DNA of 64,000 nucleotides from an uncultured bacterium. GTDB lineage: Bacteria; Krumholzibacteriota; Krumholzibacteriia; Krumholzibacteriales; Krumholzibacteriaceae. Below are positions 1 through 64,000 of this stretch, one piece after another. A model generated the notes under the pieces. That model did no database searches, had not been told where the DNA came from, and saw nothing but the letters and a program-made list of their open reading frames with translations. The first letter of the stretch is position 1, and the number at the start of each line of letters is the position of its first letter. The stretch covers positions 7,393 to 71,392 of the forward strand of contig CAZPAH010000001.1 of assembly GCA_964584495.1 (NCBI GenBank), in the 5' to 3' direction. The position numbers were made by a program, and so were the translations under genes.

Positions 1-860
1 ATCCTCGCGTACCCCGTAACCTGGCAGGAGTCCCAGGAGCTGATCCTGCTGAAATGCTCCCCTCCCTCTTTACGGTCATAGAGAAGGAAGCAGTAGCATG
101 TCGGGCAGATATTCGTGCAGGCCCCGCATTCCACGCAACGGGCCGCCTCGGTCGTCCAGATCGCATCGGTCAACATCTCCCTCAACGGTTCGGTCATCGC
201 CGACGCCTCAGGGAAATCCTTGTTGTTCTTCTCGAGCTCCTCTATCACCTTCGCGCGGATCTCGTCCCTCGCCTTCGCCTGCCCTTCGCGGGGCTCGGTG
301 AAGAGATCCGAGTTTTCCTCAATAATCTTCTCGCCCCTCGGCGAGCCGGCCTCCACCAGGCACCCTCCGCCTATCTTCGAGATATTCAGATCGTAGCCCT
401 TCTCCGGGAAAGGCCTGTTACCGATTAGGTTGCAGAAGCACGACCGCGAGCATTCGGAGCAATCGGCGGAGATCACGATCATCTTGTCCCTGCGTATCTT
501 GTAGAACGGATCGGTGAATTCCCCCTCGATCTGGACCTTATCGACCAGATCCATGGCGTACAGGTCGCATGCCTTGGCCCCGACCACCACGAAAGTGGGG
601 CAACTTTCATCAGGTTCCAGCTCGTCCCCCGCGTCCGAGGGATATTCGGCCACCTTGGTCCGAAGAAGCTGAGCGAAACCCTTCAGAGTCTCGACCGTCC
701 TGTATCCGTCGAACGCCGTGCCTTCGGGAAGGGGGAAGGATTCGGCCCTCTCCAGGTGGAGCTTCCCCGAATCTTCGTCCCGCACCGGCACAAAAAGCTC
801 CCCCTCGCTGGAGAGCTTTTTCAAAAGCCTCTCGAAATTTGTCGAATCGATAAAACGCAT
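1..860 (-). CDS. 4Fe-4S cluster protein, AsrA/HydB-like (anaerobic sulfite reductase subunit A / sulfhydrogenase beta-like); runs off window start (3' partial)
   Basis: Own minus-strand translation from ATG at 858-860: MRFIDSTNFERLLKKLSSEGELFVPVRDEDSGKLHLER... stays open to position 1. C-terminal part read so far has CVECGACTNICPTCYCF Cys cluster. Absent from ORF track because no stop lies inside the window. Plus-strand ORFs 54..428, 98..301 and 115..396 are its antisense shadows. Confidence 0.55.
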   Translation of the reverse strand, partial: MRFIDSTNFERLLKKLSSEGELFVPVRDEDSGKLHLERAESFPLPEGTAFDGYRTVETLKGFAQLLRTKVAEYPSDAGDELEPDESCPTFVVVGAKACDLYAMDLVDKVQIEGEFTDPFYKIRRDKMIVISADCSECSRSCFCNLIGNRPFPEKGYDLNISKIGGGCLVEAGSPRGEKIIEENSDLFTEPREGQAKARDEIRAKVIEELEKNNKDFPEASAMTEPLREMLTDAIWTTEAARCVECGACTNICPTCYCFLLYDRKEGGEHFSRISSWDSCQVTGYAR

Positions 861-1070
861 CAATATCTTTTCTGTTTTTGAGTTGCCCGCCGCCATTCAT
901 GCGGCATACCTATTCGACTTATGACGCATTTTCAGCGCCGGAACAGAAGCAATCTTCCATAGTTCTGTAAAAGTGTCAAGGTAATTTTTTCAAATTTTTT
1001 ACGGAAGGTGCCGAGGGCCCGGCGTCGTCGGTCGCATGCCGCCCGGAGCCTGTTTTCGTGGCGAATCTCC

Positions 1071-2000
1071 TTACATCCCGTCCGTCTTCTCGGCGAGCAG
1101 CACCTTCACCTTCTCCTCGAGCGCTTTTCCCCGCAGGTTCTTGAACCTGATCTTCCCCTCGCGGTCCAACAGGAAAGTGGCCGGTATGGAGCTTATTGCG
1201 TAGACCTGCCCGACATGAGACTGCCACCCCTTTCCGTCGAACACCTGCCTCCAGGTTATCCTGTTCTCGGCTATATAGCTTTTCAGCCTCGCGCCGTCGT
1301 TATCCAGAGATATGCCCACTATCTCGAAGCCTTGTTTCCCGTACTCGGCGTATACCCTTCTGACGTTCGGCATCTCTTGTCGGCAGGGCGAGCACCAGGT
1401 CGCCCAGAAATCCAGAAGAACGACCTTGCCCCTGTATTTCGAAAGCGTCAGCTCCTTCCCGTCCAGGGCCGTCGCCGAAAAATCTATCGCCGGCGAGCCC
1501 ACGACGAGCTTCTTCAATGTACCTATCCTGGAAAGCGCCATCCGCGAAACCTGAAGGATCCTGGGATCGACATTCTCCCCGGAGGCAAGCTTTTCCATCT
1601 CCGCGCGGGCCTTGTCGAACTCCTCCATGCCGAGATAGATGTCTCCGAGGGTATACCGCGCCGCCGCTTCGTCGCTCCGGGATTTCTCGTAGGAGGCGGC
1701 CAAATACGATTCGAGATGTTTAATCGCCTCCCCGTTTCTTCCCGTTTCCCTATACAGCTGCGCAAGATTCAGCTCGGCGTTTCCGCGCGCTCCAGAGCCC
1801 GGATATTTCCCGATGAATTCGAGCAGGGATCTTTCGGCGAATCCTATAAATTCCTCCGACGGCATCGCTTTCTGTTTCCTTCCTAGCTCGGCCAGGAGCT
1901 TCTCGAGCTCGGCGCCCGCCTCGTCATTGGCGGCCATGGCCGCGGCCGCCAATGAGGCGGCAAGGGCGAAGAATACTATCAAAGATACTGCCTTGCGCAT
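1071..2000 (-). CDS. TlpA-like thiol-disulfide oxidoreductase (thioredoxin fold, WCSPC active site) with N-terminal signal peptide and TPR-like region
   Basis: Signal peptide MRKAVSLIVFFALAASLAAAAMA; TPR-like helical N-domain; C-terminal redoxin domain with LLDFWATWCSPCRQEMP motif. Confidence 0.8.
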   Translation of the reverse strand: MRKAVSLIVFFALAASLAAAAMAANDEAGAELEKLLAELGRKQKAMPSEEFIGFAERSLLEFIGKYPGSGARGNAELNLAQLYRETGRNGEAIKHLESYLAASYEKSRSDEAAARYTLGDIYLGMEEFDKARAEMEKLASGENVDPRILQVSRMALSRIGTLKKLVVGSPAIDFSATALDGKELTLSKYRGKVVLLDFWATWCSPCRQEMPNVRRVYAEYGKQGFEIVGISLDNDGARLKSYIAENRITWRQVFDGKGWQSHVGQVYAISSIPATFLLDREGKIRFKNLRGKALEEKVKVLLAEKTDGM

Positions 2001-2077
2001 ATTTCCTTCCTTTCAATAGACCGGGGTGCACCGTTATCACGGCGCACCCCAACATTCGAAAAATTATTCTAATACGG

Positions 2078-2896
2078 CTATTGCCCGGCGCTTACGACCC
2101 TGACCGAACCGCGGACGAGAACCTCTATCTTCTCGTACCCTTTGTAGTTCGTATAGAAGGTCAGAGTTTCAACATACTTCCCCGTCTCGGAGGGGGGCCT
2201 TACCTGGACCTTGCACTGGAACGCCTTGCCGGGTTTTATCTCCCTGACGTTGACGGTGATATTCTCGCTGCTGGGAACGACCTTGAGCACCTTTAGCGAA
2301 TCGCCCCTCGACGCGATGATCGATACCATCTTCTCGAAAGACTTGCTGGTACCCTCGGGCACCTGCATCTCGCGTATGAACAACACGTTGGGCTGCACTT
2401 CCACGTCGGGCATTATGACAATCCTTACGGGCACCTCTTTTTCGGAGACCCTTTCGAAGTTGGACTTCACTATCAGATTCACCAAATAGTTCCCGGGGGG
2501 TATGTCCCCCTTAGAGCTTATCTTTATCCTGTACTTGCGCCCCGCCTCGATCGTCTCGAGATCGGCTTTCAGCTTGTCGATAAGTATCTCGGAATCCTTG
2601 CTCTTCTTGGACCATTCAAGTCCGGTAAGGTTCACCGGATCATCGATGGTTATCGTGACGATCGATTCCATGTCGATCTTCTCGTCCACGAATCCGTTGA
2701 AATTGAGATTCCTCGAGAAGTTAAAGACCCTCTTTACCATTCCGGAGACATTGAGGACGACTCTTGCGTTATCGGGGTCGTTGGTCTTCACCGTGAAATT
2801 CTTGCTGAAATGCCCCGGCGAAATCTTGTGTCCCAATATATTGACGAATATTTTTCCTTCCTTCCCGGGAAGGATGACCTTATCGAAGTCGGCCAC
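2078..2896 (-). CDS. DUF1573 domain protein, C-terminal segment (GTG start in ORF track); continues in frame from 2906..3151 across a TGA
   Basis: Translation after the TGA reads GCSVADFDKVILPGKEGKIFVNI, matching the DUF1573 core (SCGCTVPEWP...PGEEGEIKVTF) from its second residue onward. Confidence 0.55.
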   Translation of the reverse strand: MADFDKVILPGKEGKIFVNILGHKISPGHFSKNFTVKTNDPDNARVVLNVSGMVKRVFNFSRNLNFNGFVDEKIDMESIVTITIDDPVNLTGLEWSKKSKDSEILIDKLKADLETIEAGRKYRIKISSKGDIPPGNYLVNLIVKSNFERVSEKEVPVRIVIMPDVEVQPNVLFIREMQVPEGTSKSFEKMVSIIASRGDSLKVLKVVPSSENITVNVREIKPGKAFQCKVQVRPPSETGKYVETLTFYTNYKGYEKIEVLVRGSVRVVSAGQ

Positions 2897-2905
2897 GGAG
2901 CAGCC

Positions 2906-3151
2906 TCACCCAGGGCGAACGTTAAGTATTTGCAGCTCATCCGTCCCGTTGTTGCGTATCACGAAAGTATATTTGATGTCGGTGCCCTCGAAGAAATCGC
3001 CCAAGTCGACATTCTTGCTCTTGACGAACATCTTCGGCCCGCCTTTCGCGCTGGCGCTGCCGATAAGGCCCGACGCCAGGGCGATCAGGACGAAGACGGC
3101 GATTAATCCGATTGCTCTTGGGCTGCAGAGATTCTTCATTTTTTCCTCCAA
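2906..3151 (-). CDS. DUF1573 domain protein, N-terminal segment (signal peptide plus first half of DUF1573 motif), ending at in-frame TGA 2906-2908
   Basis: Signal peptide MEEKMKNLCSPRAIGLIAVFVLIALASG; then FVKSKNVDLGDFFEGTDIKYTFVIRNNGTDELQILNVRPG, which matches the DUF1573 consensus up to the residue before the CGC motif. Confidence 0.55.
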   Translation of the reverse strand: MEEKMKNLCSPRAIGLIAVFVLIALASGLIGSASAKGGPKMFVKSKNVDLGDFFEGTDIKYTFVIRNNGTDELQILNVRPG

Positions 3152-3501
3152 TTAAACAAACCCCAAACCCCGCCGGGGAACCTTTTCCTTTCCCGGTCGT
3201 TACCGCCAGGGGGGTTCGGGATATTCACCGTACGGTTTACTATTATAAAAAAAAGGCGGGTGACAGTTCCAGAAAAAAATAAAAGAACGTTTCGAAGGGC
3301 GCCGATATGTCGGCCTTATTCCCTTTTAGTTGAACCTTCCCCCCTTTTTTCTTTTAATTGCCGCGGTTTTTCTGTAGATTATCCCTGGCACCGGGATAAA
3401 TGCATCCGCTTCGCGCGGACCTGCCCTGCGCCGTACGCCCGCAGGGCTTCCGGTGGGAGACCCCGGCCGGCGGCGGAGATTTGTATAAAAGGAGTTGCGA
3501 G

Positions 3502-4089
3502 ATGCCTCTTTACAGCGACAAGGTAATGGATCATTTCATGAACCCGAGAAACGTCGGCGAGCTCGATCTCCCCGACGGAGTCGGCGAGGTCGGAAATCCG
3601 GTCTGCGGGGACATGATGACTTTCATGATAAAGGTCGAGGACGACAGGATCAAGGATGTCAAGTTCAAGACGTTCGGCTGCGGCGCTGCTATCGCCGTCT
3701 CGAGCATGGTCAGCGAGATCGCGATCGGGAAAACGCTCGATGAGGCCATGGCGATCACGAACGATATGGTGGCCGAAGAGCTCGGCGGCCTCCCTAAGAA
3801 CAAGATGCACTGCTCCAATCTCGGCGCGGACGCCCTGCATAAAGCGATCGAGAACTACAGGGAAAGATTGAAAACAGGGGAGCCGGCACCCAAGCCGACG
3901 AGCCATCCGGTGGAGAATAAGGACGAAACCTGCCCGTTCTGCGACGCCGAGATCGAGGATTCCCTCCCCTTCTGCAAATCGTGCAAGACGGAGCTCTTCC
4001 GCTGTCCCGAATGCGGCATGGTGGCCGACAGGTCGAAGGACTCCTGTCCCCACTGCGGGGCGCGGCTGAGCCCGGCCGACGGGAAATAA
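3502..4089 (+). CDS. NifU/IscU-type Fe-S cluster scaffold protein with C-terminal double zinc-ribbon extension
   Basis: MPLYSDKVMDHFMNPRNVGE...GNPVCGDMM...HCSNLGADAL matches IscU/NifU N-domain; AAAGGAG RBS at 3489-3495 supports ATG 3502 over the longer ORF from 3400; C-terminal CPFC...CKSC...CPEC...CPHC. Confidence 0.85.
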   Translation: MPLYSDKVMDHFMNPRNVGELDLPDGVGEVGNPVCGDMMTFMIKVEDDRIKDVKFKTFGCGAAIAVSSMVSEIAIGKTLDEAMAITNDMVAEELGGLPKNKMHCSNLGADALHKAIENYRERLKTGEPAPKPTSHPVENKDETCPFCDAEIEDSLPFCKSCKTELFRCPECGMVADRSKDSCPHCGARLSPADGK

Positions 4090-4108
4090 CGCCGTTAGGG
4101 GGGCCCTC

Positions 4109-5023
4109 GTGCCGGCAAGAGAGCTGAAGGAAAAGATCTACCGCCTCCGGAAGGAAAAGGGCGCGGTAATCCTCTCCCATAACTACCAGCCTCCCGAGAT
4201 CCAGGATATAGCCGATCACCTGGGCGATTCGCTCGACCTGAGCAGGCTCGCCTCCAAGCTCGACAACGGAGTAATCATATTCTGCGGCGTTCATTTCATG
4301 GCGGAGACTGCGGCGATCCTGTCCCCGGAGAAAAAGATAATTCTTCCCGATCCCCTGGCCGGATGCCCGATGGCCGACATGATCACTCCGGAGGGACTCG
4401 CCGCTCTCCAGGAAAAACACCCGGGCGCTTTAACGGTGATGTACGTGAACTCCACGGCCGAGGTGAAGGCTATGACCGATGTCTGCTGCACATCCGCGAA
4501 TGCGCGCGAGGTGGTGATGTCCCTGCCCCGGGAGAACGAGATTATCTTCGGTCCCGACAAGAATCTTGGAAGATGGGTGGCGGAGCAGACGGGGAGGAAG
4601 CTGATCCTTTGGGACGGCTACTGCCCCTCCCACCAAAGGATCATGCCTGAGGAGATCCGCGCCTTGAGGGACAAATACCCCGGGTGCATCGTGATGGCCC
4701 ATCCCGAGGTGAACCGTTACGTCGCGGCGGAGGCCGACGTTCTCCTGGGAACGGGCGGGATGATCGCCTACGCGGGAAAGAGCGATGCCGAAACCTTCAT
4801 CGTCGGAACCGAGCCGGGAATGGTCTACCGCCTCGAGAAGCTCTACCCGGCAAAGAAGTTTATTCCTGCCTCGAAAAACGCGATATGTCGCAACATGAAG
4901 AAGATCACACTCGAGAAGGTCCAAGCCTCGCTCGAGACGCTCGGGCCCGTGGTCCGAGTGCCGGCAAAGATCGCCGACCTGTCCCGAAGGGCGATCCTCA
5001 GGATGATCGAGACGGGCGCCTAG
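4109..5023 (+). CDS. nadA: quinolinate synthase NadA
   Basis: Full-length similarity to NadA: KEKGAVILSHNYQ..., conserved Cys residues, LLGTGGMI motif. Confidence 0.85.
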   Translation: MPARELKEKIYRLRKEKGAVILSHNYQPPEIQDIADHLGDSLDLSRLASKLDNGVIIFCGVHFMAETAAILSPEKKIILPDPLAGCPMADMITPEGLAALQEKHPGALTVMYVNSTAEVKAMTDVCCTSANAREVVMSLPRENEIIFGPDKNLGRWVAEQTGRKLILWDGYCPSHQRIMPEEIRALRDKYPGCIVMAHPEVNRYVAAEADVLLGTGGMIAYAGKSDAETFIVGTEPGMVYRLEKLYPAKKFIPASKNAICRNMKKITLEKVQASLETLGPVVRVPAKIADLSRRAILRMIETGA

Positions 5024-5127
5024 CGCGAATATCGTTTGACACGAATCGCACTTTCATTTAAACAATGACCGGAGCCGGATAACATTCCGGGAAAAATGTT
5101 CGTTTTTCCGATCGAGAGGAGAAGGTC

Positions 5128-6315
5128 ATGAAGAGAACCCTGGTCATCGCGCTCGCCGCCGCCGTCCTGCTTTCCACCGTCCCGCCGGTAACGGCGGGAG
5201 AGACAGGCGGGAAATATTCGTTCAAATTCGGCGGTTTTTTCAAAACCGACATGATCCTGGACAACGCACGCGTCTACCCCGGAGACTACGCCCTCTGGAT
5301 GGTCGACTACAATGAGGACGAGACCGCTTTCTACCTTACCGCCCGGGAAACAAGGCTCGGGTTCGACTTCGCCTGGGATGATGAAAAATTCAAGACAACG
5401 GCGAAACTGGAATTCGACTTCTACGGAAGCGGCGACGAAAACAAGGCCCAGCCGATGATACGCCACGCATACATGAAACTCTCGAAAAGCAACTGGTCGA
5501 TTCTCGCGGGACAGACGTGGGACGTAATCTCCCCGTTGAACCCGAAGACCGCGAACTACTCGGTCCTTTGGTGCCAGGGCAATATCGGTTACAGGCGGCC
5601 TCAGGTACGTTTCTCCGCCTGGGGAGACATAGGAGACGGGGCAAAAGTATCTCTCGATGTCGCCCTCGCCAGGACGCTCGGTTCCGACCAAGACGCCGAC
5701 GGTCTCGATGACGGAGCGGACGCCTCCATTCCCTCGATCCAGGGAAGGCTCGGGCTAAACTCGAAGCTCGGCGACGAAGGATCCATGGGGGTCGGCGTGT
5801 CGGGCCATTTCGGCCAGGAGAAATGGGGCCCCGAGGATTCCACCTCCACCGACTCGTGGTCGCTCAACGCCGATCTTTCGTTGAAGGTAAACTCCAGGGT
5901 CTCGTTCGCCGGGGAGTTCTTCACCGGCGAGAACCTCGGAACGTACCTGGGCGGGATATACCAGCGGGTCGACCCGCTCCACGATCCTCTTCCGGCGGTA
6001 GGCGGCTGGGGGATGATCTCGCTCAAGCTTCACGACAGGGTGACGTTCAACGGCGGGTACTCGTTCGACGACCCCGACGAAGCCAAATACCTCGTGCCCG
6101 CCGACGGCGAGCCCCATACTTTCAAGAATCTCAACTCGGAGATGTTCGGTAACTTCTTCATAGGGATCACCGGCAACGTCACGGCGATTTTCGAGGCGGC
6201 CTATATGAAAACCGAATACATGACCAGGACCGACAACGGTTCCTCGATCACCGATGCGACCGCCGATTACGACGGGCTCAGGCTTCAACTCTCCCTTAAA
6301 GCCGATATAAAGTGA
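5128..6315 (+). CDS. outer-membrane beta-barrel (porin-like) protein with signal peptide
   Basis: Signal peptide MKRTLVIALAAAVLLSTVPPVTA; alternating amphipathic strand pattern; aromatic C-terminus typical of OM barrels. Confidence 0.55.
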   Translation: MKRTLVIALAAAVLLSTVPPVTAGETGGKYSFKFGGFFKTDMILDNARVYPGDYALWMVDYNEDETAFYLTARETRLGFDFAWDDEKFKTTAKLEFDFYGSGDENKAQPMIRHAYMKLSKSNWSILAGQTWDVISPLNPKTANYSVLWCQGNIGYRRPQVRFSAWGDIGDGAKVSLDVALARTLGSDQDADGLDDGADASIPSIQGRLGLNSKLGDEGSMGVGVSGHFGQEKWGPEDSTSTDSWSLNADLSLKVNSRVSFAGEFFTGENLGTYLGGIYQRVDPLHDPLPAVGGWGMISLKLHDRVTFNGGYSFDDPDEAKYLVPADGEPHTFKNLNSEMFGNFFIGITGNVTAIFEAAYMKTEYMTRTDNGSSITDATADYDGLRLQLSLKADIK

Positions 6316-6377
6316 AAGGGAGCGGACGGACCGGAGCCGTTCGGAAAAGAATGATCCTGCCGGGCACCTTGATTTCA

Positions 6378-6412
6378 AGCCCTCCGGACTCCTTTCCGGA
6401 GGGCTTTTTTTT
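6378..6412 (+). terminator. rho-independent terminator after porin-like gene
   Basis: AGCCCTCCGGA / 6-nt loop / TCCGGAGGGCT followed by TTTTTTT. Confidence 0.8.
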
Positions 6413-6453
6413 CGATCGGATCTCAACGGGCTTCACGGGCGGGCCGGGTCCGG

Positions 6454-7404
6454 TCAGCCGGGTCCGGCGTGGAGCTCCTCGATCTCGTAGCTGTACCCCG
6501 CCTCTATCCTCGTTTTTCCGCCAAGGTAATTTCCTATAAGCTGCCCGCAGTTGCTTCCTATATGGTTCTCCTCGAGCTCCCCGATGCTGAGAACGACCCG
6601 GTACCCTGCCTCCTCGAGAGAAGATATAATCCTCTCTCCTTCTTCCCCCGGAAGCGGCAGGCCCCTCACGCCGCTCTCCCGGGCCCGCCCGGTAGGATTC
6701 ACCGGCGTTATCTTCACGATGAAGACCGAGGGATCGAAGTGGCGGAGAAGCTCCTCCGCGCTGACAGGCATCCTCTCGGCAAGGGCGAAGTTCAGCGACA
6801 CCTTCCTCCCCCCTCCTCCGTAGATCCTCTCTCCGTAACGCGCGATCCTCTCGAGGGACCACTTCGGCGTCGGTATGAGCCAGTCGCGCATACGTCGGTC
6901 GGTGGTGTGAACCGAAAATTGGATCTGGAAGCTTTCCGCGTACAGTTCCCTTTTGATATCGAGCAGCCGGTCGAAGAAACGGCACTTTCCCTCGGGGGCT
7001 ATTGTAGATATCGCCGGCATCAGCCCCGGGGCATCGTACCTGCCTGGAAGGCTCTCGAGAATATCGAGGACCGCCTCGTTATAGGACGGCTCCCCCATCC
7101 TTGCGAACTGGATCTTGAATTTCTCCACCGGCACTATGCGGTCGGGGAAGCGTCCGGCTACCATGTAATCGATCTGCGCCGCCATCTCGTCGGCCGAAAG
7201 TCTGCCACGGTAAGAGTCCGCCGCATCGCAGAATCTGCACCGGCACGGGCAGCCGTACAGGGTCGATACTATCAGCACCCATTTTCTCTCCCTCGGGATC
7301 GGCGGCTGCACCGACTCCACGAACTCGATATGCCTTCCGTTGGAACCTTCCGCCATGTATACCGTGGCGATATCTTCCCTTCCCGCCTTTGCCCTTACCT
7401 TCAA
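6454..7404 (-). CDS. RlmN/Cfr-family-like radical SAM enzyme (short form lacking the N-terminal accessory domain)
   Basis: IATVYMAEGSNGRH...LIVSTLYGCPCRCRFC (CxxxCxxC), RMGEPS, ISTIAPEG and C-terminal NCGQL all align with RlmN/Cfr landmarks (ETVYIPE, CVSSQVGCALECKFC, GMGEP, STSG, ACGQL); start overlaps upstream gene stop by 4 nt. Confidence 0.65.
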   Translation of the reverse strand: MKVRAKAGREDIATVYMAEGSNGRHIEFVESVQPPIPRERKWVLIVSTLYGCPCRCRFCDAADSYRGRLSADEMAAQIDYMVAGRFPDRIVPVEKFKIQFARMGEPSYNEAVLDILESLPGRYDAPGLMPAISTIAPEGKCRFFDRLLDIKRELYAESFQIQFSVHTTDRRMRDWLIPTPKWSLERIARYGERIYGGGGRKVSLNFALAERMPVSAEELLRHFDPSVFIVKITPVNPTGRARESGVRGLPLPGEEGERIISSLEEAGYRVVLSIGELEENHIGSNCGQLIGNYLGGKTRIEAGYSYEIEELHAGPG

Positions 7405-8363
7405 GCCTTTCCTCCCGGCGCCGATCCATCGTCCCTTTTCCGGTGACGGCGGCCGCCATTTAAATACGCGTAAATATTCATCGCGGCACGCATGCCGTCA
7501 CCGACCGCTATCGATACCTGCCTGCTCCTTCCATTTACGACATCGCCTACTAGATGGAGGCTCCCCGCGCCGACCAGCGAATCGACAAGCCCCTTGACCC
7601 CGGGACCGAGAAACGAAACGCAGGGATCCCTACCAACGGCGAAAAGGAGGGCGTCGGCCGCCAGCTTCCGGCTTCCGGCCGGCCCGCTCAAGCCTAGTAT
7701 CAGCCTCTCCCGCTTTCCGGAGCCGGCCTTCGAGACCCCGAGCAGCCCGGCGCCCGCCATCACCGAGATCCTCGCATTCTCCTCGCACCTGCGAAGAAGC
7801 ATGGGCAGGCACTTTGGCGAACTGCTCCTGCAGACTACGGTGACATCGTTGCGCCGGGAGAGTGAAAGGGCGTAATCGAAAGCTGCGTCCCCTCCCCCGA
7901 TGACGGCGACCTTCATTCCTTCCCCTGAAAGGAGCGGACTGGCCTCGAAGTGCACCGCTCCCACTACCTCCCCGGGCAGCTCGAGTCCCGGCGCTTTCGC
8001 ACCCCTCGTCCCCGAGGCTATCACTGCAACGGAAGTCTCCAGCACGCCCCTTTGCGTAACGGTTCTGAAAAAACCGCCGCCGTACTCGAGCGAGACTACC
8101 TCTTCCGTTCGCAGGCGGGCTCCGGAGCTTTTCAGCTGGGCGGCAAAGAGCGCGGCAAGCTCGCACCCCCTGATTCCGCCGGGAAATCCCGGATAATTTT
8201 CCACCAGATATGCGTTGGCGACGAGTCCTCCGGGCGCGCCCCCGTCGAAGACGGTCGTCTCGATACCGAAACGCGAAAGCTGAACGGCGGCCGTTATCCC
8301 GGCCGGCCCGGCACCGATCACGGATACCCTCGCCGCAGCCTTCTCCGGCTCGCGCCCCCCCAC
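7401..8363 (-). CDS. NAD(P)/FAD-dependent oxidoreductase (thioredoxin-reductase-like flavoprotein)
   Basis: VIGAGPAGITAAV Rossmann motif near N-terminus, second nucleotide-binding motif VAVIGGGDAAFDYA; start placed at in-frame GTG just after the isochorismatase stop, since the ORF track's longer N-extension overlaps the upstream gene. Confidence 0.6.
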   Translation of the reverse strand: MGGREPEKAAARVSVIGAGPAGITAAVQLSRFGIETTVFDGGAPGGLVANAYLVENYPGFPGGIRGCELAALFAAQLKSSGARLRTEEVVSLEYGGGFFRTVTQRGVLETSVAVIASGTRGAKAPGLELPGEVVGAVHFEASPLLSGEGMKVAVIGGGDAAFDYALSLSRRNDVTVVCRSSSPKCLPMLLRRCEENARISVMAGAGLLGVSKAGSGKRERLILGLSGPAGSRKLAADALLFAVGRDPCVSFLGPGVKGLVDSLVGAGSLHLVGDVVNGRSRQVSIAVGDGMRAAMNIYAYLNGGRRHRKRDDGSAPGGKA

Positions 8364-8364
8364 A

Positions 8365-9045
8365 TCAACCCCCTCCCCCACCGCCCAGGGCGATCTCTTT
8401 CTCAAGACCTTCCACGATGTGGCGGCACAGGACGGGATCTGCGAATCCGTGCGACAGGTTGCGCAGCGATGCCAGATGGAAATCCTCGTTATAGGTGGCC
8501 GTTCCATCGATCGGCATCAGAACGCCGAATCCCCTGACGAAAGCCGAGCGTGCCGTCGTCTCGCAGCAAAGATGGGTCATGACCCCCGTAATCACAACCT
8601 GCTCAACCGCCCTCTCGCGAAGCCTCTCTTCGAGGTTCGTCCCGAAGAAAGCATCGTACTGAGTTTTTATTATCGTCTCGGTTCCGCCTATGATCAGCTC
8701 CGGGTCGAGCCCCGAGAGACCTCCGCCCTCCTCTATTATATCGCTCCACCAAACTCCGAGCATCCCGGCGTCCTTCTTCGTGTTCAAGTGCCGCGTCAGG
8801 ATGACGGGCAGTGAGGCTTGAAGGTAGAGGAGTATGAGCTCTTTTATACGCGGCAGGATCGCCGGTCCGCTGGGAACGAAGGCGTGGGATGCTCCGTCGA
8901 GGAAGTACCGCTGCATGTCGAGAACGAGCAGGGCCGAGCGGCCGGCGACGAACCCCAACCGTTCTCTCCCTTGCTTCTCCAATTTTCCGAGAATCCTCGA
9001 AGCCGCACCGTCTATATCTTCTCCTGTGAAATATTTCTCTTTCAT
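8365..9045 (-). CDS. isochorismatase-family cysteine hydrolase
   Basis: LLVLDMQRYF...VITGVMTHLCCETTARSA matches isochorismatase/cysteine-hydrolase fold with catalytic Cys. Confidence 0.75.
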   Translation of the reverse strand: MKEKYFTGEDIDGAASRILGKLEKQGRERLGFVAGRSALLVLDMQRYFLDGASHAFVPSGPAILPRIKELILLYLQASLPVILTRHLNTKKDAGMLGVWWSDIIEEGGGLSGLDPELIIGGTETIIKTQYDAFFGTNLEERLRERAVEQVVITGVMTHLCCETTARSAFVRGFGVLMPIDGTATYNEDFHLASLRNLSHGFADPVLCRHIVEGLEKEIALGGGGGG

Positions 9046-9051
9046 CCCGCC

Positions 9052-10515
9052 TCATGCAAGCGGGGGAAGACTGTCCATCCCCGCATCCTTAGCTTCCCTC
9101 CCGATGATCTCCGCAAGCCTCGATTCCACGGCCCGGTCTAGCCGCTCCGGCTCGTGCTTCTCGAGGATCCCTTCCACCACCACGGCGGCGCGGGCCGCGG
9201 CGTCCTTTTTGCCGCCCGCGTGCCATTCATCGAGCGATCCTCTCTCTATGACCTCGCCGGGGATGTAAACCTCCCGCCTGTACCATTTCCTTGTATGCGG
9301 CAGGGAGAGAAACTCCTTCTTCTCGAGCCCCTCGATAATATACGGCATCGCCAGCAGATCGTCCCTCAGCTCGACCCCATCGCACAGCCTGAGGGCCATT
9401 CCGCAGATCTCGTTATCGAGGACCAGCTTCTCCAGGGACTGGCACGACTCGAAATCGAGCATCCCCGGGCCCGAAATATTATTCACTCCGGAGACCGCGG
9501 CGACTATCGCCCCCATCGCCGTCTCCATCCCCGCCTGAAAATCGACGGTCTTCGAATCGCTGAGCGCCATGTAAGCGTGGGTCGGCAGGCCGAGGTACTT
9601 TCCGATCTCGGCATACGCCCCGTCTATCATCATCGTCTCTATCGCCCCCATCGGCGTCGTTCCCTTGCGCATGTCGAAACAGGCCGGCGAGCCTCCATAT
9701 ATTATCGGAGCTCCCGCCGATGCGAGCTGGTGGATCGCTATCCCGCTGAGATTCTCGGCGCAATGCTGCGTCACCGCCCCGGCGAGGGTCACGGGCGATG
9801 TCGCTCCTGTAAGGGGCATCGAGACCAATTCGGCCGGAAGCCCCGACTTCGCGCAATCGATCAGCGCCTGGCATGTCAGATCGCTCCACATCAGCGGGGG
9901 AGAGGGGCAGCAGTCGAATATCGCCATCGGTTTTTCCCGGAGCTTTGAGCCTCCTCCCGCGACGGTGGAAAGCATCTCGTGCATTACGCCGAACGCTTCC
10001 ACCTTGAACGTTCCCGTCACCACCGGCTTGATAGAATGGAGAAGCGCTATATAGAGCCTGTACCTGTCCGCTATATCCTCCGGAACGTCGCCCGGTATCA
10101 CCCCGGTAGACTGCGCAGCGTAGCCCGGGAGGGCGTCGGTCAGCGTGGCGAATTTCACAAGGTCCGCCGTAACGGGCATTCGCGCCTCCCCCTTTTCGTG
10201 GTCGAAAATCCTGAGGGCGGCCGATCCGGGATTGAAATGGATCCTGTCCCCTCCGAGATCCATCACCTTCTCGCCGCGCCTGTTATAGAGGGCGACCTCC
10301 GAGGGCGCAGTGCCCAGCCCCTTTTCCACAAGGTCCGCCGGTATCCGAACCCGCCCCTTTTTCCCCTCCACCTTTCCCCCCGCGCCATCCAGAAGCGCGA
10401 TCGCCTCTTCGTTCTCGACGAAGATCCCCACCTTCTCCAGGATCGTCACCGCCTCTTCTACTATTCTCCTCCTCTCCGCCTCTCCAAACCATCCGACACG
10501 CGGTCTAACGCTCAT
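9052..10515 (-). CDS. MttB-superfamily (trimethylamine methyltransferase-like, non-pyrrolysine) corrinoid-dependent methyltransferase, likely quaternary-amine:corrinoid methyltransferase
   Basis: Full-length ~487 aa TIM-barrel MttB family similarity; no in-frame amber codon. Confidence 0.8.
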   Translation of the reverse strand: MSVRPRVGWFGEAERRRIVEEAVTILEKVGIFVENEEAIALLDGAGGKVEGKKGRVRIPADLVEKGLGTAPSEVALYNRRGEKVMDLGGDRIHFNPGSAALRIFDHEKGEARMPVTADLVKFATLTDALPGYAAQSTGVIPGDVPEDIADRYRLYIALLHSIKPVVTGTFKVEAFGVMHEMLSTVAGGGSKLREKPMAIFDCCPSPPLMWSDLTCQALIDCAKSGLPAELVSMPLTGATSPVTLAGAVTQHCAENLSGIAIHQLASAGAPIIYGGSPACFDMRKGTTPMGAIETMMIDGAYAEIGKYLGLPTHAYMALSDSKTVDFQAGMETAMGAIVAAVSGVNNISGPGMLDFESCQSLEKLVLDNEICGMALRLCDGVELRDDLLAMPYIIEGLEKKEFLSLPHTRKWYRREVYIPGEVIERGSLDEWHAGGKKDAAARAAVVVEGILEKHEPERLDRAVESRLAEIIGREAKDAGMDSLPPLA

Positions 10516-10542
10516 CCGGCGCCTCTCTTTCCTTTCAACAAT

Positions 10543-11214
10543 TCAATCCGTCCTGTACCGGCACGATTCGATGTCGCAGTTTCTGCACGAGTTCTCGCTT
10601 CTCAACCTCGCCGGATTCTTCGATATGTCTATCGCGAAAGATACCGATTTGCGCGGTATCATCATCCCGCTTTCCGACAACGAAACGCCGATCCTTTCCG
10701 CCGGTAGAAGCTCGAAGATAGCCCTCTGCTCCCCGATGTCCCAGTTTCCATACCCCGGGCTGGCCCTGCACGATGTTTTCAACCCCTCCCCGGCCGCCTC
10801 CTCTTTTATCCTGTCGTCCATATACCCGGCCACCGCTTCGGCGGCCACCGATCCGGCCGAATCCAGCACTACCGCCTTTACGAGCTCGCCCGAATCGGCC
10901 AGCTGCGTGACCATCCTCTCCAGCTTTTCTCCTATCGTGCAGACGCAGAATGCGACCTTCTCCAGCCGTTCGAATATGGTGGATCCCGGCAGGTCCCTGC
11001 CCGCCGTCACCTTGTAAATCCCTTTCGGCTCGATCAGGTCGAGGGCCGCAAGGACCGCTTCATCCACCTCTCTTCTCACCCTGGCGCCGTGGCGCGCCAT
11101 CACACCCTTGCTGCTTCCGAGAAGCCGAGCCATCTCGATCCGGTCTATATCGATCTTGAACCTCTCCAGGATTACCGGCTCCATATCTTCATCTTCCCGC
11201 CCCGGACAGGGCAT
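10543..11214 (-). CDS. methionine-synthase (MetH) reactivation/AdoMet-binding domain protein, stand-alone
   Basis: RASPGYGNWDIGEQRAIFELLPAERIGVSLSESGMMIPRKSVSFAI aligns with MetH activation-domain core ([22 protein letters not shown]...LTESFAMWPGASVSGWYF). Confidence 0.7.
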   Translation of the reverse strand: MPCPGREDEDMEPVILERFKIDIDRIEMARLLGSSKGVMARHGARVRREVDEAVLAALDLIEPKGIYKVTAGRDLPGSTIFERLEKVAFCVCTIGEKLERMVTQLADSGELVKAVVLDSAGSVAAEAVAGYMDDRIKEEAAGEGLKTSCRASPGYGNWDIGEQRAIFELLPAERIGVSLSESGMMIPRKSVSFAIDISKNPARLRSENSCRNCDIESCRYRTD

Positions 11215-12094
11215 CCCGCACCGCCGCGATGAAACGGGGATCGGTGCCGCAGCATCCTCCCACCGCGTTCGCCCCGGCTTCGACGATCTTCATCATGTCC
11301 GAGGCGAAATCCCTCGGCTCCTGCCTGTAGAATGTCTTTCCATCATCGATCTCCGGCAACCCGGCGTTAGGCTGGAAGAGGAGCGGCGTCTCCGTCAGCG
11401 ATCTGAACCTTCCGGCTAGGGGCACCATGTCCCCGCTCGAGATGGTGCAGTTGGCCCCTATCATCTCGGCTCCTTCCGGCGGCAGGGCTTCCGCCGCCCT
11501 CTCGGGCGTATCCCCCACGAGGGTGAAATACCCCCGCGGCTTGAGGGCGAAGGTCAGCTCTACAATAACCGGCTTGTCCGACACCTCCTTCACCCCTCTC
11601 AGCGCCTCGATCGCCTCCCTCATGTCGTACATCGTCTCCACGAGGAAAAGATCCACACCCCCCCGATCGAGGGCCTCCGCCTGCTCCCTGAAAGCCTCCC
11701 TTGCCTCGGCTGCGGCCAGCTTCCCCATCGGCGCGAAGAATTCCCCGGTGGGTCCTATATCGCCGGCCACGAAACGGCCGGCCGCGCCGTAATCGTCGAC
11801 CGCCTTTCTCGCCAGAATCGCCGCCTTCTCGTTGACGGCGGCCGCATCCATTTCTCTTCCCGCGGCGGAGGCGGACATCTTGATCCTGTTGCCCCCGAAG
11901 CTGTTCGTCTGTATCACTTCGGCCCCCGCCTCGAGGTAAGCCCCGTGTATAGCGGAGATATCGCCCGGCCGATCGATATTCCACCTCTCCGGGATATCCC
12001 CCTCGCCCAGGCCGGCCGCTATAAGCATGGTTCCCATACCGCCGTCGAACAGGATCACCTTCCTCTTCGAAATTTCCCTGTATCCGTTCTCCAT
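11189..12094 (-). CDS. homocysteine S-methyltransferase domain protein (MetH N-terminal Hcy-binding module, Zn site GGCCGT)
   Basis: KVILFDGGMGTML...IQTNSF...NAVGGCCGTDPRFI are MetH Hcy-domain landmarks; ATG at 12094 preceded by GGAAGG RBS is preferred over the GTG at 12133. Confidence 0.75.
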   Translation of the reverse strand: MENGYREISKRKVILFDGGMGTMLIAAGLGEGDIPERWNIDRPGDISAIHGAYLEAGAEVIQTNSFGGNRIKMSASAAGREMDAAAVNEKAAILARKAVDDYGAAGRFVAGDIGPTGEFFAPMGKLAAAEAREAFREQAEALDRGGVDLFLVETMYDMREAIEALRGVKEVSDKPVIVELTFALKPRGYFTLVGDTPERAAEALPPEGAEMIGANCTISSGDMVPLAGRFRSLTETPLLFQPNAGLPEIDDGKTFYRQEPRDFASDMMKIVEAGANAVGGCCGTDPRFIAAVRDALSGAGR

Positions 12095-12138
12095 GACCTT
12101 CCCGCTCCCCCCGCGACTCGTTCGCGGCCGCACGCCCT

Positions 12139-12801
12139 TTACCCGTTACCCATCAATTCCCTTAAAAGCGAGACCGCCGATACCGCGTCTCCCGCGTACC
12201 CGTCCGCTCCGATCTCTTCGGCCCACTTCACGCTGCACGGCGCCCCCCCTACCAGCACCTTGACCCCTTTCCTCATCGACCGTTTGGAGAGCTCTTCAAT
12301 AACCCTCTTCTGCCCCGGCATCGTCGTCGTGAGCAGGGCTGAAACCGCTATGCAATCGGCCCCGATCTCTCCGGCCTCATCAACGAATCTGGCGACCGGG
12401 ACATCGGCGCCCAGGTCCTTGACCTCGAAGCCGTTCGCCGAGAGCATCGTCGAGACCAGCGTCTTGCCGATATCGTGGATATCGCCCTCTATCGTGCCTA
12501 TGACCACCTTTCCCGCACCCACGCGCCCGGTAGAGCCTTTTTCGAGCTCCGGCTGCAGGACAGCCATCGCCTTCTTCATCGCCTCCGCCCCCATCACAAG
12601 CTCGGGAAGGAAGAGCTCTCCTTCCTCCCAGAGCCTCCCGACCTCCCTTATTCCGGAGGCGAACCCGTTCTCGATAACCTCCAAAACGGGCATACCTCTC
12701 TCTATCGCGGCCCCGGCGAGCTCAACGGCTTTCTCCGCGTCTCCCTCGATAACCGCCCGCGAACATTTCTCCAGGTGTTCCTTCATCAGATCTTCCTCCA
12801 T
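12139..12801 (-). CDS. cobalamin-binding corrinoid protein (MtaC/MtgC-like; B12-binding cap plus Rossmann domain)
   Basis: DxHxxG motif EGDIHDIGK, GxxG and SAL motifs of B12-binding domain. Confidence 0.8.
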   Translation of the reverse strand: MEEDLMKEHLEKCSRAVIEGDAEKAVELAGAAIERGMPVLEVIENGFASGIREVGRLWEEGELFLPELVMGAEAMKKAMAVLQPELEKGSTGRVGAGKVVIGTIEGDIHDIGKTLVSTMLSANGFEVKDLGADVPVARFVDEAGEIGADCIAVSALLTTTMPGQKRVIEELSKRSMRKGVKVLVGGAPCSVKWAEEIGADGYAGDAVSAVSLLRELMGNG

Positions 12802-12953
12802 GCTTGGTTATAGTAGCTTTCTATCAGCTTGACGCCCCAATGTCAATCGCTCACGAGGTCCGGCTGCATTAGTCCTGTAACCGGAGACGGTTCGGTGGTA
12901 TTCTGAGCCCGTCCGGGTGGTTGAAAAACCCGGGATATGCCTGGAGGATAGAG

Positions 12954-13964
12954 ATGAAAGCGATGATACTGAAAAAGATTTCTCCTATCGAGGAGCGGCC
13001 GCTGGAAGCCGTGGACCTCCCCGTGCCCGCTCCGGGGGCGGGGGAGATACTCCTGCGCGTTTCGATGTGCGGCCTCTGCCACACCGACATCCACACGATA
13101 GAGGGAGATCTCGATCTTCCGACCCTTCCAATAATACCGGGCCACCAGATCGTGGGCACCGTCGTCCGGAGAGGCGAGGGGGTCGACTCGCCCGTGGAGG
13201 GGACCAGGGTGGGCTCGGCATGGCTCAACAGGACGTGCGGCGTCTGCCGGTGGTGCGCCGCCGGGAAGGAGAACCTCTGCGCCGACGCCAGGTTCACCGG
13301 TTTCCACGTGCACGGCGGCTACGCGCAGTATACCGTTCTTCCGGCCGATTTCGTATATCCCATCCCGGACGGTTTCTCAGACAGGGATGCGGCGCCGCTG
13401 CTCTGCGCCGGGATAATCGGGTACAGGGCGTTTCGTCTAAGCGGGATAGAGCCAGGGGGGACCCTCGCGCTCTACGGCTTCGGCGCGAGCGCCCACGTAA
13501 CGATCCAGATCGCCGTTCACCGGGGCTGCCGGGTACTGGTTTTTTCCAGGGCCGAAAACCACAGGAGGCACGCCGTCGAGCTGGGGGCTTTCTGGGTGGG
13601 GGTCTCGGGCGATATGCCCCCGGTCAAGCCTGACGCCTCCATCATATTCGCTCCGGCCGGCGGTCTCGTGCCCGAAGCGCTCGAAGTTCTCGAAGACGGG
13701 GGAACGGTGGCCCTCGCCGGCATAACGATGACTCGAATCCCCTCCCTCGACTACGAGAAGCATCTCTACCACGAGAAGGTCCTGAGGAGCGTGGCCAACT
13801 CTACCCGGGATGACGGATTCGAGCTTGTGAGGCTGGCCGCCGAGATCCCGATAAAGACAGAAACGACCCTGTTCCCCCTGGAGGAGGCTAACGAAGCGCT
13901 TTTACTGATAAAGGAGAGCCGAATATCGGGGGCTGCCGTGCTGGAGCTACCCCGGGAGGATTGA
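12954..13964 (+). CDS. zinc-dependent alcohol dehydrogenase (MDR family)
   Basis: MKAMILKK..., catalytic zinc GLCHTD, structural zinc Cys cluster CGVCRWC, GxGxxG-like YGFGASAH. Confidence 0.85.
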   Translation: MKAMILKKISPIEERPLEAVDLPVPAPGAGEILLRVSMCGLCHTDIHTIEGDLDLPTLPIIPGHQIVGTVVRRGEGVDSPVEGTRVGSAWLNRTCGVCRWCAAGKENLCADARFTGFHVHGGYAQYTVLPADFVYPIPDGFSDRDAAPLLCAGIIGYRAFRLSGIEPGGTLALYGFGASAHVTIQIAVHRGCRVLVFSRAENHRRHAVELGAFWVGVSGDMPPVKPDASIIFAPAGGLVPEALEVLEDGGTVALAGITMTRIPSLDYEKHLYHEKVLRSVANSTRDDGFELVRLAAEIPIKTETTLFPLEEANEALLLIKESRISGAAVLELPRED

Positions 13965-14025
13965 ACGGCCGGACCTCGAGCTCCTGCCCGCCGCCCGCCG
14001 AACCGCCGACGGCCCGAGAACCTTT

Positions 14026-14051
14026 AAGCCCCCGGGTTACCCCGGGGGCTT
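14026..14051 (+). terminator. stem-loop terminator downstream of adh
   Basis: AAGCCCCCGGG ttac CCCGGGGGCTT followed by CTTATT. Confidence 0.6.
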
Positions 14052-14163
14052 CTTATTGCGGAACGAACAGGGGGTTAAGGCCGGACGCCCCGGTATCCCA
14101 ACATTAGATCACCTTACCCCCTTGAAGGCCGACCAACTAATAGGAGGTGGCGTCCGGCCAAAA

Positions 14164-15843
14164 TCAATTCGCCGTAAATCTCCTTTCAAGCTTGAACCTG
14201 GGCTCGATGTCGACGGGCACTCCGCCGAGCTTTTTCAGCGATGCCGCGACATCATCCCCCATCAGTCCGTATTTCTCTATATACTCTGTCGCCCCCTCGT
14301 AATCTCCGAGGGCCTCCAGCATGAGAATTTCCGCCGCCAGCCCGGTAACGGCCTCCCTGACCCTGCCGAAATCGACCGACCATCTTCCGGTCTTTTCGTC
14401 CTGAAGGTAGGCGCCCTTATCTTTCATATAATTGAATATTATCATGTTGGCCTGCCCGTGGGCTTCTTCGGCCCCGAACCTAACCGATCGAAAGAAGCCG
14501 GCCAGGAAGGTGACGGCTGCTTCCTTCTCGAAGCGGGGACCGTAAAACCCCTCATCTACAAGATAATAAAAATTGTACTCTCCCACAATATCTGCTTTCG
14601 CTTCCTCTATTGTTGAGTAAGTATTGCTGAGTTCCTTGTTCACGGTCGATTCCGTTCCGTCGGCGAGGGTTATCCTCCCCGGTCCGAGGCCGTGCGAGAA
14701 TTCGTGAAGCAGTATATGGTTGAAGTACGCTTCGAACGTCACCATCGGCAGCTGCTTCGGATCGATCAGCTTCTCGGCGATAGGCATCAATATCTTGTCG
14801 AACTTGGCGTGGCATATGTTTCTCAACATCACCTTCTTGCACCCCTTTGCCTCGCGCACCCTCTCGTCGTTCGGAAGGTTGAAGGCTAGCGTCTGAACCC
14901 CCGCCTTCGTGTCTCCCGCCGAGAAGAGCTCGTCGACAACCGAGATCGGCGAATCGGGCCCCCTGTTCAGGTTCTTGTGAATGTCCTCGATCGGTAGATT
15001 CTTCTCCATCTTTATAAGGTACCCCTTCAGGCCGTCGAGCCTGCGGCTCTCCTCGGGGTCGCGTACGCAGATGAAAGCCTCGAAGGCCGCCTTGTAGTTG
15101 AAAATATTATCCTCGTAGACCTCGTACGGCCCGATCGTGACGTCGAGAACGTTGTCCTTTACGTCCATCCAGGCCATGTCGCTGTCGAAATAATCGTCGT
15201 TCAGGAACGATTCCGCCCTGAGCCGCAGGAAGTTCGCCAGCGATTCGCTGGTCGTGAGGTCGGCCGCTTCCCTCAGGTATCCGGCCGCCTTCTCGAGGAG
15301 CTTTCCGTATTCCTTAGAATAGGGCACGGCGATCAGCGAATCACCCGACCGCCTTATCACGGTGAAATTGCTCTCGAAGCTCGCCGCATCTCCGGGATGC
15401 TCCTCGATCCATTTTTCGAATTCGCCCCTCGTCATGTCGGGAGGATAGAAGTTGGCTCCATCGGGCTTTTTGCCGGTTCCATAGAAGGGCCTGTTATCCT
15501 CGAGCCTGTCCCACGGGCCGAAGTTTATCTTGAATAGCCTGCATAGGTCCTTGTCGCCCTTCTTTTTCAGCTCCGCCCTGACCTTCAGGTTATCGGGAGA
15601 TACCTGTATAAGGAACAATTCGTCCATGACCGATGCGGCCATGTACAGCTTCTCCAGTGCCGCCGTTTCCCTATCGTCCAGCAGCTGCCAGGGAACCTCG
15701 ATGTCCACCGGAGCATAGGCCGAGAGCTCTTTTTCCACCTTTTTATCGGACATGCCCTCGATCTTCCCCCCCTTCGGGCGGCATCCCGCCGCAAGAAGCA
15801 TCACGATGCATATGACGGGTAGAACTGTTCTGGCTCTCCTCAT
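14164..15843 (-). CDS. M49-like (dipeptidyl-peptidase III family) zinc metallopeptidase lipoprotein
   Basis: Lipoprotein signal MRRARTVLPVICIVMLLAAGC; HEFSHGLG (HExxH) and downstream EEAKAD resemble M49 HExxGH / EExRAE pair; start trimmed to the signal-peptide Met. Confidence 0.65.
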   Translation of the reverse strand: MRRARTVLPVICIVMLLAAGCRPKGGKIEGMSDKKVEKELSAYAPVDIEVPWQLLDDRETAALEKLYMAASVMDELFLIQVSPDNLKVRAELKKKGDKDLCRLFKINFGPWDRLEDNRPFYGTGKKPDGANFYPPDMTRGEFEKWIEEHPGDAASFESNFTVIRRSGDSLIAVPYSKEYGKLLEKAAGYLREAADLTTSESLANFLRLRAESFLNDDYFDSDMAWMDVKDNVLDVTIGPYEVYEDNIFNYKAAFEAFICVRDPEESRRLDGLKGYLIKMEKNLPIEDIHKNLNRGPDSPISVVDELFSAGDTKAGVQTLAFNLPNDERVREAKGCKKVMLRNICHAKFDKILMPIAEKLIDPKQLPMVTFEAYFNHILLHEFSHGLGPGRITLADGTESTVNKELSNTYSTIEEAKADIVGEYNFYYLVDEGFYGPRFEKEAAVTFLAGFFRSVRFGAEEAHGQANMIIFNYMKDKGAYLQDEKTGRWSVDFGRVREAVTGLAAEILMLEALGDYEGATEYIEKYGLMGDDVAASLKKLGGVPVDIEPRFKLERRFTAN

Positions 15844-15971
15844 TTCCGATCCTTCTCCTCTCCCGTCCCTCCGCGCCGTATTCATTAATTCTAAAATGCG
15901 CATCGAGGACCGTGTCCGGATGATAAATTATCTCTCTCGGCTTGGAATTATCGCAGAGGCCGGTCGAAAGA

Positions 15972-17582
15972 TCAAGGGTCACCGCCCTCTCCCTCATCTC
16001 CAGCTCCAGAAAGGAGCTTGTGGATCTCCCATGCGAGATCTTCCATCGAATAGGGTTTCTGGATAAAGTCCACCCTTCCGCCCTTGATCAGGTCCTCGCC
16101 GAGCGAAATCCTGTTGTACCCGCTCGAAAGCAGCACGAAGACATCGCTGCTCTGCTCCCTGATCTTTCCCAGGACATCCTTGCCGCTTCCGCCCGGCATC
16201 ACCATGTCCAGGATGACCATGCTCAACTCGTCCTTGAGCTCGTAGTAGCGCTTCAGCCCCTCGTCGGCGTCCCCGGCGGTCACGGGCCTGTAACCGAGCT
16301 TTGTCAGGATTTCGACGCCCAATTCCCGTATCAGCTCCTCGTCGTCTATGAGAAGTATCAGTTCCCCGTTTCCCGGGGGCACCTCGCGTCTCTCTTCTCT
16401 CGCCTCCACGTCCGGAAGGCTCTCCGCGCCGGCCGGCAGATAGATATTGAAAACCGTTCCGCTTCCGACCTCGCTGTAGACATTTATCAGCCCCCCATGG
16501 CTGTCCATGATCCCGTAAACCATGTTCAGCCCCAGCCCCGTACCGTCGCCACGCTTCTTTGTGGTGAAGAACGGCTCGAAGATCCTCGCCCTCGTCTCCT
16601 GATCCATTCCAGTTCCCGTATCCGAGATCGATATCTTGACGTAGTTGCCCGTTCTCATGTTCCAGCTGAGCTTCGGGAAGGTCTCGTCCAGAAAAACGTT
16701 CTCGCTCGAGATCGTCAGCTTACCCCCTTCGGGCATCGCATCCCTCGCGTTGAGGCAGACGTTGAGAAATCCCTGCTCGAGCTGCCCGGCCGCCCCCATG
16801 ATCGCCTTGAGCTTCTTCTCGAGGTTCATCTCTATGATGATCCTCTTGTCGATCGTTCTCTCCAGCAGCTTGACGACCTCCCTGAGAAGCACGTTGCAGT
16901 TGACCGGCTTCTGCTCCGGGGAGCTGTCCCTTGAAAGCGTCAAAAGACGGTCGGTGAGGGCCGAAGCTTTTCTGGCCGCTCTTTCGATTATCTCCAGATA
17001 TACCCTGAACTCATGATCCTGGGCGACGAGATCCATCATGAAGGTCGTATACCCGAGGATACCCTCGAGCAGGTTATTGAAATCGTGCGCTATCCCCCCG
17101 GCCATCTCCCCGACGGTCTCCATCTTCTGGGAATGTTGCAGGAGCTCCTGGAGATGTTTCTTCTCCGTGTTGTCGAGCAGAAATTGGAGATACCCGGTCA
17201 CCACTCCCTTTCCGTCGACACGGGGGGTCATGCTGAATGTGATCTCCTTCTCCGTTCCATCCTTCCGCCTTATCCTCATCTCGAGATTCTTGATGACCGC
17301 CGATCGGGATAGAGCCCCGTCTATTTCTTCCCTCTCGTCGTTAGGATAGAGCCCCTGGGGGGCCGTTTTCCCGAGCAAGTCCTCGAGGGTATACCCGGTG
17401 ATCTTCTCCGCTCCGGCGTTGAACACCCTGTACCTTCCGCCGGGGTCGAGAACGGCTATTCCGATAGCGTCGTTTTCCAGGACGGACAGCGCCAGGCCTT
17501 TCATTCCGTCATACGTCTCCGTGACGGTATCCGGCGCCTCGGGCACAGGTCCTGGCTTCTCGCGCGCTTCCCTCGTTCCCAT
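15972..17582 (-). CDS. hybrid sensor histidine kinase (PAS - HisKA - HATPase - receiver)
   Basis: H-box AHDFNNLL, ATP-binding G boxes, C-terminal REC domain with LLIDDEE and conserved Asp. Confidence 0.8.
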   Translation of the reverse strand: MGTREAREKPGPVPEAPDTVTETYDGMKGLALSVLENDAIGIAVLDPGGRYRVFNAGAEKITGYTLEDLLGKTAPQGLYPNDEREEIDGALSRSAVIKNLEMRIRRKDGTEKEITFSMTPRVDGKGVVTGYLQFLLDNTEKKHLQELLQHSQKMETVGEMAGGIAHDFNNLLEGILGYTTFMMDLVAQDHEFRVYLEIIERAARKASALTDRLLTLSRDSSPEQKPVNCNVLLREVVKLLERTIDKRIIIEMNLEKKLKAIMGAAGQLEQGFLNVCLNARDAMPEGGKLTISSENVFLDETFPKLSWNMRTGNYVKISISDTGTGMDQETRARIFEPFFTTKKRGDGTGLGLNMVYGIMDSHGGLINVYSEVGSGTVFNIYLPAGAESLPDVEAREERREVPPGNGELILLIDDEELIRELGVEILTKLGYRPVTAGDADEGLKRYYELKDELSMVILDMVMPGGSGKDVLGKIREQSSDVFVLLSSGYNRISLGEDLIKGGRVDFIQKPYSMEDLAWEIHKLLSGAGDEGEGGDP

Positions 17583-17588
17583 TTCCGG

Positions 17589-19754
17589 TCACTTTCCGGC
17601 CATCGGGCCGCTTATCTTCACCGCCTCATGCAGAACACGAGACATATCCTTCAGCCTGTAGGGCTTGACCAGGAAGGATATGGCCCCCTCGTTCAGGATC
17701 TTCTGGATAACGGAGTCTTCGCAGTATCCGCTCGATAATATCACCGGCAATTCCGGATCGATCTCCCTCAATCTGTGGAACGTCTCCTGCCCGTTCATCT
17801 CGGGCATGACCAGGTCCAGCAGCACCAGGTCCACCTTCTGCTCCCCGACTATCTCGATAGCCTCGTATCCGGAAAGCGCCGTCGAGACCTCGTACCCGAG
17901 CTTCCGCAGCATGTCGGAGGCGAGGCTGAGTATTATCTCTTCGTCGTCCACCACCAGCACCCTGCGTGGTCCGGCCGAAACGCTTTCCTCCGCATGCACG
18001 GCCGCCTCGAGATCCCTGTCGGTCACCGGCAGGAACACCTGCACCTCCGTTCCGGCGCCCACGTTGCTGGACATGAGCATCCGCCCCCTGTGCCCCTCTA
18101 TTATCCCGATCGATGCGGGTATGCCGAGACCCTTGCGGTTCTTGTCCTTCTTCGTCGTGAAAAACGGGTCCGCCGCTCGCCTGAGCACCTCGGATTCCAT
18201 TCCCGCTCCATGATCCTTCACTATTATCCGGATATACTCCCCCGTTTTCATCCCTTCCTTGAAGGCGGGGTGGTCCCTGTCCATCCTCTGATTTTCTATC
18301 GAGATATTAATGACCCCCCCGTTGGGCATCGATTCCCTCGCGTTCATGCAGATATTGAGAAAGGCTTCGTACATCTGGGCGGGATCCCCCTCTATGTTGA
18401 TCATCTCCGCCCTGCTTATCCTTGAGACCGAGATATGGTCCATCGGGAGAATGCAGCTCCTCGTGGCGCGGGCGAGGACCTCCCCGACATCCATCACCTC
18501 GAGATTGTACCGACCCTTTCTCGACATGGAAAGAAGCTGTCGGGTGAGCCTCGTCGCCCTGGCCCCGGCTTCCTCTATCTTCCTCAGCTGCATCACCCTC
18601 TCGTCGTACTCCGGGAGGGAGTTCCTGACGAGCGAGGCATATCCCATCATCGCTCCGATAAGATTGTTGTAGTCGTGCGCCACTCCGCCCGCAAGGGTGG
18701 CGACGCTTTCAAGGTGCTTTCCATCGAGAGCGTTCTGCTCCAGCATCCGGCTCTTGCTTACGTTTTCCAACGTGCCCTGTATGGCCCTGCTTCCCTTGAA
18801 ATCTATCGAATGAAGATGTATCTCTACTTCCGCTCCCGATGCGGCCAGCCTGTATACATGGTAGTACTTTTTCGGTGGAGCGTCCTCCTCGTGCAGGAAC
18901 CTTTCGATCATTCCATGGAGATCCGCCGCATCCTCCCCTATCAGAAAATCCTCCAGCCTTCCCCCCTTCACCCTCTCCGCGGGCGCGCCGAGAAGATCGG
19001 GTAGCCTTTCGCTGAAGAACTCCAGCCTCCCGTATGTAATAAGGAAGAATTGGCGCTCGCACGTGTCGATCAGCGCCTTGTACTTGCTCAGCTCCTTGTC
19101 CAGTGCGCGGATCTCCAGCCTTCGCTCCACCGCCAGCGCCAGCGTCTCCGAGAACTTCCCGATCAGCTCCTTCTCGGTTTCCGTGAAATCCCCTTCCGGG
19201 GTGAGGGCCAGTATCATAAGAGGCTCGCCCGAACGGTTTCTCTGGCTGATGAGGGTCGTTTTACGGCTTCCGTCGTCCTCTATCTTTCTGAAGATCGAGG
19301 CGAACGTGTCCTCGGCTAAGACCATCTCCTCGGCGAGCATCGTCAGCATCGCCTCCACATCATGTACCCCGAGAGTAACCGGCTTCTTCGTGGAAAAAAC
19401 CGTCTCGAGCCACGCGTCCACCTTCCGCGAGCTTCCGTTCTCGTAAGAGAATCCCTTCAGGTAGTGGAAATTGCCTTCCTTCGAGGATACGGTTCTTATG
19501 GTGGTCCGCATGCCCTTGAGATCTCTGATAACGATCGCCGCGTGCTGTAGATCGAAAAGATCGATAAGGTAGTTTGAGACGGCGTTCAGGGCATCATCGA
19601 TAGATTCCTGGGCCAGGAGGTTTTTACACATGAAGATGGCGCTGTCAAGCCCCAGCATTTCCCTGCCGGAGCGGGGTTCGCTCTTGCGGCTTCTCCCTGC
19701 GGTCGCCTTCTTGCTCTCTTTTCCCCCGTTGTCGTGCAGGCCGGATTCTTTCAT
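17589..19754 (-). CDS. hybrid sensor histidine kinase (GAF/PAS - HisKA - HATPase - receiver)
   Basis: H-box VAHDYNNLI, HATPase G boxes, C-terminal REC (VLVVDDEE...DLVMPEMNG). Confidence 0.8.
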   Translation of the reverse strand: MKESGLHDNGGKESKKATAGRSRKSEPRSGREMLGLDSAIFMCKNLLAQESIDDALNAVSNYLIDLFDLQHAAIVIRDLKGMRTTIRTVSSKEGNFHYLKGFSYENGSSRKVDAWLETVFSTKKPVTLGVHDVEAMLTMLAEEMVLAEDTFASIFRKIEDDGSRKTTLISQRNRSGEPLMILALTPEGDFTETEKELIGKFSETLALAVERRLEIRALDKELSKYKALIDTCERQFFLITYGRLEFFSERLPDLLGAPAERVKGGRLEDFLIGEDAADLHGMIERFLHEEDAPPKKYYHVYRLAASGAEVEIHLHSIDFKGSRAIQGTLENVSKSRMLEQNALDGKHLESVATLAGGVAHDYNNLIGAMMGYASLVRNSLPEYDERVMQLRKIEEAGARATRLTRQLLSMSRKGRYNLEVMDVGEVLARATRSCILPMDHISVSRISRAEMINIEGDPAQMYEAFLNICMNARESMPNGGVINISIENQRMDRDHPAFKEGMKTGEYIRIIVKDHGAGMESEVLRRAADPFFTTKKDKNRKGLGIPASIGIIEGHRGRMLMSSNVGAGTEVQVFLPVTDRDLEAAVHAEESVSAGPRRVLVVDDEEIILSLASDMLRKLGYEVSTALSGYEAIEIVGEQKVDLVLLDLVMPEMNGQETFHRLREIDPELPVILSSGYCEDSVIQKILNEGAISFLVKPYRLKDMSRVLHEAVKISGPMAGK

Positions 19755-19893
19755 CTCTCCTCGGTCCCCGCGGAAAAAGTGATATCCTCCGGGTTACCCT
19801 TCCATCACATTGAATCAGATCGACGGCCTCCCGGTCAATAACCTTTTATTTCCGCATCCCCTACCGAGCCTCTTGGTAGCCGGCTTAAATCCG

Positions 19894-19923
19894 AAAAAAA
19901 CGGGCGCCCGGAATGACGCCCGT
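19894..19923 (-). terminator. rho-independent terminator for CsgG-like gene
   Basis: Minus-strand ACGGGCG / 10-nt loop / CGCCCGT followed by TTTTTTT. Confidence 0.6.
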
Positions 19924-19971
19924 CCATTCTTTCGATTTCATCCTCGTCCCGGCCGAGGGGTCCGGTGCCGG

Positions 19972-20877
19972 CTACTTCAGGGAAACCATGTCCCCCGTCT
20001 CGAAGCCGCTTCCTTCCACAGCCTCCACCGTCGTGATCCCATCCTCCACCTCGGTGGCCTTAACGACGCCCACGTTCTCGTAGAGAACCTTGAGGATCTT
20101 GCCGGTCTTGGGGTGCTTGACGACCTTGGTCCTGCGCTTTACCTCGAAGACCATCCCATTCTTTATGCCAAGCTCGGTTCCCCCGTCTATGAAGAGCAGA
20201 TCGTCGGCGGTGATCAGAAGCCCCTGCCAGGGCCGATTCGCCACCTGCTCCTCGAGCTTTTCTACGATTCCGTTGATAACCTTCCGCGTCGCCTTGCCAA
20301 CAACATGATCGTCGAATTTCTTCTGGTCTCCGAAGCTGAACTCGTTGGTCGAGAGGCCCAGCGAGCGCGAGGTTTCCTCCTTGGTCACAGCGTCAGCCCA
20401 GAGCACCTCGCCGGTGCCGATATCGATCAGACGCAGGTCGACCGCCACCCGTCCCGTGTACGAGCCGACGCCTGCCCTGCCTCCCAGCTTCTTAAGGGCT
20501 CCTCCCGCCTTGCTCTCCTTGTAGCCGAACTCTGTTATGGTGGCTTTCACAAGAATATCGCCGATCTCGAGCTTCTGCTCGACATTCGCGTTGGGGTTGG
20601 CGAGATCGGACATGCTCAGGTTCTTCTCGGCCAGCAACTCGTCGAGCGCCGCGCGTTCGAAAACGCGGAACTTGCCAGTCTTGACAAGCGCCGTGATGAG
20701 CATGTCGGCCATGCCGGTTCCGGGATGCGGGCCGTGGTACCAGGTGTGCTGGGACTTATCCACGAACTCGCCCACGATGACGCGGAACTTGATCGCCGGT
20801 TCCTGCGCCCCGGCGATCGAGGCCAGGGCGGCCGTGAGGATCAGAGCCGCCATCAGGCTCAAAGAGATTTTCTTCAT
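19972..20877 (-). CDS. CsgG-family (curli secretion channel-like) lipoprotein
   Basis: Signal peptide plus full-length CsgG-like fold similarity (FRVFERAALDELLAE..., IDIGTGEVLWA...). Confidence 0.65.
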   Translation of the reverse strand: MKKISLSLMAALILTAALASIAGAQEPAIKFRVIVGEFVDKSQHTWYHGPHPGTGMADMLITALVKTGKFRVFERAALDELLAEKNLSMSDLANPNANVEQKLEIGDILVKATITEFGYKESKAGGALKKLGGRAGVGSYTGRVAVDLRLIDIGTGEVLWADAVTKEETSRSLGLSTNEFSFGDQKKFDDHVVGKATRKVINGIVEKLEEQVANRPWQGLLITADDLLFIDGGTELGIKNGMVFEVKRRTKVVKHPKTGKILKVLYENVGVVKATEVEDGITTVEAVEGSGFETGDMVSLK

Positions 20878-21000
20878 CGTTCAACCCCTCTCTCTATTCC
20901 GGTTAAAAGAAATCAACCCGCCTCCGTTCGGCCCGCCGCGCACCGCCCCACAGGGACCAGGTCCGGCTTTTCGAACAGGGCGCTTATTTACAATCCCGGC

Positions 21001-21525
21001 TTACTGCAGCTCTTCGACCTTTTTCTTCATCGCCTTCCAATCGAAGCTCTTCGCTATCTTCATCCCCTCTTCCTCCTTGATCCCCTCGAAGGTCAGGATG
21101 AAGACTGCGCCTTTATCTTTTTCGGGGGTGAGAACAACCGTTATTGAGCCCGTTTCATCATCTTTTTCAAACAGCAAATGAACGGGGAACCCGTCGATCT
21201 CCTTCATCTCGAGCTTGCCTTCCGACGACTCGTATTTCATCTCTCCCTGTCCCCCGTATGCCCCCGCCATCGAGCCCTGCCCTATAGTTATCATGGCGCT
21301 GATCTCGTTGTCCCCCTTCTTGTACGTTCTCATCGCCTGGACCATCTTCATCCCCATCATGTCCATCTCCATCCCCTCGGGATCTTCTCCCTTCCATCCC
21401 TTGACATCTTTCAGAAGCCCGTAAAGCTGCTCGTGTTTCTCCGCGTGAAGGTCCGCCGGAGCGACCGCCTGGAACAGAAAAACGACGGCCAGCGTCAGGG
21501 CCGAAAAGAGCGTTGCTCTAAGCAT
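21001..21525 (-). CDS. secreted hypothetical protein, Met-rich segment (MEMDMMGMKMVQAM)
   Basis: Signal peptide; coding-like composition; no recognisable domain. Confidence 0.45.
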   Translation of the reverse strand: MLRATLFSALTLAVVFLFQAVAPADLHAEKHEQLYGLLKDVKGWKGEDPEGMEMDMMGMKMVQAMRTYKKGDNEISAMITIGQGSMAGAYGGQGEMKYESSEGKLEMKEIDGFPVHLLFEKDDETGSITVVLTPEKDKGAVFILTFEGIKEEEGMKIAKSFDWKAMKKKVEELQ

Positions 21526-21855
21526 TCGAATTCCTCCCGTTCAAGAAAACCCCCTTATTTACAGCTTAAGATACCTTGCCTTCGAGAAAAAATATTACAC
21601 CATTCCCCAGCCGCAATAAACAAAAAAGTTGCCATATGAAACTATCTTCTTGCCGGCCGGGCGGTTCCGCCGATCCGTCCGTGGGAAACGGACGTCTCTC
21701 CCCCGGCTGGCCGAAACGGGCCCGGGCCAGGGATAAAACAGCTTGACGCTGACGCTTCGGCGTTGCTAGGTTTCATTTGCGGCCTCGTAACTTTCCCCCC
21801 GGGGCCGTCCGAGCGAGGCGCCCGCCCGCCGGTTTTCGAACAGACTGGAGGCGTT

Positions 21856-23094
21856 ATGGATTCGAAGATGATCAAAAAGATATATGACAAGATAGACGGT
21901 TATGCAGATTCGATGATAGAGTTGCAGACGGGCTTGACCGCTATCCCCGCCCTCGGACCGGAGAACGACGGAGAGGGAGAGGCCGAAAAGGCGGCGTTTC
22001 TCGAAGAGTGGCTGGAAAGAGAGATCGGATTCGATATCGTCGAGCACTACGATGCCCCGGACGACAGAGTCCCCTCGGGCTCGAGGCCGAATATCATAGC
22101 AATCATGAAAGGCTCTTCCTCCGACAGGAAGATCTGGGTCATGGGACACATCGACGTGGTCCCTCCGGGCGACCTTAATAAGTGGGACACCGACCCCTAT
22201 AAAGTTGTTGTCAAGGACGGCAAGTTGTTCGGCCGTGGTACCGAGGATAACCAGCACGGGATCGTCATTCCCCTCTTCGCCCTCAAAGCGATCAAGGAGC
22301 TCGGCTTCCCCCTGCCCTACGACGTCGGGGTGGCCCTTGTCTCCGACGAGGAGACGGGAAGCGGACACGGCATAGGATACCTGCTGGACAAATGTGCCCG
22401 TTTCGGCAAGGACGATTTCATTCTCGTCCCCGACGCGGGCGAGCCGAGCGGGGCGATGATAGAGGTGGCGGAGAAATCGATCTATTGGCTGAAGGTCGAG
22501 ACTAAAGGGAAGCAGTGCCACGCCTCGACCCCCGCGGCGGGAGTCAACGCTCATTTCGCCGCGGCTAACCTGATAACGCGCCTCGCCGCTCTTTACGATA
22601 TTTTCGATCTTCGCGACGAGGTTTTCGATCCACCGATATCGACCTTCGAAGCGACGAAGAAGGAGGCGAACGTACCCAATATAAACACGATTCCCGGTGA
22701 CGACGTCTTTTACCTCGACATGCGCGTGCTGCCCGGGATCGATCTCGCCGATGTCGATTCCGAGATAAGGAATATCGCCGATGGCGTGGAGAAGGAGTTC
22801 GACGTCAAGATAACGACATCCTCGGCGCAGAAAGAGGTCGCTGCGCCGGCCACCGCCGCGGACGCTCCCGTTGTCAAGGCGCTCGCCGCGTCGATAAAGG
22901 ATGTCTACGGGATCGAAGCTCGTCCCATGGGTATAGGGGGTGGCACGGTCGCGGCATTCTTCAGGCGCAGGGGGTTTTCAGCCGTAGTCTGGTCGAAGAT
23001 AGAGGATACCTGCCACCAGCCGAACGAGTTTACAACGGTCGAAAATATGGTCGGGGACTCGAAGGTTCTCGCCCACCTGTTCATGCAGGGGTGA
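21856..23094 (+). CDS. M20-family metallopeptidase (ArgE/DapE/acetylornithine deacetylase-like)
   Basis: HIDVVPPGD, LVSDEETG and dimerisation-domain similarity; ATG 21856 with GGAG RBS chosen over the upstream in-frame extension. Confidence 0.8.
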   Translation: MDSKMIKKIYDKIDGYADSMIELQTGLTAIPALGPENDGEGEAEKAAFLEEWLEREIGFDIVEHYDAPDDRVPSGSRPNIIAIMKGSSSDRKIWVMGHIDVVPPGDLNKWDTDPYKVVVKDGKLFGRGTEDNQHGIVIPLFALKAIKELGFPLPYDVGVALVSDEETGSGHGIGYLLDKCARFGKDDFILVPDAGEPSGAMIEVAEKSIYWLKVETKGKQCHASTPAAGVNAHFAAANLITRLAALYDIFDLRDEVFDPPISTFEATKKEANVPNINTIPGDDVFYLDMRVLPGIDLADVDSEIRNIADGVEKEFDVKITTSSAQKEVAAPATAADAPVVKALAASIKDVYGIEARPMGIGGGTVAAFFRRRGFSAVVWSKIEDTCHQPNEFTTVENMVGDSKVLAHLFMQG

Positions 23095-23095
23095 T

Positions 23096-24514
23096 TCAAC
23101 CCGGCAGGACCAAAAGCCTGGTTTCGCAAAGCTCCCTAATCGCGTACCTCAACCCTTCGCGGCCGGTCCCCGATTCCTTCACGCCACCGTAAGGCATCCT
23201 GTCGACCCTGAATGTCGGTACATCCCCCGCGATCACCCCGCCGACCTCGAGTTCCTCGAAAGCCTTTCTTATCCTGCCGAAATCGCGCGTGTATACCCCC
23301 GCCTGCAGACCGTACTTCGAGTCGTTCACGGATTCGACCGCCTCGTCGAAATCGTCGTACCCGAAAACGGCGGCGACCGGCCCGAAGACCTCCTCGTCCA
23401 CCACCTTCATCCCTGCGGCGGCGTTCCTGATGACGGCCGGCTCGATGAAAGCGCCCTTTCTGCGCCCGCCGCAGACGAGGTTCGCTCCCCCCGCGAGCGC
23501 TTCCTCTACCCAGCTCTCGACCCTCACCGCCTCGCCCTGCGTAATCATCGGCCCGATCTCGGTGTCCTCATCCTCGGGATCTCCGGTCTTCAGCGAGGAC
23601 ACCCTCCCGGAGAAATCCTTAAGGAAATCTTCCAAGATGCTGTTGTGAACGAATACCCTCTGAACCGATATGCATACCTGCCCCGAAAAGGCATATGCGC
23701 CGGTCACTATCCTTTCCAGCGCTCCGGGCATATCGTCCCAGTCTTCATGCAGGATGACGGCGGCGTTCCCGCCGAGCTCGAGAGTGACCCTCTTGTCCCA
23801 GGCCTGCCTTTTCAACGCCCAGCCTACCGGCGCGCTCCCGGTGAATGTGACCTTGCGTATCCTTCGGTCGGAGCAGAGTCCGGATGCCTCCCTCCCCGTC
23901 ATCGGCAACACGCTCAGCATTCCGTCCACCGCCCCCGCCGAATCGATCACGTCGGCCAGCATGAGAGCGGTCAGCGGGGTCTCGCTCGACGGTTTCAATA
24001 TCACGGGGCATCCCGCCGCGATGGCGGGGGCGATCTTGTGCGCTACCAGGTTCAGGGGGAAGTTGAACGGTGTTATGGCCAGAACCGGCCCAAGGGGAAA
24101 CAGCCCGGTTATCCCGGCCTTTCCCCTTGTCGCGGGGGAGACGTCGAGGCGTATCACCTCTCCGGCGATCCCGCCGCACTCCCGGGCAGCCTCCCTGAAA
24201 GTCATCACGGCCCTGGAGACCTCCCCCCTCGCATACTTCATCGGCTTGCCCGACTCCCGGGCTATCATCCGCGCGAACTTGTCGGCCTCAGCCTCCAGAC
24301 CGAGGGCCGTTCTCTCAAGCAGCCCCTCCTTCTCGTAAGCCGGCATCTTCCTGGAAACGGCGAACGCCTCGGCAGCTTGGGAAACCGCCTTCTCTATGGA
24401 TTCCTGTCCCGGCCTGAGGGCGCGCCCCACGATATCCCCGCTGTACGGGGAGGTGACGTCGAATATTTCCCCTTCGTGGGACCATCTCCCACAGAGATAA
24501 CAGAGCTTTTCCAT
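23096..24514 (-). CDS. NAD(P)+-dependent aldehyde dehydrogenase
   Basis: ELGGNAAVIL, catalytic Cys context GQVCISVQRVFV, cofactor-binding GSAPVGW. Confidence 0.85.
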   Translation of the reverse strand: MEKLCYLCGRWSHEGEIFDVTSPYSGDIVGRALRPGQESIEKAVSQAAEAFAVSRKMPAYEKEGLLERTALGLEAEADKFARMIARESGKPMKYARGEVSRAVMTFREAARECGGIAGEVIRLDVSPATRGKAGITGLFPLGPVLAITPFNFPLNLVAHKIAPAIAAGCPVILKPSSETPLTALMLADVIDSAGAVDGMLSVLPMTGREASGLCSDRRIRKVTFTGSAPVGWALKRQAWDKRVTLELGGNAAVILHEDWDDMPGALERIVTGAYAFSGQVCISVQRVFVHNSILEDFLKDFSGRVSSLKTGDPEDEDTEIGPMITQGEAVRVESWVEEALAGGANLVCGGRRKGAFIEPAVIRNAAAGMKVVDEEVFGPVAAVFGYDDFDEAVESVNDSKYGLQAGVYTRDFGRIRKAFEELEVGGVIAGDVPTFRVDRMPYGGVKESGTGREGLRYAIRELCETRLLVLPG

Positions 24515-24603
24515 AAACCTCCCGCTTTCTCCAAATAGAATGTTCCCTTTTTACTGTTCATAATGGTACAATACATCGAAACTTGTTCCCGTGGGAGACC
24601 GCC

Positions 24604-25896
24604 ATGTTCACGAAAAACCTTTTTTTCCTGGCCGTTTTCCTCGTCCTGAGCTATCTCTTTTTCTGGATCTGCGTCGACAACGGTTTCTGGAACAGTTACG
24701 ACTACGTTTCCCTCGAGAACAGCCTCCTTATGAAGGAGAATCTCTCCAACGCCTTCAACAGCCGGGACCCCTTCAAGTTTCAACCCCTTGTTTACAGCAT
24801 TCACTATCTCCTGTTCAAATATTTCTTTTTCGACGCCAGAGGGTACTTCATTTTCAACATACTCCTTCACGGATTCAACTCGCTGCTCGTTTTCCTTCTG
24901 GTGAAGACCATCCTGAAGGACCGGACCGTGGCTTTTCTCTCGGGTCTCCTCTTCGTTTTCACCGTCGGGAGCTATGGCAAATCGATAATGATAGCTTCGG
25001 GGCTGGAGGATCTAGTCATAACGTCGCTGACGCTTCTCACGATGATATTCTATTTCAAAAACGAGCTCGACAGCGGGGGTAAGATAGGGAGCGTAAAATA
25101 TCTTTTCACGCTTCTCTTCTTCGTCGCCTCGATCTTTACGAGGAGCACCAGCTTCTCGATACTCGGCGCCTTTCTGGCTTTCAACATCTTCTTCCGTTCT
25201 GAGACGGGTAAACCCGCATTCCACGCGGGCTTCATCATTCTCCTGTGCATCGCGGTCGTCTCGCTGGTAATCAAGACCACCGTCCTGCACTATTCGCCGC
25301 CCTTCTACACCAGGAACCCGGGTGCGCTGAAGTTCATCTTTTACGCTTTCAAGAACGTGATCAACTATCTCGTCAGGATGATATTCCCGATCCATACTTC
25401 CAACCTTGTCACCGATAGCGGGCCGGCCGTAAGGTTCATCTACCGTTTTGCTACGGAGATAAGGATTCTCATAGCCCTTACCGTTCTCTCCTACTCGTTC
25501 TTCGGTTTCGTTTTCGGTAACAGGGCCATACGTTTTTTCATCGCATGGACCTATATCATGGTCATCCCCTTCGCTTTCTTCCAGTTCCCCAACGACTGGC
25601 TGAACATCCGGCATCTCTATCTTGTTTCGGTGGGATTCGTCACGGTAATATCGGCCGGGGCCGTCTTCTGCTCCAGGCTTATCGCCTCCCACAGGTGGCG
25701 GCGTTTCGTTCCGTTCGCCGTGCCCGTCGCATTCATCGTCCTGTCCAGATTCATAGTGGTGCAGCTCGACCACAGCTACGAGATTAAGGCCGCCGCCGCC
25801 GCTACCGACGAGTACAGGAAGGCCCTGACGGAAAAGTTTCCATATGTAAAAGACGAGGACGGGGTGCTGGAGATGATCGAGCAGCCGCCCCGCTGA
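24604..25896 (+). CDS. polytopic integral membrane protein, possibly GT-C-fold glycosyltransferase (ArnT/PMT-like)
   Basis: About 11 predicted TM helices; N-terminal region pattern resembles GT39/GT83 family; specific function uncertain. Confidence 0.45.
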   Translation: MFTKNLFFLAVFLVLSYLFFWICVDNGFWNSYDYVSLENSLLMKENLSNAFNSRDPFKFQPLVYSIHYLLFKYFFFDARGYFIFNILLHGFNSLLVFLLVKTILKDRTVAFLSGLLFVFTVGSYGKSIMIASGLEDLVITSLTLLTMIFYFKNELDSGGKIGSVKYLFTLLFFVASIFTRSTSFSILGAFLAFNIFFRSETGKPAFHAGFIILLCIAVVSLVIKTTVLHYSPPFYTRNPGALKFIFYAFKNVINYLVRMIFPIHTSNLVTDSGPAVRFIYRFATEIRILIALTVLSYSFFGFVFGNRAIRFFIAWTYIMVIPFAFFQFPNDWLNIRHLYLVSVGFVTVISAGAVFCSRLIASHRWRRFVPFAVPVAFIVLSRFIVVQLDHSYEIKAAAAATDEYRKALTEKFPYVKDEDGVLEMIEQPPR

Positions 25897-25915
25897 CCCT
25901 CCCAGCGCAGACGGC

Positions 25916-27226
25916 TCAGACAGGCCGGATCTTCAGCCTTTCTCCTCTCTCGATCCTTCCGAGATCCCTCTTGCTGATCCTTGCGCGGAAGATCATATCG
26001 TTTCCCTCGACCCTGCGATCTATTATCCTGGCGCTCTCCTCGATCGCCGCAATGATCTTGCCCTCGCCGGCCGACACCGTCATCTCGACCTCGATACCTG
26101 TAGAGTCGATCCGCCGACCTATCAGCTCTAGAAGCCCGTCGACGCCGTCTCCTGACGCGGCGCTTATCATCACGGCCTCCGGGAACCGCTTCCTTATCCT
26201 CCCCGCCTCCAACCCCACGGCCGGCATGTCGCACTTGTTAAAAACGAGTATCGACCTGGCCTGAATCGGGGGCCGGCCCGCGCCCCCTTCCCCCCCAAGA
26301 ACCTTTTCGAGAACCTTTTCGACGATTTCTATCCTTTCCTCGTAAGATTCCGATGTCGAATCGACGAGATGCAGCAGCAGGTCTGCTTCCTCCACGTCCA
26401 GGAGGGTCGCGCGGAAGCTGGCGACCAGGTGGGCGGGCAGCTTTCTTATGAACCCGACCGTATCGGTGAGCAGAAAGGTTTCCCCGCCGGCCGAAACGCG
26501 TCTCGTCGTCGAGTCGAGCGTGGAAAAGAGGCTGCCGCTCTCTACCACTCCGCTCCCCGCGATACGGTTGAGGAGGGTCGATTTCCCCGCGTTCGTGTAC
26601 CCGACGATCGTTACGTTGAATTCCCTCTTCCTCTTCTTGCGCCTCTCCGCCGCGCCGCGGTCGATCCTCTTCAATTCCTTGCCGAGATGGGATATCTTTT
26701 CCCTTACCTTCCTCCTGTCGACCTCGAGCTGTGTCTCGCCCGGACCCCTCGTGCCGATTCCGCCCGCCTGCCGCGAGAGATGATCCCACAGCCGCCTAAG
26801 CCTCGGGAGGGCATACTTCAACTGGGCTATCTCCACCTGGATCCTGGCCTGCCTCGTTCTAGCCCTTCGCGAAAAGATATCGAGTATAAGCTCGGTTCTG
26901 TCGATGACGTTTATTTTCAAGGCGGCTTCTATATTCCGCGCCTGCGCCGGAGAGAGATCGTCGTCGAATATCACGAGATTGGCGCCGTTGCCGGCGATTA
27001 GGGCCGAGATCTCCTCGAGTTTTCCCTTGCCGATATAGGTCGATCCGTCGATGCGCGTCTTCTGCTGAATGAGGCGGCCGATCACGTCCGCGCCCGCCGT
27101 CTCTGCGAGCTGCTTCAGCTCGTCCAGGTTCTCGGCCTCTTTGGCCAGACTCGATCCCGGGAGTTTCACTCCTACGAGAAACGCTCTTTCTTCGGGGGTT
27201 TTCGCGGTCTGTGTGAAGAAGGGCAT
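25916..27226 (-). CDS. hflX: GTPase HflX
   Basis: HflX N-domain plus G-domain motifs GYTNAGKST, DTVGF, NKCD. Confidence 0.85.
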   Translation of the reverse strand: MPFFTQTAKTPEERAFLVGVKLPGSSLAKEAENLDELKQLAETAGADVIGRLIQQKTRIDGSTYIGKGKLEEISALIAGNGANLVIFDDDLSPAQARNIEAALKINVIDRTELILDIFSRRARTRQARIQVEIAQLKYALPRLRRLWDHLSRQAGGIGTRGPGETQLEVDRRKVREKISHLGKELKRIDRGAAERRKKRKREFNVTIVGYTNAGKSTLLNRIAGSGVVESGSLFSTLDSTTRRVSAGGETFLLTDTVGFIRKLPAHLVASFRATLLDVEEADLLLHLVDSTSESYEERIEIVEKVLEKVLGGEGGAGRPPIQARSILVFNKCDMPAVGLEAGRIRKRFPEAVMISAASGDGVDGLLELIGRRIDSTGIEVEMTVSAGEGKIIAAIEESARIIDRRVEGNDMIFRARISKRDLGRIERGERLKIRPV

Positions 27227-27228
27227 AT

Positions 27229-29067
27229 CTACCTGAGAAGGATCACTCTCTTGGTAAGGGACCTCTCGCCCGTCTGGAGCTTGCAGTAATATACTCCGGG
27301 GGCCACCTTCGCTCCGTTTTCATCGAGACCGTCCCAGCTCGTCGAATAATCGCCGGGGTGGAGGAATCCGTCGTCGAGGATCACCCTCACAAGCCTCCCC
27401 TTGACATCGTAGACCCGCACCGTGCTCGTCGCCTGTTTCCCGTTGTCCGCCCCGCCGGAAGAGAATCTCGAAGGCTCGTAGACCCGCAACGTGATATTGA
27501 GATTGTCGACGAACGGGTTGGGGTACAGCCTAAGGCTCTCCCTGGGCAGCCTGTCCGGAGAGAGCGTGTCGTCCCCTCCAAAAGCGGCAATATCCGCCTC
27601 ATCTATCCGTGCCGAAAAAATCGTTCCGTCGCTCAGCTGGCCTTCTATGCTGAAAGATCTCTCACTGTCCAGGGCCGCCTGATCTATCGGGATCATTACC
27701 CTGCCGCCGGCCGTCTCGTTCGCCTCGGTCTGCTCCCCGTTCACCTTGACCCATTCGACCTCCTCGTCCGCCCCTCCCGGGATGCGGATCGAGATGGCCG
27801 GCCGGCGCCCCTCGGGGAGCCATACGGGTGCGAGGCGGGCTTCGGTCCGGACTCTTACGGCCTTTCTCGCCGGAACGACCCACCTGCACGTCTCTCCCGT
27901 CTCCTCGACAATTCCATTGAAGGTTTCCCGCGCCATCCGGATGTTCTTCGCCAGTCTTCCCGGGCTCCTTCCGAAGACGATCGCCCAGTCGATACGCACC
28001 CTTCCGCCGGGATGAAGCCTGGGCAGCCTTTCCACGTGCTGTACGACTGTAAAATCTCCGGAAACCGACCGAGAGCAATCGAGTCCTCCGCCGGACCCGC
28101 TATTTCCTCCATTGCCGGCATTTGCGCCCCCTTCGGCCCTTGCCGCCCCCGCGATTCCCCATCTTCCCCCGCTGTCGCCGTTATCGTTCCATATGGAATC
28201 GGCGGCTTCAGCCGATTCGTGAAGCCCGGCCTTATAGCCTAACGGAGAAAGATCGGGCGCCGTTACGCCGAGCATAACGACCGCCGCCAGATGGGAGTCG
28301 GCAGCGGCGTCCTGCGCTACGACGTATTCCTTCTCGCCGTCACGCAGGAAAAAGAAGCCGTCATCGTTTCCCCTCTGCAGATCCTCCCTGCGTCCAATCC
28401 GGAAATCGACGAACTGCGCGAGATCGAGATCGATGATATCCGGCGAATCGTCGCCTCCTGGTCGATACTCTATATCCGTGGTGAACCCGACGAAGTCCCT
28501 CACATGCCCGTATCCCCATGTGTAGCTCCGCTGGGTTATCGAGATTCCCGTCCCCGGGACAAACCCCCTCGTCACCATCATCTCGTCGCCTACGGCTGCA
28601 AAATCCTCATCTATGAGCCCATCGCCGTCGTTGTCGAGTCCATCCACCGCATCCTCGTCGACGGCTCCGTCGCCGTCGTCATCGGCCTCCGGGTTCGGAT
28701 ACCTCTTGCCCCCCTCGCACCCCTCGCAAAAGAGCCCCACACCGCCCACCGGCTCCACCTCCCACGGGAAAATCTTTATGACACCCGGCACGCCTTCCAG
28801 CATGAACCTCAAGCCGAACCCGCCGCTTCCCAGGAACTCGACCCCGTCCTTCCCCGGCCAGCTGAGTCCGTTCCCGCCGTCGCTCCGGGCCTCCCCCAGG
28901 GAACAGTTCCCGGAAACGGTGAGCGAGACCCTTCCCCTTCCGTGCACCTGCGCCTCCGGCCCGGCTTCGCCTGCAGCGTCGGAACCCAGACCTCCCCCGA
29001 CCGCCACGGCGGCCGATACCGCCACCGCCATAGGAAGCAGATAATTCATTATTCCTTTAGCGCTCAC
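27229..29067 (-). CDS. secreted calcium-binding repeat protein with C-terminal T9SS-type (FlgD-Ig-like) sorting domain
   Basis: Signal peptide; thrombospondin-type-3-like Asp-rich repeats (DDDGDGAVDEDAVDGLDNDGDGLIDED); C-terminal ~80 aa ...LYPNPF...VYDVKGRLVRVL...WDG.DENGAKVAPGVYYCKL...KRVILLR. Confidence 0.6.
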   Translation of the reverse strand: MSAKGIMNYLLPMAVAVSAAVAVGGGLGSDAAGEAGPEAQVHGRGRVSLTVSGNCSLGEARSDGGNGLSWPGKDGVEFLGSGGFGLRFMLEGVPGVIKIFPWEVEPVGGVGLFCEGCEGGKRYPNPEADDDGDGAVDEDAVDGLDNDGDGLIDEDFAAVGDEMMVTRGFVPGTGISITQRSYTWGYGHVRDFVGFTTDIEYRPGGDDSPDIIDLDLAQFVDFRIGRREDLQRGNDDGFFFLRDGEKEYVVAQDAAADSHLAAVVMLGVTAPDLSPLGYKAGLHESAEAADSIWNDNGDSGGRWGIAGAARAEGGANAGNGGNSGSGGGLDCSRSVSGDFTVVQHVERLPRLHPGGRVRIDWAIVFGRSPGRLAKNIRMARETFNGIVEETGETCRWVVPARKAVRVRTEARLAPVWLPEGRRPAISIRIPGGADEEVEWVKVNGEQTEANETAGGRVMIPIDQAALDSERSFSIEGQLSDGTIFSARIDEADIAAFGGDDTLSPDRLPRESLRLYPNPFVDNLNITLRVYEPSRFSSGGADNGKQATSTVRVYDVKGRLVRVILDDGFLHPGDYSTSWDGLDENGAKVAPGVYYCKLQTGERSLTKRVILLR

Positions 29068-31589
29068 TTCTCTTCTCCGACGCCCTCGTCACCCTCGACC
29101 CCGTCCCCTTCGGCCTGGTCCTCGGCGATCCCGCCGTCTTCGCCTTCATCTTCATCCCCGTCATCTCTCTCCCCCGCTATGAGCGTGACGTCCACGACAC
29201 AATCCCCTTCGTTGAGATTGATCACCCGCACACCTTTTGCCGGCCTCCTAATTAGCGATATCCCTTGAACGGGGCAACGTATTATCATTCCGTTCTTGGT
29301 GATAACCATAACCTCGTCGGATTCGACGACCTCCTTGACGGTTACCAGATCGCCGTTCCTCCCGCCAGTCGGGATGCAGACCACACCCTTGCCCCCCCGC
29401 TTTATATTCCTGAACTCCGATATCCTCGTTCTCTTCCCATATCCCTTCTCGGTCACCGAGAGGAGCTGCGATTCCCTCTTCACGATCACCATCTCGACGA
29501 CCTCGTCGTCCGAATCCAGCGTAACACCCTTCACGCCCTGGGTCGCCCGGCTCATCTCCCTCACGTCCTTCTCCCTGAACCTGATCGCCTTGCCCTTGCG
29601 CTTCGCCAGGATTACGTCGTCACCGCCGGAGGTTAGCTTGGCTCTTACCAGGCTGTCCCCTTCCCTGAGAAGGATCGCTATTATCCCTCCCCTGCGGGGG
29701 TTCGAGTATGCGGAAAGATGCGTCTTCTTGACGAATCCGTCCTTCGTGGCCATCATCAGGAAAGCGTCCTTTTCGAAGTTGCTCACCGGTATGAAGGCCG
29801 TGATATTCTCCTCTCTCGACATCTCGAGGAGATTCACTATCGCTTTCCCTCTCGCCAGCCTGCCGCCCTGCGGAATTTCATGAACCTTCAGCCAGTAGCA
29901 TTTACCCGCGTCGGTGAAGAAAAGAATATAGCTGTGGGTGGAGGCTATGAATATCTGCTCCACGAAGTCCTCTTCCTTCAGCCCCTGGCCCGTAATCCCC
30001 TTTCCTCCCCTTCGCTGGCGCTTGTATGTCCCGATAGGTATTCTCTTGATATAGCCGGTATGAGTGATCGTTATGATCATGTCTTCTTCGGCTATCAGGT
30101 CCTCCAGGTCGAATTCGCCCTCGTCGTCGACTATCTCGGTCCTTCGCTCGTCGGAGAACCGTCCTTTGATGTCGTCGAGCTCCTCTTCGATGATTCCCAG
30201 AAGCCTGCTCCGGTTCTCCAGCACCGATTTGAAATATTCGATCTTCTGAATGAGGGCGAGGTACTCGTCCTCTATCTTCTTCCTCTCGAGGCCGGTGAGC
30301 CGCTGAAGCTTCAGGTCCAGTATCGCCTGAGCCTGGATCTCCGTCAGCTTGAAGCTCTTCATCAGGCCGTTACGGGCTTCGGCCGGTGAGGCGCTCTTCT
30401 TGATCAAGGCAACTATAGCGTCGATATTATCGAGAGCCACCTTGTACCCCTCCAGCACGTGAGCCCTCTCCTCCGCCTTCCTCAGGTCGTACTTTGTCCT
30501 CCTCGTGACCACATCCACCCTGTGCTCGAGGAAAAGCGACATCATCTTCTTGAGGTTCATCACCTCGGGTTTGAGCATGTTCAGCGAGAGAAGGATCACG
30601 CCGTACGTGATCTGAAGCTGCGTGTGCTTGAAAAGCTGGTTGAGAACCACCTTGGGGTATGAATCTTTCTTGAGATCTATGACTATCCTGAGCCCGTCCT
30701 TGTCCGACTCGTCCCTTATATCCGATATCCCGGCGAGATTGCCCGCCCTGACCAGATCCGCGATCTTCTCGATAATAGAGGCCTTGTTGGTCTGGAATGG
30801 AATCTCGGTGACGACCACGCTCGTCTTCCCGCTCTTCTGCGTTTCGATGTTCGCCTTCGCCCTGAGCGTAATCTTTCCCTTCCCGGTCTTGTACGCCTCC
30901 TTGATTCCCGCCCTACCGTAGATGATCCCCCCGGTGGGAAAATCGGGCCCCCTCACGTGGCGGGAGAGCTCTTCGACGGTGGTGTCGGGATTCTTTAACA
31001 GCGCCTTAAGCCCCCCAACTATCTCCCCGAGGTTATGGGGAGGGATGTTCGTCGCCATGCCCACGGCGATCCCGGAGGCTCCGTTTATCAGGAGGTTCGG
31101 AACCTTGGCGGGAAGAACAAGGGCCATCTCCCGGGTCTCGTCGTAGTTCATGCCCAGCTCGACCGTTTCCTTTTCGATGTCGTTGAGAAGCTCTTCGGAG
31201 ATCTCGTGCATCCTTACTTCGGTGTATCTTTCAGCCGCGGCGGGATCGCCGTCTATCGAACCGAAGTTTCCCTGCCCGTCGACGAGCGGGTATCTCATGG
31301 AAAAATCCTGCGCGAGTCTCACCACGGCGTCATAGACGGACGCGGTCCCGTGCGGATGGTAGTTGCCGGTAACGTCACCGACCAGCTTCGCAGATTTTCT
31401 GTATGGTTTGCCGTGCGTGATATTCAGATCGTTCATCGCGAGAAGGATCCGCCGGTGAACCGGCTTGAGTCCGTCGCGTACGTCGGGCAGGGCGCGGGAG
31501 ACGATTACGCTCATCGAGTAATCGAGGTAGCTGTTCTTCATCTCGTCTTCGATGTAGACCGGTATGATGCGTTGCCTGTTTATCTGCAT
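29064..31589 (-). CDS. gyrA: DNA gyrase subunit A
   Basis: Full-length GyrA similarity including active-site region and C-terminal beta-pinwheel; acidic tail. Confidence 0.95.
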
Positions 31590-31667
31590 CTGGCTGTTCC
31601 TCCCGTAGCTGGAATGCTTCGCCGGCGGCGCGCGCCCCGGCAGATATAAGGGTTGATGAGATCTCTA

Positions 31668-33895
<2,228 letters not shown>

Positions 33896-33972
33896 AAAGG
33901 GACCTCCGTCTGTATCGCCCGGTATCCGGATAGTAGCCTCAAACCGGATAAAAATAAATAAAAAAATCTGTA

Positions 33973-35100
33973 TTACAAGCCCTGTTTTCGGTCCGCGCTC
34001 ACCGCCGCCACGGCTCCCTCGGCGACCTCGAACGCCGCGTATTTTTCGATCTTTCCCGGAAAATCCTCTTTCCTCGGAGATGTGATGAAGCTTTGGTACC
34101 TGTCGGAGAGAAGCCCTCCCACGCGTGCAGCGGTGGCCGCATCCAGCTCGGAAAATATATCGTCCAGAAGAACGACCGGCCTTTCCGTTCTCCTATCCAT
34201 GATCGTCGAGGCCTGCGCCAGCTTCAGCACTATCGCCACAAGCCTTTTCCGTCCCTGCGACCCGTATCTCTTGAGGTCGGTGCCGCCCAGGAATATCGCG
34301 AGATCGTCATAGTGAGGCCCCGCCAGGGTGTACCCCCTCCTTTTCTCGGCTTCCCCGGACCTCGCCAGGGCTTCCTCGAGCGCCCTGCGATCGTTGATCC
34401 CTTCGGGGTTGTAGGAGGACCTGTATTCCATCTCCAGCCTCTCCCCCCCGCCGCGTATCTCCGAGTAGATCGCCCCCGCGCCTGCTCCTATCAGCCCCAG
34501 GATCTCCCTTCTCCCCCTGGCTACCGCCGTTCCTTTATCCACCATCATCGCGTTCCACGCCTCCAGCTCCCCCCCGTCCCTTCCCCCGCACGAGATTCTC
34601 TTCAACAGCCTGTTCCTGTGCCTCACTATCCTCCTATACTCCTTGAGATCCTCGAGAAAGGCGGGCGATATCTGCGCAGCCGTGTAATCCAGGTACACCC
34701 TCCTGCCCGCCGGCGGCCCAGCCGAAAGCCCTACATCGGCGGGCGTGAAAAGCACGGTGGGCATTATCCCTATGACCTCCGAAAGGGTGGAAAGGGTTTT
34801 TCCGTTAACCGAGGCCTTTGCGCGCCCCCCCCTCTCGTATCCTATCTCCAGGCGGAAATCTATCCCGGAGTCGCTTCTTCCCTTCAGCCTTATGAAGAAA
34901 TAGTCCTCGTCGAAGGAAACCAGCTCGTCCGTTCTTCTTGTTCTGAAAGATCTTCCTATGGAGAAAAAATGGATGGCCTCTAAGAGGTTGGTTTTCCCCT
35001 GGGCGTTCTCTCCGGTCACAAAATTGAAAGTGTCCGAAAATTCCAGGGATATCTTTTCAAGGTTCCTGAAATTTCCTGCATCCAACCCGCCGATGATCAC
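33973..35100 (-). CDS. recF: DNA replication and repair protein RecF
   Basis: Walker A GENAQGKTNLLEAI, signature and Walker B (VLLDDIFSELD). Confidence 0.9.
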   Translation of the reverse strand: MIIGGLDAGNFRNLEKISLEFSDTFNFVTGENAQGKTNLLEAIHFFSIGRSFRTRRTDELVSFDEDYFFIRLKGRSDSGIDFRLEIGYERGGRAKASVNGKTLSTLSEVIGIMPTVLFTPADVGLSAGPPAGRRVYLDYTAAQISPAFLEDLKEYRRIVRHRNRLLKRISCGGRDGGELEAWNAMMVDKGTAVARGRREILGLIGAGAGAIYSEIRGGGERLEMEYRSSYNPEGINDRRALEEALARSGEAEKRRGYTLAGPHYDDLAIFLGGTDLKRYGSQGRKRLVAIVLKLAQASTIMDRRTERPVVLLDDIFSELDAATAARVGGLLSDRYQSFITSPRKEDFPGKIEKYAAFEVAEGAVAAVSADRKQGL

Positions 35101-35132
35101 CCACGCTCACCACCCTCCCATGATTCTCTTCT

Positions 35133-36239
35133 TCAATTTATCCTCAACGGCATCACGATACAGATATGCTTCAGGTCCCCCCCTTTGTCCACCGGCTGAA
35201 CGATCCCGGCGTTGTCGGGTTTGTCGAGACGGATCTCGATCTCGTCGCCCTCCATCGTCCTCAGTATATCCTGGATATAAGAGGCATTATAACCTATATC
35301 CATCGGATCGGCCGAATACGAGGCCTCCAATTCTTCCCTGGCTTCACCGAGGTCCTGGGTGGTCACGTGGAGGGTGACCTTGTTCTTGTCCAGCGTGAAT
35401 ATAACCTGGTGCGTCAGTGCATCCGATAGTATGGAAACCCTCTTTGTAGCCGAGGAAAGGGCTTCCTTCGAGATCACCAGCTCCTTCTCGTTTCCCGCCG
35501 GTATAACCTTCTGGTAATTCGGGAACGGCCCCTCGAGAAGCCTGGAGTAGATCGAGACGTCCTTCATCGTGAATGATATGCTGTTCTCCCCGAGGCTCAC
35601 CTTTATCAATTCATCCTTCTCCGAGTACGACCTGAAGGTCGAGAGGGCCTTAGGAGGCACTATCACGCTTGTTTTCTGCACCCCCTTCATCTCTTTTCTC
35701 AAATCCACCTTTGCGAGCCTGTGCCCGTCCGTCGATACCATAACGAGCCCGCTCTTGTCCACATCCCACAGCACCCCACACAGGGCAGGCCTTGTAAGGT
35801 CGGTAGAAACCGCATAGACCGTCTTCTGAATAAGCTTTCCAAGTAGACCGGAATCTATCTCGAACTCCGTCTTGCTCTCCTGTTGAGGAAGCCTTGGGAA
35901 ATCATCGGGGTTCCTCCCGTTGACAACGAACCTGCTTTTCCCGCATACCAGTGATAGTTTTTCTCCATCAACCTCCATCACCACTTCCTCGCCCGAAAGC
36001 GACTTCACTATCTCCGCTATCTTCTTCGCCGGCGCCGCCACCTTCCCCTCTGCTTCGACCTTTCCGGCGATCTTCGAAGTAACCGATATGTCAAGATCCG
36101 TCGCGGAGAAACTTATCCCGGAGGAATCGGCGCCAACGAGAACCATCGAAAGTATCGGCATCGTCGTTTTTCCCGGAACAACCGACGATATCGCGTTCAT
36201 CTTCTTGTTGAGTTCTCCCAACGGCACGAGAACTTTCAC
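35133..36239 (-). CDS. dnaN: DNA polymerase III beta subunit (sliding clamp)
   Basis: Three-domain beta-clamp similarity, ends ...MPLRIN. Confidence 0.9.
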   Translation of the reverse strand: MKVLVPLGELNKKMNAISSVVPGKTTMPILSMVLVGADSSGISFSATDLDISVTSKIAGKVEAEGKVAAPAKKIAEIVKSLSGEEVVMEVDGEKLSLVCGKSRFVVNGRNPDDFPRLPQQESKTEFEIDSGLLGKLIQKTVYAVSTDLTRPALCGVLWDVDKSGLVMVSTDGHRLAKVDLRKEMKGVQKTSVIVPPKALSTFRSYSEKDELIKVSLGENSISFTMKDVSIYSRLLEGPFPNYQKVIPAGNEKELVISKEALSSATKRVSILSDALTHQVIFTLDKNKVTLHVTTQDLGEAREELEASYSADPMDIGYNASYIQDILRTMEGDEIEIRLDKPDNAGIVQPVDKGGDLKHICIVMPLRIN

Positions 36240-36608
36240 ACCGTTACCTCCTGATCATGATCTTTAATTAAAACCCTCACAAAAGCGCCCGGAATAATCA
36301 CGGAAAACGAATCATAGACAAAGAAGAAGGAATGTTCAAGCAAAAAGACCGGGCACCTCGAGCGGAGAAAAAGAAAGCCGGGAAAGGGGAATGAGGGAAC
36401 AGGGGAATACTACAGTTAATAATAAAAGTAATAGTAGTGGAAGTAGGGGGTGTTGAAATGTTGAAAGGTGTCGGGGGACCGGGCTGCGAAGCGCTGAAAC
36501 CGGAAATGGGGAATGTTGATTGGTATGTTGAGAGCCGCTTTTTTATCAACAGGATGGCGGGGGGAGGAAGGATATGAACATGATTCCAACAGGGAGTCAA
36601 CAGTGAGG

Positions 36609-36617
36609 TGTGGATAA
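36609..36617. promoter_or_regulatory. perfect consensus DnaA box (TGTGGATAA) in dnaA-dnaN intergenic region
   Basis: Exact 9-mer; adjacent AT-rich stretch 36411-36440 and near-box TTATCAACA at 36543-36551. Confidence 0.7.
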
Positions 36618-36638
36618 ATTGGGGAAGGCGAGAAGCCG

Positions 36639-38033
36639 TCACCTGCCGCCGAGCTCCTCGCGTATGGTCTGTATCTTTCTTCTGAGGGCGGGGTCTTCCT
36701 GGGATAGCTTGTCGATCTTCTTGATTCCGTGAAGGACCGTGCTGTGGTCTCTTCCGCCGAAACTTTTTCCAATTTGGACGAGAGAGTGGGAAGTGAGCTC
36801 CCGCGAAAGGAAGATCGCGACCTGGCGGGCGAGCACGACCCGGCTGATTCTAGTTTTGGCTTTGAGGCTGTCGGCCGGGATGTCGAAATATTGCGAAACC
36901 GCTTTCTGAATGTTCGGAATCGTGATCTTCTTTCTCGACGAATCTTTCATTAGGTCCCTGAGGACATCCATAGCCATATCGACCGATATCTCCCTGCAGT
37001 TTATGCTCGAGAATGCGAGGAGTCTTATTAGGGATCCCTCAAGCTCGCGGATATTGTTCTTCACGTTTTCCGCTACAAGCTGGATGACGTCATCGGGGAT
37101 GAGCTTGCGCTCGTTCTCGACCTTTTTTCTGAGTATCGCTATCCTGGTCTCCAAGTCGGGGGGCTGGATATCGGTAGTCAGGCCCCATTCGAATCTCGAG
37201 GTCAGCCTTTCCTGAAGGGCCGGGATATCTTTCGGCGGGCGGTCGCTGGTGCATACTATCTGCTTGTTGGCATCGTAAAGGGAATTGAAAGTGAAGAAAA
37301 ACTCTTCCTGGGTGCTTTCCTTTCCGGCGAGAAACTGGATATCGTCGATGAGAAGCATGTCGACGTCGCGATACCTCTTCTTGAATTCGTGCGTCGTTCC
37401 CTTTCTGATGGCGTGTATCAGCTCGTTGACAAAAGATTCAGTCGAAACATAGGAGATCCTCATCCCGGGATGCTCGTTGATTATGAAATGACCGACGGCT
37501 TGAAGCAGGTGAGTCTTGCCGAGGCCGGCGCCGCCGTATATGAAAAGGGGGTTGTAGATCCTTGCCGGTTTTTCGGCAACGGCCAGGGCGGCGGCGTGGG
37601 TAAGGCGGTTTCCGCTGCCGACGACGAATTCGCCGAATGTGTACCTTCCGTTCAGGTTTGCATTGCCGGGCGGAGCGATCGGTTTATTCTCGACTGTGGT
37701 GGGGGAGGAGGCGATCGTTTCGGTCCGAGTCACCCTGCCGGCCGCCGGCGAGGATGTGAACTCGACACTGACATCAGCCCCGATCGTGTCGCTGGCCGCC
37801 GACCGGATCTTGTCGATATGGTGCTCGGCGAGCCAATCGATAAAAAACGGGTTGGGTCCCTCTACAAGAAGGACGTCGTCCTCGAAGCTCAGCAACCTGG
37901 TCGGCTTGAACCAGGTCTGAAAAGACTGGGCGTTGACCGAATCGCCTATCTTCTCGAGGATCTTCTCCCAGGTCTGCCTCAAAAGGTCGGCATTCATCGA
38001 ATCTTCTCTTTTTCGGTTTTCTCCTGTATTCAT
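36639..38033 (-). CDS. dnaA: chromosomal replication initiator protein DnaA
   Basis: AAA+ Walker A GGAGLGKTHLL, sensor motifs, C-terminal DNA-binding domain IV. Confidence 0.95.
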   Translation of the reverse strand: MNTGENRKREDSMNADLLRQTWEKILEKIGDSVNAQSFQTWFKPTRLLSFEDDVLLVEGPNPFFIDWLAEHHIDKIRSAASDTIGADVSVEFTSSPAAGRVTRTETIASSPTTVENKPIAPPGNANLNGRYTFGEFVVGSGNRLTHAAALAVAEKPARIYNPLFIYGGAGLGKTHLLQAVGHFIINEHPGMRISYVSTESFVNELIHAIRKGTTHEFKKRYRDVDMLLIDDIQFLAGKESTQEEFFFTFNSLYDANKQIVCTSDRPPKDIPALQERLTSRFEWGLTTDIQPPDLETRIAILRKKVENERKLIPDDVIQLVAENVKNNIRELEGSLIRLLAFSSINCREISVDMAMDVLRDLMKDSSRKKITIPNIQKAVSQYFDIPADSLKAKTRISRVVLARQVAIFLSRELTSHSLVQIGKSFGGRDHSTVLHGIKKIDKLSQEDPALRRKIQTIREELGGR

Positions 38034-38552
38034 CGGCGCTTTCGGGGGGCACTCGCCCCGGGAAGCAATAACTCTTTTAAACTAGCCACGAGTTTCCCAC
38101 AATTGTGGATAACTCGGTATATTTTTCAGGTGCAACCTGTTGGGCGGGCCGCTTAATATGTTGATAGAGGGTTTTCCACATTCTCCCGGCGAGCGTGGCG
38201 GTTCAGGTGTAGGGTCCCGGGTGTGCGGCTCGAAAAATGGGAGACTCCCCTCATCCCGCGGACGGTAATGTATCATACGAGGTTTGGAGTATCAAGCATT
38301 ATTTACAAGGCGGGGGAAAATTTTTATAACTTGTTGGGATAACGTAACATAAAATGATAGATGTCCGGAAATTCCCTTTGGAGGACAGAAGGGGGCGGAG
38401 GGGCGGTGGGATAAGAAAACGGAAAGAGGATTGGACAAACAAGTTATCGAGCGGCGGCATAAAAGACTTGACAAGGCAGAACGCTTTTTCTATCGTGAGT
38501 TGTTTATGAATCGTCGAATGAACGATTAGAGCGAAAAAAGAAGAGGGCCATA
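38034..38552. other. candidate oriC (dnaA-rpmH intergenic region with DnaA boxes and AT-rich unwinding candidate)
   Basis: Perfect DnaA box 38104-38112 paired head-to-head with degenerate box TTTCCCACA via palindrome CCACAATTGTGG; TTTTCCACA at 38163-38171; AT-rich 38282-38350; gene orientation flips here. Confidence 0.65.
38104..38112. promoter_or_regulatory. perfect consensus DnaA box (TGTGGATAA)
   Basis: Exact 9-mer inside palindromic context ...TTTCCCACAATTGTGGATAAC... Confidence 0.75.
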
Positions 38553-38687
38553 ATGAAACGCACATATCAACCGCATAACAAGAGAAGAAAAAAGACTCAC
38601 GGATTCAGGAAAAGAATGAGCACTAAAAACGGTCAGATGGTCCTCAAAAGGAGGAGGGCAAGAGGTAGAAAGCGACTGGCCGTCTGA
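38553..38687 (+). CDS. rpmH: 50S ribosomal protein L34
   Basis: Own translation: [44 protein letters not shown] (44 aa); below ORF-track length cutoff; putative promoter TTGACA-17nt-TATCGT at 38467-38495. Confidence 0.9.
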
Positions 38688-38712
38688 TAGTCTCGAAAGA
38701 AGAAAAAGCCGG

Positions 38713-39060
38713 ATGGCTCCCAAGGGGTTGAAGAAGAGCTCGCAGTTCGGGGAAGTTTACAGGGACGGCCGGAGGGAAGCCGGCAAGAATCTCGTCATTT
38801 GCTATCTTATTAAAGAAGGCGAGGGTACAAGGGCCGGATTCGTGGCCAGCAGAAAAAAAGTTGGAAAGGCATATCAGCGAAACAGGGCGAAAAGGCTATT
38901 AAGGGAAGTATTCAGAAAGATAAATGACGGCATCATAGAGAAAGATATCTGGATCGTATTTATTGCTTCATTTCGCCCGGCGGAGACATCATTTCAGGAA
39001 TTACTAGAAGAAGCGAAATCCTCTCTGGCAAGAGCGGGAATAATATCAAGCGACGGATGA
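38713..39060 (+). CDS. rnpA: ribonuclease P protein component
   Basis: 115 aa basic protein, RNR-like motif [13 protein letters not shown], conserved position after rpmH. Confidence 0.85.
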
Positions 39061-39281
39061 TATCCAGAATTCTGACTGGAGTCGGCCTTGCGGCCGTCAG
39101 AATATACAGAATAGCTATCTCCCCGTACCACGGACCCGTCTGCAGATTTTACCCCTCCTGCTCAGAGTACGCGGAAAAGGCCATATCGATCCACGGCTTG
39201 CCAAAGGGCGGGCTGATGGCGATAAGGCGCCTCCTGAAATGCCACCCATTCGCAAAGGGCGGATACGACCCCGTTCGCTGA
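39057..39281 (+). CDS. yidD: membrane protein insertion efficiency factor YidD
   Basis: Conserved [16 protein letters not shown] motif, 74 aa, overlaps rnpA stop. Confidence 0.85.
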
Positions 39282-39326
39282 CATCGCTTTCCGAAAAAAT
39301 TAAACTAGACGGAAGGGATCCCGGGA

Positions 39327-41111
39327 ATGGACAAACGTTCTTTTATCGCCGTGCTTCTTACATTCGCCGTTCTGTTGCTCTGGCAGTTCCTGTACATCGC
39401 CCCAAAGCAGAAAGAGGTGGTCGCAAGAAGGACGGCGGCGCTTCGTGAAAAAGCGGCAAGAGACTCTCTTGAGGCCCTTGACAAGGAGCAGGGAACGGAG
39501 ACGGCGGCTCAGGAGGGGGCCGGAGAAGGTGAAATCCGCGGCGAGACAAGCCGGAATTATGCCGAAACGGAAGGTTTCGCCGAGGCGGGCGGCGAGAAGC
39601 CGGAAAGGCTGATCTCGATAGACAACGGCAAGATCAGGGTGACCCTAAGCAGCCGCGGAGGGGAGCTGACCCAAGTTCAGCTTAAGGATTTCTCTAGGAA
39701 GAACGGGGGGCCGGTCGAGCTTATACCGGAAGGCAGGAGGGGAGCCCTCGCGCTGGCCCTCGAGAGGAACGGGATATGGGAAAAGCTCTCTGGAGTGGAT
39801 TTCGAGACGAGCATTGACGGACGTCCGGCCGGGGAGCGCGAAGATCTGGTCCTCGGCGAGGAGCGGCAAAGGGCAGAGGTTGTTTTCGCGTGGAGCGGAA
39901 AAGACGGGGAGCTGATCGAGAGAAGGTTCCATTTCGAAAGGGACAGTTACGAAGTAACGGTTTCGGTCAGGATTGACAGAGAGGGAGGGCTGAGGAGGAG
40001 CTCGGCATATTCGATATCATGGGACTCCGGAATGGCCCTTAACGAGAAGGACGTTAAGGGGGAGATGAGGCAGGCGGCCGCCCTCGGAATGGTCGGCCAG
40101 GAGTTCTTCAAGGAATCCGCCGGAAAGCTCAAAAAGACGGAAAAGAAGACGCAGGAGGGGATGGTCGTCTGGGCTGGAGCTCGGACGAAGTATTTCGTCA
40201 GCGCCCTTATCGCCGAGAAGCAGAGAACGAGCGTGCTGGAGCTGCTTGGAGACAGCGGCACGGGAACGGCGGGTTACGGAATAGAGTACCCGTTCGGGGG
40301 AGACCCCAGGTTCGTAGACGATTCCTTCAAATGCTATCTCGGCCCCCTGGACATGTATGCCCTGAAGGGATACGGGGTAGGGCTGGAAAAAGCGATAGAC
40401 CTCGGGAGGCTCAGGTTCTTCAGCGTGTTCATTCTGAGGCTGATGGTCTGGATGAAGAGGTTCATACCCAATTACGGGGTGATAATTATCATCCTTTCGG
40501 TGCTGACCAAGATACTTTTCTACAGGCTTTCTCACAAGAGCTTCAAATCGATGAAGGATATGCAGAGGCTTCAGCCGAAGCTCAAGGAGATTCAGGAGAA
40601 GTACAAGGATAACAAGGACAGGCTTAACAAAGAGACGATGAAGATGTACAAGGAGGCGGGAGTGAATCCGCTGGGAGGGTGCCTGCCGCTGCTCTTCCAG
40701 ATGCCGGTCTTCATCGCGCTGTTCAACGTTCTGAGGAACACTATCGAGCTGAGAAGCGCTCCGTTCGTGTTGTGGATGAACGATCTGTCATCGCCCGATG
40801 TGCTGTTCGATTTCAGGGCAAAACTTCCCCTCATAGGAAGCGAATTCCACCTCCTTCCGATACTGATGGGGCTGGCGATGTATCTTCAGTCGAAGCTGGG
40901 GGGATCGCCGACGGGGGAGACGGCCACGACGGCCCAGACGAAGATGATGTCCTCGATGATGCCGATCGTGCTGACGTTCGTGTTTTACAACATGCCTTCG
41001 GGGCTAGTACTTTACTGGTTCGTCAACAACATTCTCTCGATAGTGCAGCAGTATTACGTTCACAAGGCGGCGGATGCGGAAACGGCCGGTGCCGAGGCGG
41101 CAAAAGCTTGA
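39327..41111 (+). CDS. yidC: membrane protein insertase YidC
   Basis: N-terminal TM, periplasmic domain, conserved C-terminal 5-TM core (GGCLPLLFQMPVFIALF...). Confidence 0.9.
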   Translation: MDKRSFIAVLLTFAVLLLWQFLYIAPKQKEVVARRTAALREKAARDSLEALDKEQGTETAAQEGAGEGEIRGETSRNYAETEGFAEAGGEKPERLISIDNGKIRVTLSSRGGELTQVQLKDFSRKNGGPVELIPEGRRGALALALERNGIWEKLSGVDFETSIDGRPAGEREDLVLGEERQRAEVVFAWSGKDGELIERRFHFERDSYEVTVSVRIDREGGLRRSSAYSISWDSGMALNEKDVKGEMRQAAALGMVGQEFFKESAGKLKKTEKKTQEGMVVWAGARTKYFVSALIAEKQRTSVLELLGDSGTGTAGYGIEYPFGGDPRFVDDSFKCYLGPLDMYALKGYGVGLEKAIDLGRLRFFSVFILRLMVWMKRFIPNYGVIIIILSVLTKILFYRLSHKSFKSMKDMQRLQPKLKEIQEKYKDNKDRLNKETMKMYKEAGVNPLGGCLPLLFQMPVFIALFNVLRNTIELRSAPFVLWMNDLSSPDVLFDFRAKLPLIGSEFHLLPILMGLAMYLQSKLGGSPTGETATTAQTKMMSSMMPIVLTFVFYNMPSGLVLYWFVNNILSIVQQYYVHKAADAETAGAEAAKA

Positions 41112-41240
41112 GGCGGGAAAAAAACAACGTCGAGGAAAGGAAATATCCAGGGCCCGCATGGGGTCCAAGACGGGGAAGTATTATTGAAAGGGAATAAATC
41201 AATATTCAGAATATCTTACTAATAGAACGGGAGCGGAACC

Positions 41241-41939
41241 ATGGCACTGGGAAGGAGAACCGAGAAAAAGACGAAACAGGCGATCGAGGCCAGCGGCAAG
41301 ACCGTGGAGAAGGCCCTCGAAAAGGCGCTGAAATCGATGGGCGCGAAAGTGGAAGAGGTTGAGATTGAAATTATAGATCCCGGACAGAAGGGAGTTCTCA
41401 ACATCTTCGGGGCGCGGGAGGCGAAGATAAGGATCACTAGGAAAAAAGACTCCAAGGGGATCGAGGAGATAACAGACGAAGTGGCGAAGTCTATAATGAA
41501 TTGCCTCGACGTGAGCTACAGGATATTCGCCGACACGGTAGACGACACGACATACATAAATATAGAAACGGCGGGGGTGGACGGCCTGCTGATAGGCCGG
41601 AAAGGGGACACTCTCAATTCGCTTCAGCACCTCGTGGGAAGGATAGTTTCGCGTAGGATGGGCGGATACCAGAGGTTGACGCTGGATGTCGGCGGATACC
41701 TCAAGAACAGGCAGGAAATTCTGAAGCAGAAGGCGGTGAAGGCGGCGGAGAGAGCCCGGCAGACCAGCCGCGAGGTAAGCCTGGAACCGATGAAAGCCTC
41801 GGAAAGAAGGATAGTGCACATGGTGCTGGCCGAAGAGGAAGGCGTCACGACGTACACGGTCGGTAACGGCGAGATGCGGAAGGTCTTCGTCTCTCCGGTG
41901 AGAGGGACGGAGAAGAAGAGCCGGTTCAACAGAAGATAG
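41241..41939 (+). CDS. jag: Jag/KhpB-family RNA-binding protein (Jag_N, KH and R3H domains)
   Basis: Domain order and conserved position after yidC; R3H-like C-terminus. Confidence 0.8.
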   Translation: MALGRRTEKKTKQAIEASGKTVEKALEKALKSMGAKVEEVEIEIIDPGQKGVLNIFGAREAKIRITRKKDSKGIEEITDEVAKSIMNCLDVSYRIFADTVDDTTYINIETAGVDGLLIGRKGDTLNSLQHLVGRIVSRRMGGYQRLTLDVGGYLKNRQEILKQKAVKAAERARQTSREVSLEPMKASERRIVHMVLAEEEGVTTYTVGNGEMRKVFVSPVRGTEKKSRFNRR

Positions 41940-41942
41940 AGC

Positions 41943-43304
41943 ATGAAAAGGGACACGATCGTCGCCCTCGGCACTCCGCCGGGCGAGGCGGGCATCGCGG
42001 TGATAAGGATCTCGGGCCGGCGCGCCGTGGAGATACTCTCGGCGATGGCGCCGGGAGCGGACCGATGGGAATCGCATAAACTCCACAAAAAAATACTTCG
42101 CGGAACGCAGGGAGAGTATCTCGACGAGGTTCTCGCCGTTGTGATGAGGTCCCCCGATTCGTATACGGGAGAGGACGTGGTGGAGATCTCCTGCCACGGG
42201 AACATGTTCCTGACGACGTCGATCATCGATGAGGCGATACGTCTCGGAGCCGTTTCGGCCGGACCGGGGGAGTTTACAAGGCGGGCCTACCTTAACGGAA
42301 AGCTCGATCTCGTGCAGGCGGAAGCGGTGGCGGACCTGATTGCCGCAGAAACGAGGCTGCAGAGCAGGGTGGCGCTCGAGCACCTCGAGGGCCGGCTATC
42401 AAGAAACGTGAGAGAGATAGAGCGGGAGCTTCTGGAAAGCCTCTCGTTGGTCGAGGCGGCGATAGATTTTTCAGAGGAAGATATTGAGATTTGGTCTTAC
42501 CGTGAAATCAAGGAAAGATCCGGTAAGATCAGGAAGAAGCTCCTTTCGCTTATCGATTCGCAGAAAGACGGGAACAAGCTGAGAAAAGGGATCAGGGTCA
42601 CCATACTCGGCCCGAGAAACGCCGGAAAAAGCAGCCTTTACAATGCGCTGCTGGGGGAGGAGAGGGCTATAGTCTCGGCCGTCCCGGGAACCACCCGGGA
42701 TCTTCTAAGGGAGAGGATTCACATAGGAGGATTCACGTATCACCTGGAAGATACCGCGGGGATAGCGGAAACGGGATGCGAGATAGAGTCGAGGGGTATA
42801 TCGATGGGACGGGAGGCGGCGAGAGGGGCCGATCTGGTCTTGTTCGTGGTCGATGGGGCGGCCGACTGGTCCGTCGAGGCCGAGAGGGAGCTCGACGGCA
42901 TAGACCCGGGAAACTGCATAGTCGTGCTTAACAAGAGCGACCTGGGGATCAAGGAAGATCCCAAGGAGATCTCCGCCAGGAGCGGGATACAGAGGGTATT
43001 GACCGTCTCGGCGAAAGAGGGAGAGGGGCTGGATAACCTGAGGGAGGGGATCCTGGAGAAGACCGTCGAGGGGAAGGGATCCGAGATAAGAAGGGAAAGG
43101 ATCGCCGTAAACGCAAGGCAGGGAGCGGCGCTCAGAGAAGCCGCCGAAGCCCTCGAGAGGCTGGAGAATGGCCGCGATGGTGGAGAGGAGATAGTTAGCC
43201 TCGAGCTGAGAGAGGCGATAGAGGCCTGCGGGAAGGTGACGGGACGGTCGGTTGCGCAAGATCTTCTCGACATGATATTCGACAGATTTTGTATCGGCAA
43301 GTGA
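41943..43304 (+). CDS. mnmE: tRNA modification GTPase MnmE
   Basis: N-terminal THF-binding domain, G-domain motifs (GPRNAGKSSL, DTAG, NKSD), C-terminal CIGK. Confidence 0.9.
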   Translation: MKRDTIVALGTPPGEAGIAVIRISGRRAVEILSAMAPGADRWESHKLHKKILRGTQGEYLDEVLAVVMRSPDSYTGEDVVEISCHGNMFLTTSIIDEAIRLGAVSAGPGEFTRRAYLNGKLDLVQAEAVADLIAAETRLQSRVALEHLEGRLSRNVREIERELLESLSLVEAAIDFSEEDIEIWSYREIKERSGKIRKKLLSLIDSQKDGNKLRKGIRVTILGPRNAGKSSLYNALLGEERAIVSAVPGTTRDLLRERIHIGGFTYHLEDTAGIAETGCEIESRGISMGREAARGADLVLFVVDGAADWSVEAERELDGIDPGNCIVVLNKSDLGIKEDPKEISARSGIQRVLTVSAKEGEGLDNLREGILEKTVEGKGSEIRRERIAVNARQGAALREAAEALERLENGRDGGEEIVSLELREAIEACGKVTGRSVAQDLLDMIFDRFCIGK

Positions 43305-43342
43305 AAGCCTAACACCTAGACTTAAAATGATATATACGGTTA

Positions 43343-45310
43343 TTGATAATGATTACGAATAAAAAACCCGGTGACAGGTACGAGGTGATCGTTGTGGGCG
43401 GGGGCCATGCGGGATGTGAGGCGTCGCTTGCCGCGGCGAGAATGGGCGCCTCGACACTTCTCCTCACGATAAACAGGCATGATATTGCACGAATGCCCTG
43501 CAACCCGGCGATAGGCGGGCTGGCCAAAGGACAGCTGGTAAGGGAGATTGACGCTCTGGGGGGCGAGATGGCGCTCTGTATCGATAAGGCGGGTATACAG
43601 TTCAGAATGCTGAACAGGGCAAAGGGGCCGGCCGTATGGTCGCCGAGGGCGCAGGCGGACAAGAAGCTCTACCACGAGAGGATGATGGAGGCGATAGAGG
43701 GGGAAGGGACGCTGGATCTTGCGGAAGGGGAGGTCACGGCGCTGATTGTCGATTCAGGGGTGGTGAAAGGGGTGGAAGTAGACGGGGGAGGAGCGATTTA
43801 CGGACAGGTAGTCATCCTGGCGCTGGGCACGTTTCCTAACGGGTTGATGCATATCGGCGAGAAAAAGATACCCGGAGGAAGAGAGGGAGAGCCCCCTTCG
43901 AATCTGCTCTCGGATCAGCTCGAATCCCTGGGGTTGGAGCGAAAGCGATTGAAAACGGGCACACCGGCCAGGCTGAGAAAAGGATCGATAGATTTCTCAA
44001 GGTGCGAGCTGCAGCCGGGGGATGAAGTTCCGTCACCTTTCTCGTTCAGGACGGATAAGATAGAAATCGAACAGGTGCCGTGCCATATTACCGCGACCAA
44101 CCGGCGTACTCACGAGATAATAAGGAGAAACGTTCACAGGGCCCCCCTGTTCACCGGACAGATCCGGGGGCTGGGGCCCAGATACTGCCCATCGATAGAG
44201 GATAAGGTCTTCAGGTTCGCCGAGCGGGAAAGACACCAGGTTTTCCTAGAGCCCGAGGGAAGGGAGTCCGAGGAGATATATGTAAACGGAATGTCTACAA
44301 GTCTTCCCGCAGACGTGCAGCTGGAGATGATAAAGACGGTGCCGGGGCTGGAGGATGCGGAGATAGTCAGGTACGGCTATGCGATCGAGTATGATTTTTT
44401 CCCGCCGTGGCAGGTAACGCCGGCCCTCAGATCGAGAAGGTTGGAGGGGCTTTACTTCGCAGGACAAGTCAACGGAACGTCCGGGTATGAGGAGGCGGCG
44501 GCCCAGGGGATTATGACGGGGATAAATGCGGCGCTGGAGCTACGCCGGGAACGGCCCCTCCTTCTGGGACGGCACGAGGCTTATATAGGAGTAATGATTG
44601 ATGATCTCGTAACTAAAGATATAGACGAGCCATACAGAATGTTCACCTCGAGGGCGGAGCACAGGCTGATGCTGAGGCAGGATAATGCGGATGAAAGGCT
44701 GATGAAATATGGAGCGAGGTTGAAGCTCATCGACCGGGCGCTGTGGGAGAAAACGGTCGAAAGGCGAAAGAACGTGGAAAGGGCGAGGAGAAGGATGAGT
44801 TCGGAGATCGTTCCGCAGGAGTTGTGCAGATCGATACCGGGCGCGGGGGGGCCGGACGGTATGGGAATCGCGAGGACGGGCCTCAAGCTCAGCCTGCTTC
44901 CGGGGATAGGCCTTGATGATATCGAGGGGTTGCTTCCTGGCGGCCGGTTGCACCTCAGCGTGCGGGAAATGGAGATGCTTTCGATAAGGATCAAGTACGA
45001 TGGATACATAAGAAGGCAGAAGAAGATCGCTGAGAAGCTGATGCGCATGGACAGGATTTCGATTCCAGAAGAATTCTCTTACGACATACAAGCCCTATCT
45101 ACCGAGGCGAGGGAAAAGCTGAAGAAATTCAGGCCCGAAACGCTGGGGCAGGCCTCCAGGATATCGGGAGTCAGGATTTCTGACCTGTCTATCCTGATGG
45201 TGTTCATTGACAGGCTCGGGGAGGAAAGGACGGAACCGGGGCGGGATGGAAGGAAGGACGGGAAGGCGGCCGGATGGGGGGTGCGGAATGAGGAACGAAG
45301 AGATCCTTGA
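43343..45310 (+). CDS. mnmG: tRNA uridine 5-carboxymethylaminomethyl modification enzyme MnmG (GidA), with short non-conserved C-terminal tail
   Basis: FAD-binding VIVVGGGHAGCEA, full-length GidA similarity; last ~25 aa Arg/Gly-rich and overlap rsmG start. Confidence 0.9.
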   Translation: MIMITNKKPGDRYEVIVVGGGHAGCEASLAAARMGASTLLLTINRHDIARMPCNPAIGGLAKGQLVREIDALGGEMALCIDKAGIQFRMLNRAKGPAVWSPRAQADKKLYHERMMEAIEGEGTLDLAEGEVTALIVDSGVVKGVEVDGGGAIYGQVVILALGTFPNGLMHIGEKKIPGGREGEPPSNLLSDQLESLGLERKRLKTGTPARLRKGSIDFSRCELQPGDEVPSPFSFRTDKIEIEQVPCHITATNRRTHEIIRRNVHRAPLFTGQIRGLGPRYCPSIEDKVFRFAERERHQVFLEPEGRESEEIYVNGMSTSLPADVQLEMIKTVPGLEDAEIVRYGYAIEYDFFPPWQVTPALRSRRLEGLYFAGQVNGTSGYEEAAAQGIMTGINAALELRRERPLLLGRHEAYIGVMIDDLVTKDIDEPYRMFTSRAEHRLMLRQDNADERLMKYGARLKLIDRALWEKTVERRKNVERARRRMSSEIVPQELCRSIPGAGGPDGMGIARTGLKLSLLPGIGLDDIEGLLPGGRLHLSVREMEMLSIRIKYDGYIRRQKKIAEKLMRMDRISIPEEFSYDIQALSTEAREKLKKFRPETLGQASRISGVRISDLSILMVFIDRLGEERTEPGRDGRKDGKAAGWGVRNEERRDP

Positions 45311-45974
45311 GAATATCGAGCGGCATGGAGCCCGGCTTACGGAGGGGGCTCAAAGGGAGATGATGGAGCGGTATATCGAAGAGCTCGTTCTGTGGGGCCG
45401 GAGGATGCATTTGGTTGGAAAGAAGAGGTTCGAGGAGACACTGAGCGCCCAGATCGTCGATTCGCTGGCGATGCTCGAGTTCGCCGAAGATCTTCCCGGT
45501 TCGCCATTGGCACGGGAGAACGAAGCGCTTGCCCCGGGCGCAGGGGGAGGAGAGGGCGGAAAAACCTATCGGCCCAAGGTCGCCGACATCGGCACGGGGC
45601 CGGGCTTTCCGGGGATGGTGTGGAAGATCGCATCGCCTTCCCTCGAGATTACACTCTTCGAGAGGAAGGAAAGGACATCGCTTTTTCTTGAGAGGGTGAC
45701 GGCTCGGCTGAAGCTGGAGGGGATAAAGGCGGTTTGCGCCGATGCCGTAGCGTACGGCGGGAAATTCGATTTGGTCGTATCGAAAGCGGCCGGAAAGCTG
45801 GAGGCTATGCTCCCGGTGGCGGCGGAGCTTCTGACCCCGGGGGGGATCTATGTTACGATAAAGGGGGCAGGGTCGGAGGGCGAACTTTCACAGGCCGGGG
45901 CGGCGGGCGGGAGGTTGGCGGCGCAGAAGAGGTCTCCGTCGGGGAACGGGGTGATCCTGGCATACGCGATCTAG
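45288..45974 (+). CDS. rsmG: 16S rRNA (guanine527-N7)-methyltransferase RsmG (GidB)
   Basis: SAM-binding DIGTGPGFPG; start set at ATG 45288 (MRNEEILENIERHG) rather than the ORF-track start 45207 inside mnmG. Confidence 0.8.
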   Translation: MRNEEILENIERHGARLTEGAQREMMERYIEELVLWGRRMHLVGKKRFEETLSAQIVDSLAMLEFAEDLPGSPLARENEALAPGAGGGEGGKTYRPKVADIGTGPGFPGMVWKIASPSLEITLFERKERTSLFLERVTARLKLEGIKAVCADAVAYGGKFDLVVSKAAGKLEAMLPVAAELLTPGGIYVTIKGAGSEGELSQAGAAGGRLAAQKRSPSGNGVILAYAI

Positions 45975-45994
45975 CAAGACCCTGAACCACATGC

Positions 45995-46010
45995 CGTTTC
46001 ACGTGAAACA
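45995..46010. promoter_or_regulatory. parS centromere-like site (15/16 match: CGTTTCACGTGAAACA)
   Basis: Matches universal parS consensus TGTTTCACGTGAAACA except first base. Confidence 0.8.
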
Positions 46011-46050
46011 ACACCGGATGGGACGATTGTAATCATGGGCAACACCCCCC

Positions 46051-46066
46051 TGTTTCACGTGAAACA
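46051..46066. promoter_or_regulatory. parS centromere-like site (perfect 16/16: TGTTTCACGTGAAACA)
   Basis: Exact parS palindrome 56 bp from the first copy, about 1.45 kb upstream of parA. Confidence 0.85.
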
Positions 46067-46197
46067 GAAAGCTGAATCCACGCCGGGAGAGGGGCGGCTT
46101 CTAGAGCAACTTCTTGTTTTTCGGCCCCGCACGCCGTATCTTTCAAAAGAATGCCGTGGGAGATCCGAGGTTTTCGGCGGCTAAAAAACTTTTTTCG

Positions 46198-46226
46198 TTG
46201 ATTTATTCGGGGTGCATACCTATAAT
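46198..46226 (+). promoter_or_regulatory. sigma70-type promoter (TTGATT - 17 nt - TATAAT) for beta-helix lipoprotein gene
   Basis: Near-consensus -35, 17-nt spacer, perfect -10, then AAAGGAG RBS 46247-46253 and ATG 46260. Confidence 0.6.
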
Positions 46227-46259
46227 CCCAACGCCCACCGACAAAAAAAGGAGTGGAGG

Positions 46260-47486
46260 ATGTTGTCCAAAGGCTTTGTTTTCCCGTGGTTGCTCGCATT
46301 ATCAACCGCAGCCGGCCTCTTCGCCGGTTGCGACGAAACGGTAAATTTTTCGAACGATCCCCCAGGAGCGGTAACGATCGAAGGAGATCTCTGTTATATC
46401 GCTACGGAGGGGACGATTCAGCTTACCTGCAGCAGCACCGATCCGAACGGGGATCCTGTGACCTTCAAGTGGACGGCGACGGGCGGAACATTCTCTCCTA
46501 CCGACGAGGGGGAGTCGGTCACATGGGAAGCGCCCTATACCCCAGGGGTTTATTACGTTACGGCGACGGCATCGGACGGGATCGCCTCGAGGTCCGGATC
46601 GATCCAGATCAATGTTGGGGAAGTCGTCACCGAGGTTATCGGTTCTGTCTACCTTCAGGATAGCGGGTATTCCTATTTCCTGAGCGGAAACGATCCGTTA
46701 GTGATCGAGTCTGGGAACACGCTGAGGATCGAGGCCGGTGTAAAAATCGTTGTGGATCAACCCACCGGGGGGCTTCAAGTCGAGGGGACCCTCTTGGTGG
46801 AGGGGACGAACGACGACAAGGTGATTTTTCAGCCTAACGCCTGCCCCGACGAAACAGGATCGTGGCAGGGGATCAAGTTCGTGGGGGCGCAAGCCAGCGG
46901 AACCCTTCGTCATTGTAATATAGTATCGGCGAATAAGGGGGTCTGGGCGATAGACGGCGCCTCGGTCGATATGGACACTTGTCTCGTAGACGTCGGGCTT
47001 GACGTTGGAGTCTCGGTGGAGGAAGCCGCTACGATTAATATAACAGGCGGCAAGATATGGGATAACGCAGGGGGTGGAGTGCTTGTCCGCAACGGATTTC
47101 TAACGGTGGATAACGCATCTGTAAGGTACAACACGAACTTCGGGATCAGGCTGATAGCCGAGCTGATCAACTCCCCGTTCGGCGCCGAGGTGACCGGTTC
47201 TGTAATAGCGAACAATTCCCCCTTCGGGTTTTACCTCTCTGAATATGCGTATCCCTTCATAAATGGGAATTCCCTCTTCTTCAACGAGGATAACGGGGGT
47301 TACGGTTATGCGGTATACCTTCACTCCTATTTCTATGAAACTGATATAAATGCGACGGGGAACTATTGGGGCGCCGTCGATTCCGTCTCGATAGCGGATA
47401 TGATCTTCGACAAGGCCGACGACCCTGTACACCTGAGCGCGTATGTAGATTTCTCGGGATGGCTGACCAGCCAGCCCCTCCGGTAA
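46260..47486 (+). CDS. secreted/lipoprotein with Ig-like (PKD-like) domain and parallel right-handed beta-helix repeats
   Basis: Lipobox LFAGC; Ig-like segment DPNGDPVTFKWTATGGTF...GVYYVTATASDG; repeated G..V....N-type beta-helix turns. Confidence 0.55.
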   Translation: MLSKGFVFPWLLALSTAAGLFAGCDETVNFSNDPPGAVTIEGDLCYIATEGTIQLTCSSTDPNGDPVTFKWTATGGTFSPTDEGESVTWEAPYTPGVYYVTATASDGIASRSGSIQINVGEVVTEVIGSVYLQDSGYSYFLSGNDPLVIESGNTLRIEAGVKIVVDQPTGGLQVEGTLLVEGTNDDKVIFQPNACPDETGSWQGIKFVGAQASGTLRHCNIVSANKGVWAIDGASVDMDTCLVDVGLDVGVSVEEAATINITGGKIWDNAGGGVLVRNGFLTVDNASVRYNTNFGIRLIAELINSPFGAEVTGSVIANNSPFGFYLSEYAYPFINGNSLFFNEDNGGYGYAVYLHSYFYETDINATGNYWGAVDSVSIADMIFDKADDPVHLSAYVDFSGWLTSQPLR

Positions 47487-47517
47487 TGCTGTCTGCGTGA
47501 AAGGCGCGAAACCTGTT

Positions 47518-48336
47518 ATGGGAAAAATAATTGCGATAGCGAACCAGAAAGGCGGAGTAGGAAAGACTACTACGGCGGTAAATCTTAGCGCCAGCCTGGG
47601 AGCTATCGAGGAGAAGGTTCTTCTCGTAGATGTGGATCCTCAGGCGAACGCCAGCAGCGGGCTTGGAGTGAGGCCGGCGGACGGGGACAAGACTATATAC
47701 GAAGCGCTGATAGGAGACACGCCGGTGGGGGAGATTATTAGACGGACGGAGCTAACGGACCTTGTGCCGGCGCACCCGAGATTGATCGGGGCCGAGATCG
47801 AGCTGGTCTCGCAGATCGCTAGGGAGAGGAAGCTGAAGGGGGCTCTTTCCGATATTCGGGACGATTACGATTTCTTGATAATCGATTGCCCGCCCAGCCT
47901 CGGGCTCCTTACGCTGAACACTCTGACTGCGGCGGACACAGTTCTGATACCTATACAGTGCGAGTATTACGCGCTGGAAGGCTTGAGCCAGCTCCTCGGG
48001 ACGATAAGGATGGTGCAGAAGCATCTGAACCCCGATCTCAGGATCGAGGGGGTTCTTCTGACGATGTTCGATAAGAGGCTGAAGCTGTCGAGCCAGGTCG
48101 CCGATGAGGCGATCTCGTACTTCGGCGATAAGGTGTACGATAATATTATCCCCAGAAACGTGAGGCTGAGCGAGTGCCCGAGCTTCGGGAAGCCCGTTAT
48201 TCTCTATGACGTGTCTAGCGCAGGCGCCAAAAGCTATTTGAAGCTTGCCGCCGAGCTGCTCGAGAAGCAGAAGGGACAAAGGGCGGCCGCAGGTCGGAAA
48301 GAAAGGCTCTACGGGGCGAGAGAGGGTGTGAAATGA
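47518..48336 (+). CDS. parA: chromosome partitioning ATPase ParA (Soj)
   Basis: MGKIIAIANQKGGVGKTTT deviant Walker A, full-length Soj similarity. Confidence 0.9.
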   Translation: MGKIIAIANQKGGVGKTTTAVNLSASLGAIEEKVLLVDVDPQANASSGLGVRPADGDKTIYEALIGDTPVGEIIRRTELTDLVPAHPRLIGAEIELVSQIARERKLKGALSDIRDDYDFLIIDCPPSLGLLTLNTLTAADTVLIPIQCEYYALEGLSQLLGTIRMVQKHLNPDLRIEGVLLTMFDKRLKLSSQVADEAISYFGDKVYDNIIPRNVRLSECPSFGKPVILYDVSSAGAKSYLKLAAELLEKQKGQRAAAGRKERLYGAREGVK

Positions 48337-49187
48337 GAAAAAAGGTGCTGGGAAGGGGCCTCGAGGCTCTCATTTCGCGCGACCTGAAGGAAAGCGTGTC
48401 GGAGACCGAGCGCGTGATGGAGCTCGAGGTAGATCTCATAGATCCCAACCCCAACCAGCCGAGAAAAGATTTTGACGGCAAGAATCTTGAAGAGCTCGCA
48501 GCCTCGATCAGGGAGAACGGAGTTCTCCAGCCCGTAGTGGTGAGAAGGGCGGGGGAGCGCTACGAGCTCATCGTCGGAGAGCGTAGATTCAGGGCTTCCG
48601 CACTGGCGGGGAAGCGTACCCTGCCGGCGATAGTGAGGGATGTTGGCGACGACGAATCCCTGAGATTCGCGCTGATGGAAAACCTTCAGAGGGAAGACCT
48701 GAATCCGGTTGAGGAGGCCAGGGGATACATGGCGCTTCAGGAGGGGTACGGGATGTCGGTTAAAGAGATCGCCGCGATGATAGGAAAGGACAGAAGCACC
48801 GTTGCCAATACGCTGAGACTCCTCAACCTGCCTGAAAAGATTCTCCTTCTTCTTCAAGAAGGAAGGTTGAAGGCCGGTCACGCGAGGGCCCTGCTGTCGA
48901 TAGAGGGGGAGAAGGCCCAGCTCGAGTGGGCCGGGCAGGTGATAGAGAACGGGTTCTCGGTAAGGGAGATAGAGACCAGCCTCAAGAGGAAAAAAGACGG
49001 AAGGAGGAGGTCGAGAAAGCGCTCGGACCCGATGATCAGGGAGATGGAAGAGAGGGCGGAAAGGGTATTCGGCACAAGGGTGAGGATAGTGGAACGAAAA
49101 AAAGGTGGGGTGGTGTCGATCGAGTACTACTCCAGCGAGGAGCTTGAAGGGATACTGGAGAAGATGGGCGTTGAAACGCAAAGCTGA
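48333..49187 (+). CDS. parB: chromosome partitioning protein ParB (Spo0J)
   Basis: ParB N-domain GERRFRA box, HTH, start overlaps parA stop. Confidence 0.9.
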   Translation: MRKKVLGRGLEALISRDLKESVSETERVMELEVDLIDPNPNQPRKDFDGKNLEELAASIRENGVLQPVVVRRAGERYELIVGERRFRASALAGKRTLPAIVRDVGDDESLRFALMENLQREDLNPVEEARGYMALQEGYGMSVKEIAAMIGKDRSTVANTLRLLNLPEKILLLLQEGRLKAGHARALLSIEGEKAQLEWAGQVIENGFSVREIETSLKRKKDGRRRSRKRSDPMIREMEERAERVFGTRVRIVERKKGGVVSIEYYSSEELEGILEKMGVETQS

Positions 49188-49225
49188 GTGGGGGTCGATA
49201 TAGGGCGGCACCGCGGGATAGAGGG

Positions 49226-50005
49226 ATGAAAAAAGACACCTTTTCAATAATCATTGTTCCTCATGACCTTAATAAAACGAGGACATACAAGATCCCGTAC
49301 AGGTTTCTCTATGTTTCCCTGGTCTTCCTTGTAATAGGAACGATAGCGCTGGTCGTTTTCTTAGCTACTTACGGAAAACTACTGGTAAAGACGCGGGAAA
49401 CGATGATGCTGGAGAGGCAGGTCGGAGAGTTGACGAGGAGGAATGAGCAGATCGGAGAGCTGATGAGAAACCTCTCTCAGCTTCACGCGATGGATCTTAA
49501 GGTTCGAGGGATGCTGGGGCTTGACATAGCCAGCCAGGATAGTATAGCGATTCGTAATGTTGAATCAGGTGACGATCAGCTTGACAGGGAGGTGCAAGAC
49601 GAAAAATCCCGAATGCTGAGGGCCATACCCGGCTTCTGGCCCGTAAAGGGTTATATTACCAGGGGATTTAGCATTGGCGGGGGAGAGGGCGCCCCCGATT
49701 ATCATCCGGGGATCGATATCGGAGTGGAGAGGGGGGTCCCCGTCCGGGCCGCGGCCGCGGGCTATGTTGAAGATGCCGGATGGGATGATGTCTACGGGTA
49801 TTATATTCAAATCGATCACGGGTATGGTATAAAAACACTTTACGGGCATAACGACAGGCTGGTAGTAGTTAAGGGTGAAAGGGTGGGGAGGGGACAGACC
49901 ATCGCCTACTCGGGGAGCACGGGGGTAAGTTCAGCTCCGCACCTGCATTTCGAGGTGAAGCAGAACAATGTTTATGTAGATCCTTTGAAGTACCTATTGC
50001 AGTGA
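49226..50005 (+). CDS. M23-family metallopeptidase with N-terminal TM/coiled-coil region
   Basis: HPGIDIG...GYYIQIDHG...HLHFEV (HxxxD / HxH M23 motifs). Confidence 0.8.
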   Translation: MKKDTFSIIIVPHDLNKTRTYKIPYRFLYVSLVFLVIGTIALVVFLATYGKLLVKTRETMMLERQVGELTRRNEQIGELMRNLSQLHAMDLKVRGMLGLDIASQDSIAIRNVESGDDQLDREVQDEKSRMLRAIPGFWPVKGYITRGFSIGGGEGAPDYHPGIDIGVERGVPVRAAAAGYVEDAGWDDVYGYYIQIDHGYGIKTLYGHNDRLVVVKGERVGRGQTIAYSGSTGVSSAPHLHFEVKQNNVYVDPLKYLLQ

Positions 50006-50017
50006 GGTTCGGAAAAG

Positions 50018-50494
50018 ATGAAAAAAAATTCAATGAAGGGTGTCACAATCTTCGGGAAAGAGGGTGAAAAGATGATAGCGGAGGGAAAAATGAACTCGAT
50101 TATCGGAAAGGGATGCAAGATCACCGGCACGATCGATGTCCAGGATGGAACGTTGAGGATCGACGGTGAATTCGAGGGGACAGTCAATTGCCCCGGCACG
50201 CTCGTTATAGGTAAAGGTGGCCGGGTCAAAGCCGATGTCAAGGTCAACAACGCTGTTGTCGGCGGCAACGTGATGGGTAATATTGATGCCAACGAGAAGA
50301 TCGAGCTTCAGGCAGGCTCGAGGGTGGAGGGAGATATCAAAACCACTCGGCTCGTAATAGACGAGGGAGTCTTCTTCGAGGGTTCCTGTAAGATGAGCCC
50401 GAGCGAGCAGAGCCGGCGCGCCATGGCGCAGGAGATCTCCCCCTCCGATAAAAAGGGAGAGAAGAAAGAGCCGGCCAACGCCTGGACTAAATAA
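50018..50494 (+). CDS. bactofilin-family cytoskeletal protein
   Basis: Repetitive beta-helical DUF583 core (G.I.G....G.L.I.G...G.V.....V.G.V.G.I....I.L...S.V.GDI); Lys/Glu-rich tail. Confidence 0.75.
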   Translation: MKKNSMKGVTIFGKEGEKMIAEGKMNSIIGKGCKITGTIDVQDGTLRIDGEFEGTVNCPGTLVIGKGGRVKADVKVNNAVVGGNVMGNIDANEKIELQAGSRVEGDIKTTRLVIDEGVFFEGSCKMSPSEQSRRAMAQEISPSDKKGEKKEPANAWTK

Positions 50495-50543
50495 AAGAAA
50501 GATTTGACCGGCAACCGCTGTCCGCCGGGAAGTAAGTGGGAAT

Positions 50544-50574
50544 AAAAAAGGGGATGCCCCCCGCAGGCACCCCC
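50544..50574 (-). terminator. rho-independent terminator for hsp20
   Basis: Minus-strand GGGGGTGCC / 7-nt loop / GGCATCCCC followed by TTTTTTATT. Confidence 0.6.
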
Positions 50575-50601
50575 CTCACATCAAGCGGCGTTATCGAAAC
50601 G

Positions 50602-51048
50602 CTACTTGACCTTGATCTTGATCTCCTTCGGCTTGACGGGCTCTGTCTTGGGCACCGTGAGCTTCAGGACCCCGTCCTTATACTCGGCCTCGACATCTTC
50701 CTCCTTGACGTTTTCGGGAAGAGCGAAGCTTCTGGCGAAAGTACCGTAGCGCCTCTCGCAGATATGGTAGTTCTTCTCCTTCTTATCGTTCTCGAACTTT
50801 CTCTCGCCCCTTATCGTGAGGATGCCTTCCTGGACCTCGATGTTGATATTGTCCTTCTCCATGCCCGGGATCTCGGCTGTGATCTCGAGCCTGTCGTCGA
50901 ACTCCTCGACATCCACTCTTGGAGCCCAATCGAATTTCTGCAGCCCGGTGGCTCCCCTGCCCTCGCCTAAGAAGCTGTCTAACAGTCTTGCCATATCGGT
51001 ATAGACTGCGGGAAAAGCCGTAGGCTGATTCCATCTTACCATTTTCAT
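50602..51048 (-). CDS. Hsp20/alpha-crystallin family small heat-shock protein
   Basis: Alpha-crystallin domain, 148 aa. Confidence 0.85.
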   Translation of the reverse strand: MKMVRWNQPTAFPAVYTDMARLLDSFLGEGRGATGLQKFDWAPRVDVEEFDDRLEITAEIPGMEKDNINIEVQEGILTIRGERKFENDKKEKNYHICERRYGTFARSFALPENVKEEDVEAEYKDGVLKLTVPKTEPVKPKEIKIKVK

Positions 51049-51440
51049 TTCCGTTCCTCCTTGTTTATCGGTCCGCGTTCGCCCTTCTATTTACGACCTA
51101 TTATTAACGCATCTTACGTGCCAAAAGCCAACCGCAAGCATAACCTTTTTATTATTAATACGATACGTCGGTTGTAAAAAACCGTCCCGAAAGATTCCAC
51201 CTCGTTGACTGCCACGCCCTTTACAAAGCCAGCCATATTGGCAGCACATGCCTGCCTTGTGGTGGCATAATGGCAGGCCTGCCATGGCAGGAGCAAAGCA
51301 GGAAAGAGGGCCGGATGGTAGACGGGGGCATAGGCAGGAAAAGGTCAAGGAGCCTGCCCGGAAAGCCGAAATAGAGTATAGGGCAAAGCTAAGAGAGACA
51401 GCCGGGTAAATGGTTTGAATCGATAAAGGACCGGGAAGGG

Positions 51441-54400
51441 ATGAGGGTGAAAAAAGAGAGAAGCATACTCGCGGCGGCTATTGTCGCAGCAGCTATCGCA
51501 TATGGGCTGCCTGCCGAGAGGATCGGACTTTCAGGGAACGAGGCTGCCGGAGGCGGCGCAGGCGAAGGGGAGCTGTACGTAGCCTCGGCCAAAATAGGGG
51601 AAGATTCGGTAGGCGGCTTTGAAAAGGTATATAGGACGGAGATTTCGCCGGCGAGAAGAATTGAACGAGGCTCGGGAAAATACCTCGCCGAAGCGGAGGG
51701 CGGGATTATGCAGGATAAGCCGCGCGATCCCCTGTGGCCCGAGCAGTGGGGGGCTATGCGGATAGGAACCGAAGAAGCTTGGAAGTCGACGACCGGCACG
51801 GCGGATGTCGTGATAGCGATAATAGATACAGGCTGCGATTTGGATCATCCGGACCTAGAAGGCAGCCTCTGGGTGAATGAAGAGGAGAGAGACGGGATTG
51901 AAGGGGTGGATGACGACGGGAACGGCTATATAGATGATATTCACGGCTACGATTTCGTCTCCGTTCCTGCGGAGGATGTCTTCCCCGGGGAGGATCCGGG
52001 ACCGCCGGACTGCGAGCCGTATGACTTCTCGGGCCACGGTACGCACGTGGCGGGGATAGTGGCGGCCGCAGCGGGCAACGGAGAAGGCGTAGAGGGGGTG
52101 GCCCCTTCGTGCCGGCTGATGATACTGAGGGCCGGATATATGTCCGCCGAAGGCTCCTCGCTGCTGAGGGAGAGGGATATCACGGAAGCGCTGGGATATG
52201 CGGCATCGATGGGAGCCGATATCGTGAACATGAGCTTTGCGGGAGAGGGATCGCCGTCTCTTCGCGAGGCGATTTCAGAGGCGGTAAGGGCGGGGGTAAC
52301 GGTCGTGTCGACGGCGGGGAACGGGGGCGAAGGCGGGGTTTCTTATCCGGGCGCCTATGACGAGACGATAGCGGTGGCGGCGGTGGACCTTGCCGGGGAG
52401 CTTGCCGCATTCTCGGGCCGGGGGGGCTGGGTCGATTGCTCGGCACCGGGGGTGGATATAATCTCGACCGAGCCGGAAGGTTACGGCCTGAGGAGCGGGA
52501 CGTCTTCCGCCGCCCCATTCGTGTCGGGTATCGCCGCTCTTGTTGTTTCGCTCCATCAGGACTGGACCCCTTTCCAGGTCAGGGCCCAGATCGTATTCAC
52601 CTGCGAGGAAATATTCGGACCTCCATATCCGGAGCAATACGAAGGGGGCAGAGGTCTTTGCCGGGCAGATATCGCCGTTTCTGCGCGGCCGCTCGAAATT
52701 CTTGAAATCCAATCGGTAGGGATAGATGATGAGGGGGGTGACGGTGACGGCGTCGCGGACCCTGAAGAAGATGTGTGCTTGACCGTCTCGGCGGTCAACT
52801 CGTGGGGAGCTATCGATGGGGGTATAATCCGCATTGAGTCGGTAAGCGATTACATCGAGATGACGAGCAGCGATGAGACGGCGGTAGCGCATGCAAGTGC
52901 CGGAGAGCTGCTGGAGACGGAGGCGGAATTTCACGTCAGGAGGGATGTAGTTCCCGGGAGCGATGCGGGTCTCCGACTGGCGCTTACTTTGGAAGGAGAG
53001 ACGAAATATTTCCCTTTCAAGGTTTTATTGAAGGGAAAACAGCGGCTGGTATGCAGAACGGTTCTTATAGAGGAATTGGATGGTAACGGTAACGGGGGGG
53101 CGGACCACGGGGAGAAGATCAGGCTCGAAGTGGAGATATTGAATCTGGGAGTTAAGGCCCTATCGGCGGCGGCTGAGCTGCTCCCCTGCGAGATCGGGCG
53201 GGGGGAAGGGACGGATATCTTTCAGCTGGGGGATATGGAGAGTGGCGATGTCAAATGGGCCGGATTCATTTTTAATATTGATGGAGAGACGGACGGCGGC
53301 GGGTTGGCGCTTGTTCCGATCGAGGTCTCGAGCGTCGGCTATGAGGAGAAGGAAGAGATAGCGGTGTGGATATCCTACAGGGGGGACGAGGAGAGCGGTG
53401 AAGAGGCAGCGATGCTGCAGAACGGACCGGGACACAGCGGATATTACGACGAAGGCCCCGGGATGCCGATTGAAAGGTGCTGGACGAGGGATCTTGAGGG
53501 GGAGGGGTCGCTGCGGTGCCAGCCCGTTTCGCAGGGGGGTGCGGTCTTTGTGGCGAGGGCCGAGGAGGGGAAAACCGCGGTCTACTCGCTGGAAGCGGAG
53601 GATGGAGCCCTGCTCTGGAAGACGCTTCTTCCGGGGGCGGTGGGGTTTGGACCCTCTTCGATATCCTGGCACAAGGGGGTGATATGCGCGTCGGGAGGCG
53701 CGGCGCTCCACGGAATCGATGCGGAGAAGGGGAGGATAGTTTGGACTTGGTATCCATCTGTACCTGAAGAGCGGGACAGGTTCAGCGTGGGGAATCCAGC
53801 GGCTGCCGGGGGTAAGATATTCGCCACGGTTCATGATAGAGCGGCGGCCGGTCCCGACATGATCTGCCGCCTCGATCAGTTTACCGGAAAGAATGAATGG
53901 ACGGGCTATTGCATGGAGGGCGGCTGTTTCAACGGTGATCCGCCCGCATGCTTCGGCGATGCAGTAATAACGGCAGATCAGGCGGGAGGTGTGACGGCGT
54001 GGAATTCGGCATCGGGGGATCTGCTCTGGTATTCCCGTGCGGAGTGTGCGCCGGCCGTTCCGGTGGCCGCGTTCTCCTCGGCGGTGGTAGTCGCGGACGT
54101 TGAGGGTGTCGTGAGATGTTTCGATACGAGGACGGGGGAGATAAGATGGCAAAGACCGACGGGTGCATCTCCGTCGGGGCCTTTTTGCATCTGCGAAGCG
54201 GAAGGCTCGATCTGGCTGCCCCTGAGGTTTCCCGACAGCCGGGCGTTGTGCTTGATCGAATCCTCGAACGGAGAGATCGTCCGGCTGTTTGAACCCGACG
54301 ATCTTTGCACGGGCCTTTCCATGGCGGGAGATTTTCTCTATGCGACGTCGGGCAACGGCTCGTTCGCACTTTACGACGCGGAACAAGGGGAGGGCGTAGG

Positions 54401-54827
54401 GACGGAGATCAAGGCCTGGAAAGATGTTCGAGACGGGATGTCGGCTTCGATCGCCTTTATATCGAAAGAAAGAGCGTTCGTATCCTTCAACGGCAACGGG
54501 GATGACATCGTCGCGGCGTATCGTTCGGTTAAGGTGCAAACGGCCGCCGGGGGGGCTAGACTCCGCGGCAGCTATCCGAACCCGTTCAATCCCGCGACGA
54601 GAATATTGTTCGAGCTGCCGGGGGAGTGCCGCATAAGCGTGAGGTTGTACGACGCAGGGGGAAGGCTGGTCAAAGAGCTTGCCGCGGGGCGGTACGGAGC
54701 GGGGAATTACGGAATCGACTGGGACGGAAAAAATGACAGGGGCGCCGTGGCGGCAGCCGGCGTTTACTTCTGCGTGCTTGAAGCCGGCGGAAGGCTAAGC
54801 TCGACGAAACTGGTCCTGCTCAGATGA
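51441..54827 (+). CDS. secreted subtilisin-like (S8) serine protease with PQQ-like beta-propeller repeats and C-terminal T9SS-type sorting domain
   Basis: Catalytic triad contexts AIIDTGCDLDHPDL, GHGTHVAGIV, GTSSAAPFVSGIAAL; calcium-binding DDDGNGYIDD; C-terminal domain homologous to that of 27229..29067. Confidence 0.8.
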   Translation: MRVKKERSILAAAIVAAAIAYGLPAERIGLSGNEAAGGGAGEGELYVASAKIGEDSVGGFEKVYRTEISPARRIERGSGKYLAEAEGGIMQDKPRDPLWPEQWGAMRIGTEEAWKSTTGTADVVIAIIDTGCDLDHPDLEGSLWVNEEERDGIEGVDDDGNGYIDDIHGYDFVSVPAEDVFPGEDPGPPDCEPYDFSGHGTHVAGIVAAAAGNGEGVEGVAPSCRLMILRAGYMSAEGSSLLRERDITEALGYAASMGADIVNMSFAGEGSPSLREAISEAVRAGVTVVSTAGNGGEGGVSYPGAYDETIAVAAVDLAGELAAFSGRGGWVDCSAPGVDIISTEPEGYGLRSGTSSAAPFVSGIAALVVSLHQDWTPFQVRAQIVFTCEEIFGPPYPEQYEGGRGLCRADIAVSARPLEILEIQSVGIDDEGGDGDGVADPEEDVCLTVSAVNSWGAIDGGIIRIESVSDYIEMTSSDETAVAHASAGELLETEAEFHVRRDVVPGSDAGLRLALTLEGETKYFPFKVLLKGKQRLVCRTVLIEELDGNGNGGADHGEKIRLEVEILNLGVKALSAAAELLPCEIGRGEGTDIFQLGDMESGDVKWAGFIFNIDGETDGGGLALVPIEVSSVGYEEKEEIAVWISYRGDEESGEEAAMLQNGPGHSGYYDEGPGMPIERCWTRDLEGEGSLRCQPVSQGGAVFVARAEEGKTAVYSLEAEDGALLWKTLLPGAVGFGPSSISWHKGVICASGGAALHGIDAEKGRIVWTWYPSVPEERDRFSVGNPAAAGGKIFATVHDRAAAGPDMICRLDQFTGKNEWTGYCMEGGCFNGDPPACFGDAVITADQAGGVTAWNSASGDLLWYSRAECAPAVPVAAFSSAVVVADVEGVVRCFDTRTGEIRWQRPTGASPSGPFCICEAEGSIWLPLRFPDSRALCLIESSNGEIVRLFEPDDLCTGLSMAGDFLYATSGNGSFALYDAEQGEGVGTEIKAWKDVRDGMSASIAFISKERAFVSFNGNGDDIVAAYRSVKVQTAAGGARLRGSYPNPFNPATRILFELPGECRISVRLYDAGGRLVKELAAGRYGAGNYGIDWDGKNDRGAVAAAGVYFCVLEAGGRLSSTKLVLLR

Positions 54828-54958
54828 ATTTCAACTACAAATTAAGCGGTATGAGATGAAAAATGGTGGAACATTGCCCCCTTTTCACGTATAACACACA
54901 GTAGGAGCGGGGCCGAGGCAAACGTTCAACTATACGGCTGAGAGAAAAAGGAGGACCC

Positions 54959-56836
54959 GTGAAGATAAGGTCCCTAGCGATAGCATTTGCGACAGCGGCT
55001 TTGATTCTGGCGGGCTGCTCGGAGAAGAAGCCGGCGCAGTACACGATCGAGCAGTTTCTCAACACCGTAACGATCCTCGGGGGATCGTTCTCGTATGACG
55101 AGGAACGGATACTCATCACAACCGACAAATCGGGGATCTTGAACTCATACTATATTTCCGTTTCCGGGGGGGAGCAGGTGCAGTTGACCGATTCCGGCGA
55201 TGACGCGGTTTTTTCCCTTTCCTATTTTCCCCACGACGACCGGTTCCTGTTCTTGAGCGACCGGGAGGGCAACGAGATTTATCATATATATCTCAGGGAT
55301 CCCGACGGCCTGGTCACCGATCTCACCCCGTACGAGAACTCCAGGGCCCTCTTCTACGGCTTCACGCATGACGAGAAGAGTTTCCTCTTCGGTTCCAACA
55401 AGAGGGACAAGAAATACATGGATCTCTACATGATGGATATAGAGACGCTCAAGCCGAAGATGATCTATCTCAACGATTCGGGGTACACCTTCAGCTGGAT
55501 ATCGGATGACAAGCGCTTCCTTGCGCTGTCGAAGATATATACCGATCACAACTCGGACATATTTCTCTACGACAGGGAAAACGGAACGCAGAAACACCTG
55601 ACACCGCACAAGGGTGACATCAACTACAGCCCCGTCGAATTCAGCCCGGATTCAAAAAGCCTCTACTATCTGACAGACGAAGGGAGCGAGTTCAGATATC
55701 TGAAAAGCTATGATATAGAGACGGGGGAGACAGGCGTGGTGGAGCAGGAAGATTGGGACATCACATATTCGTATCTTTCCTGGTCGGGCAAGTACCGGAT
55801 AACGGCGATCAACGCCGACGCGAGGACCGAGATAAAGGTCTTTGAAACGGAAACGGGAGAGGAGATAGAGCTTCCATGCCCTCCCGAGGGAGTCATCAGT
55901 GCTCTGGGAATCTCCAGGAGCGACAGGTACATGATCTTCTACGTGAACGGATCCAGATCTCCCAACAACCTCTACATCTACGAATTCGATACCGGCGTAT
56001 ACAGGAGACTCACGAATTCGATGAATCCGGAGATAGATATAGACGATCTTGTGGACGCGCAGGTAATCCGGTACAGGTCTTTCGACGGCGAGGTGATTCC
56101 CGCGATTTATTACGAGCCGCACGGCGTCAAAGAGGGGATGACGATACCGGCCGTCGTGTATGTCCACGGGGGTCCCGGCGGGCAGGCCAGGGTCGGGTAC
56201 AACCACTTCATCCAGTACCTGGTGAATCACGGGTATGCCGTGCTGGCGGTGAACAACAGGGGCAGCACCGGCTACGGCAAGAGGTTCTACAGTCTGGACG
56301 ACAGGAAGCACGGACAGGACGATCTCAAGGATTGCATCGAGGGAAAGAACTGGTTGATAGGAACCGGATATATCGATCAGGACAGGATAGCGATACTGGG
56401 AGCGAGCTACGGCGGCTACATGGCCCTGGCCGCCCTGACATTCGCCCCCGACGAGTTCGCGGCCGGTGTCGATCTCTTCGGAACCGCGAACTGGGTCAGG
56501 ACGCTGAGAAACATCCCGGACTGGTGGGAAGCCTACAGGGAATCGTTCTACAGAGAAATAGGAAATCCGGACACCGAAGAGGAATATCTCAAGAGCATTT
56601 CGCCCCTCTTTCACGCCGACAGAATCGTTAGGCCCCTCATGGTGCTGCAGGGGGCCAACGACCCGAGGGTCCTAAAGGTGGAATCGGATGAGATAGTGGA
56701 AGCCGCGCTCAGCAACGGGGTTGAGGTCGAATATCTCGTCTTCGACGACGAGGGACACGGTTTTCTGAAAAAGGCGAACAGGATCAGGGGTTACAAGGCG
56801 ATATTGGATTTTCTCGATGAACATCTGAAGAGGTAA
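54959..56836 (+). CDS. S9-family peptidase (prolyl oligopeptidase/dipeptidyl aminopeptidase-like) lipoprotein with N-terminal beta-propeller
   Basis: Lipobox LILAGC; GASYGGYMALAA nucleophile elbow; C-terminal alpha/beta hydrolase Asp/His. Confidence 0.8.
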   Translation: MKIRSLAIAFATAALILAGCSEKKPAQYTIEQFLNTVTILGGSFSYDEERILITTDKSGILNSYYISVSGGEQVQLTDSGDDAVFSLSYFPHDDRFLFLSDREGNEIYHIYLRDPDGLVTDLTPYENSRALFYGFTHDEKSFLFGSNKRDKKYMDLYMMDIETLKPKMIYLNDSGYTFSWISDDKRFLALSKIYTDHNSDIFLYDRENGTQKHLTPHKGDINYSPVEFSPDSKSLYYLTDEGSEFRYLKSYDIETGETGVVEQEDWDITYSYLSWSGKYRITAINADARTEIKVFETETGEEIELPCPPEGVISALGISRSDRYMIFYVNGSRSPNNLYIYEFDTGVYRRLTNSMNPEIDIDDLVDAQVIRYRSFDGEVIPAIYYEPHGVKEGMTIPAVVYVHGGPGGQARVGYNHFIQYLVNHGYAVLAVNNRGSTGYGKRFYSLDDRKHGQDDLKDCIEGKNWLIGTGYIDQDRIAILGASYGGYMALAALTFAPDEFAAGVDLFGTANWVRTLRNIPDWWEAYRESFYREIGNPDTEEEYLKSISPLFHADRIVRPLMVLQGANDPRVLKVESDEIVEAALSNGVEVEYLVFDDEGHGFLKKANRIRGYKAILDFLDEHLKR

Positions 56837-56877
56837 GATGCTGGTGGGGGCCGGTCCTCCTGAATGGAAAAGAGCAT

Positions 56878-57861
56878 ATGAGCGACAACAACGACGAGCT
56901 GGTGCTCGTCCGATTCGAATCGGCATATTCGAGACTGAAGAAAGAGATCGAGAAGGTTATAGTGGGGCAGCAGGTCGTGATCGACGAGCTGCTCATCACC
57001 CTCTTCTCGGGAGGGCACTGCCTTCTCGTCGGCGTTCCCGGGCTGGCCAAGACCCTTCTCGTTTCGACGGTGGCGGGCTGCCTGGGGCTGAAGTTCTCAC
57101 GGATACAGTTCACCCCCGATCTTATGCCGAGCGATATAATGGGAACGGAGGTGCTGGAGGAGGACAAGACCACCCATACCCGCGTATTCAGGTTTCTGAA
57201 GGGGCCGGTATTCGGAAATGTCGTACTGGCCGACGAGATCAACCGCACTCCGCCTAAAACGCAATCGGCGCTCCTTCAGGCGATGCAGGAGTACCACGTT
57301 ACGGTCGGGGGGAAAACTTACGGGCTTGAAAAGCCGTTCTTCGTCCTGGCTACGCAGAACCCGATAGAGCTCGAGGGGACATATCCCCTGCCCGAGGCCC
57401 AGCTCGACAGGTTCATGTTCAATATCCGGGTAGACTACCCGTCAGAGGAAGAGGAACTCCGGATCGTAGACGAAACGACCTCTTCCCCTCCCGGCATCAC
57501 CTCGAGAGTGCTCGAAGGGGAGGATATTGTAGGCATTCAGGGTATGATCAGGAAGGTCCCCGTAGCGGAAAAGATACTTTCCTACGCGGTAAGGCTGGTT
57601 CGCGCGAGCAGGGGGAACGGGATCCCGGGGGTGGGAGAGTACCTCTCGTGGGGGGCCGGGCCGAGGGCCGGGCAGTATCTGCTTCTCGGGGCAAAAACCA
57701 GAGCGGTAATGAAGGGCAGAACGGCACCCGACATGGAAGACCTGCGCGCCGTTGCGCGGCCGGTTCTAAGGCACAGGCTTGTCACGAATTTCCACGCAGA
57801 GGCGGATGGGATCACGACCGAAGATCTGGTGGAACGCCTGCTTGAAGCCGTTCAACCTTGA
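56878..57861 (+). CDS. MoxR-family AAA+ ATPase
   Basis: Walker A GVPGLAKT, Walker B VVLADEINR, AAA_3 family length and C-terminal lid. Confidence 0.85.
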   Translation: MSDNNDELVLVRFESAYSRLKKEIEKVIVGQQVVIDELLITLFSGGHCLLVGVPGLAKTLLVSTVAGCLGLKFSRIQFTPDLMPSDIMGTEVLEEDKTTHTRVFRFLKGPVFGNVVLADEINRTPPKTQSALLQAMQEYHVTVGGKTYGLEKPFFVLATQNPIELEGTYPLPEAQLDRFMFNIRVDYPSEEEELRIVDETTSSPPGITSRVLEGEDIVGIQGMIRKVPVAEKILSYAVRLVRASRGNGIPGVGEYLSWGAGPRAGQYLLLGAKTRAVMKGRTAPDMEDLRAVARPVLRHRLVTNFHAEADGITTEDLVERLLEAVQP

Positions 57862-57898
57862 GCCGGCATCGAAGTCGAAAAAACGGGACGAAGCCGCC

Positions 57899-58804
57899 AT
57901 GCCCTTGAATAGAACGGGACATTCCGAATTTCTCAACCCCGAAACGGTAAGCCGGCTGGCCAATATGGAGCTCAGGGCGAGATTGATCGTCGAAGGGTTC
58001 ATTGCAGGTCTACACAGGTCACCCTACCACGGCTTCTCGGTCGAATTTGCCGAGTACAGACAGTACAACGACGGGGAATCGACGAGGAATGTCGACTGGA
58101 AGATTTTCGCGAAAACAGACAGATATTACCTGAAGGTATTCGAGGATGAGACGAACCTCAGCGCTACTATTCTTCTCGACAGGAGCGCTTCAATGGATTT
58201 TGGAAGCGGCGCCGTAACAAAGCTCCGGTACGCCTCGTTTCTGTCGGCGGCGCTCGGGTACCTCATGATCAAGCAGCGCGATGCGGTCGGTCTGGCGGTG
58301 TTCGATGAGAAGATTAACACGATAATACCGCACAGGTCAGTAAGACGGCAGCTTTTTCACCTTATGAACACTCTTGAAAGGGTGGAACCGGGCGCGAAGA
58401 CCGGGATAAGCCGGGCGCTGCACGAAATAGCGGAGAGGATAAAAAGACGGGGGCTCGTGATACTGTTGAGCGACCTGTTCGACGATCCTGACGCCGTGAT
58501 CAACGGGCTGAAGCATATAAGGCATCGCGGACACGAGATCGTCCTTTTTCATATCCTCGACCCGGCAGAGCTGGAGCTGGATTATAAAGGAGAAGTCAGG
58601 TTCGTTGATAGGGAGACCGGCGAAAAGCTACGGACTCAGCCGCATTTCCTCAGAAAGGAATACAGGAGAAGCGTGGGGGAATGGATAGGCCGGTTCGAAA
58701 AGAGATGCAAGGAGAACGCGATAGATTATAATACGGTAAAGATCGATACGCCGTTCGACCAGGCACTTGTCTCGTACCTGAGCAAAAGGAAGAGGATGAG
58801 ATAA
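57899..58804 (+). CDS. DUF58 domain protein (vWA-like, MoxR partner)
   Basis: EFAEYRQYNDGESTRNVDWK...ATILLDRSASM, DUF58 landmarks; ATG 57899 chosen, 37 nt after moxR stop. Confidence 0.75.
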   Translation: MPLNRTGHSEFLNPETVSRLANMELRARLIVEGFIAGLHRSPYHGFSVEFAEYRQYNDGESTRNVDWKIFAKTDRYYLKVFEDETNLSATILLDRSASMDFGSGAVTKLRYASFLSAALGYLMIKQRDAVGLAVFDEKINTIIPHRSVRRQLFHLMNTLERVEPGAKTGISRALHEIAERIKRRGLVILLSDLFDDPDAVINGLKHIRHRGHEIVLFHILDPAELELDYKGEVRFVDRETGEKLRTQPHFLRKEYRRSVGEWIGRFEKRCKENAIDYNTVKIDTPFDQALVSYLSKRKRMR

Positions 58805-58880
58805 GGAAGACGCCGTAATAACCACTGTTCCCCCGTGCGGACCCGGGATCCGAGAATCGACCGAACCCGAAAGAGCCCCA

Positions 58881-60968
58881 ATGAATTTTTTGAATCCGAT
58901 ATTCCTATTCTCCCTCGCGGCCGTTTCGATCCCCGTCCTGATTCATATCTTGAGCAGAAGAAGGATACCGGAGATTCCCTTCAGCACGATAATGTTTCTC
59001 AGGGACTCGGATCGACGCAGCATGAGACGCGTCAACATGAAAAGACTGCTTCTCCTTCTACTGAGGATGGCCGTGATCGCGCTTGTTTGCCTCGCATTCG
59101 CCCGGCCCGTCATAAAGGGCGGTCTTGCCAAGCTCTTTCCCGGGGGGGGACGCAAGGCGGTTTGTATCGCGATCGACAGGAGCTACAGCATGGCGGCGGA
59201 GAACGGGCAGGAAAAGGTTTTCGAAGAAGCGAAGAAACGGGTCGTCGAGATCATGGAGACTCTCGAGGAGGGAGACGAACTGACGATACTGGCGTTCGAT
59301 ACAGGGACGGAGAGGATCTTGGGGGGTGGGAGGTTCGAATTGGGACCGGCTGTCGAGATGTTGGATCGGTTCGAGACGTCCTGGAGAGGGACTGACATTG
59401 CGGGAGGCGTTTCGGATGCATTCGAAATAGTAAGGGAAAGCCGGCTCGAGGCCAGGGAGGTCTTCATCGTCTCGGATTTCCAGAGAAGCGCTCTCTCCGG
59501 AAGCGGCGCGACCGCGGCGTCCGAGCCGGAGGGGGGTGCTCCGAAAGTAAGGGCTTTCCTCGTTCCCGTGGGTACGCACGAGGGTGCGAACGTTTCGATT
59601 GAAAGGGTGCTGACCCCCGCGGCGGCCATCCACAGGGGTGAAACGGCGACGATAAGGATATTGATGAGGAATTATTCCGGCCGGGGGGAGAGCAGGTTCC
59701 CCTTGAGGGTAGAAATCGATGGCAAGAGGATAATGGAAAGAGAGGTTATGGCCCCCCCGGGCGGGGAGATCGAGGAAAAGATCGAGTTCCCCGTCGAGAA
59801 GGCGGGCTGGATCGAGGGGGAGGTGTCCAAACGGGCCGACGTCCTGCCGCCGGACGACAGGAGGTTTTTCAGTTTCCTTGCCAGGGAGAAGGTCGACCTG
59901 CTGCTCATAGGGGGAGACGAGGCTTTCTACCTCGAACAGGCGCTCAGCCCGGGAGGGGCGCAGGGGGACCTGGTCGTCACGAGGAGAGGTTGGAGGGAGT
60001 TTGCCTCATCCGACATGGAAAGTGTTTCGGGGATCGTTCTCGGTCCGGGAAAGGGTCCCGAAGGAAACGATCTCGAATTGATAAGAAATTTCGCGGAGCG
60101 GGGCGGTAAGGTAATAGTTCCGGTGATCCGCTCTCTCGAGGAAGCCGCGAAACGGCTGAGCAGCCATGATCTACGGATCAGCTTTCCCTACGCTTCGGGC
60201 GGGTATCTTACCGTGGAAAGACCGGACGTGACGCCTGAGATCCTTCAGCCGTTCGACGCCGATGACCTCGATGGATTGATGCGGGTCAGGTTCTATGGAA
60301 CCCCCGATATAGGCGGAGTGACGGACAGAGGGATTATTCTCTCTTTCAAGGGGGGCAAACCGTTCATCTGGGCCGAGCCGTGCGGCGGCGGGACTATAGT
60401 ATTCGCGGCGTTCGACCCCGTCCCGGAAGGTGGGGATCTGGTTCTCTCGCCCTATTTCCTTCCGCTCGTACAGCAGCTCGTTTTCGAAGCGGGACGGAGC
60501 GTGCCCTCGAGCGGAGGGGCCCTGATCGGGGACCCTGTCACCTGGAGAGGGGTGGCGGGAGAGGGGTATTCGGTGAAGCTGCCCGACGGGACGGTCTGCC
60601 TGCCGGAGCGGATGGAAGATGGGGCGGTGGCCGGGACGGGAGGGGCGGATGAGCTGATGACGGCACCGGCCGGAGAGGAACCTGGATTTCTTTCTATATA
60701 CGGGGGGGAGGATCTCGTCTGGAGGACCGGGGTGAATCCCCTGTGCGGCGGCGAGTCGGACCTGGCGCCGGTAACCGCCGAGGAAGCGTCCGATTCTCTG
60801 GCGCTCTCCGATTTCACGGTCGTCCGCCGGGGCGACAAGATCGCCGAGGGTGTAAGATCGGCCCGGGAGGGAAAGGAAATTTCGACCGTGCTCATTTACG
60901 CGGCTCTGATCCTTCTGGTGACGGAGCTCTTCGTTTCGCAGAGAGAGGGCGGGGAGAGGGAAGGGTGA
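58881..60968 (+). CDS. BatA-like membrane protein with N-terminal double-TM (aerotolerance-type) and vWA domain, extended C-terminal region
   Basis: MNFLNPIFLFSLAAVSIPVLIHILSRRR, canonical BatA N-terminus; vWA MIDAS CIAIDRSYSM; C-terminal TM. Confidence 0.75.
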   Translation: MNFLNPIFLFSLAAVSIPVLIHILSRRRIPEIPFSTIMFLRDSDRRSMRRVNMKRLLLLLLRMAVIALVCLAFARPVIKGGLAKLFPGGGRKAVCIAIDRSYSMAAENGQEKVFEEAKKRVVEIMETLEEGDELTILAFDTGTERILGGGRFELGPAVEMLDRFETSWRGTDIAGGVSDAFEIVRESRLEAREVFIVSDFQRSALSGSGATAASEPEGGAPKVRAFLVPVGTHEGANVSIERVLTPAAAIHRGETATIRILMRNYSGRGESRFPLRVEIDGKRIMEREVMAPPGGEIEEKIEFPVEKAGWIEGEVSKRADVLPPDDRRFFSFLAREKVDLLLIGGDEAFYLEQALSPGGAQGDLVVTRRGWREFASSDMESVSGIVLGPGKGPEGNDLELIRNFAERGGKVIVPVIRSLEEAAKRLSSHDLRISFPYASGGYLTVERPDVTPEILQPFDADDLDGLMRVRFYGTPDIGGVTDRGIILSFKGGKPFIWAEPCGGGTIVFAAFDPVPEGGDLVLSPYFLPLVQQLVFEAGRSVPSSGGALIGDPVTWRGVAGEGYSVKLPDGTVCLPERMEDGAVAGTGGADELMTAPAGEEPGFLSIYGGEDLVWRTGVNPLCGGESDLAPVTAEEASDSLALSDFTVVRRGDKIAEGVRSAREGKEISTVLIYAALILLVTELFVSQREGGEREG

Positions 60969-60974
60969 GACAAT

Positions 60975-63900
60975 ATGTGGGATGATCTGAGAAATAGGAT
61001 AGAGTCGTTGCCGGCCTTTACGGCTCTGCGTGGGGCGTTGAGAGGCAAGGGCGCGGCCGTCCAGGTCGCCGGGCTCGCGGGGTCTTCGAGGGGCCTGGTG
61101 CTGGCCGCGTTGATCGAGAACGGCGGCCAGAACGTGCTCGTCGTCACACCCGATCCGGTGACGGCCAGGGATTTCGCGGCGGACCTCGTGACTTTCGGAG
61201 TCAGGGGAGTATCATTCTACCCCGAGGACGAGATCCTTCCATACGATTACCACGATCCGGACAGGAATCTTACGGGGATGCAGATGAAGGCCCTCGACGA
61301 GCTATCCTCGGGGCGGAGCAGGGTCCTGGTATGCACGATGCGCTCGCTGCTGAGAAAGGTGTTCGATCCCGCCGAGCTGAAGGAGCTTATCACCGACCTC
61401 GTGAAGGGGGAAGAGTACGACACGGTCGCCCTGGCCTCGAGATTCGTGCGGCTGGGATACGAAAGGCACGGGATTGTAGAGGGCAAGGGGCAGTTCGCGG
61501 TGAGGGGTGGCATAGTCGATATATTCGAGGTTTCGAGCGAGGATCCGGCGAGGATTGAGTTTGACGGGGACGAGATAGGCTCGATAAGAAATTTCGACGT
61601 GGAGACGCAGCGCTCGACCGGAGAGATAGGATCTCTCAGGGTGAGGCCTTTCACCCACCTGGCGCCCGACGGGATAGGGATTGAAAGGCTCAGGAGCTAT
61701 CTCGAGCGGGAAACGGAAGGGCTCGAGGAAGATGAGAGGGCCCGGGCGCTGCTGGCGGCCGAGCGGTTGGAGAACGGTATCCTCTTCTACGGAATGGAGC
61801 ATTACGCCGCCGTCGCGCACGAACTCGTTACGATTTTCGACTATTTCGATAAGCCGCCCCTAGCGGTGATAACGGACCAGGACGAGTTCGACGGCAACCT
61901 GGCCGACTTCAGGGAAGAGATAGAGGAGAGGTTCGAAAGGGAAAGGGAAGAAGGTCACTTCTATCCCGGGCCGGGGAGCGTATATATCGATGAGGGGGAG
62001 CTCGGCGCATGGTTCTCGGCGACGAACAGGATAGACTTCAGGAAAATAGCCTCGAGGGACGCCGTCAGGTTTTCAAGCTCGCCGCCGGAAGATTATCACA
62101 GGGATATACAGAGACTCGAGAAGGACATACGAAGGGATACGGGGAGGGGGATCGCCGTCTATCTCTTCTGCTCGAGCAAGGCTCAAAGGGATAGGGCGGA
62201 AGATGTCCTCTCCGAGGTGGCGCTGGATATAGATTTCCCGGAAGGGGAGATTTCGAGCGGATTCAGGTGGCCCAAGACGGGTGTCTTCTTTCTCAGCGAG
62301 GAGGAGGTGTTCGGGCGATACCACAAACCCTGGAAACCGTCCGGATCGAGGAGCAGGTCCCTATCGTACGATCCGTCCCATTTTCAGCCGGGGGATTTCG
62401 TGGTTCACGTCGATCACGGAGTGGGAAGGTACATGGGGATGAGGGTGCTGGAAGTCGAGGGGGGGAAAACGGAGTGCCTCGATATCAGGTACGAGGGGGA
62501 CGACAGGTTGTTCATCCCGGTCTCCCGGTTGAGGATGCTCGAAAAGTACAACGCGGCCGACGGGGGAGAGCCGTCACTGGGCAGGTTGGGCAGCAGGGCA
62601 TGGAACAGGGCGAGGGAAAGGGCCAGGAAAAGCGCAAAGAAGATCGCCCACGACCTGATCGAGGTCTACGCGGCGAGGCAGCTGGCCCGTGGGTATGCCT
62701 TCGGACCTGACAGCCCCTGGCAGAAGGAGATGGAAGCTTCTTTCCCCTGGGAGGAGACCCCCCACCAGCTTCAGGCGACAAGGGAGGTCAAGGCGGATCT
62801 CGAGGCCCAGCGCCCCATGGACAGGCTTCTCTGCGGCGATGTGGGGTTCGGCAAGACGGAGGTGGCCCTGAGGGCCTCTTTCAAAGCGGTTACATCGGGC
62901 AAGCAGGTGGCCTTTCTCGTGCCAACCACCGTTCTGGCCCTTCAGCATTACAATACGCTCCGCGACAGGTTTCAGGGTTTCCCGGTGAAAGTCGCCATGA
63001 TGAGCAGGTTTGTCCCTTCGGCGAAGCAGAGGGAATACGTGAAGGAAATCGCCGGAGGGAAGGTGGACATAGTGGTGGGGACCCACAGGCTGCTCGGCCG
63101 GGATATAGCCTTCCACGACCTGGGACTGGTCGTGGTGGACGAGGAGCACAGGTTCGGCGTGAAGCAGAAGGAAAGATTCAAGAAGATGAAGAAGAGCGTC
63201 GACGTTCTCAGCATGACGGCGACCCCGATCCCGCGGACCCTTTCAATGGCGCTCTCGGGGATAAGGGACATTTCGGTGATAGATACGCCCCCGCGCAACA
63301 GGCTTCCCATTCATACCGAGATCCTCCCTTTCGACGACGAAAGGATAAAGGAGGCGGTGATGCGGGAGATAGGGCGTGGAGGACAGGTCTTCTTCGTTCA
63401 TAACAGGGTCCAATCGATAGAGGTGATGGAAGGGTACCTTGCCAGGCTCCTGCCCGAGAAAGTCAGGATAGCGCACGCGCACGGGCAGATGAACGAGAAG
63501 AAGCTGGAAAGGATAATGATAGATTTTCTCGATAGAAAATTCGACCTGCTCCTTTGCACCATGATAATTGAAGCGGGGCTGGATTTCCCGAACGTGAACA
63601 CTATCATCATAAACAGGGCCGACAGGTTCGGGCTCGCGCAGCTTTACCAGCTGAGGGGAAGGGTCGGGAGATCGGACAGGAAGGCCTACGCCTTCATGTT
63701 GGTGCCGAAGGGGAGGGCCCTGACGACGCCGGCCCTCAAAAGGCTGCAGGCGATAAGCGAGTTCGATTACCTCGGCGCCGGTTACAGGATAGCCATGAGG
63801 GATCTCGAGATCCGCGGGGCGGGAAACCTGCTCGGGCATCAGCAGTCGGGCCATATCAACGACGTCGGGCTCGATCTGTACACGAGGATGGTGCGCGAGG

Positions 63901-64000
63901 AGGTGTCGAGGATGAAGGGGGAAGCGGCGGAAGGCGAGGTCGAGATAAGGCTGTCGATACCGGTGGCGGCATATCTCCCCGAGGATTACGTGGAAGATTC
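60975..64000 (+). CDS. mfd: transcription-repair coupling factor Mfd (5' complete, 3' partial at window end)
   Basis: Own translation from ATG 60975: MWDDLRNRIESLPAFTALRGALRGKGAAVQVAGLAGSSRG...; RNA-polymerase-interacting domain and DEEH-box helicase motifs (GDVGFGKTEVA, VVDEEHRFG); no stop before position 64000. Confidence 0.85.
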   Translation, partial: MWDDLRNRIESLPAFTALRGALRGKGAAVQVAGLAGSSRGLVLAALIENGGQNVLVVTPDPVTARDFAADLVTFGVRGVSFYPEDEILPYDYHDPDRNLTGMQMKALDELSSGRSRVLVCTMRSLLRKVFDPAELKELITDLVKGEEYDTVALASRFVRLGYERHGIVEGKGQFAVRGGIVDIFEVSSEDPARIEFDGDEIGSIRNFDVETQRSTGEIGSLRVRPFTHLAPDGIGIERLRSYLERETEGLEEDERARALLAAERLENGILFYGMEHYAAVAHELVTIFDYFDKPPLAVITDQDEFDGNLADFREEIEERFEREREEGHFYPGPGSVYIDEGELGAWFSATNRIDFRKIASRDAVRFSSSPPEDYHRDIQRLEKDIRRDTGRGIAVYLFCSSKAQRDRAEDVLSEVALDIDFPEGEISSGFRWPKTGVFFLSEEEVFGRYHKPWKPSGSRSRSLSYDPSHFQPGDFVVHVDHGVGRYMGMRVLEVEGGKTECLDIRYEGDDRLFIPVSRLRMLEKYNAADGGEPSLGRLGSRAWNRARERARKSAKKIAHDLIEVYAARQLARGYAFGPDSPWQKEMEASFPWEETPHQLQATREVKADLEAQRPMDRLLCGDVGFGKTEVALRASFKAVTSGKQVAFLVPTTVLALQHYNTLRDRFQGFPVKVAMMSRFVPSAKQREYVKEIAGGKVDIVVGTHRLLGRDIAFHDLGLVVVDEEHRFGVKQKERFKKMKKSVDVLSMTATPIPRTLSMALSGIRDISVIDTPPRNRLPIHTEILPFDDERIKEAVMREIGRGGQVFFVHNRVQSIEVMEGYLARLLPEKVRIAHAHGQMNEKKLERIMIDFLDRKFDLLLCTMIIEAGLDFPNVNTIIINRADRFGLAQLYQLRGRVGRSDRKAYAFMLVPKGRALTTPALKRLQAISEFDYLGAGYRIAMRDLEIRGAGNLLGHQQSGHINDVGLDLYTRMVREEVSRMKGEAAEGEVEIRLSIPVAAYLPEDYVED

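Follow-up and report, generated by a model that had tools for sequence, protein, structure and literature searches.

Within the Krumholzibacteriota DNA analysed here (64 kb, in the following referred to as the window), an 81-aa ORF (2906..3151) and a 272-aa ORF (2078..2896) share one frame on the minus strand. They are separated only by a TGA (2906-2908) and the three codons GGC TGC TCC, after which comes GTG 2896, the start picked by ORF finders. This raises the question of whether the locus carries two genes or a single gene with a TGA that is translated, and if so, as which amino acid. The codons around the TGA (minus strand) are GAG CTG CAA ATA CTT AAC GTT CGC CCT GGG TGA GGC TGC TCC GTG GCC GAC, and the frame reads ...ELQILNVRPG-TGA-GCSVADFDKVILPGKEGKIFVNI. 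Full-length orthologues with Cys have VKPGCGCSVADFDK at the aligned site, where the 353-codon read-through gene has VRPG-TGA-GCSVADFDK; the TGA thus takes the place of the first Cys in CGC. The more likely start of the read-through gene is the ATG at 3139-3137, with a GGAGG (3149-3145) five bases 5' of it. The coordinates of the relevant features are compiled in Table 1. A search across the window for TGA codons lying between coding signal 5' and 3' of them picked out three sites. One is 2906-2908; the other two were rejected, one being a normal boundary between genes and the other lying in an antisense frame.

Table 1. Features of the locus, in window coordinates. RNA positions are counted from the U of the UGA as position 1.
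Feature	Position	Strand	Details
4Fe-4S protein gene	ATG 896, runs off the window		3' of the TlpA-like gene; family taken from the L001 orthologue (Fer4_22)
TPR + TlpA-like thioredoxin/redoxin gene	1071..2000	-	AhpC-TSA, Redoxin, Thioredoxin_8, TPR; WCSPC; exported; candidate redox partner
Read-through CDS	2078..3139	-	353 codons + TAG stop 2078-2080; ATG 3139-3137
DUF1573/OS_HP2 Ig-like domain with U-G-C	2735..3025	-	residues 39-135; PF07610, NF041425
Hairpin 2, probable SECIS core	2856..2873	-	RNA 36-53; CCUUCC (2873-2868) / GGAAGG (2861-2856), 6-nt loop CGGGAA
Hairpin 1	2874..2896	-	RNA 13-35; GUGGCC / GGUCAU stem, 11-nt loop
UGA, proposed Sec codon	2906..2908	-	residue 77, column of the first Cys in CGC
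Predicted signal peptide	3047..3139	-	MKNLCSPRAIGLIAVFVLIALASGLIGSASA, then KGG; hydrophobic core, then A-S-A, read from sequence
NifU/IscU gene	3400-4089	+	divergent from the Sec gene

The first-pass annotation of this DNA had taken the TGA to interrupt one same-frame gene, and both the frame and the protein domain that extends across the TGA bear this out. When Cys is put in place of the stop, the Pfam profile for DUF1573 (PF07610) matches the read-through product end to end (profile positions 3-98 of 98) with 77 bits, compared to a cut-off of 26.1, and the UGA is found at the Cys column. Among the NCBIfam models, NF041425 ("OS_HP2 family (seleno)protein") ranks first (E = 2.4e-27, profile positions 4-98 of 98). 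Its curated cut-off is 100 bits; the window protein scores 95.1 bits and its Krumholzibacteriota Cys orthologue P0009 scores 93.9 bits. Sec forms with the same UGA column and the same RNA hairpin (hairpin 2, see below) score 112-137 bits in Desulfobacterota (top score 136.9), 109 bits in Latescibacterota, and 100.5 bits in Blastocatellia.

DUF1573 had been presumed not to have been described as a selenoprotein family. This is incorrect. The name OS_HP2 dates from a 2007 study surveying the symbionts of Olavius algarvensis (Zhang & Gladyshev; PMC1976440, Table 2), the family is represented by NF041425, and two reviews list a "DUF1573 domain-containing protein, pfam07610" with the motif UGC (PMC9312934; PMC13188914). 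The window protein shares with the OS_HP2 family the PF07610 domain, Sec at the first Cys of CGC, and the resulting U-G-C motif, and hairpin 2 is common to it and to the OS_HP2 sequences which pass the NF041425 cut-off. It differs from OS_HP2 in that it and its Krumholzibacteriota orthologues fall just under this cut-off, in that it is 353 aa long and includes two additional Ig-like domains (of three Desulfobacterota forms examined, one has 345 aa and the others have about 230 aa), and in that the Krumholzibacteriota gene forms a conserved pair with a gene for a TPR-TlpA-like protein. In public records, the Krumholzibacteriota orthologues are truncated hypothetical proteins. The window protein is a slightly divergent addition to the known DUF1573/OS_HP2 selenoprotein family. 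Family, motif, and type of recoding were already known, and the pairing with the TlpA-like gene, the layout with two hairpins, and the distribution among Krumholzibacteriota are modest additions.

A protein-database search found 69 homologues. Among the closest ones, roughly three dozen are about 270-278 aa long, cover only about 76% of the query, and all begin just past the TGA column. Shortened products of this kind are the typical annotation artefact of Sec genes. A few homologues in the protein database are full-length (349-377 aa). The corresponding DNA was compared at 77 loci, using one genome per species (GTDB species representatives). A TGA in the same column and frame was found in 45 homologues from 43 species genomes, and TGC or TGT in 38 copies, a Cys/Sec pairing within one column. 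Among the homologous loci read, this column never has TAA or TAG, and the second Cys of the motif is never encoded by TGA. The tblastn alignments of the relatives cross the TGA (query residues about 1-349), with the protein sequence being conserved on both sides. The relatives share between 55% and about 25% of their amino acids with the window protein, which indicates that the TGA has outlived extensive divergence.

The TGA forms come from at least four phyla: Krumholzibacteriota (L001-L025), Latescibacterota (L027, L030), Blastocatellia/Acidobacteriota (L031-L034, L038, L039, L041, L045, L056, L058), and Desulfobacterota (L026, L029, L072, L076). One of them, L029, belongs to a cultured isolate, Desulfoferrobacter suflitae DRH4; its TGA is at locus position 6235, within QQVRPG-TGA-GCAVAHFDR. 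Three further TGA-form loci (L006, L027, L030) have been deposited as whole MAG chromosomes, and CP070727.1, CP070631.1, and CP070677.1 are whole-chromosome records of relatives. In several genomes (L016, L020-L023, L025, L028, L032), a Sec and a Cys paralogue are encoded side by side.

Downstream of the UGA, two directly adjacent hairpins are found within the coding sequence (Table 1). Both were predicted independently by RNAalifold from 31 Sec forms of Krumholzibacteriota and related bacteria. In this set, the two-hairpin register has 99.1% of its cells paired, compared to 35-59% in slid registers, and for hairpin 1 the value is 100%. When the full set of 46 Sec forms is considered, hairpin 2 alone keeps its register, with 95.1% of cells paired versus 45-69% in slid registers. 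In other phyla, hairpin 1 appears to occur in a different register, as judged from the alignment by eye: in Desulfobacterales, it may be represented by GUCUCG-UACA-CGAGAC (L072) and by UGCCUC-CUACAC-GAGGCA (L076), each directly 5' of the same hairpin 2.

Hairpin 2 is not only conserved but also covaries. Pair 38-51 is C-G in 30 sequences, U-A in 10, and A-U in 2, and pair 39-50 is U-A in 40 and G-U in 2. The switch from U-A to C-G at pair 38-51 couples a Leu/Pro replacement with a synonymous GAA/GAG change, and in the A-U/G-U variant the encoded peptide is different (QPGQVG) while the stem is still kept. None of 500 shuffles matched the observed pairing or covariation score of hairpin 2, in a control which ignores phylogeny. 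Since most of the stem columns fall in conserved codons (P-P-G-x-E-G), part of the conservation of pairing could stem from constraint on the protein.

The comparison with the Cys forms bears on this point. Hairpin 2 has on average 5.7 of its 6 pairs in Sec forms but 2.6 in Cys forms; for hairpin 1, the averages are 5.0 and 2.9 of 6, respectively. In Cys forms, most of the pairing in both hairpins is thus gone, also where the encoded amino acids are the same, and synonymous positions which are invariant in Sec forms are variable in Cys forms. For example, the Val codon after the motif, which is part of hairpin 1, is always GUG in Sec forms but mostly GUC in Cys paralogues. Folded as a single sequence, the region 3' of the UGA does not outperform its shuffled versions (z = -1.07 and -0.16), and the case for an RNA structure is therefore a comparative one. 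When 2700-3000 was compared with Rfam at permissive E-values, no family matched the element, and two unrelated families gave chance-level matches.

According to the published bSECIS model, the upper stem has 4-16 bp, the loop has 3-9 nt with a G within its first two positions followed by G/U, and the MFE is -7.5 kcal/mol or lower (PMC13188914, Fig. 2). Hairpin 2 resembles this model with respect to its location within the CDS 3' of the UGA, its 6-bp upper stem and 6-nt apical loop, the G-G at loop positions 2-3, and its MFE (-7.6 kcal/mol when folded alone). It deviates in its distance from the UGA: the spacing to the apical loop is 38 nt (RNA positions 4-41), while 16-37 nt are reported for most bacterial SECIS elements (PMC13188914). 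A further deviation is that the spacer is filled by a separate hairpin; hairpin 1 has a suitable spacing, but its 11-nt loop is outside the model. A palindrome at 2860-2873 had been highlighted by the first-pass annotation as a possible part of a SECIS element. It is real and overlaps hairpin 2, but the conserved pairing is in a different register. The self-complementary register was rejected because orthologues with CCCUCC...GGAGGG and CCAGCC...GGUUGG show that positions 36-41 pair with 48-53.

The assignment of the UGA at the conserved DUF1573 Cys to selenocysteine, as initially proposed, is strongly supported by sequence comparison: the TGA is kept in 45 homologues, Cys and Sec forms are paired, and a covarying hairpin is specific to the Sec forms. 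With a probability of about 0.9, we consider the locus to be a single gene for an exported DUF1573/OS_HP2 protein with three Ig domains, in which the UGA would be read as Sec by hairpin-directed recoding to yield a U-G-C motif. On the minus strand, this gene would extend from 3139 to 2078, and decoding of UGA 2906-2908 as Sec would replace the C-G-C of the family by U-G-C. Sec insertion is probably directed by the RNA structure in the coding sequence just 3' of the UGA, chiefly by hairpin 2, which with its 6-bp stem and C-G-G-N-N-N loop has the features of the apical hairpin of a bacterial SECIS element and would be bound by SelB.

The N-terminus resembles a signal peptide, and the 353-residue protein is thus probably exported. 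A structure prediction for the Cys orthologue P0009 (mean pLDDT 88.5) suggests three beta-sandwich domains, preceded by a stretch predicted to be disordered (residues 1-34, pLDDT below 50). In this model, the CGC region is placed in a turn between strands 75-82 and 87-91, and the motif lies within a 10-residue block with a mean pLDDT of 94. Foldseek searches with the model retrieved generic tandem ASH/Ig domains (ciliary HYDIN-type proteins, cadherins, titin), and a sequence search against PDB gave a single weak match, to HYDIN. As the matches are only to generic ASH/Ig domains, the fold offers no clue to function. Redox-active CxC or vicinal Sec-Cys centres occur in CGC peptides, which act as disulfide-isomerase mimics, and in the GCUG end of mammalian thioredoxin reductase. 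The motif of the window protein is similar to these in having two chalcogen residues one Gly apart, in what is modelled as a turn between strands. It is dissimilar in that there is no relation in sequence or fold, the U-G-C being carried by an ASH/HYDIN-type Ig-like beta-sandwich.

The gene for the TPR-TlpA-like protein begins 77 nt past the stop of the Sec gene, and of 30 related loci, with Latescibacterota represented, 24 have it directly 3' of the Sec gene. The 4Fe-4S gene follows; it is preceded by a TTGACA-containing stretch and may thus be transcribed separately. In L001, the 4Fe-4S gene is followed by genes for an FAD/NAD oxidoreductase, a molybdopterin oxidoreductase, and a ferredoxin. 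Upstream of the Sec gene, nifU and nadA are encoded on the opposite strand. Of the redox-related neighbours which had been named at first, the TlpA-like redoxin and NifU/IscU stand; the third, which had been described as AsrA/HydB-like, is a 4Fe-4S protein with a family assignment that comes from its L001 orthologue (Fer4_22). A scan of 600-3500 for promoters and terminators gave matches at chance level. The window as a whole represents a chromosomal origin region (dnaA, dnaN, recF, gyrB, gyrA, yidC, mnmE, mnmG, parA, parB).

From this gene neighbourhood, a redox function may be proposed. Sec77 and Cys79, located two residues further on, would be joined in a reversible selenenylsulfide, located in the periplasm or the cell envelope, which the TPR-TlpA-like thioredoxin from the adjoining gene would reduce. 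We rate the chances that such a selenenylsulfide forms and is reduced by the TlpA-like protein as slightly short of even. A broader proposal is that Krumholzibacteriota have a distinct three-Ig branch of DUF1573 selenoproteins that has been missed by curated models and pipelines, that this branch takes part in a selenol/thiol relay of the envelope together with the TPR-TlpA-like thioredoxin, and that it uses a two-hairpin SECIS in which the SelB-binding loop lies past the usual spacing. Taken as a whole, this proposal is speculative and we would not expect all of it to hold. The TPR-TlpA-like partner module and the two-hairpin SECIS layout are absent from the literature on DUF1573 selenoproteins and bSECIS elements that was searched.

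If Sec is accepted, its function could also be a different one: U-G-C may be a site for a metal or metalloid (e.g., Cu(I), Hg, As) on an envelope protein, with the TlpA-like protein keeping this site reduced. The YHS, MerT-like, and CobW-like selenoprotein families are metal-related, and TlpA-type proteins reduce the copper sites of Sco/CoxB. Such metal-related selenoprotein families are found in the same surveys (YHS, MerT-like, and CobW-like are among those listed in PMC9312934), and the TlpA-like orthologue from L001 matches SCO1-SenC with a score right at the threshold of that model (22.8 bits). However, no metal-transport or resistance genes adjoin the Sec gene in the window, and we regard a metal site as a possible but rather unlikely function.

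With respect to decoding, the TGA could be a true stop, resulting in an exported peptide of 81 aa (77 aa from the ATG) and a 272-aa protein which starts at GTG 2896 and uses the GAGG in UGAGGC as ribosome-binding site. This GAGG is positioned 7 nt before GTG 2896, and gene callers and database records consistently give the product of about 270 aa. However, GAGG is merely the UGA plus a conserved Gly codon, and GTG 2896 encodes the conserved Val of the S-V-A motif. Two products would also split a single Ig-like DUF1573 domain midway through its sheet and leave the larger part devoid of a signal peptide, whereas the Cys homologues are continuous single proteins. We thus consider two separate products very improbable.

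Equally improbable is that the UGA is translated in a selenium-independent way, either as Trp or Gly by an alternative genetic code or as Cys or Trp by near-cognate read-through. Such decoding would be in line with the failure to find Sec machinery: ARAGORN found no tRNA-Sec in the 64-kb window and 30 loci, a Pfam search of 51 window ORFs found no selA, selB, or selD, and tblastn with an approximate E. coli SelD sequence as query had no match in the window or the homologous loci. The sequence searched is too small, though, for this to count against the use of Sec. In the window, 32 of 50 called genes have TGA as their stop codon, and the long ORFs are not interrupted by UGA, which excludes codes 4 and 25; an alternative genetic code is thereby ruled out. 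Only a single UGA in the window has genuine coding signal on both sides, and it is followed by the conserved Sec-specific hairpin, a feature that leaky read-through could do without.

A sequencing or assembly error, or a pseudogene that arose by a nonsense mutation, might be suspected since the window is from a metagenome-type assembly and the 272-aa product is a singleton with one database copy on one contig of 89,574 bases, but the chance of this is close to negligible given that independent projects, including one on an isolate genome, have the same-frame TGA in 45 diverged homologues (25-55% identity), that the protein is conserved on both sides of the TGA while TAA or TAG never occur in this column, and that Cys/Sec paralogues exist, which likewise makes two independent genes very unlikely.

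The reading as a Sec-encoding gene leaves the current understanding of Sec recoding unchanged. Its practical value lies in annotation: for the window as well as for dozens of public genomes, gene calling splits the gene or shortens its product to a hypothetical protein of about 270 aa. Truncation costs the signal peptide and half of the first domain, and the correct exported protein is obtained once the Sec codon is restored. While no paper linking Krumholzibacteriota to selenocysteine was found in the literature searched, members of this phylum probably use it. The pairing with the TlpA-like gene, together with the Sec and Cys paralogues that have or lack the hairpin, provides leads on the role of the CxC motif in DUF1573 proteins.

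In many relatives, the DUF1573/OS_HP2 selenoprotein gene occurs as tandem paralogues about 1.1 kb apart (homologous loci L016, L020, L021, L022, L023, L025, L028, L032, and L039). The usual make-up is one Sec copy, with TGA in the motif column, and one Cys copy, with TGC. Three copies occur in L020 (TGA at 5080, TGC at 6250, and TGA at 7370), and both copies of L039 (n = 2) are Sec forms. Unlike the remaining Cys forms, the Cys paralogue of L023 largely retains the hairpins found 3' of the UGA in Sec forms: within L023:5776-5835, hairpin 1 is fully kept (6/6 pairs) and hairpin 2, the probable SECIS core, has 4/6 pairs. This paralogue may represent a recent Sec-to-Cys conversion.

Other features of the window are listed in the table. 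The inverted repeat is located between the selenoprotein stop and the start of the TlpA-like thioredoxin gene. It is not followed by a T-run on the minus strand, and it could act as an intercistronic stabiliser or attenuator. The Fe-S protein gene is kept in its place after the TlpA-like gene in most Krumholzibacteriota loci, and its ATG in the window is preceded by a TTGACA-containing stretch. Its orthologue in the homologous locus L001 has a Fer4_22 match and is followed there by genes for an FAD/NAD-binding oxidoreductase, a molybdopterin oxidoreductase, and a 4Fe-4S ferredoxin (region L001 8429-12645).

Features in the window
Feature	Position	Strand	Remark
Fe-S protein gene	1-896	minus	runs off window start
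Inverted repeat, GGGGTGCGCCG-TGATAA-CGGTGCACCCC	2020-2047	minus	G+C-rich
316-aa ORF	6454-7404		weak radical-SAM match only; adjoins oxidoreductase ORF
Thioredoxin-reductase-like pyridine nucleotide-disulfide oxidoreductase	7401-8507	minus	368-aa ORF
Isochorismatase-family ORF	8365-9045	minus	upstream of oxidoreductase ORF
Methyl-transfer cluster	9052-12801	minus	four genes
dnaA, dnaN, recF, DciA-family gene, gyrB, gyrA	33578-38033	minus
yidD, yidC, jag, mnmE, mnmG, rsmG, parA, parB	39057-49187	plus	divergent from dnaA group

The thioredoxin-reductase-like ORF shares 143 nt with the 3' end of the isochorismatase-family ORF, so that the real start of the former probably lies further in. The four-gene cluster at 9052-12801 codes for an MttB-family methyltransferase (487 aa, with an uninterrupted ORF), a MetH-activation-domain-like protein, a homocysteine S-methyltransferase-domain protein, and a B12-binding corrinoid protein, and looks like an MttB-type methyl-transfer system of the non-pyrrolysine kind. 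The window also contains the chromosomal replication-origin neighbourhood, in which the gap of about 1 kb between dnaA and yidD (38034-39056) could accommodate oriC and rpmH/rnpA.

On public record, orthologues of the selenoprotein are hypothetical proteins of about 270-278 aa which start at the Val codon shortly after the TGA (P0002, P0003, P0020 [UCF06823.1], P0023, P0041, and about 35 more). The selenoprotein thus appears to be systematically truncated in the annotation of Krumholzibacteriota MAGs, and one possible cause is that the scores of this clade are slightly below the cut-off (100 bits) of NF041425, the OS_HP2 (seleno)protein model.

What the first reader, a model, noticed from the sequence alone, without database searches (positions are those of the whole stretch)
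6454..12801. Split MetH-like corrinoid system using an MttB-family methyltransferase instead of a methyl-THF module, in an operon with a hydrolase, a flavoprotein and a radical SAM enzyme
Seven co-directional, tightly spaced or overlapping minus-strand genes. In transcription order they are: a B12-binding corrinoid protein (DxHxxG), a stand-alone homocysteine S-methyltransferase domain (GGCCGT zinc site), a stand-alone MetH reactivation (AdoMet-binding) domain, a non-Pyl MttB-superfamily methyltransferase, an isochorismatase-like cysteine hydrolase, a TrxR-like flavoprotein and an RlmN/Cfr-like radical SAM. The first four together rebuild every MetH module except the methyl-THF-binding one, which is replaced by MttB. 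In characterised systems that family demethylates quaternary amines such as glycine betaine, proline betaine or carnitine. This predicts a cobalamin-dependent quaternary amine to homocysteine methyl-transfer route to methionine, a B12 analogue of BHMT. The last three genes may process the demethylated product or add a second methylation chemistry.
Basis: partly seen in the sequence, partly recalled or inferred. Interest (0 to 1): 0.6.

Follow-up and report, generated by a model that had tools for sequence, protein, structure and literature searches.

The report
B12 methionine-synthase operon plus radical-SAM triad
One operon in an uncultured Krumholzibacteriota-like bacterium joins a probable folate-independent, vitamin-B12-dependent methionine synthase (a gene cluster already noted in the literature, with an unknown methyl donor) to a separate, uncharacterised three-gene radical-SAM module that also occurs alone in other bacteria and in Asgard archaea.

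Summary

They are not one pathway. They are two modules.

- **Module A (12801-9052).** It holds a methylamine-type corrinoid protein, a MetH-type zinc homocysteine methyltransferase, a stand-alone MetH activation protein and a non-pyrrolysine MttB-family methyltransferase. The four recur together without the last three genes, even in otherwise syntenic loci.
- **Prior description of module A.** Williams et al. 2022 (PMC9324843) described this four-gene cluster and proposed a new methionine synthase with an unknown methyl donor. The MtgBCDE system (PMC12478193) gives experimental precedent for an MttB-family enzyme and a homocysteine module sharing one corrinoid protein.
- **Methyl donor.** All four glycine-betaine-binding residues of MtgB are replaced, including the Arg conserved in characterised acidic quaternary-amine enzymes. 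Betaine or carnitine donors are therefore not supported.
- **Module B (9045-6454).** It holds a cysteine hydrolase, a TrxR-like flavoprotein without the CxxC disulfide, and an RlmN/Cfr-fold radical SAM protein that keeps the methyl-carrier Cys but lacks the resolving Cys. It occurs alone in Heimdallarchaeota, Elusimicrobia and others, and its parts are fused in some genomes. Its function is unknown.

The parts
12818..12846 (-). Promoter-like site (TTGACA, 17 nt, TAGAAA) in the 119-nt divergent intergenic region upstream of the operon
   Evidence: Read directly from the sequence. The consensus scan did not list it, so it is weak. No riboswitch was found in calls to Rfam.
12139..12801 (-). Module A gene 1: corrinoid (B12-binding) protein, 220 aa, with DIHDIG at 12466-12483
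   Evidence: PF02607 plus PF02310. TIGR02370 scores 223.2 bits, above its 215.3 cutoff. MtgC scores 212.7 bits, MtbC 210.7 bits and MetH 152.7 bits.
11189..12094 (-). Module A gene 2: MetH-type zinc homocysteine S-methyltransferase, 301 aa (the ORF as listed begins at GTG 12133; ATG 12094 fits the homologues)
   Evidence: PF02574 at 2e-64, full length. Best PDB hit is the T. maritima MetH Hcy domain 1q7m at 5.5e-45, against BHMT at about 1e-16. GANC and GGCCG Cys motifs are located. Start assigned.
10543..11184 (-). Module A gene 3: stand-alone MetH activation (AdoMet-binding) protein, 213 aa, with RASPGY at 10750-10767 and a conserved C-terminal CX2CX4C at 10561-10587
   Evidence: PF02965 at 1.9e-10, above the gathering score, but only the C-terminal half of the profile is matched. 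Best PDB hit is 1j6r, the 214-aa stand-alone T. maritima activation domain, at 1.7e-5. Motif conservation across 7 homologues is.
9052..10515 (-). Module A gene 4: non-pyrrolysine MttB-superfamily methyltransferase, 487 aa. Leu318 sits at the Pyl position. S98/H313/S348/E356 sit at the MtgB substrate positions.
   Evidence: PF06253 at 4.7e-87. TIGR02369 scores 391 bits, below its 525 cutoff. PDB hits are MtgB at 1e-63 and MttB at 2e-57. Residue mapping over 120 orthologues is.
8365..9045 (-). Module B gene 1: isochorismatase-family cysteine hydrolase, 226 aa, with an intact D44/K127/C160 triad
   Evidence: PF00857 at 5.5e-36. The triad residues are invariant in 10 homologues. Fused to the radical SAM protein in P0278, P0297, P0299 and P0308.
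7401..8363 (-). Module B gene 2: TrxR-like FAD/NAD(P)H flavoprotein, 320 aa, with EASP in place of the CxxC redox disulfide
   Evidence: Pyr_redox_2. TIGR01292 scores 117.5 bits against a 343 cutoff. PDB TrxR hits reach about 1e-24. No Cys is conserved in the family. Fused to the radical SAM protein in P0242, P0266 and P0287. Start assigned.
6454..7404 (-). Module B gene 3: RlmN/Cfr-fold radical SAM protein, 316 aa, with CX3CX2C at 7228-7251 and NCGQ at 6541-6552
   Evidence: Weak PF04055 hit. RlmN and Cfr profiles match only at 1e-8 to 1e-5, far below their cutoffs. The AF2 model has pLDDT 84.3. Top Foldseek PDB hits are 6fz6, RlmN and Cfr at 1e-14 to 1e-9. The only invariant Cys are C52, C56, C59 and C286.
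6377..6406 (.). 12-bp GC-rich hairpin between the convergent radical SAM and porin-like genes; a likely shared terminator that marks the operon end
   Evidence: The T-run lies on the + strand only.

Best explanation
The operon joins two separable modules.

**Module A** is a folate-independent, corrinoid-dependent methionine synthase built like a methylotrophic MT1 / corrinoid protein / MT2 system.
1. The non-Pyl MttB-family enzyme takes a methyl group from an unidentified methylated donor and methylates Co(I) on the corrinoid protein. The donor is probably an onium or amine compound, but not an acidic betaine.
2. The MetH-type zinc homocysteine methyltransferase moves the methyl from CH3-Co(III) to homocysteine, giving methionine.
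3. The stand-alone activation protein rescues oxidised Co(II) by reductive methylation with AdoMet. It has the RxxPGY AdoMet motif and a conserved CX2CX4C.

**Module B** is an independent functional unit of unknown substrate. It comprises a cysteine hydrolase, a CxxC-less TrxR-like flavoprotein and an RlmN-fold radical SAM protein. The flavoprotein most likely supplies electrons. The radical SAM protein most likely performs class-A-like radical chemistry through its conserved C-terminal Cys.

The co-transcription of B with A is lineage-specific. It may reflect a shared dependence on the Met/AdoMet/homocysteine cycle.

**Shown:** domain identities, motifs, operon structure, modular distribution and fusions. 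**Inferred:** all catalytic steps, the direction of transfer and the link between the modules.
For: - **Domains and motifs are intact**.
- **No second methyl acceptor is encoded.** The operon holds no pterin-binding, MtrH, MtaA/MtbA or RamA gene.
- **The corrinoid protein is of the methylamine type.** It scores 223 bits against TIGR02370 and 153 bits against MetH.
- **The homocysteine protein is closest to MetH's Hcy domain**.
- **The activation protein matches the stand-alone T. maritima one in size and sequence**.
- **The four-gene core recurs with the triad** in the window, L001, L003-L009, L012 and L026.
- **The core recurs without the triad** in L030, L034, L036 and L037. Three of these carry flanking genes also found beside the window's operon, in varying combinations: peptidase M49, Zn-ADH, NadA.
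- **The triad recurs without any corrinoid or MttB gene within 10 kb** in Heimdallarchaeota, Elusimicrobia and other MAGs, with no other conserved neighbour.
- **Fusions tie the triad together.** Flavoprotein-rSAM and rSAM-hydrolase fusion proteins exist.
- **Literature precedent.** Williams 2022 put forward the same hypothesis for the same cluster. MtgBCDE genetics support a shared corrinoid protein. Price 2018 notes that the activation domain can be a separate protein.
Against: - There is no experimental evidence for any step, and the methyl donor is unknown.
- Orthologues of the MttB protein at 67-71% identity also occur alone (L032, L035). The clade is therefore not exclusively tied to homocysteine methylation.
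- Williams et al. report a canonical MetH in the same MAGs as this cluster. The role may be auxiliary or catabolic rather than the main route to methionine.
- The triad has stayed co-transcribed with the core, with gaps of a few nt, across at least 10 diverged genomes. That suggests a functional tie which the two-module model leaves unexplained.
- The activation protein matches only half of PF02965.
Confidence: 0.6

Rival explanations
1. All seven genes form one pathway. MttB demethylates a quaternary amine. The hydrolase, flavoprotein and radical SAM enzyme then degrade or further modify the demethylated product.
For: The seven genes are co-transcribed with gaps of 1-6 nt or overlaps at the A/B junction and within module B. 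The seven-gene order is conserved in at least 10 Krumholzibacteriota-like loci.
Against: The triad occurs alone in Heimdallarchaeota, Elusimicrobia and others, with no MttB or corrinoid gene within 10 kb. The core occurs without the triad in loci that share flanking genes with the window (L034, L036, L037). The fusions join only triad members to each other and never to core proteins.
Confidence: 0.12
2. Module A is mainly catabolic. It would be a B12 analogue of BHMT that strips a methyl group from an abundant osmolyte to reach its carbon and nitrogen, using homocysteine only as a recyclable methyl sink. It would not be the cell's biosynthetic methionine synthase.
For: Characterised MttB-family enzymes are catabolic. 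MAGs carrying this cluster also encode a canonical MetH (Williams 2022). In Ruegeria, the GBT demethylation subunits (MtgB, MtgC, MtgD) are induced on N-osmolytes, whereas the homocysteine-binding subunit MtgE is slightly less abundant.
Against: The operon has no downstream demethylation, C1-oxidation or transporter genes. It carries the MetH-type AdoMet activation protein rather than the RamA typical of catabolic systems. The residues that bind acidic osmolytes are absent. Stoichiometric catabolism through homocysteine would need a large methyl-cycle flux.
Confidence: 0.25
3. The triad is the reductive-activation or electron-supply system for the corrinoid protein. Electrons would pass from NAD(P)H through the flavoprotein and the [4Fe-4S] protein to Co(II), replacing flavodoxin or RamA.
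For: The operon has no RamA or flavodoxin. The TrxR-like flavoprotein lacks CxxC, as TrxR-type ferredoxin reductases do (established knowledge of the family; its weaker PDB hits include FNR 5ygq). Thole et al. once proposed that a radical SAM gene in the Phaeobacter split-MetH cluster acts in B12 activation (cited in Price 2018).
Against: Core-only loci lack the triad. The triad stands alone in genomes with no nearby corrinoid genes. A cysteine hydrolase has no role in this scheme. The Phaeobacter radical SAM gene had no methionine phenotype. The radical SAM protein keeps catalytic class-A features, not only a cluster.
Confidence: 0.06

Closest known systems
Four-gene cluster of Ca. Electryoneota and 'diverse bacteria' (Williams et al. 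2022, Environ Microbiol, PMC9324843)
   Same: The gene content is identical to module A: a non-Pyl MttB/MtgB homologue, a homocysteine S-methyltransferase, a corrinoid protein and an AdoMet activation protein. The proposed function is also the same, a new corrinoid-dependent methionine synthesis with an unknown donor.
   Different: That description is bioinformatic only. Here the cluster sits in a Krumholzibacteriota-like lineage and is fused into a seven-gene operon.
MtgBCDE of Ruegeria pomeroyi / split MetH of Phaeobacter inhibens (Mausz et al. 2025 PMC12478193; Price et al. 2018 PMC5764234)
   Same: An MttB-family MT1, a separate corrinoid protein and a separate homocysteine-binding methyltransferase work around one corrinoid protein. 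This links demethylation of a methylated amine to methionine synthesis.
   Different: That system also contains the pterin-binding MtgD, which is essential for both functions. Its genes are scattered, it is aerobic, and it is reactivated by RamA plus DUF1638. Here there is no pterin module and no RamA, a MetH-type activation protein takes that role, all four genes lie in one operon, and the MtgB glycine-betaine residues are absent.
MtgB/MtgC/MtgA glycine betaine:THF system of Desulfitobacterium hafniense and the related MtpB, MtcB, MtyB and MthB systems
   Same: The architecture is the same MT1 plus corrinoid protein. The MttB-family TIM-barrel protein is the best PDB hit at 1e-63, and there is no pyrrolysine.
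   Different: The acceptor module is a homocysteine methyltransferase, not a methylcobalamin:THF methyltransferase. The substrate-binding residues Y97/R312/H348/F356 are replaced by S/H or Q/S/E.
Cobalamin-dependent methionine synthase MetH, and the stand-alone T. maritima activation protein TM0269 (PDB 1j6r)
   Same: The Hcy-binding zinc domain, the B12 cap plus Rossmann domain and the AdoMet activation domain are all present as homologues.
   Different: The modules are separate polypeptides and the pterin (methyl-THF) domain is absent. The corrinoid protein is closer to methylamine corrinoid proteins than to MetH. The activation protein carries an extra conserved CX2CX4C.
RlmN/Cfr class A radical SAM methyltransferases (PDB 3rfa, 5hr6, 9p0p, 6fz6)
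   Same: The fold is the same (Foldseek 1e-14 to 1e-9, TM about 0.6). The CX3CX2C cluster motif is present. The C-terminal Cys in a CGQ motif is equivalent to the methyl-carrying Cys355 of RlmN.
   Different: Identity is only 16-24%. The N-terminal RNA-binding domain is missing. There is no Cys at the position of the resolving Cys118, which is Ile45 here. The protein always partners with, and is sometimes fused to, a flavoprotein and a cysteine hydrolase. An RNA substrate is unlikely.

Membership tests
MttB superfamily (PF06253) | Full-length match to the MTTB profile above the gathering score | tested here: met
   292.5 bits against a cutoff of 25, covering residues 6-476.
Pyrrolysine-dependent trimethylamine methyltransferase MttB (TIGR02369) | In-frame UAG-encoded pyrrolysine (Pyl334), and a score above the equivalog cutoff | tested here: not met
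   The ORF is uninterrupted. Leu318 aligns with Pyl334. The score is 391 bits against a cutoff of 525.
Glycine betaine methyltransferase MtgB and the characterised acidic quaternary-amine methyltransferases | Substrate residues Y97, F356 (cation-pi) and R312, H348 (carboxylate). R312 is conserved in the characterised members (PMC13080624). | tested here: not met
   The equivalent residues are S98, E356, H313 (Q in 43 of 120 orthologues) and S348. S98 and S348 are invariant and E356 is present in 118 of the 120 orthologues.
Methyltransferase cognate corrinoid protein (TIGR02370) | B12 cap plus Rossmann domains with DxHxxG, and a score above cutoff | tested here: met
   223.2 bits against a cutoff of 215.3. 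DIHDIG and an SxL...GG motif are present.
MetH (cobalamin-dependent methionine synthase) | Homocysteine-binding zinc domain (PF02574) with three Cys ligands | tested here: met
   2e-64 over the full length. The GANC and GGCCG motifs are present. The best PDB hit is the MetH Hcy domain.
MetH (cobalamin-dependent methionine synthase) | Pterin-binding (methyl-THF) domain PF00809 | tested here: not met
   No PF00809 or MtrH hit was found in any of the seven proteins or in the flanking genes scanned.
MetH (cobalamin-dependent methionine synthase) | AdoMet-binding activation domain (PF02965) with the RxxxGY motif | tested here: met
   41.1 bits against a cutoff of 25, but only profile positions 122-243 are matched. 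RASPGY is conserved. The protein matches the stand-alone activation domain 1j6r.
MetH / methionine synthase activity | Methyl transfer from methyl-corrinoid to homocysteine | not testable with these tools
   This needs an enzyme assay or genetics.
RlmN/Cfr class A radical SAM methyltransferase | CX3CX2C cluster motif and the RlmN-type fold | tested here: met
   C52, C56 and C59 are invariant. The top Foldseek hits are 6fz6, RlmN and Cfr.
RlmN/Cfr class A radical SAM methyltransferase | Methyl-carrying C-terminal Cys (RlmN C355) | tested here: met
   C286 is invariant in an NCGQ motif that aligns with the RlmN/Cfr C-terminal region.
RlmN/Cfr class A radical SAM methyltransferase | Resolving Cys (RlmN C118), the N-terminal RNA-binding domain, and a score above the family cutoff | tested here: not met
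   Ile45 aligns with position 118, and the family has no fifth conserved Cys. The profile match starts at model position 77. The score is 31.8 bits against a cutoff of 290.
Thioredoxin reductase (TIGR01292) | Redox-active CxxC disulfide in the NADPH domain | tested here: not met
   EASP sits where TrxR has CATC. No Cys is conserved in the family. The score is 117.5 bits against a cutoff of 343.
Isochorismatase-like cysteine hydrolase (PF00857) | Asp-Lys-Cys catalytic triad | tested here: met
   D44, K127 and C160 are invariant in 10 homologues. The Pfam hit scores 124.7 bits.

The most novel reading that the evidence does not exclude
The hydrolase, flavoprotein and radical SAM triad would be a new three-component radical SAM system.

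- The radical SAM protein would be a class-A-like enzyme that keeps the methyl-carrier Cys but has lost the resolving Cys.
- It would use a dedicated, sometimes fused, flavoprotein to resolve or reduce its covalent intermediate, and a cysteine hydrolase to release or prepare the substrate.

In Krumholzibacteriota this system would be hard-wired to a folate-independent methionine synthase. Methyl groups from an environmental methylated compound would then flow through Met and AdoMet into radical methylation of an unknown small molecule or lipid. The MttB clade itself would use a donor class not yet seen in the superfamily, with a Glu/Cys/His-rich pocket in place of the aromatic-plus-Arg pocket.
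Probability: 0.12. Interest if true: 0.75.

Novelty: new variant of a known kind. Interest (0 to 1): 0.45.

Why it matters
If module A works as inferred, it is a route to methionine that bypasses methyl-tetrahydrofolate. It would draw methyl groups directly from environmental methylated compounds.

- It also changes how methionine prototrophy is predicted from genomes.
- The donor is the open question. The pocket differs from every characterised MttB-family enzyme.

Module B is a compact, widely scattered radical SAM system with no known function. It occurs in bacteria and in Heimdall-type Asgard archaea and shows gene fusions. Its RlmN-like protein lacks half of the canonical two-cysteine mechanism, which makes it a tractable target for enzymology.

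Tried and rejected
1. **Regulatory RNA.** I looked for a riboswitch (SAM, cobalamin) upstream of the operon that would tie it to methionine or B12 regulation. None was found.
2. **metH/metE in the window.** The ten largest remaining ORFs are housekeeping or protease genes (gyrA, gyrB, dnaA, yidC, mnmE, mnmG and others). A 64-kb window cannot show that these genes are absent from the genome.
3. **The window's own contig.** A look-up of the exact MttB protein found no record.
4. **A conserved partner for the triad outside Krumholzibacteriota.** Neighbour clustering over 15 loci found only the triad itself conserved. The neighbours vary: Psd/PssA, a SAM methyltransferase, DegV, TPR, formamidase, Na/H exchangers, PAP2 and a tocopherol-cyclase-like protein.
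5. **Supplementary tables of Williams et al.** These would list taxa and show whether the triad was seen. They are not held.
6. **Literature on the triad.** Nothing was found.
7. **Link to queuine lyase QueL.** I tried to link the radical SAM family to QueL through QueT-fused relatives. NCBIfam has no matching model, and the papers read give no family assignment. This remains a lead only.
8. **Fold search against afdb50.** The library was unavailable.

Full report
**Observation.** Seven ORFs lie head-to-tail on the minus strand between 12801 and 6454.

| Window coordinates | Assignment | Key scores |
|---|---|---|
| 12139-12801 | Corrinoid protein, B12-binding_2 plus B12-binding | TIGR02370 223.2 bits, above its cutoff |
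| 11189-12133 | Homocysteine S-methyltransferase | PF02574, 2e-64, full length |
| 10543-11214 | MetH activation domain | PF02965, 1.9e-10, C-terminal half of the profile only |
| 9052-10515 | MttB family | PF06253, 4.7e-87 |
| 8365-9045 | Isochorismatase family | PF00857, 5.5e-36 |
| 7401-8507 | TrxR-like flavoprotein | TIGR01292, 4.8e-34, far below cutoff |
| 6454-7404 | Radical SAM protein | Only distantly RlmN/Cfr-like, E about 1e-8 |

Homologue alignments and ribosome-binding sites move three starts: ATG 12094, ATG 11184 and GTG 8363. The intergenic gaps are then 44, 4, 27, 6, 1 and -4 nt.

The operon is bounded as follows.
- Upstream is a divergent Zn-alcohol dehydrogenase gene, with a TTGACA-17-TAGAAA site in the 119-nt spacer.
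- Downstream is a 12-bp hairpin at 6377-6406, shared with a convergent porin-like gene.
- No Rfam riboswitch is present.

**Provenance and conservation.** The MttB protein is on record from a single NCBI contig of 89.6 kb. The closest loci are Krumholzibacteriota MAGs. L001 (GCA_003369535.1) shares the whole seven-gene cluster and its flanks. L003 has the same cluster with different flanks. A scan of GTDB species genomes seeded with the radical SAM protein returned 26 loci. tblastn with all seven proteins showed the full cluster in L004-L009, L012 and L026.

**Two modules, not one pathway.** The same analysis shows that the last three genes travel on their own.
- In eight Heimdallarchaeota/Asgard loci the order is rSAM, hydrolase, flavoprotein.
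- In an Elusimicrobia MAG (L024) and in L021, L023 and L028 the order is hydrolase, flavoprotein, rSAM.
- None of these loci has a corrinoid, Hcy-methyltransferase, activation or MttB gene within 10 kb.
- Clustering all neighbouring ORFs of 15 such loci found nothing conserved beyond the triad. The Pfam assignments of the neighbours are heterogeneous.

Conversely, the first four genes occur without the triad in L030/L031, L034, L036 and L037. L034, L036 and L037 carry flanking genes also found beside the window's operon, in varying combinations (peptidase M49, Zn-ADH, NadA). The triad therefore behaves as an insertion or deletion unit.

An exhaustive HMMER search of 1.84 billion representatives found a small family: 88 clusters at E<=1e-30. 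Among them are flavoprotein-rSAM fusions (P0242, P0266, P0287) and rSAM-isochorismatase fusions (P0278, P0297, P0299, P0308). These are Rosetta-stone evidence that the triad is one functional unit. No fusion to a module A protein was seen.

**Module A.**
- **Corrinoid protein.** It scores higher against methylamine-type corrinoid families than against MetH: TIGR02370 223 bits, MtgC 213 bits, MtbC 211 bits, MetH 153 bits. It has DIHDIG.
- **Homocysteine protein.** It is closest to the MetH Hcy domain (T. maritima 1q7m, 5.5e-45, against BHMT at about 1e-16). It keeps the Cys motifs.
- **Activation protein.** It has the size of the stand-alone T. maritima activation domain 1j6r and is related to it (1.7e-5). 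It keeps RxSPGY. In all seven homologues examined it also carries a C-terminal CX2CX4C and a CTIG cysteine. This may be a metal or Fe-S site for electron entry, which is inference.
- **Missing partners.** There is no pterin-binding, MtaA/MtbA-type or RamA gene in the operon.
- **Simplest reading.** The system is MT1 (MttB homologue) to corrinoid protein to MT2 (homocysteine methyltransferase), with MetH-style reductive remethylation as the repair step.

**Methyl donor.**
- The MttB homologue has Leu318 at the pyrrolysine position and no in-frame stop.
- The glycine-betaine-bound MtgB structure paper (PMC13080624) defines Y97 and F356 as cation-pi residues and R312 and H348 as carboxylate binders. 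It states that R312 is conserved in the characterised acidic quaternary-amine enzymes.
- In the window protein and 119 orthologues these positions are S98, E356, H313 (Q in 43) and S348.
- Clade-specific invariant residues include D201-C202-C203, C221, H262, Y315, E356 and C358.
- Glycine betaine, proline betaine and carnitine are therefore not supported as donors. The true donor cannot be named from sequence.
- Orthologues at 67-71% identity also occur without the other three genes (L032, L035).

**Literature.**
- Williams et al. 2022 (PMC9324843) described this four-gene cluster in Ca. Electryoneota and 'diverse bacteria'. They placed its MttB homologue in an uncharacterised clade and proposed a novel corrinoid-dependent methionine synthesis with an unknown donor. 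They also noted that a canonical MetH coexists with it.
- Mausz et al. 2025 (PMC12478193) showed genetically that, in Ruegeria, one corrinoid protein (MtgC) serves both glycine betaine demethylation (MtgB) and methionine synthesis (MtgE). That system, however, needs an essential pterin module (MtgD) and RamA/DUF1638 reactivation.
- Price et al. 2018 (PMC5764234) established the split MetH and noted that the activation domain can be a separate protein.

**Module B.**
- **Hydrolase.** It keeps the Asp-Lys-Cys triad.
- **Flavoprotein.** It has FAD and NAD(P)H motifs but EASP in place of the TrxR CxxC. The family has no conserved Cys.
- **Radical SAM protein, structure.** The model is confident (pLDDT 84.3, pTM 0.86). 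Its best structural matches are class A methyltransferases: 6fz6, RlmN and Cfr at E 1e-14 to 1e-9.
- **Radical SAM protein, cysteines.** Its only invariant cysteines are the cluster ligands and C286 in an NCGQ motif, which matches RlmN's methyl-carrying C355. Ile45 sits where RlmN has the resolving C118, and the N-terminal RNA-binding domain is absent.
- **Basis for the RlmN roles.** The roles of C355 and C118 come from established RlmN enzymology. The PDB titles 'C118A RlmN with cross-linked tRNA' agree with it.
- **Working inference.** The protein performs class-A-like radical chemistry on a non-RNA substrate, with the partner flavoprotein as reductant.
- **Distant relatives.** More distant relatives (29-31% identity) are fused to a QueT transporter domain, and one also to an MTA/SAH nucleosidase. 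This hints at salvage of a nucleobase-like molecule but is only a lead.

**Why the modules are joined here.** This is unexplained. A shared dependence on the Met/AdoMet/homocysteine cycle is the most economical idea. A corrinoid-reactivation role for the triad is unlikely, given the core-only and triad-only loci.

**Verdict.** The feature is real and conserved. Module A is a new variant of known corrinoid three-component methyltransferase systems. It has been described in silico but never characterised. Module B is an uncharacterised radical SAM system. Interest is moderate.

Noticed in passing
window 10561-10587 (C-terminus of the activation protein): A CX2CX4C motif (SCRNCDIESC) plus a CTIG cysteine are conserved in all seven homologues of the stand-alone activation protein. 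They may form a metal or Fe-S site for electron input. I did not check whether TM0269 (1j6r) or the MetH activation domains have this motif.
   Followed up: partly
window 9052-10515 (MttB homologue: residues D201, C202, C203, C221, H262, Y315, E356, C358): A set of Cys, His, Glu and Tyr residues is conserved in at least 118 of 120 orthologues. These residues differ from both MtgB and Pyl-MttB (C203 is shared with MttB). Several lie next to the positions that bind glycine betaine in MtgB. This could be a metal site or a new substrate pocket.
   Followed up: partly
P0343, P0370 (relatives of the window radical SAM protein, 29-31% identity): Distant relatives are fused to a QueT (queuosine-precursor ECF S-component) domain. 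In P0370 there is also an MTA/SAH nucleosidase domain. Because queT and queL are adjacent in C. difficile, these may be queuine-lyase-like enzymes. QueL's family could not be verified.
   Followed up: partly
L024:896-4857; L038:59-5716; L015-L019, L025 (Heimdallarchaeota): Some triad loci have lipid-related neighbours. L024 has PS decarboxylase and a CDP-alcohol phosphatidyltransferase in the same operon. L038 has PAP2_C, a tocopherol-cyclase-like protein and a GMC oxidoreductase after an rSAM-hydrolase fusion. The Heimdall loci have a divergent DegV and, in some, a formamidase. The pattern is not consistent enough to assign a substrate.
   Followed up: partly
L039:1653-3816 and 4916-7431: A hydrolase gene followed by a flavoprotein-rSAM fusion lies about 1-2 kb from two URO-D-family genes on the opposite strand. 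URO-D is the MtaA/MtbA-type methylcobamide methyltransferase family. This is a second, weak, association of the triad with corrinoid methyl transfer.
   Followed up: no
L026:9129-10931; L027:726-1620: The flavoprotein and radical SAM genes each align as two tblastn pieces in different frames. They are either frameshifted pseudogenes or assembly errors.
   Followed up: no
window 12921-13964 (+): A Zn-dependent alcohol dehydrogenase (TIGR02822, above cutoff) is divergently transcribed from the operon. It is kept next to the cluster in L001, L012, L034 and L037 but is absent in L003, L030 and L036. This is probably lineage synteny rather than part of the system.
   Followed up: partly
window 29064-45310: The window carries gyrA, gyrB, dnaA, yidC, mnmE and mnmG. 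The operon therefore lies about 25 kb from the probable replication origin region.
   Followed up: no
Phaeobacter inhibens PGA1_c13360 (literature, PMC5764234): A radical SAM gene, numbered between the B12-binding and homocysteine-binding genes of the Phaeobacter split MetH, had no methionine phenotype. I could not test whether it is related to the window's radical SAM protein because the sequence was not retrievable.
   Followed up: no
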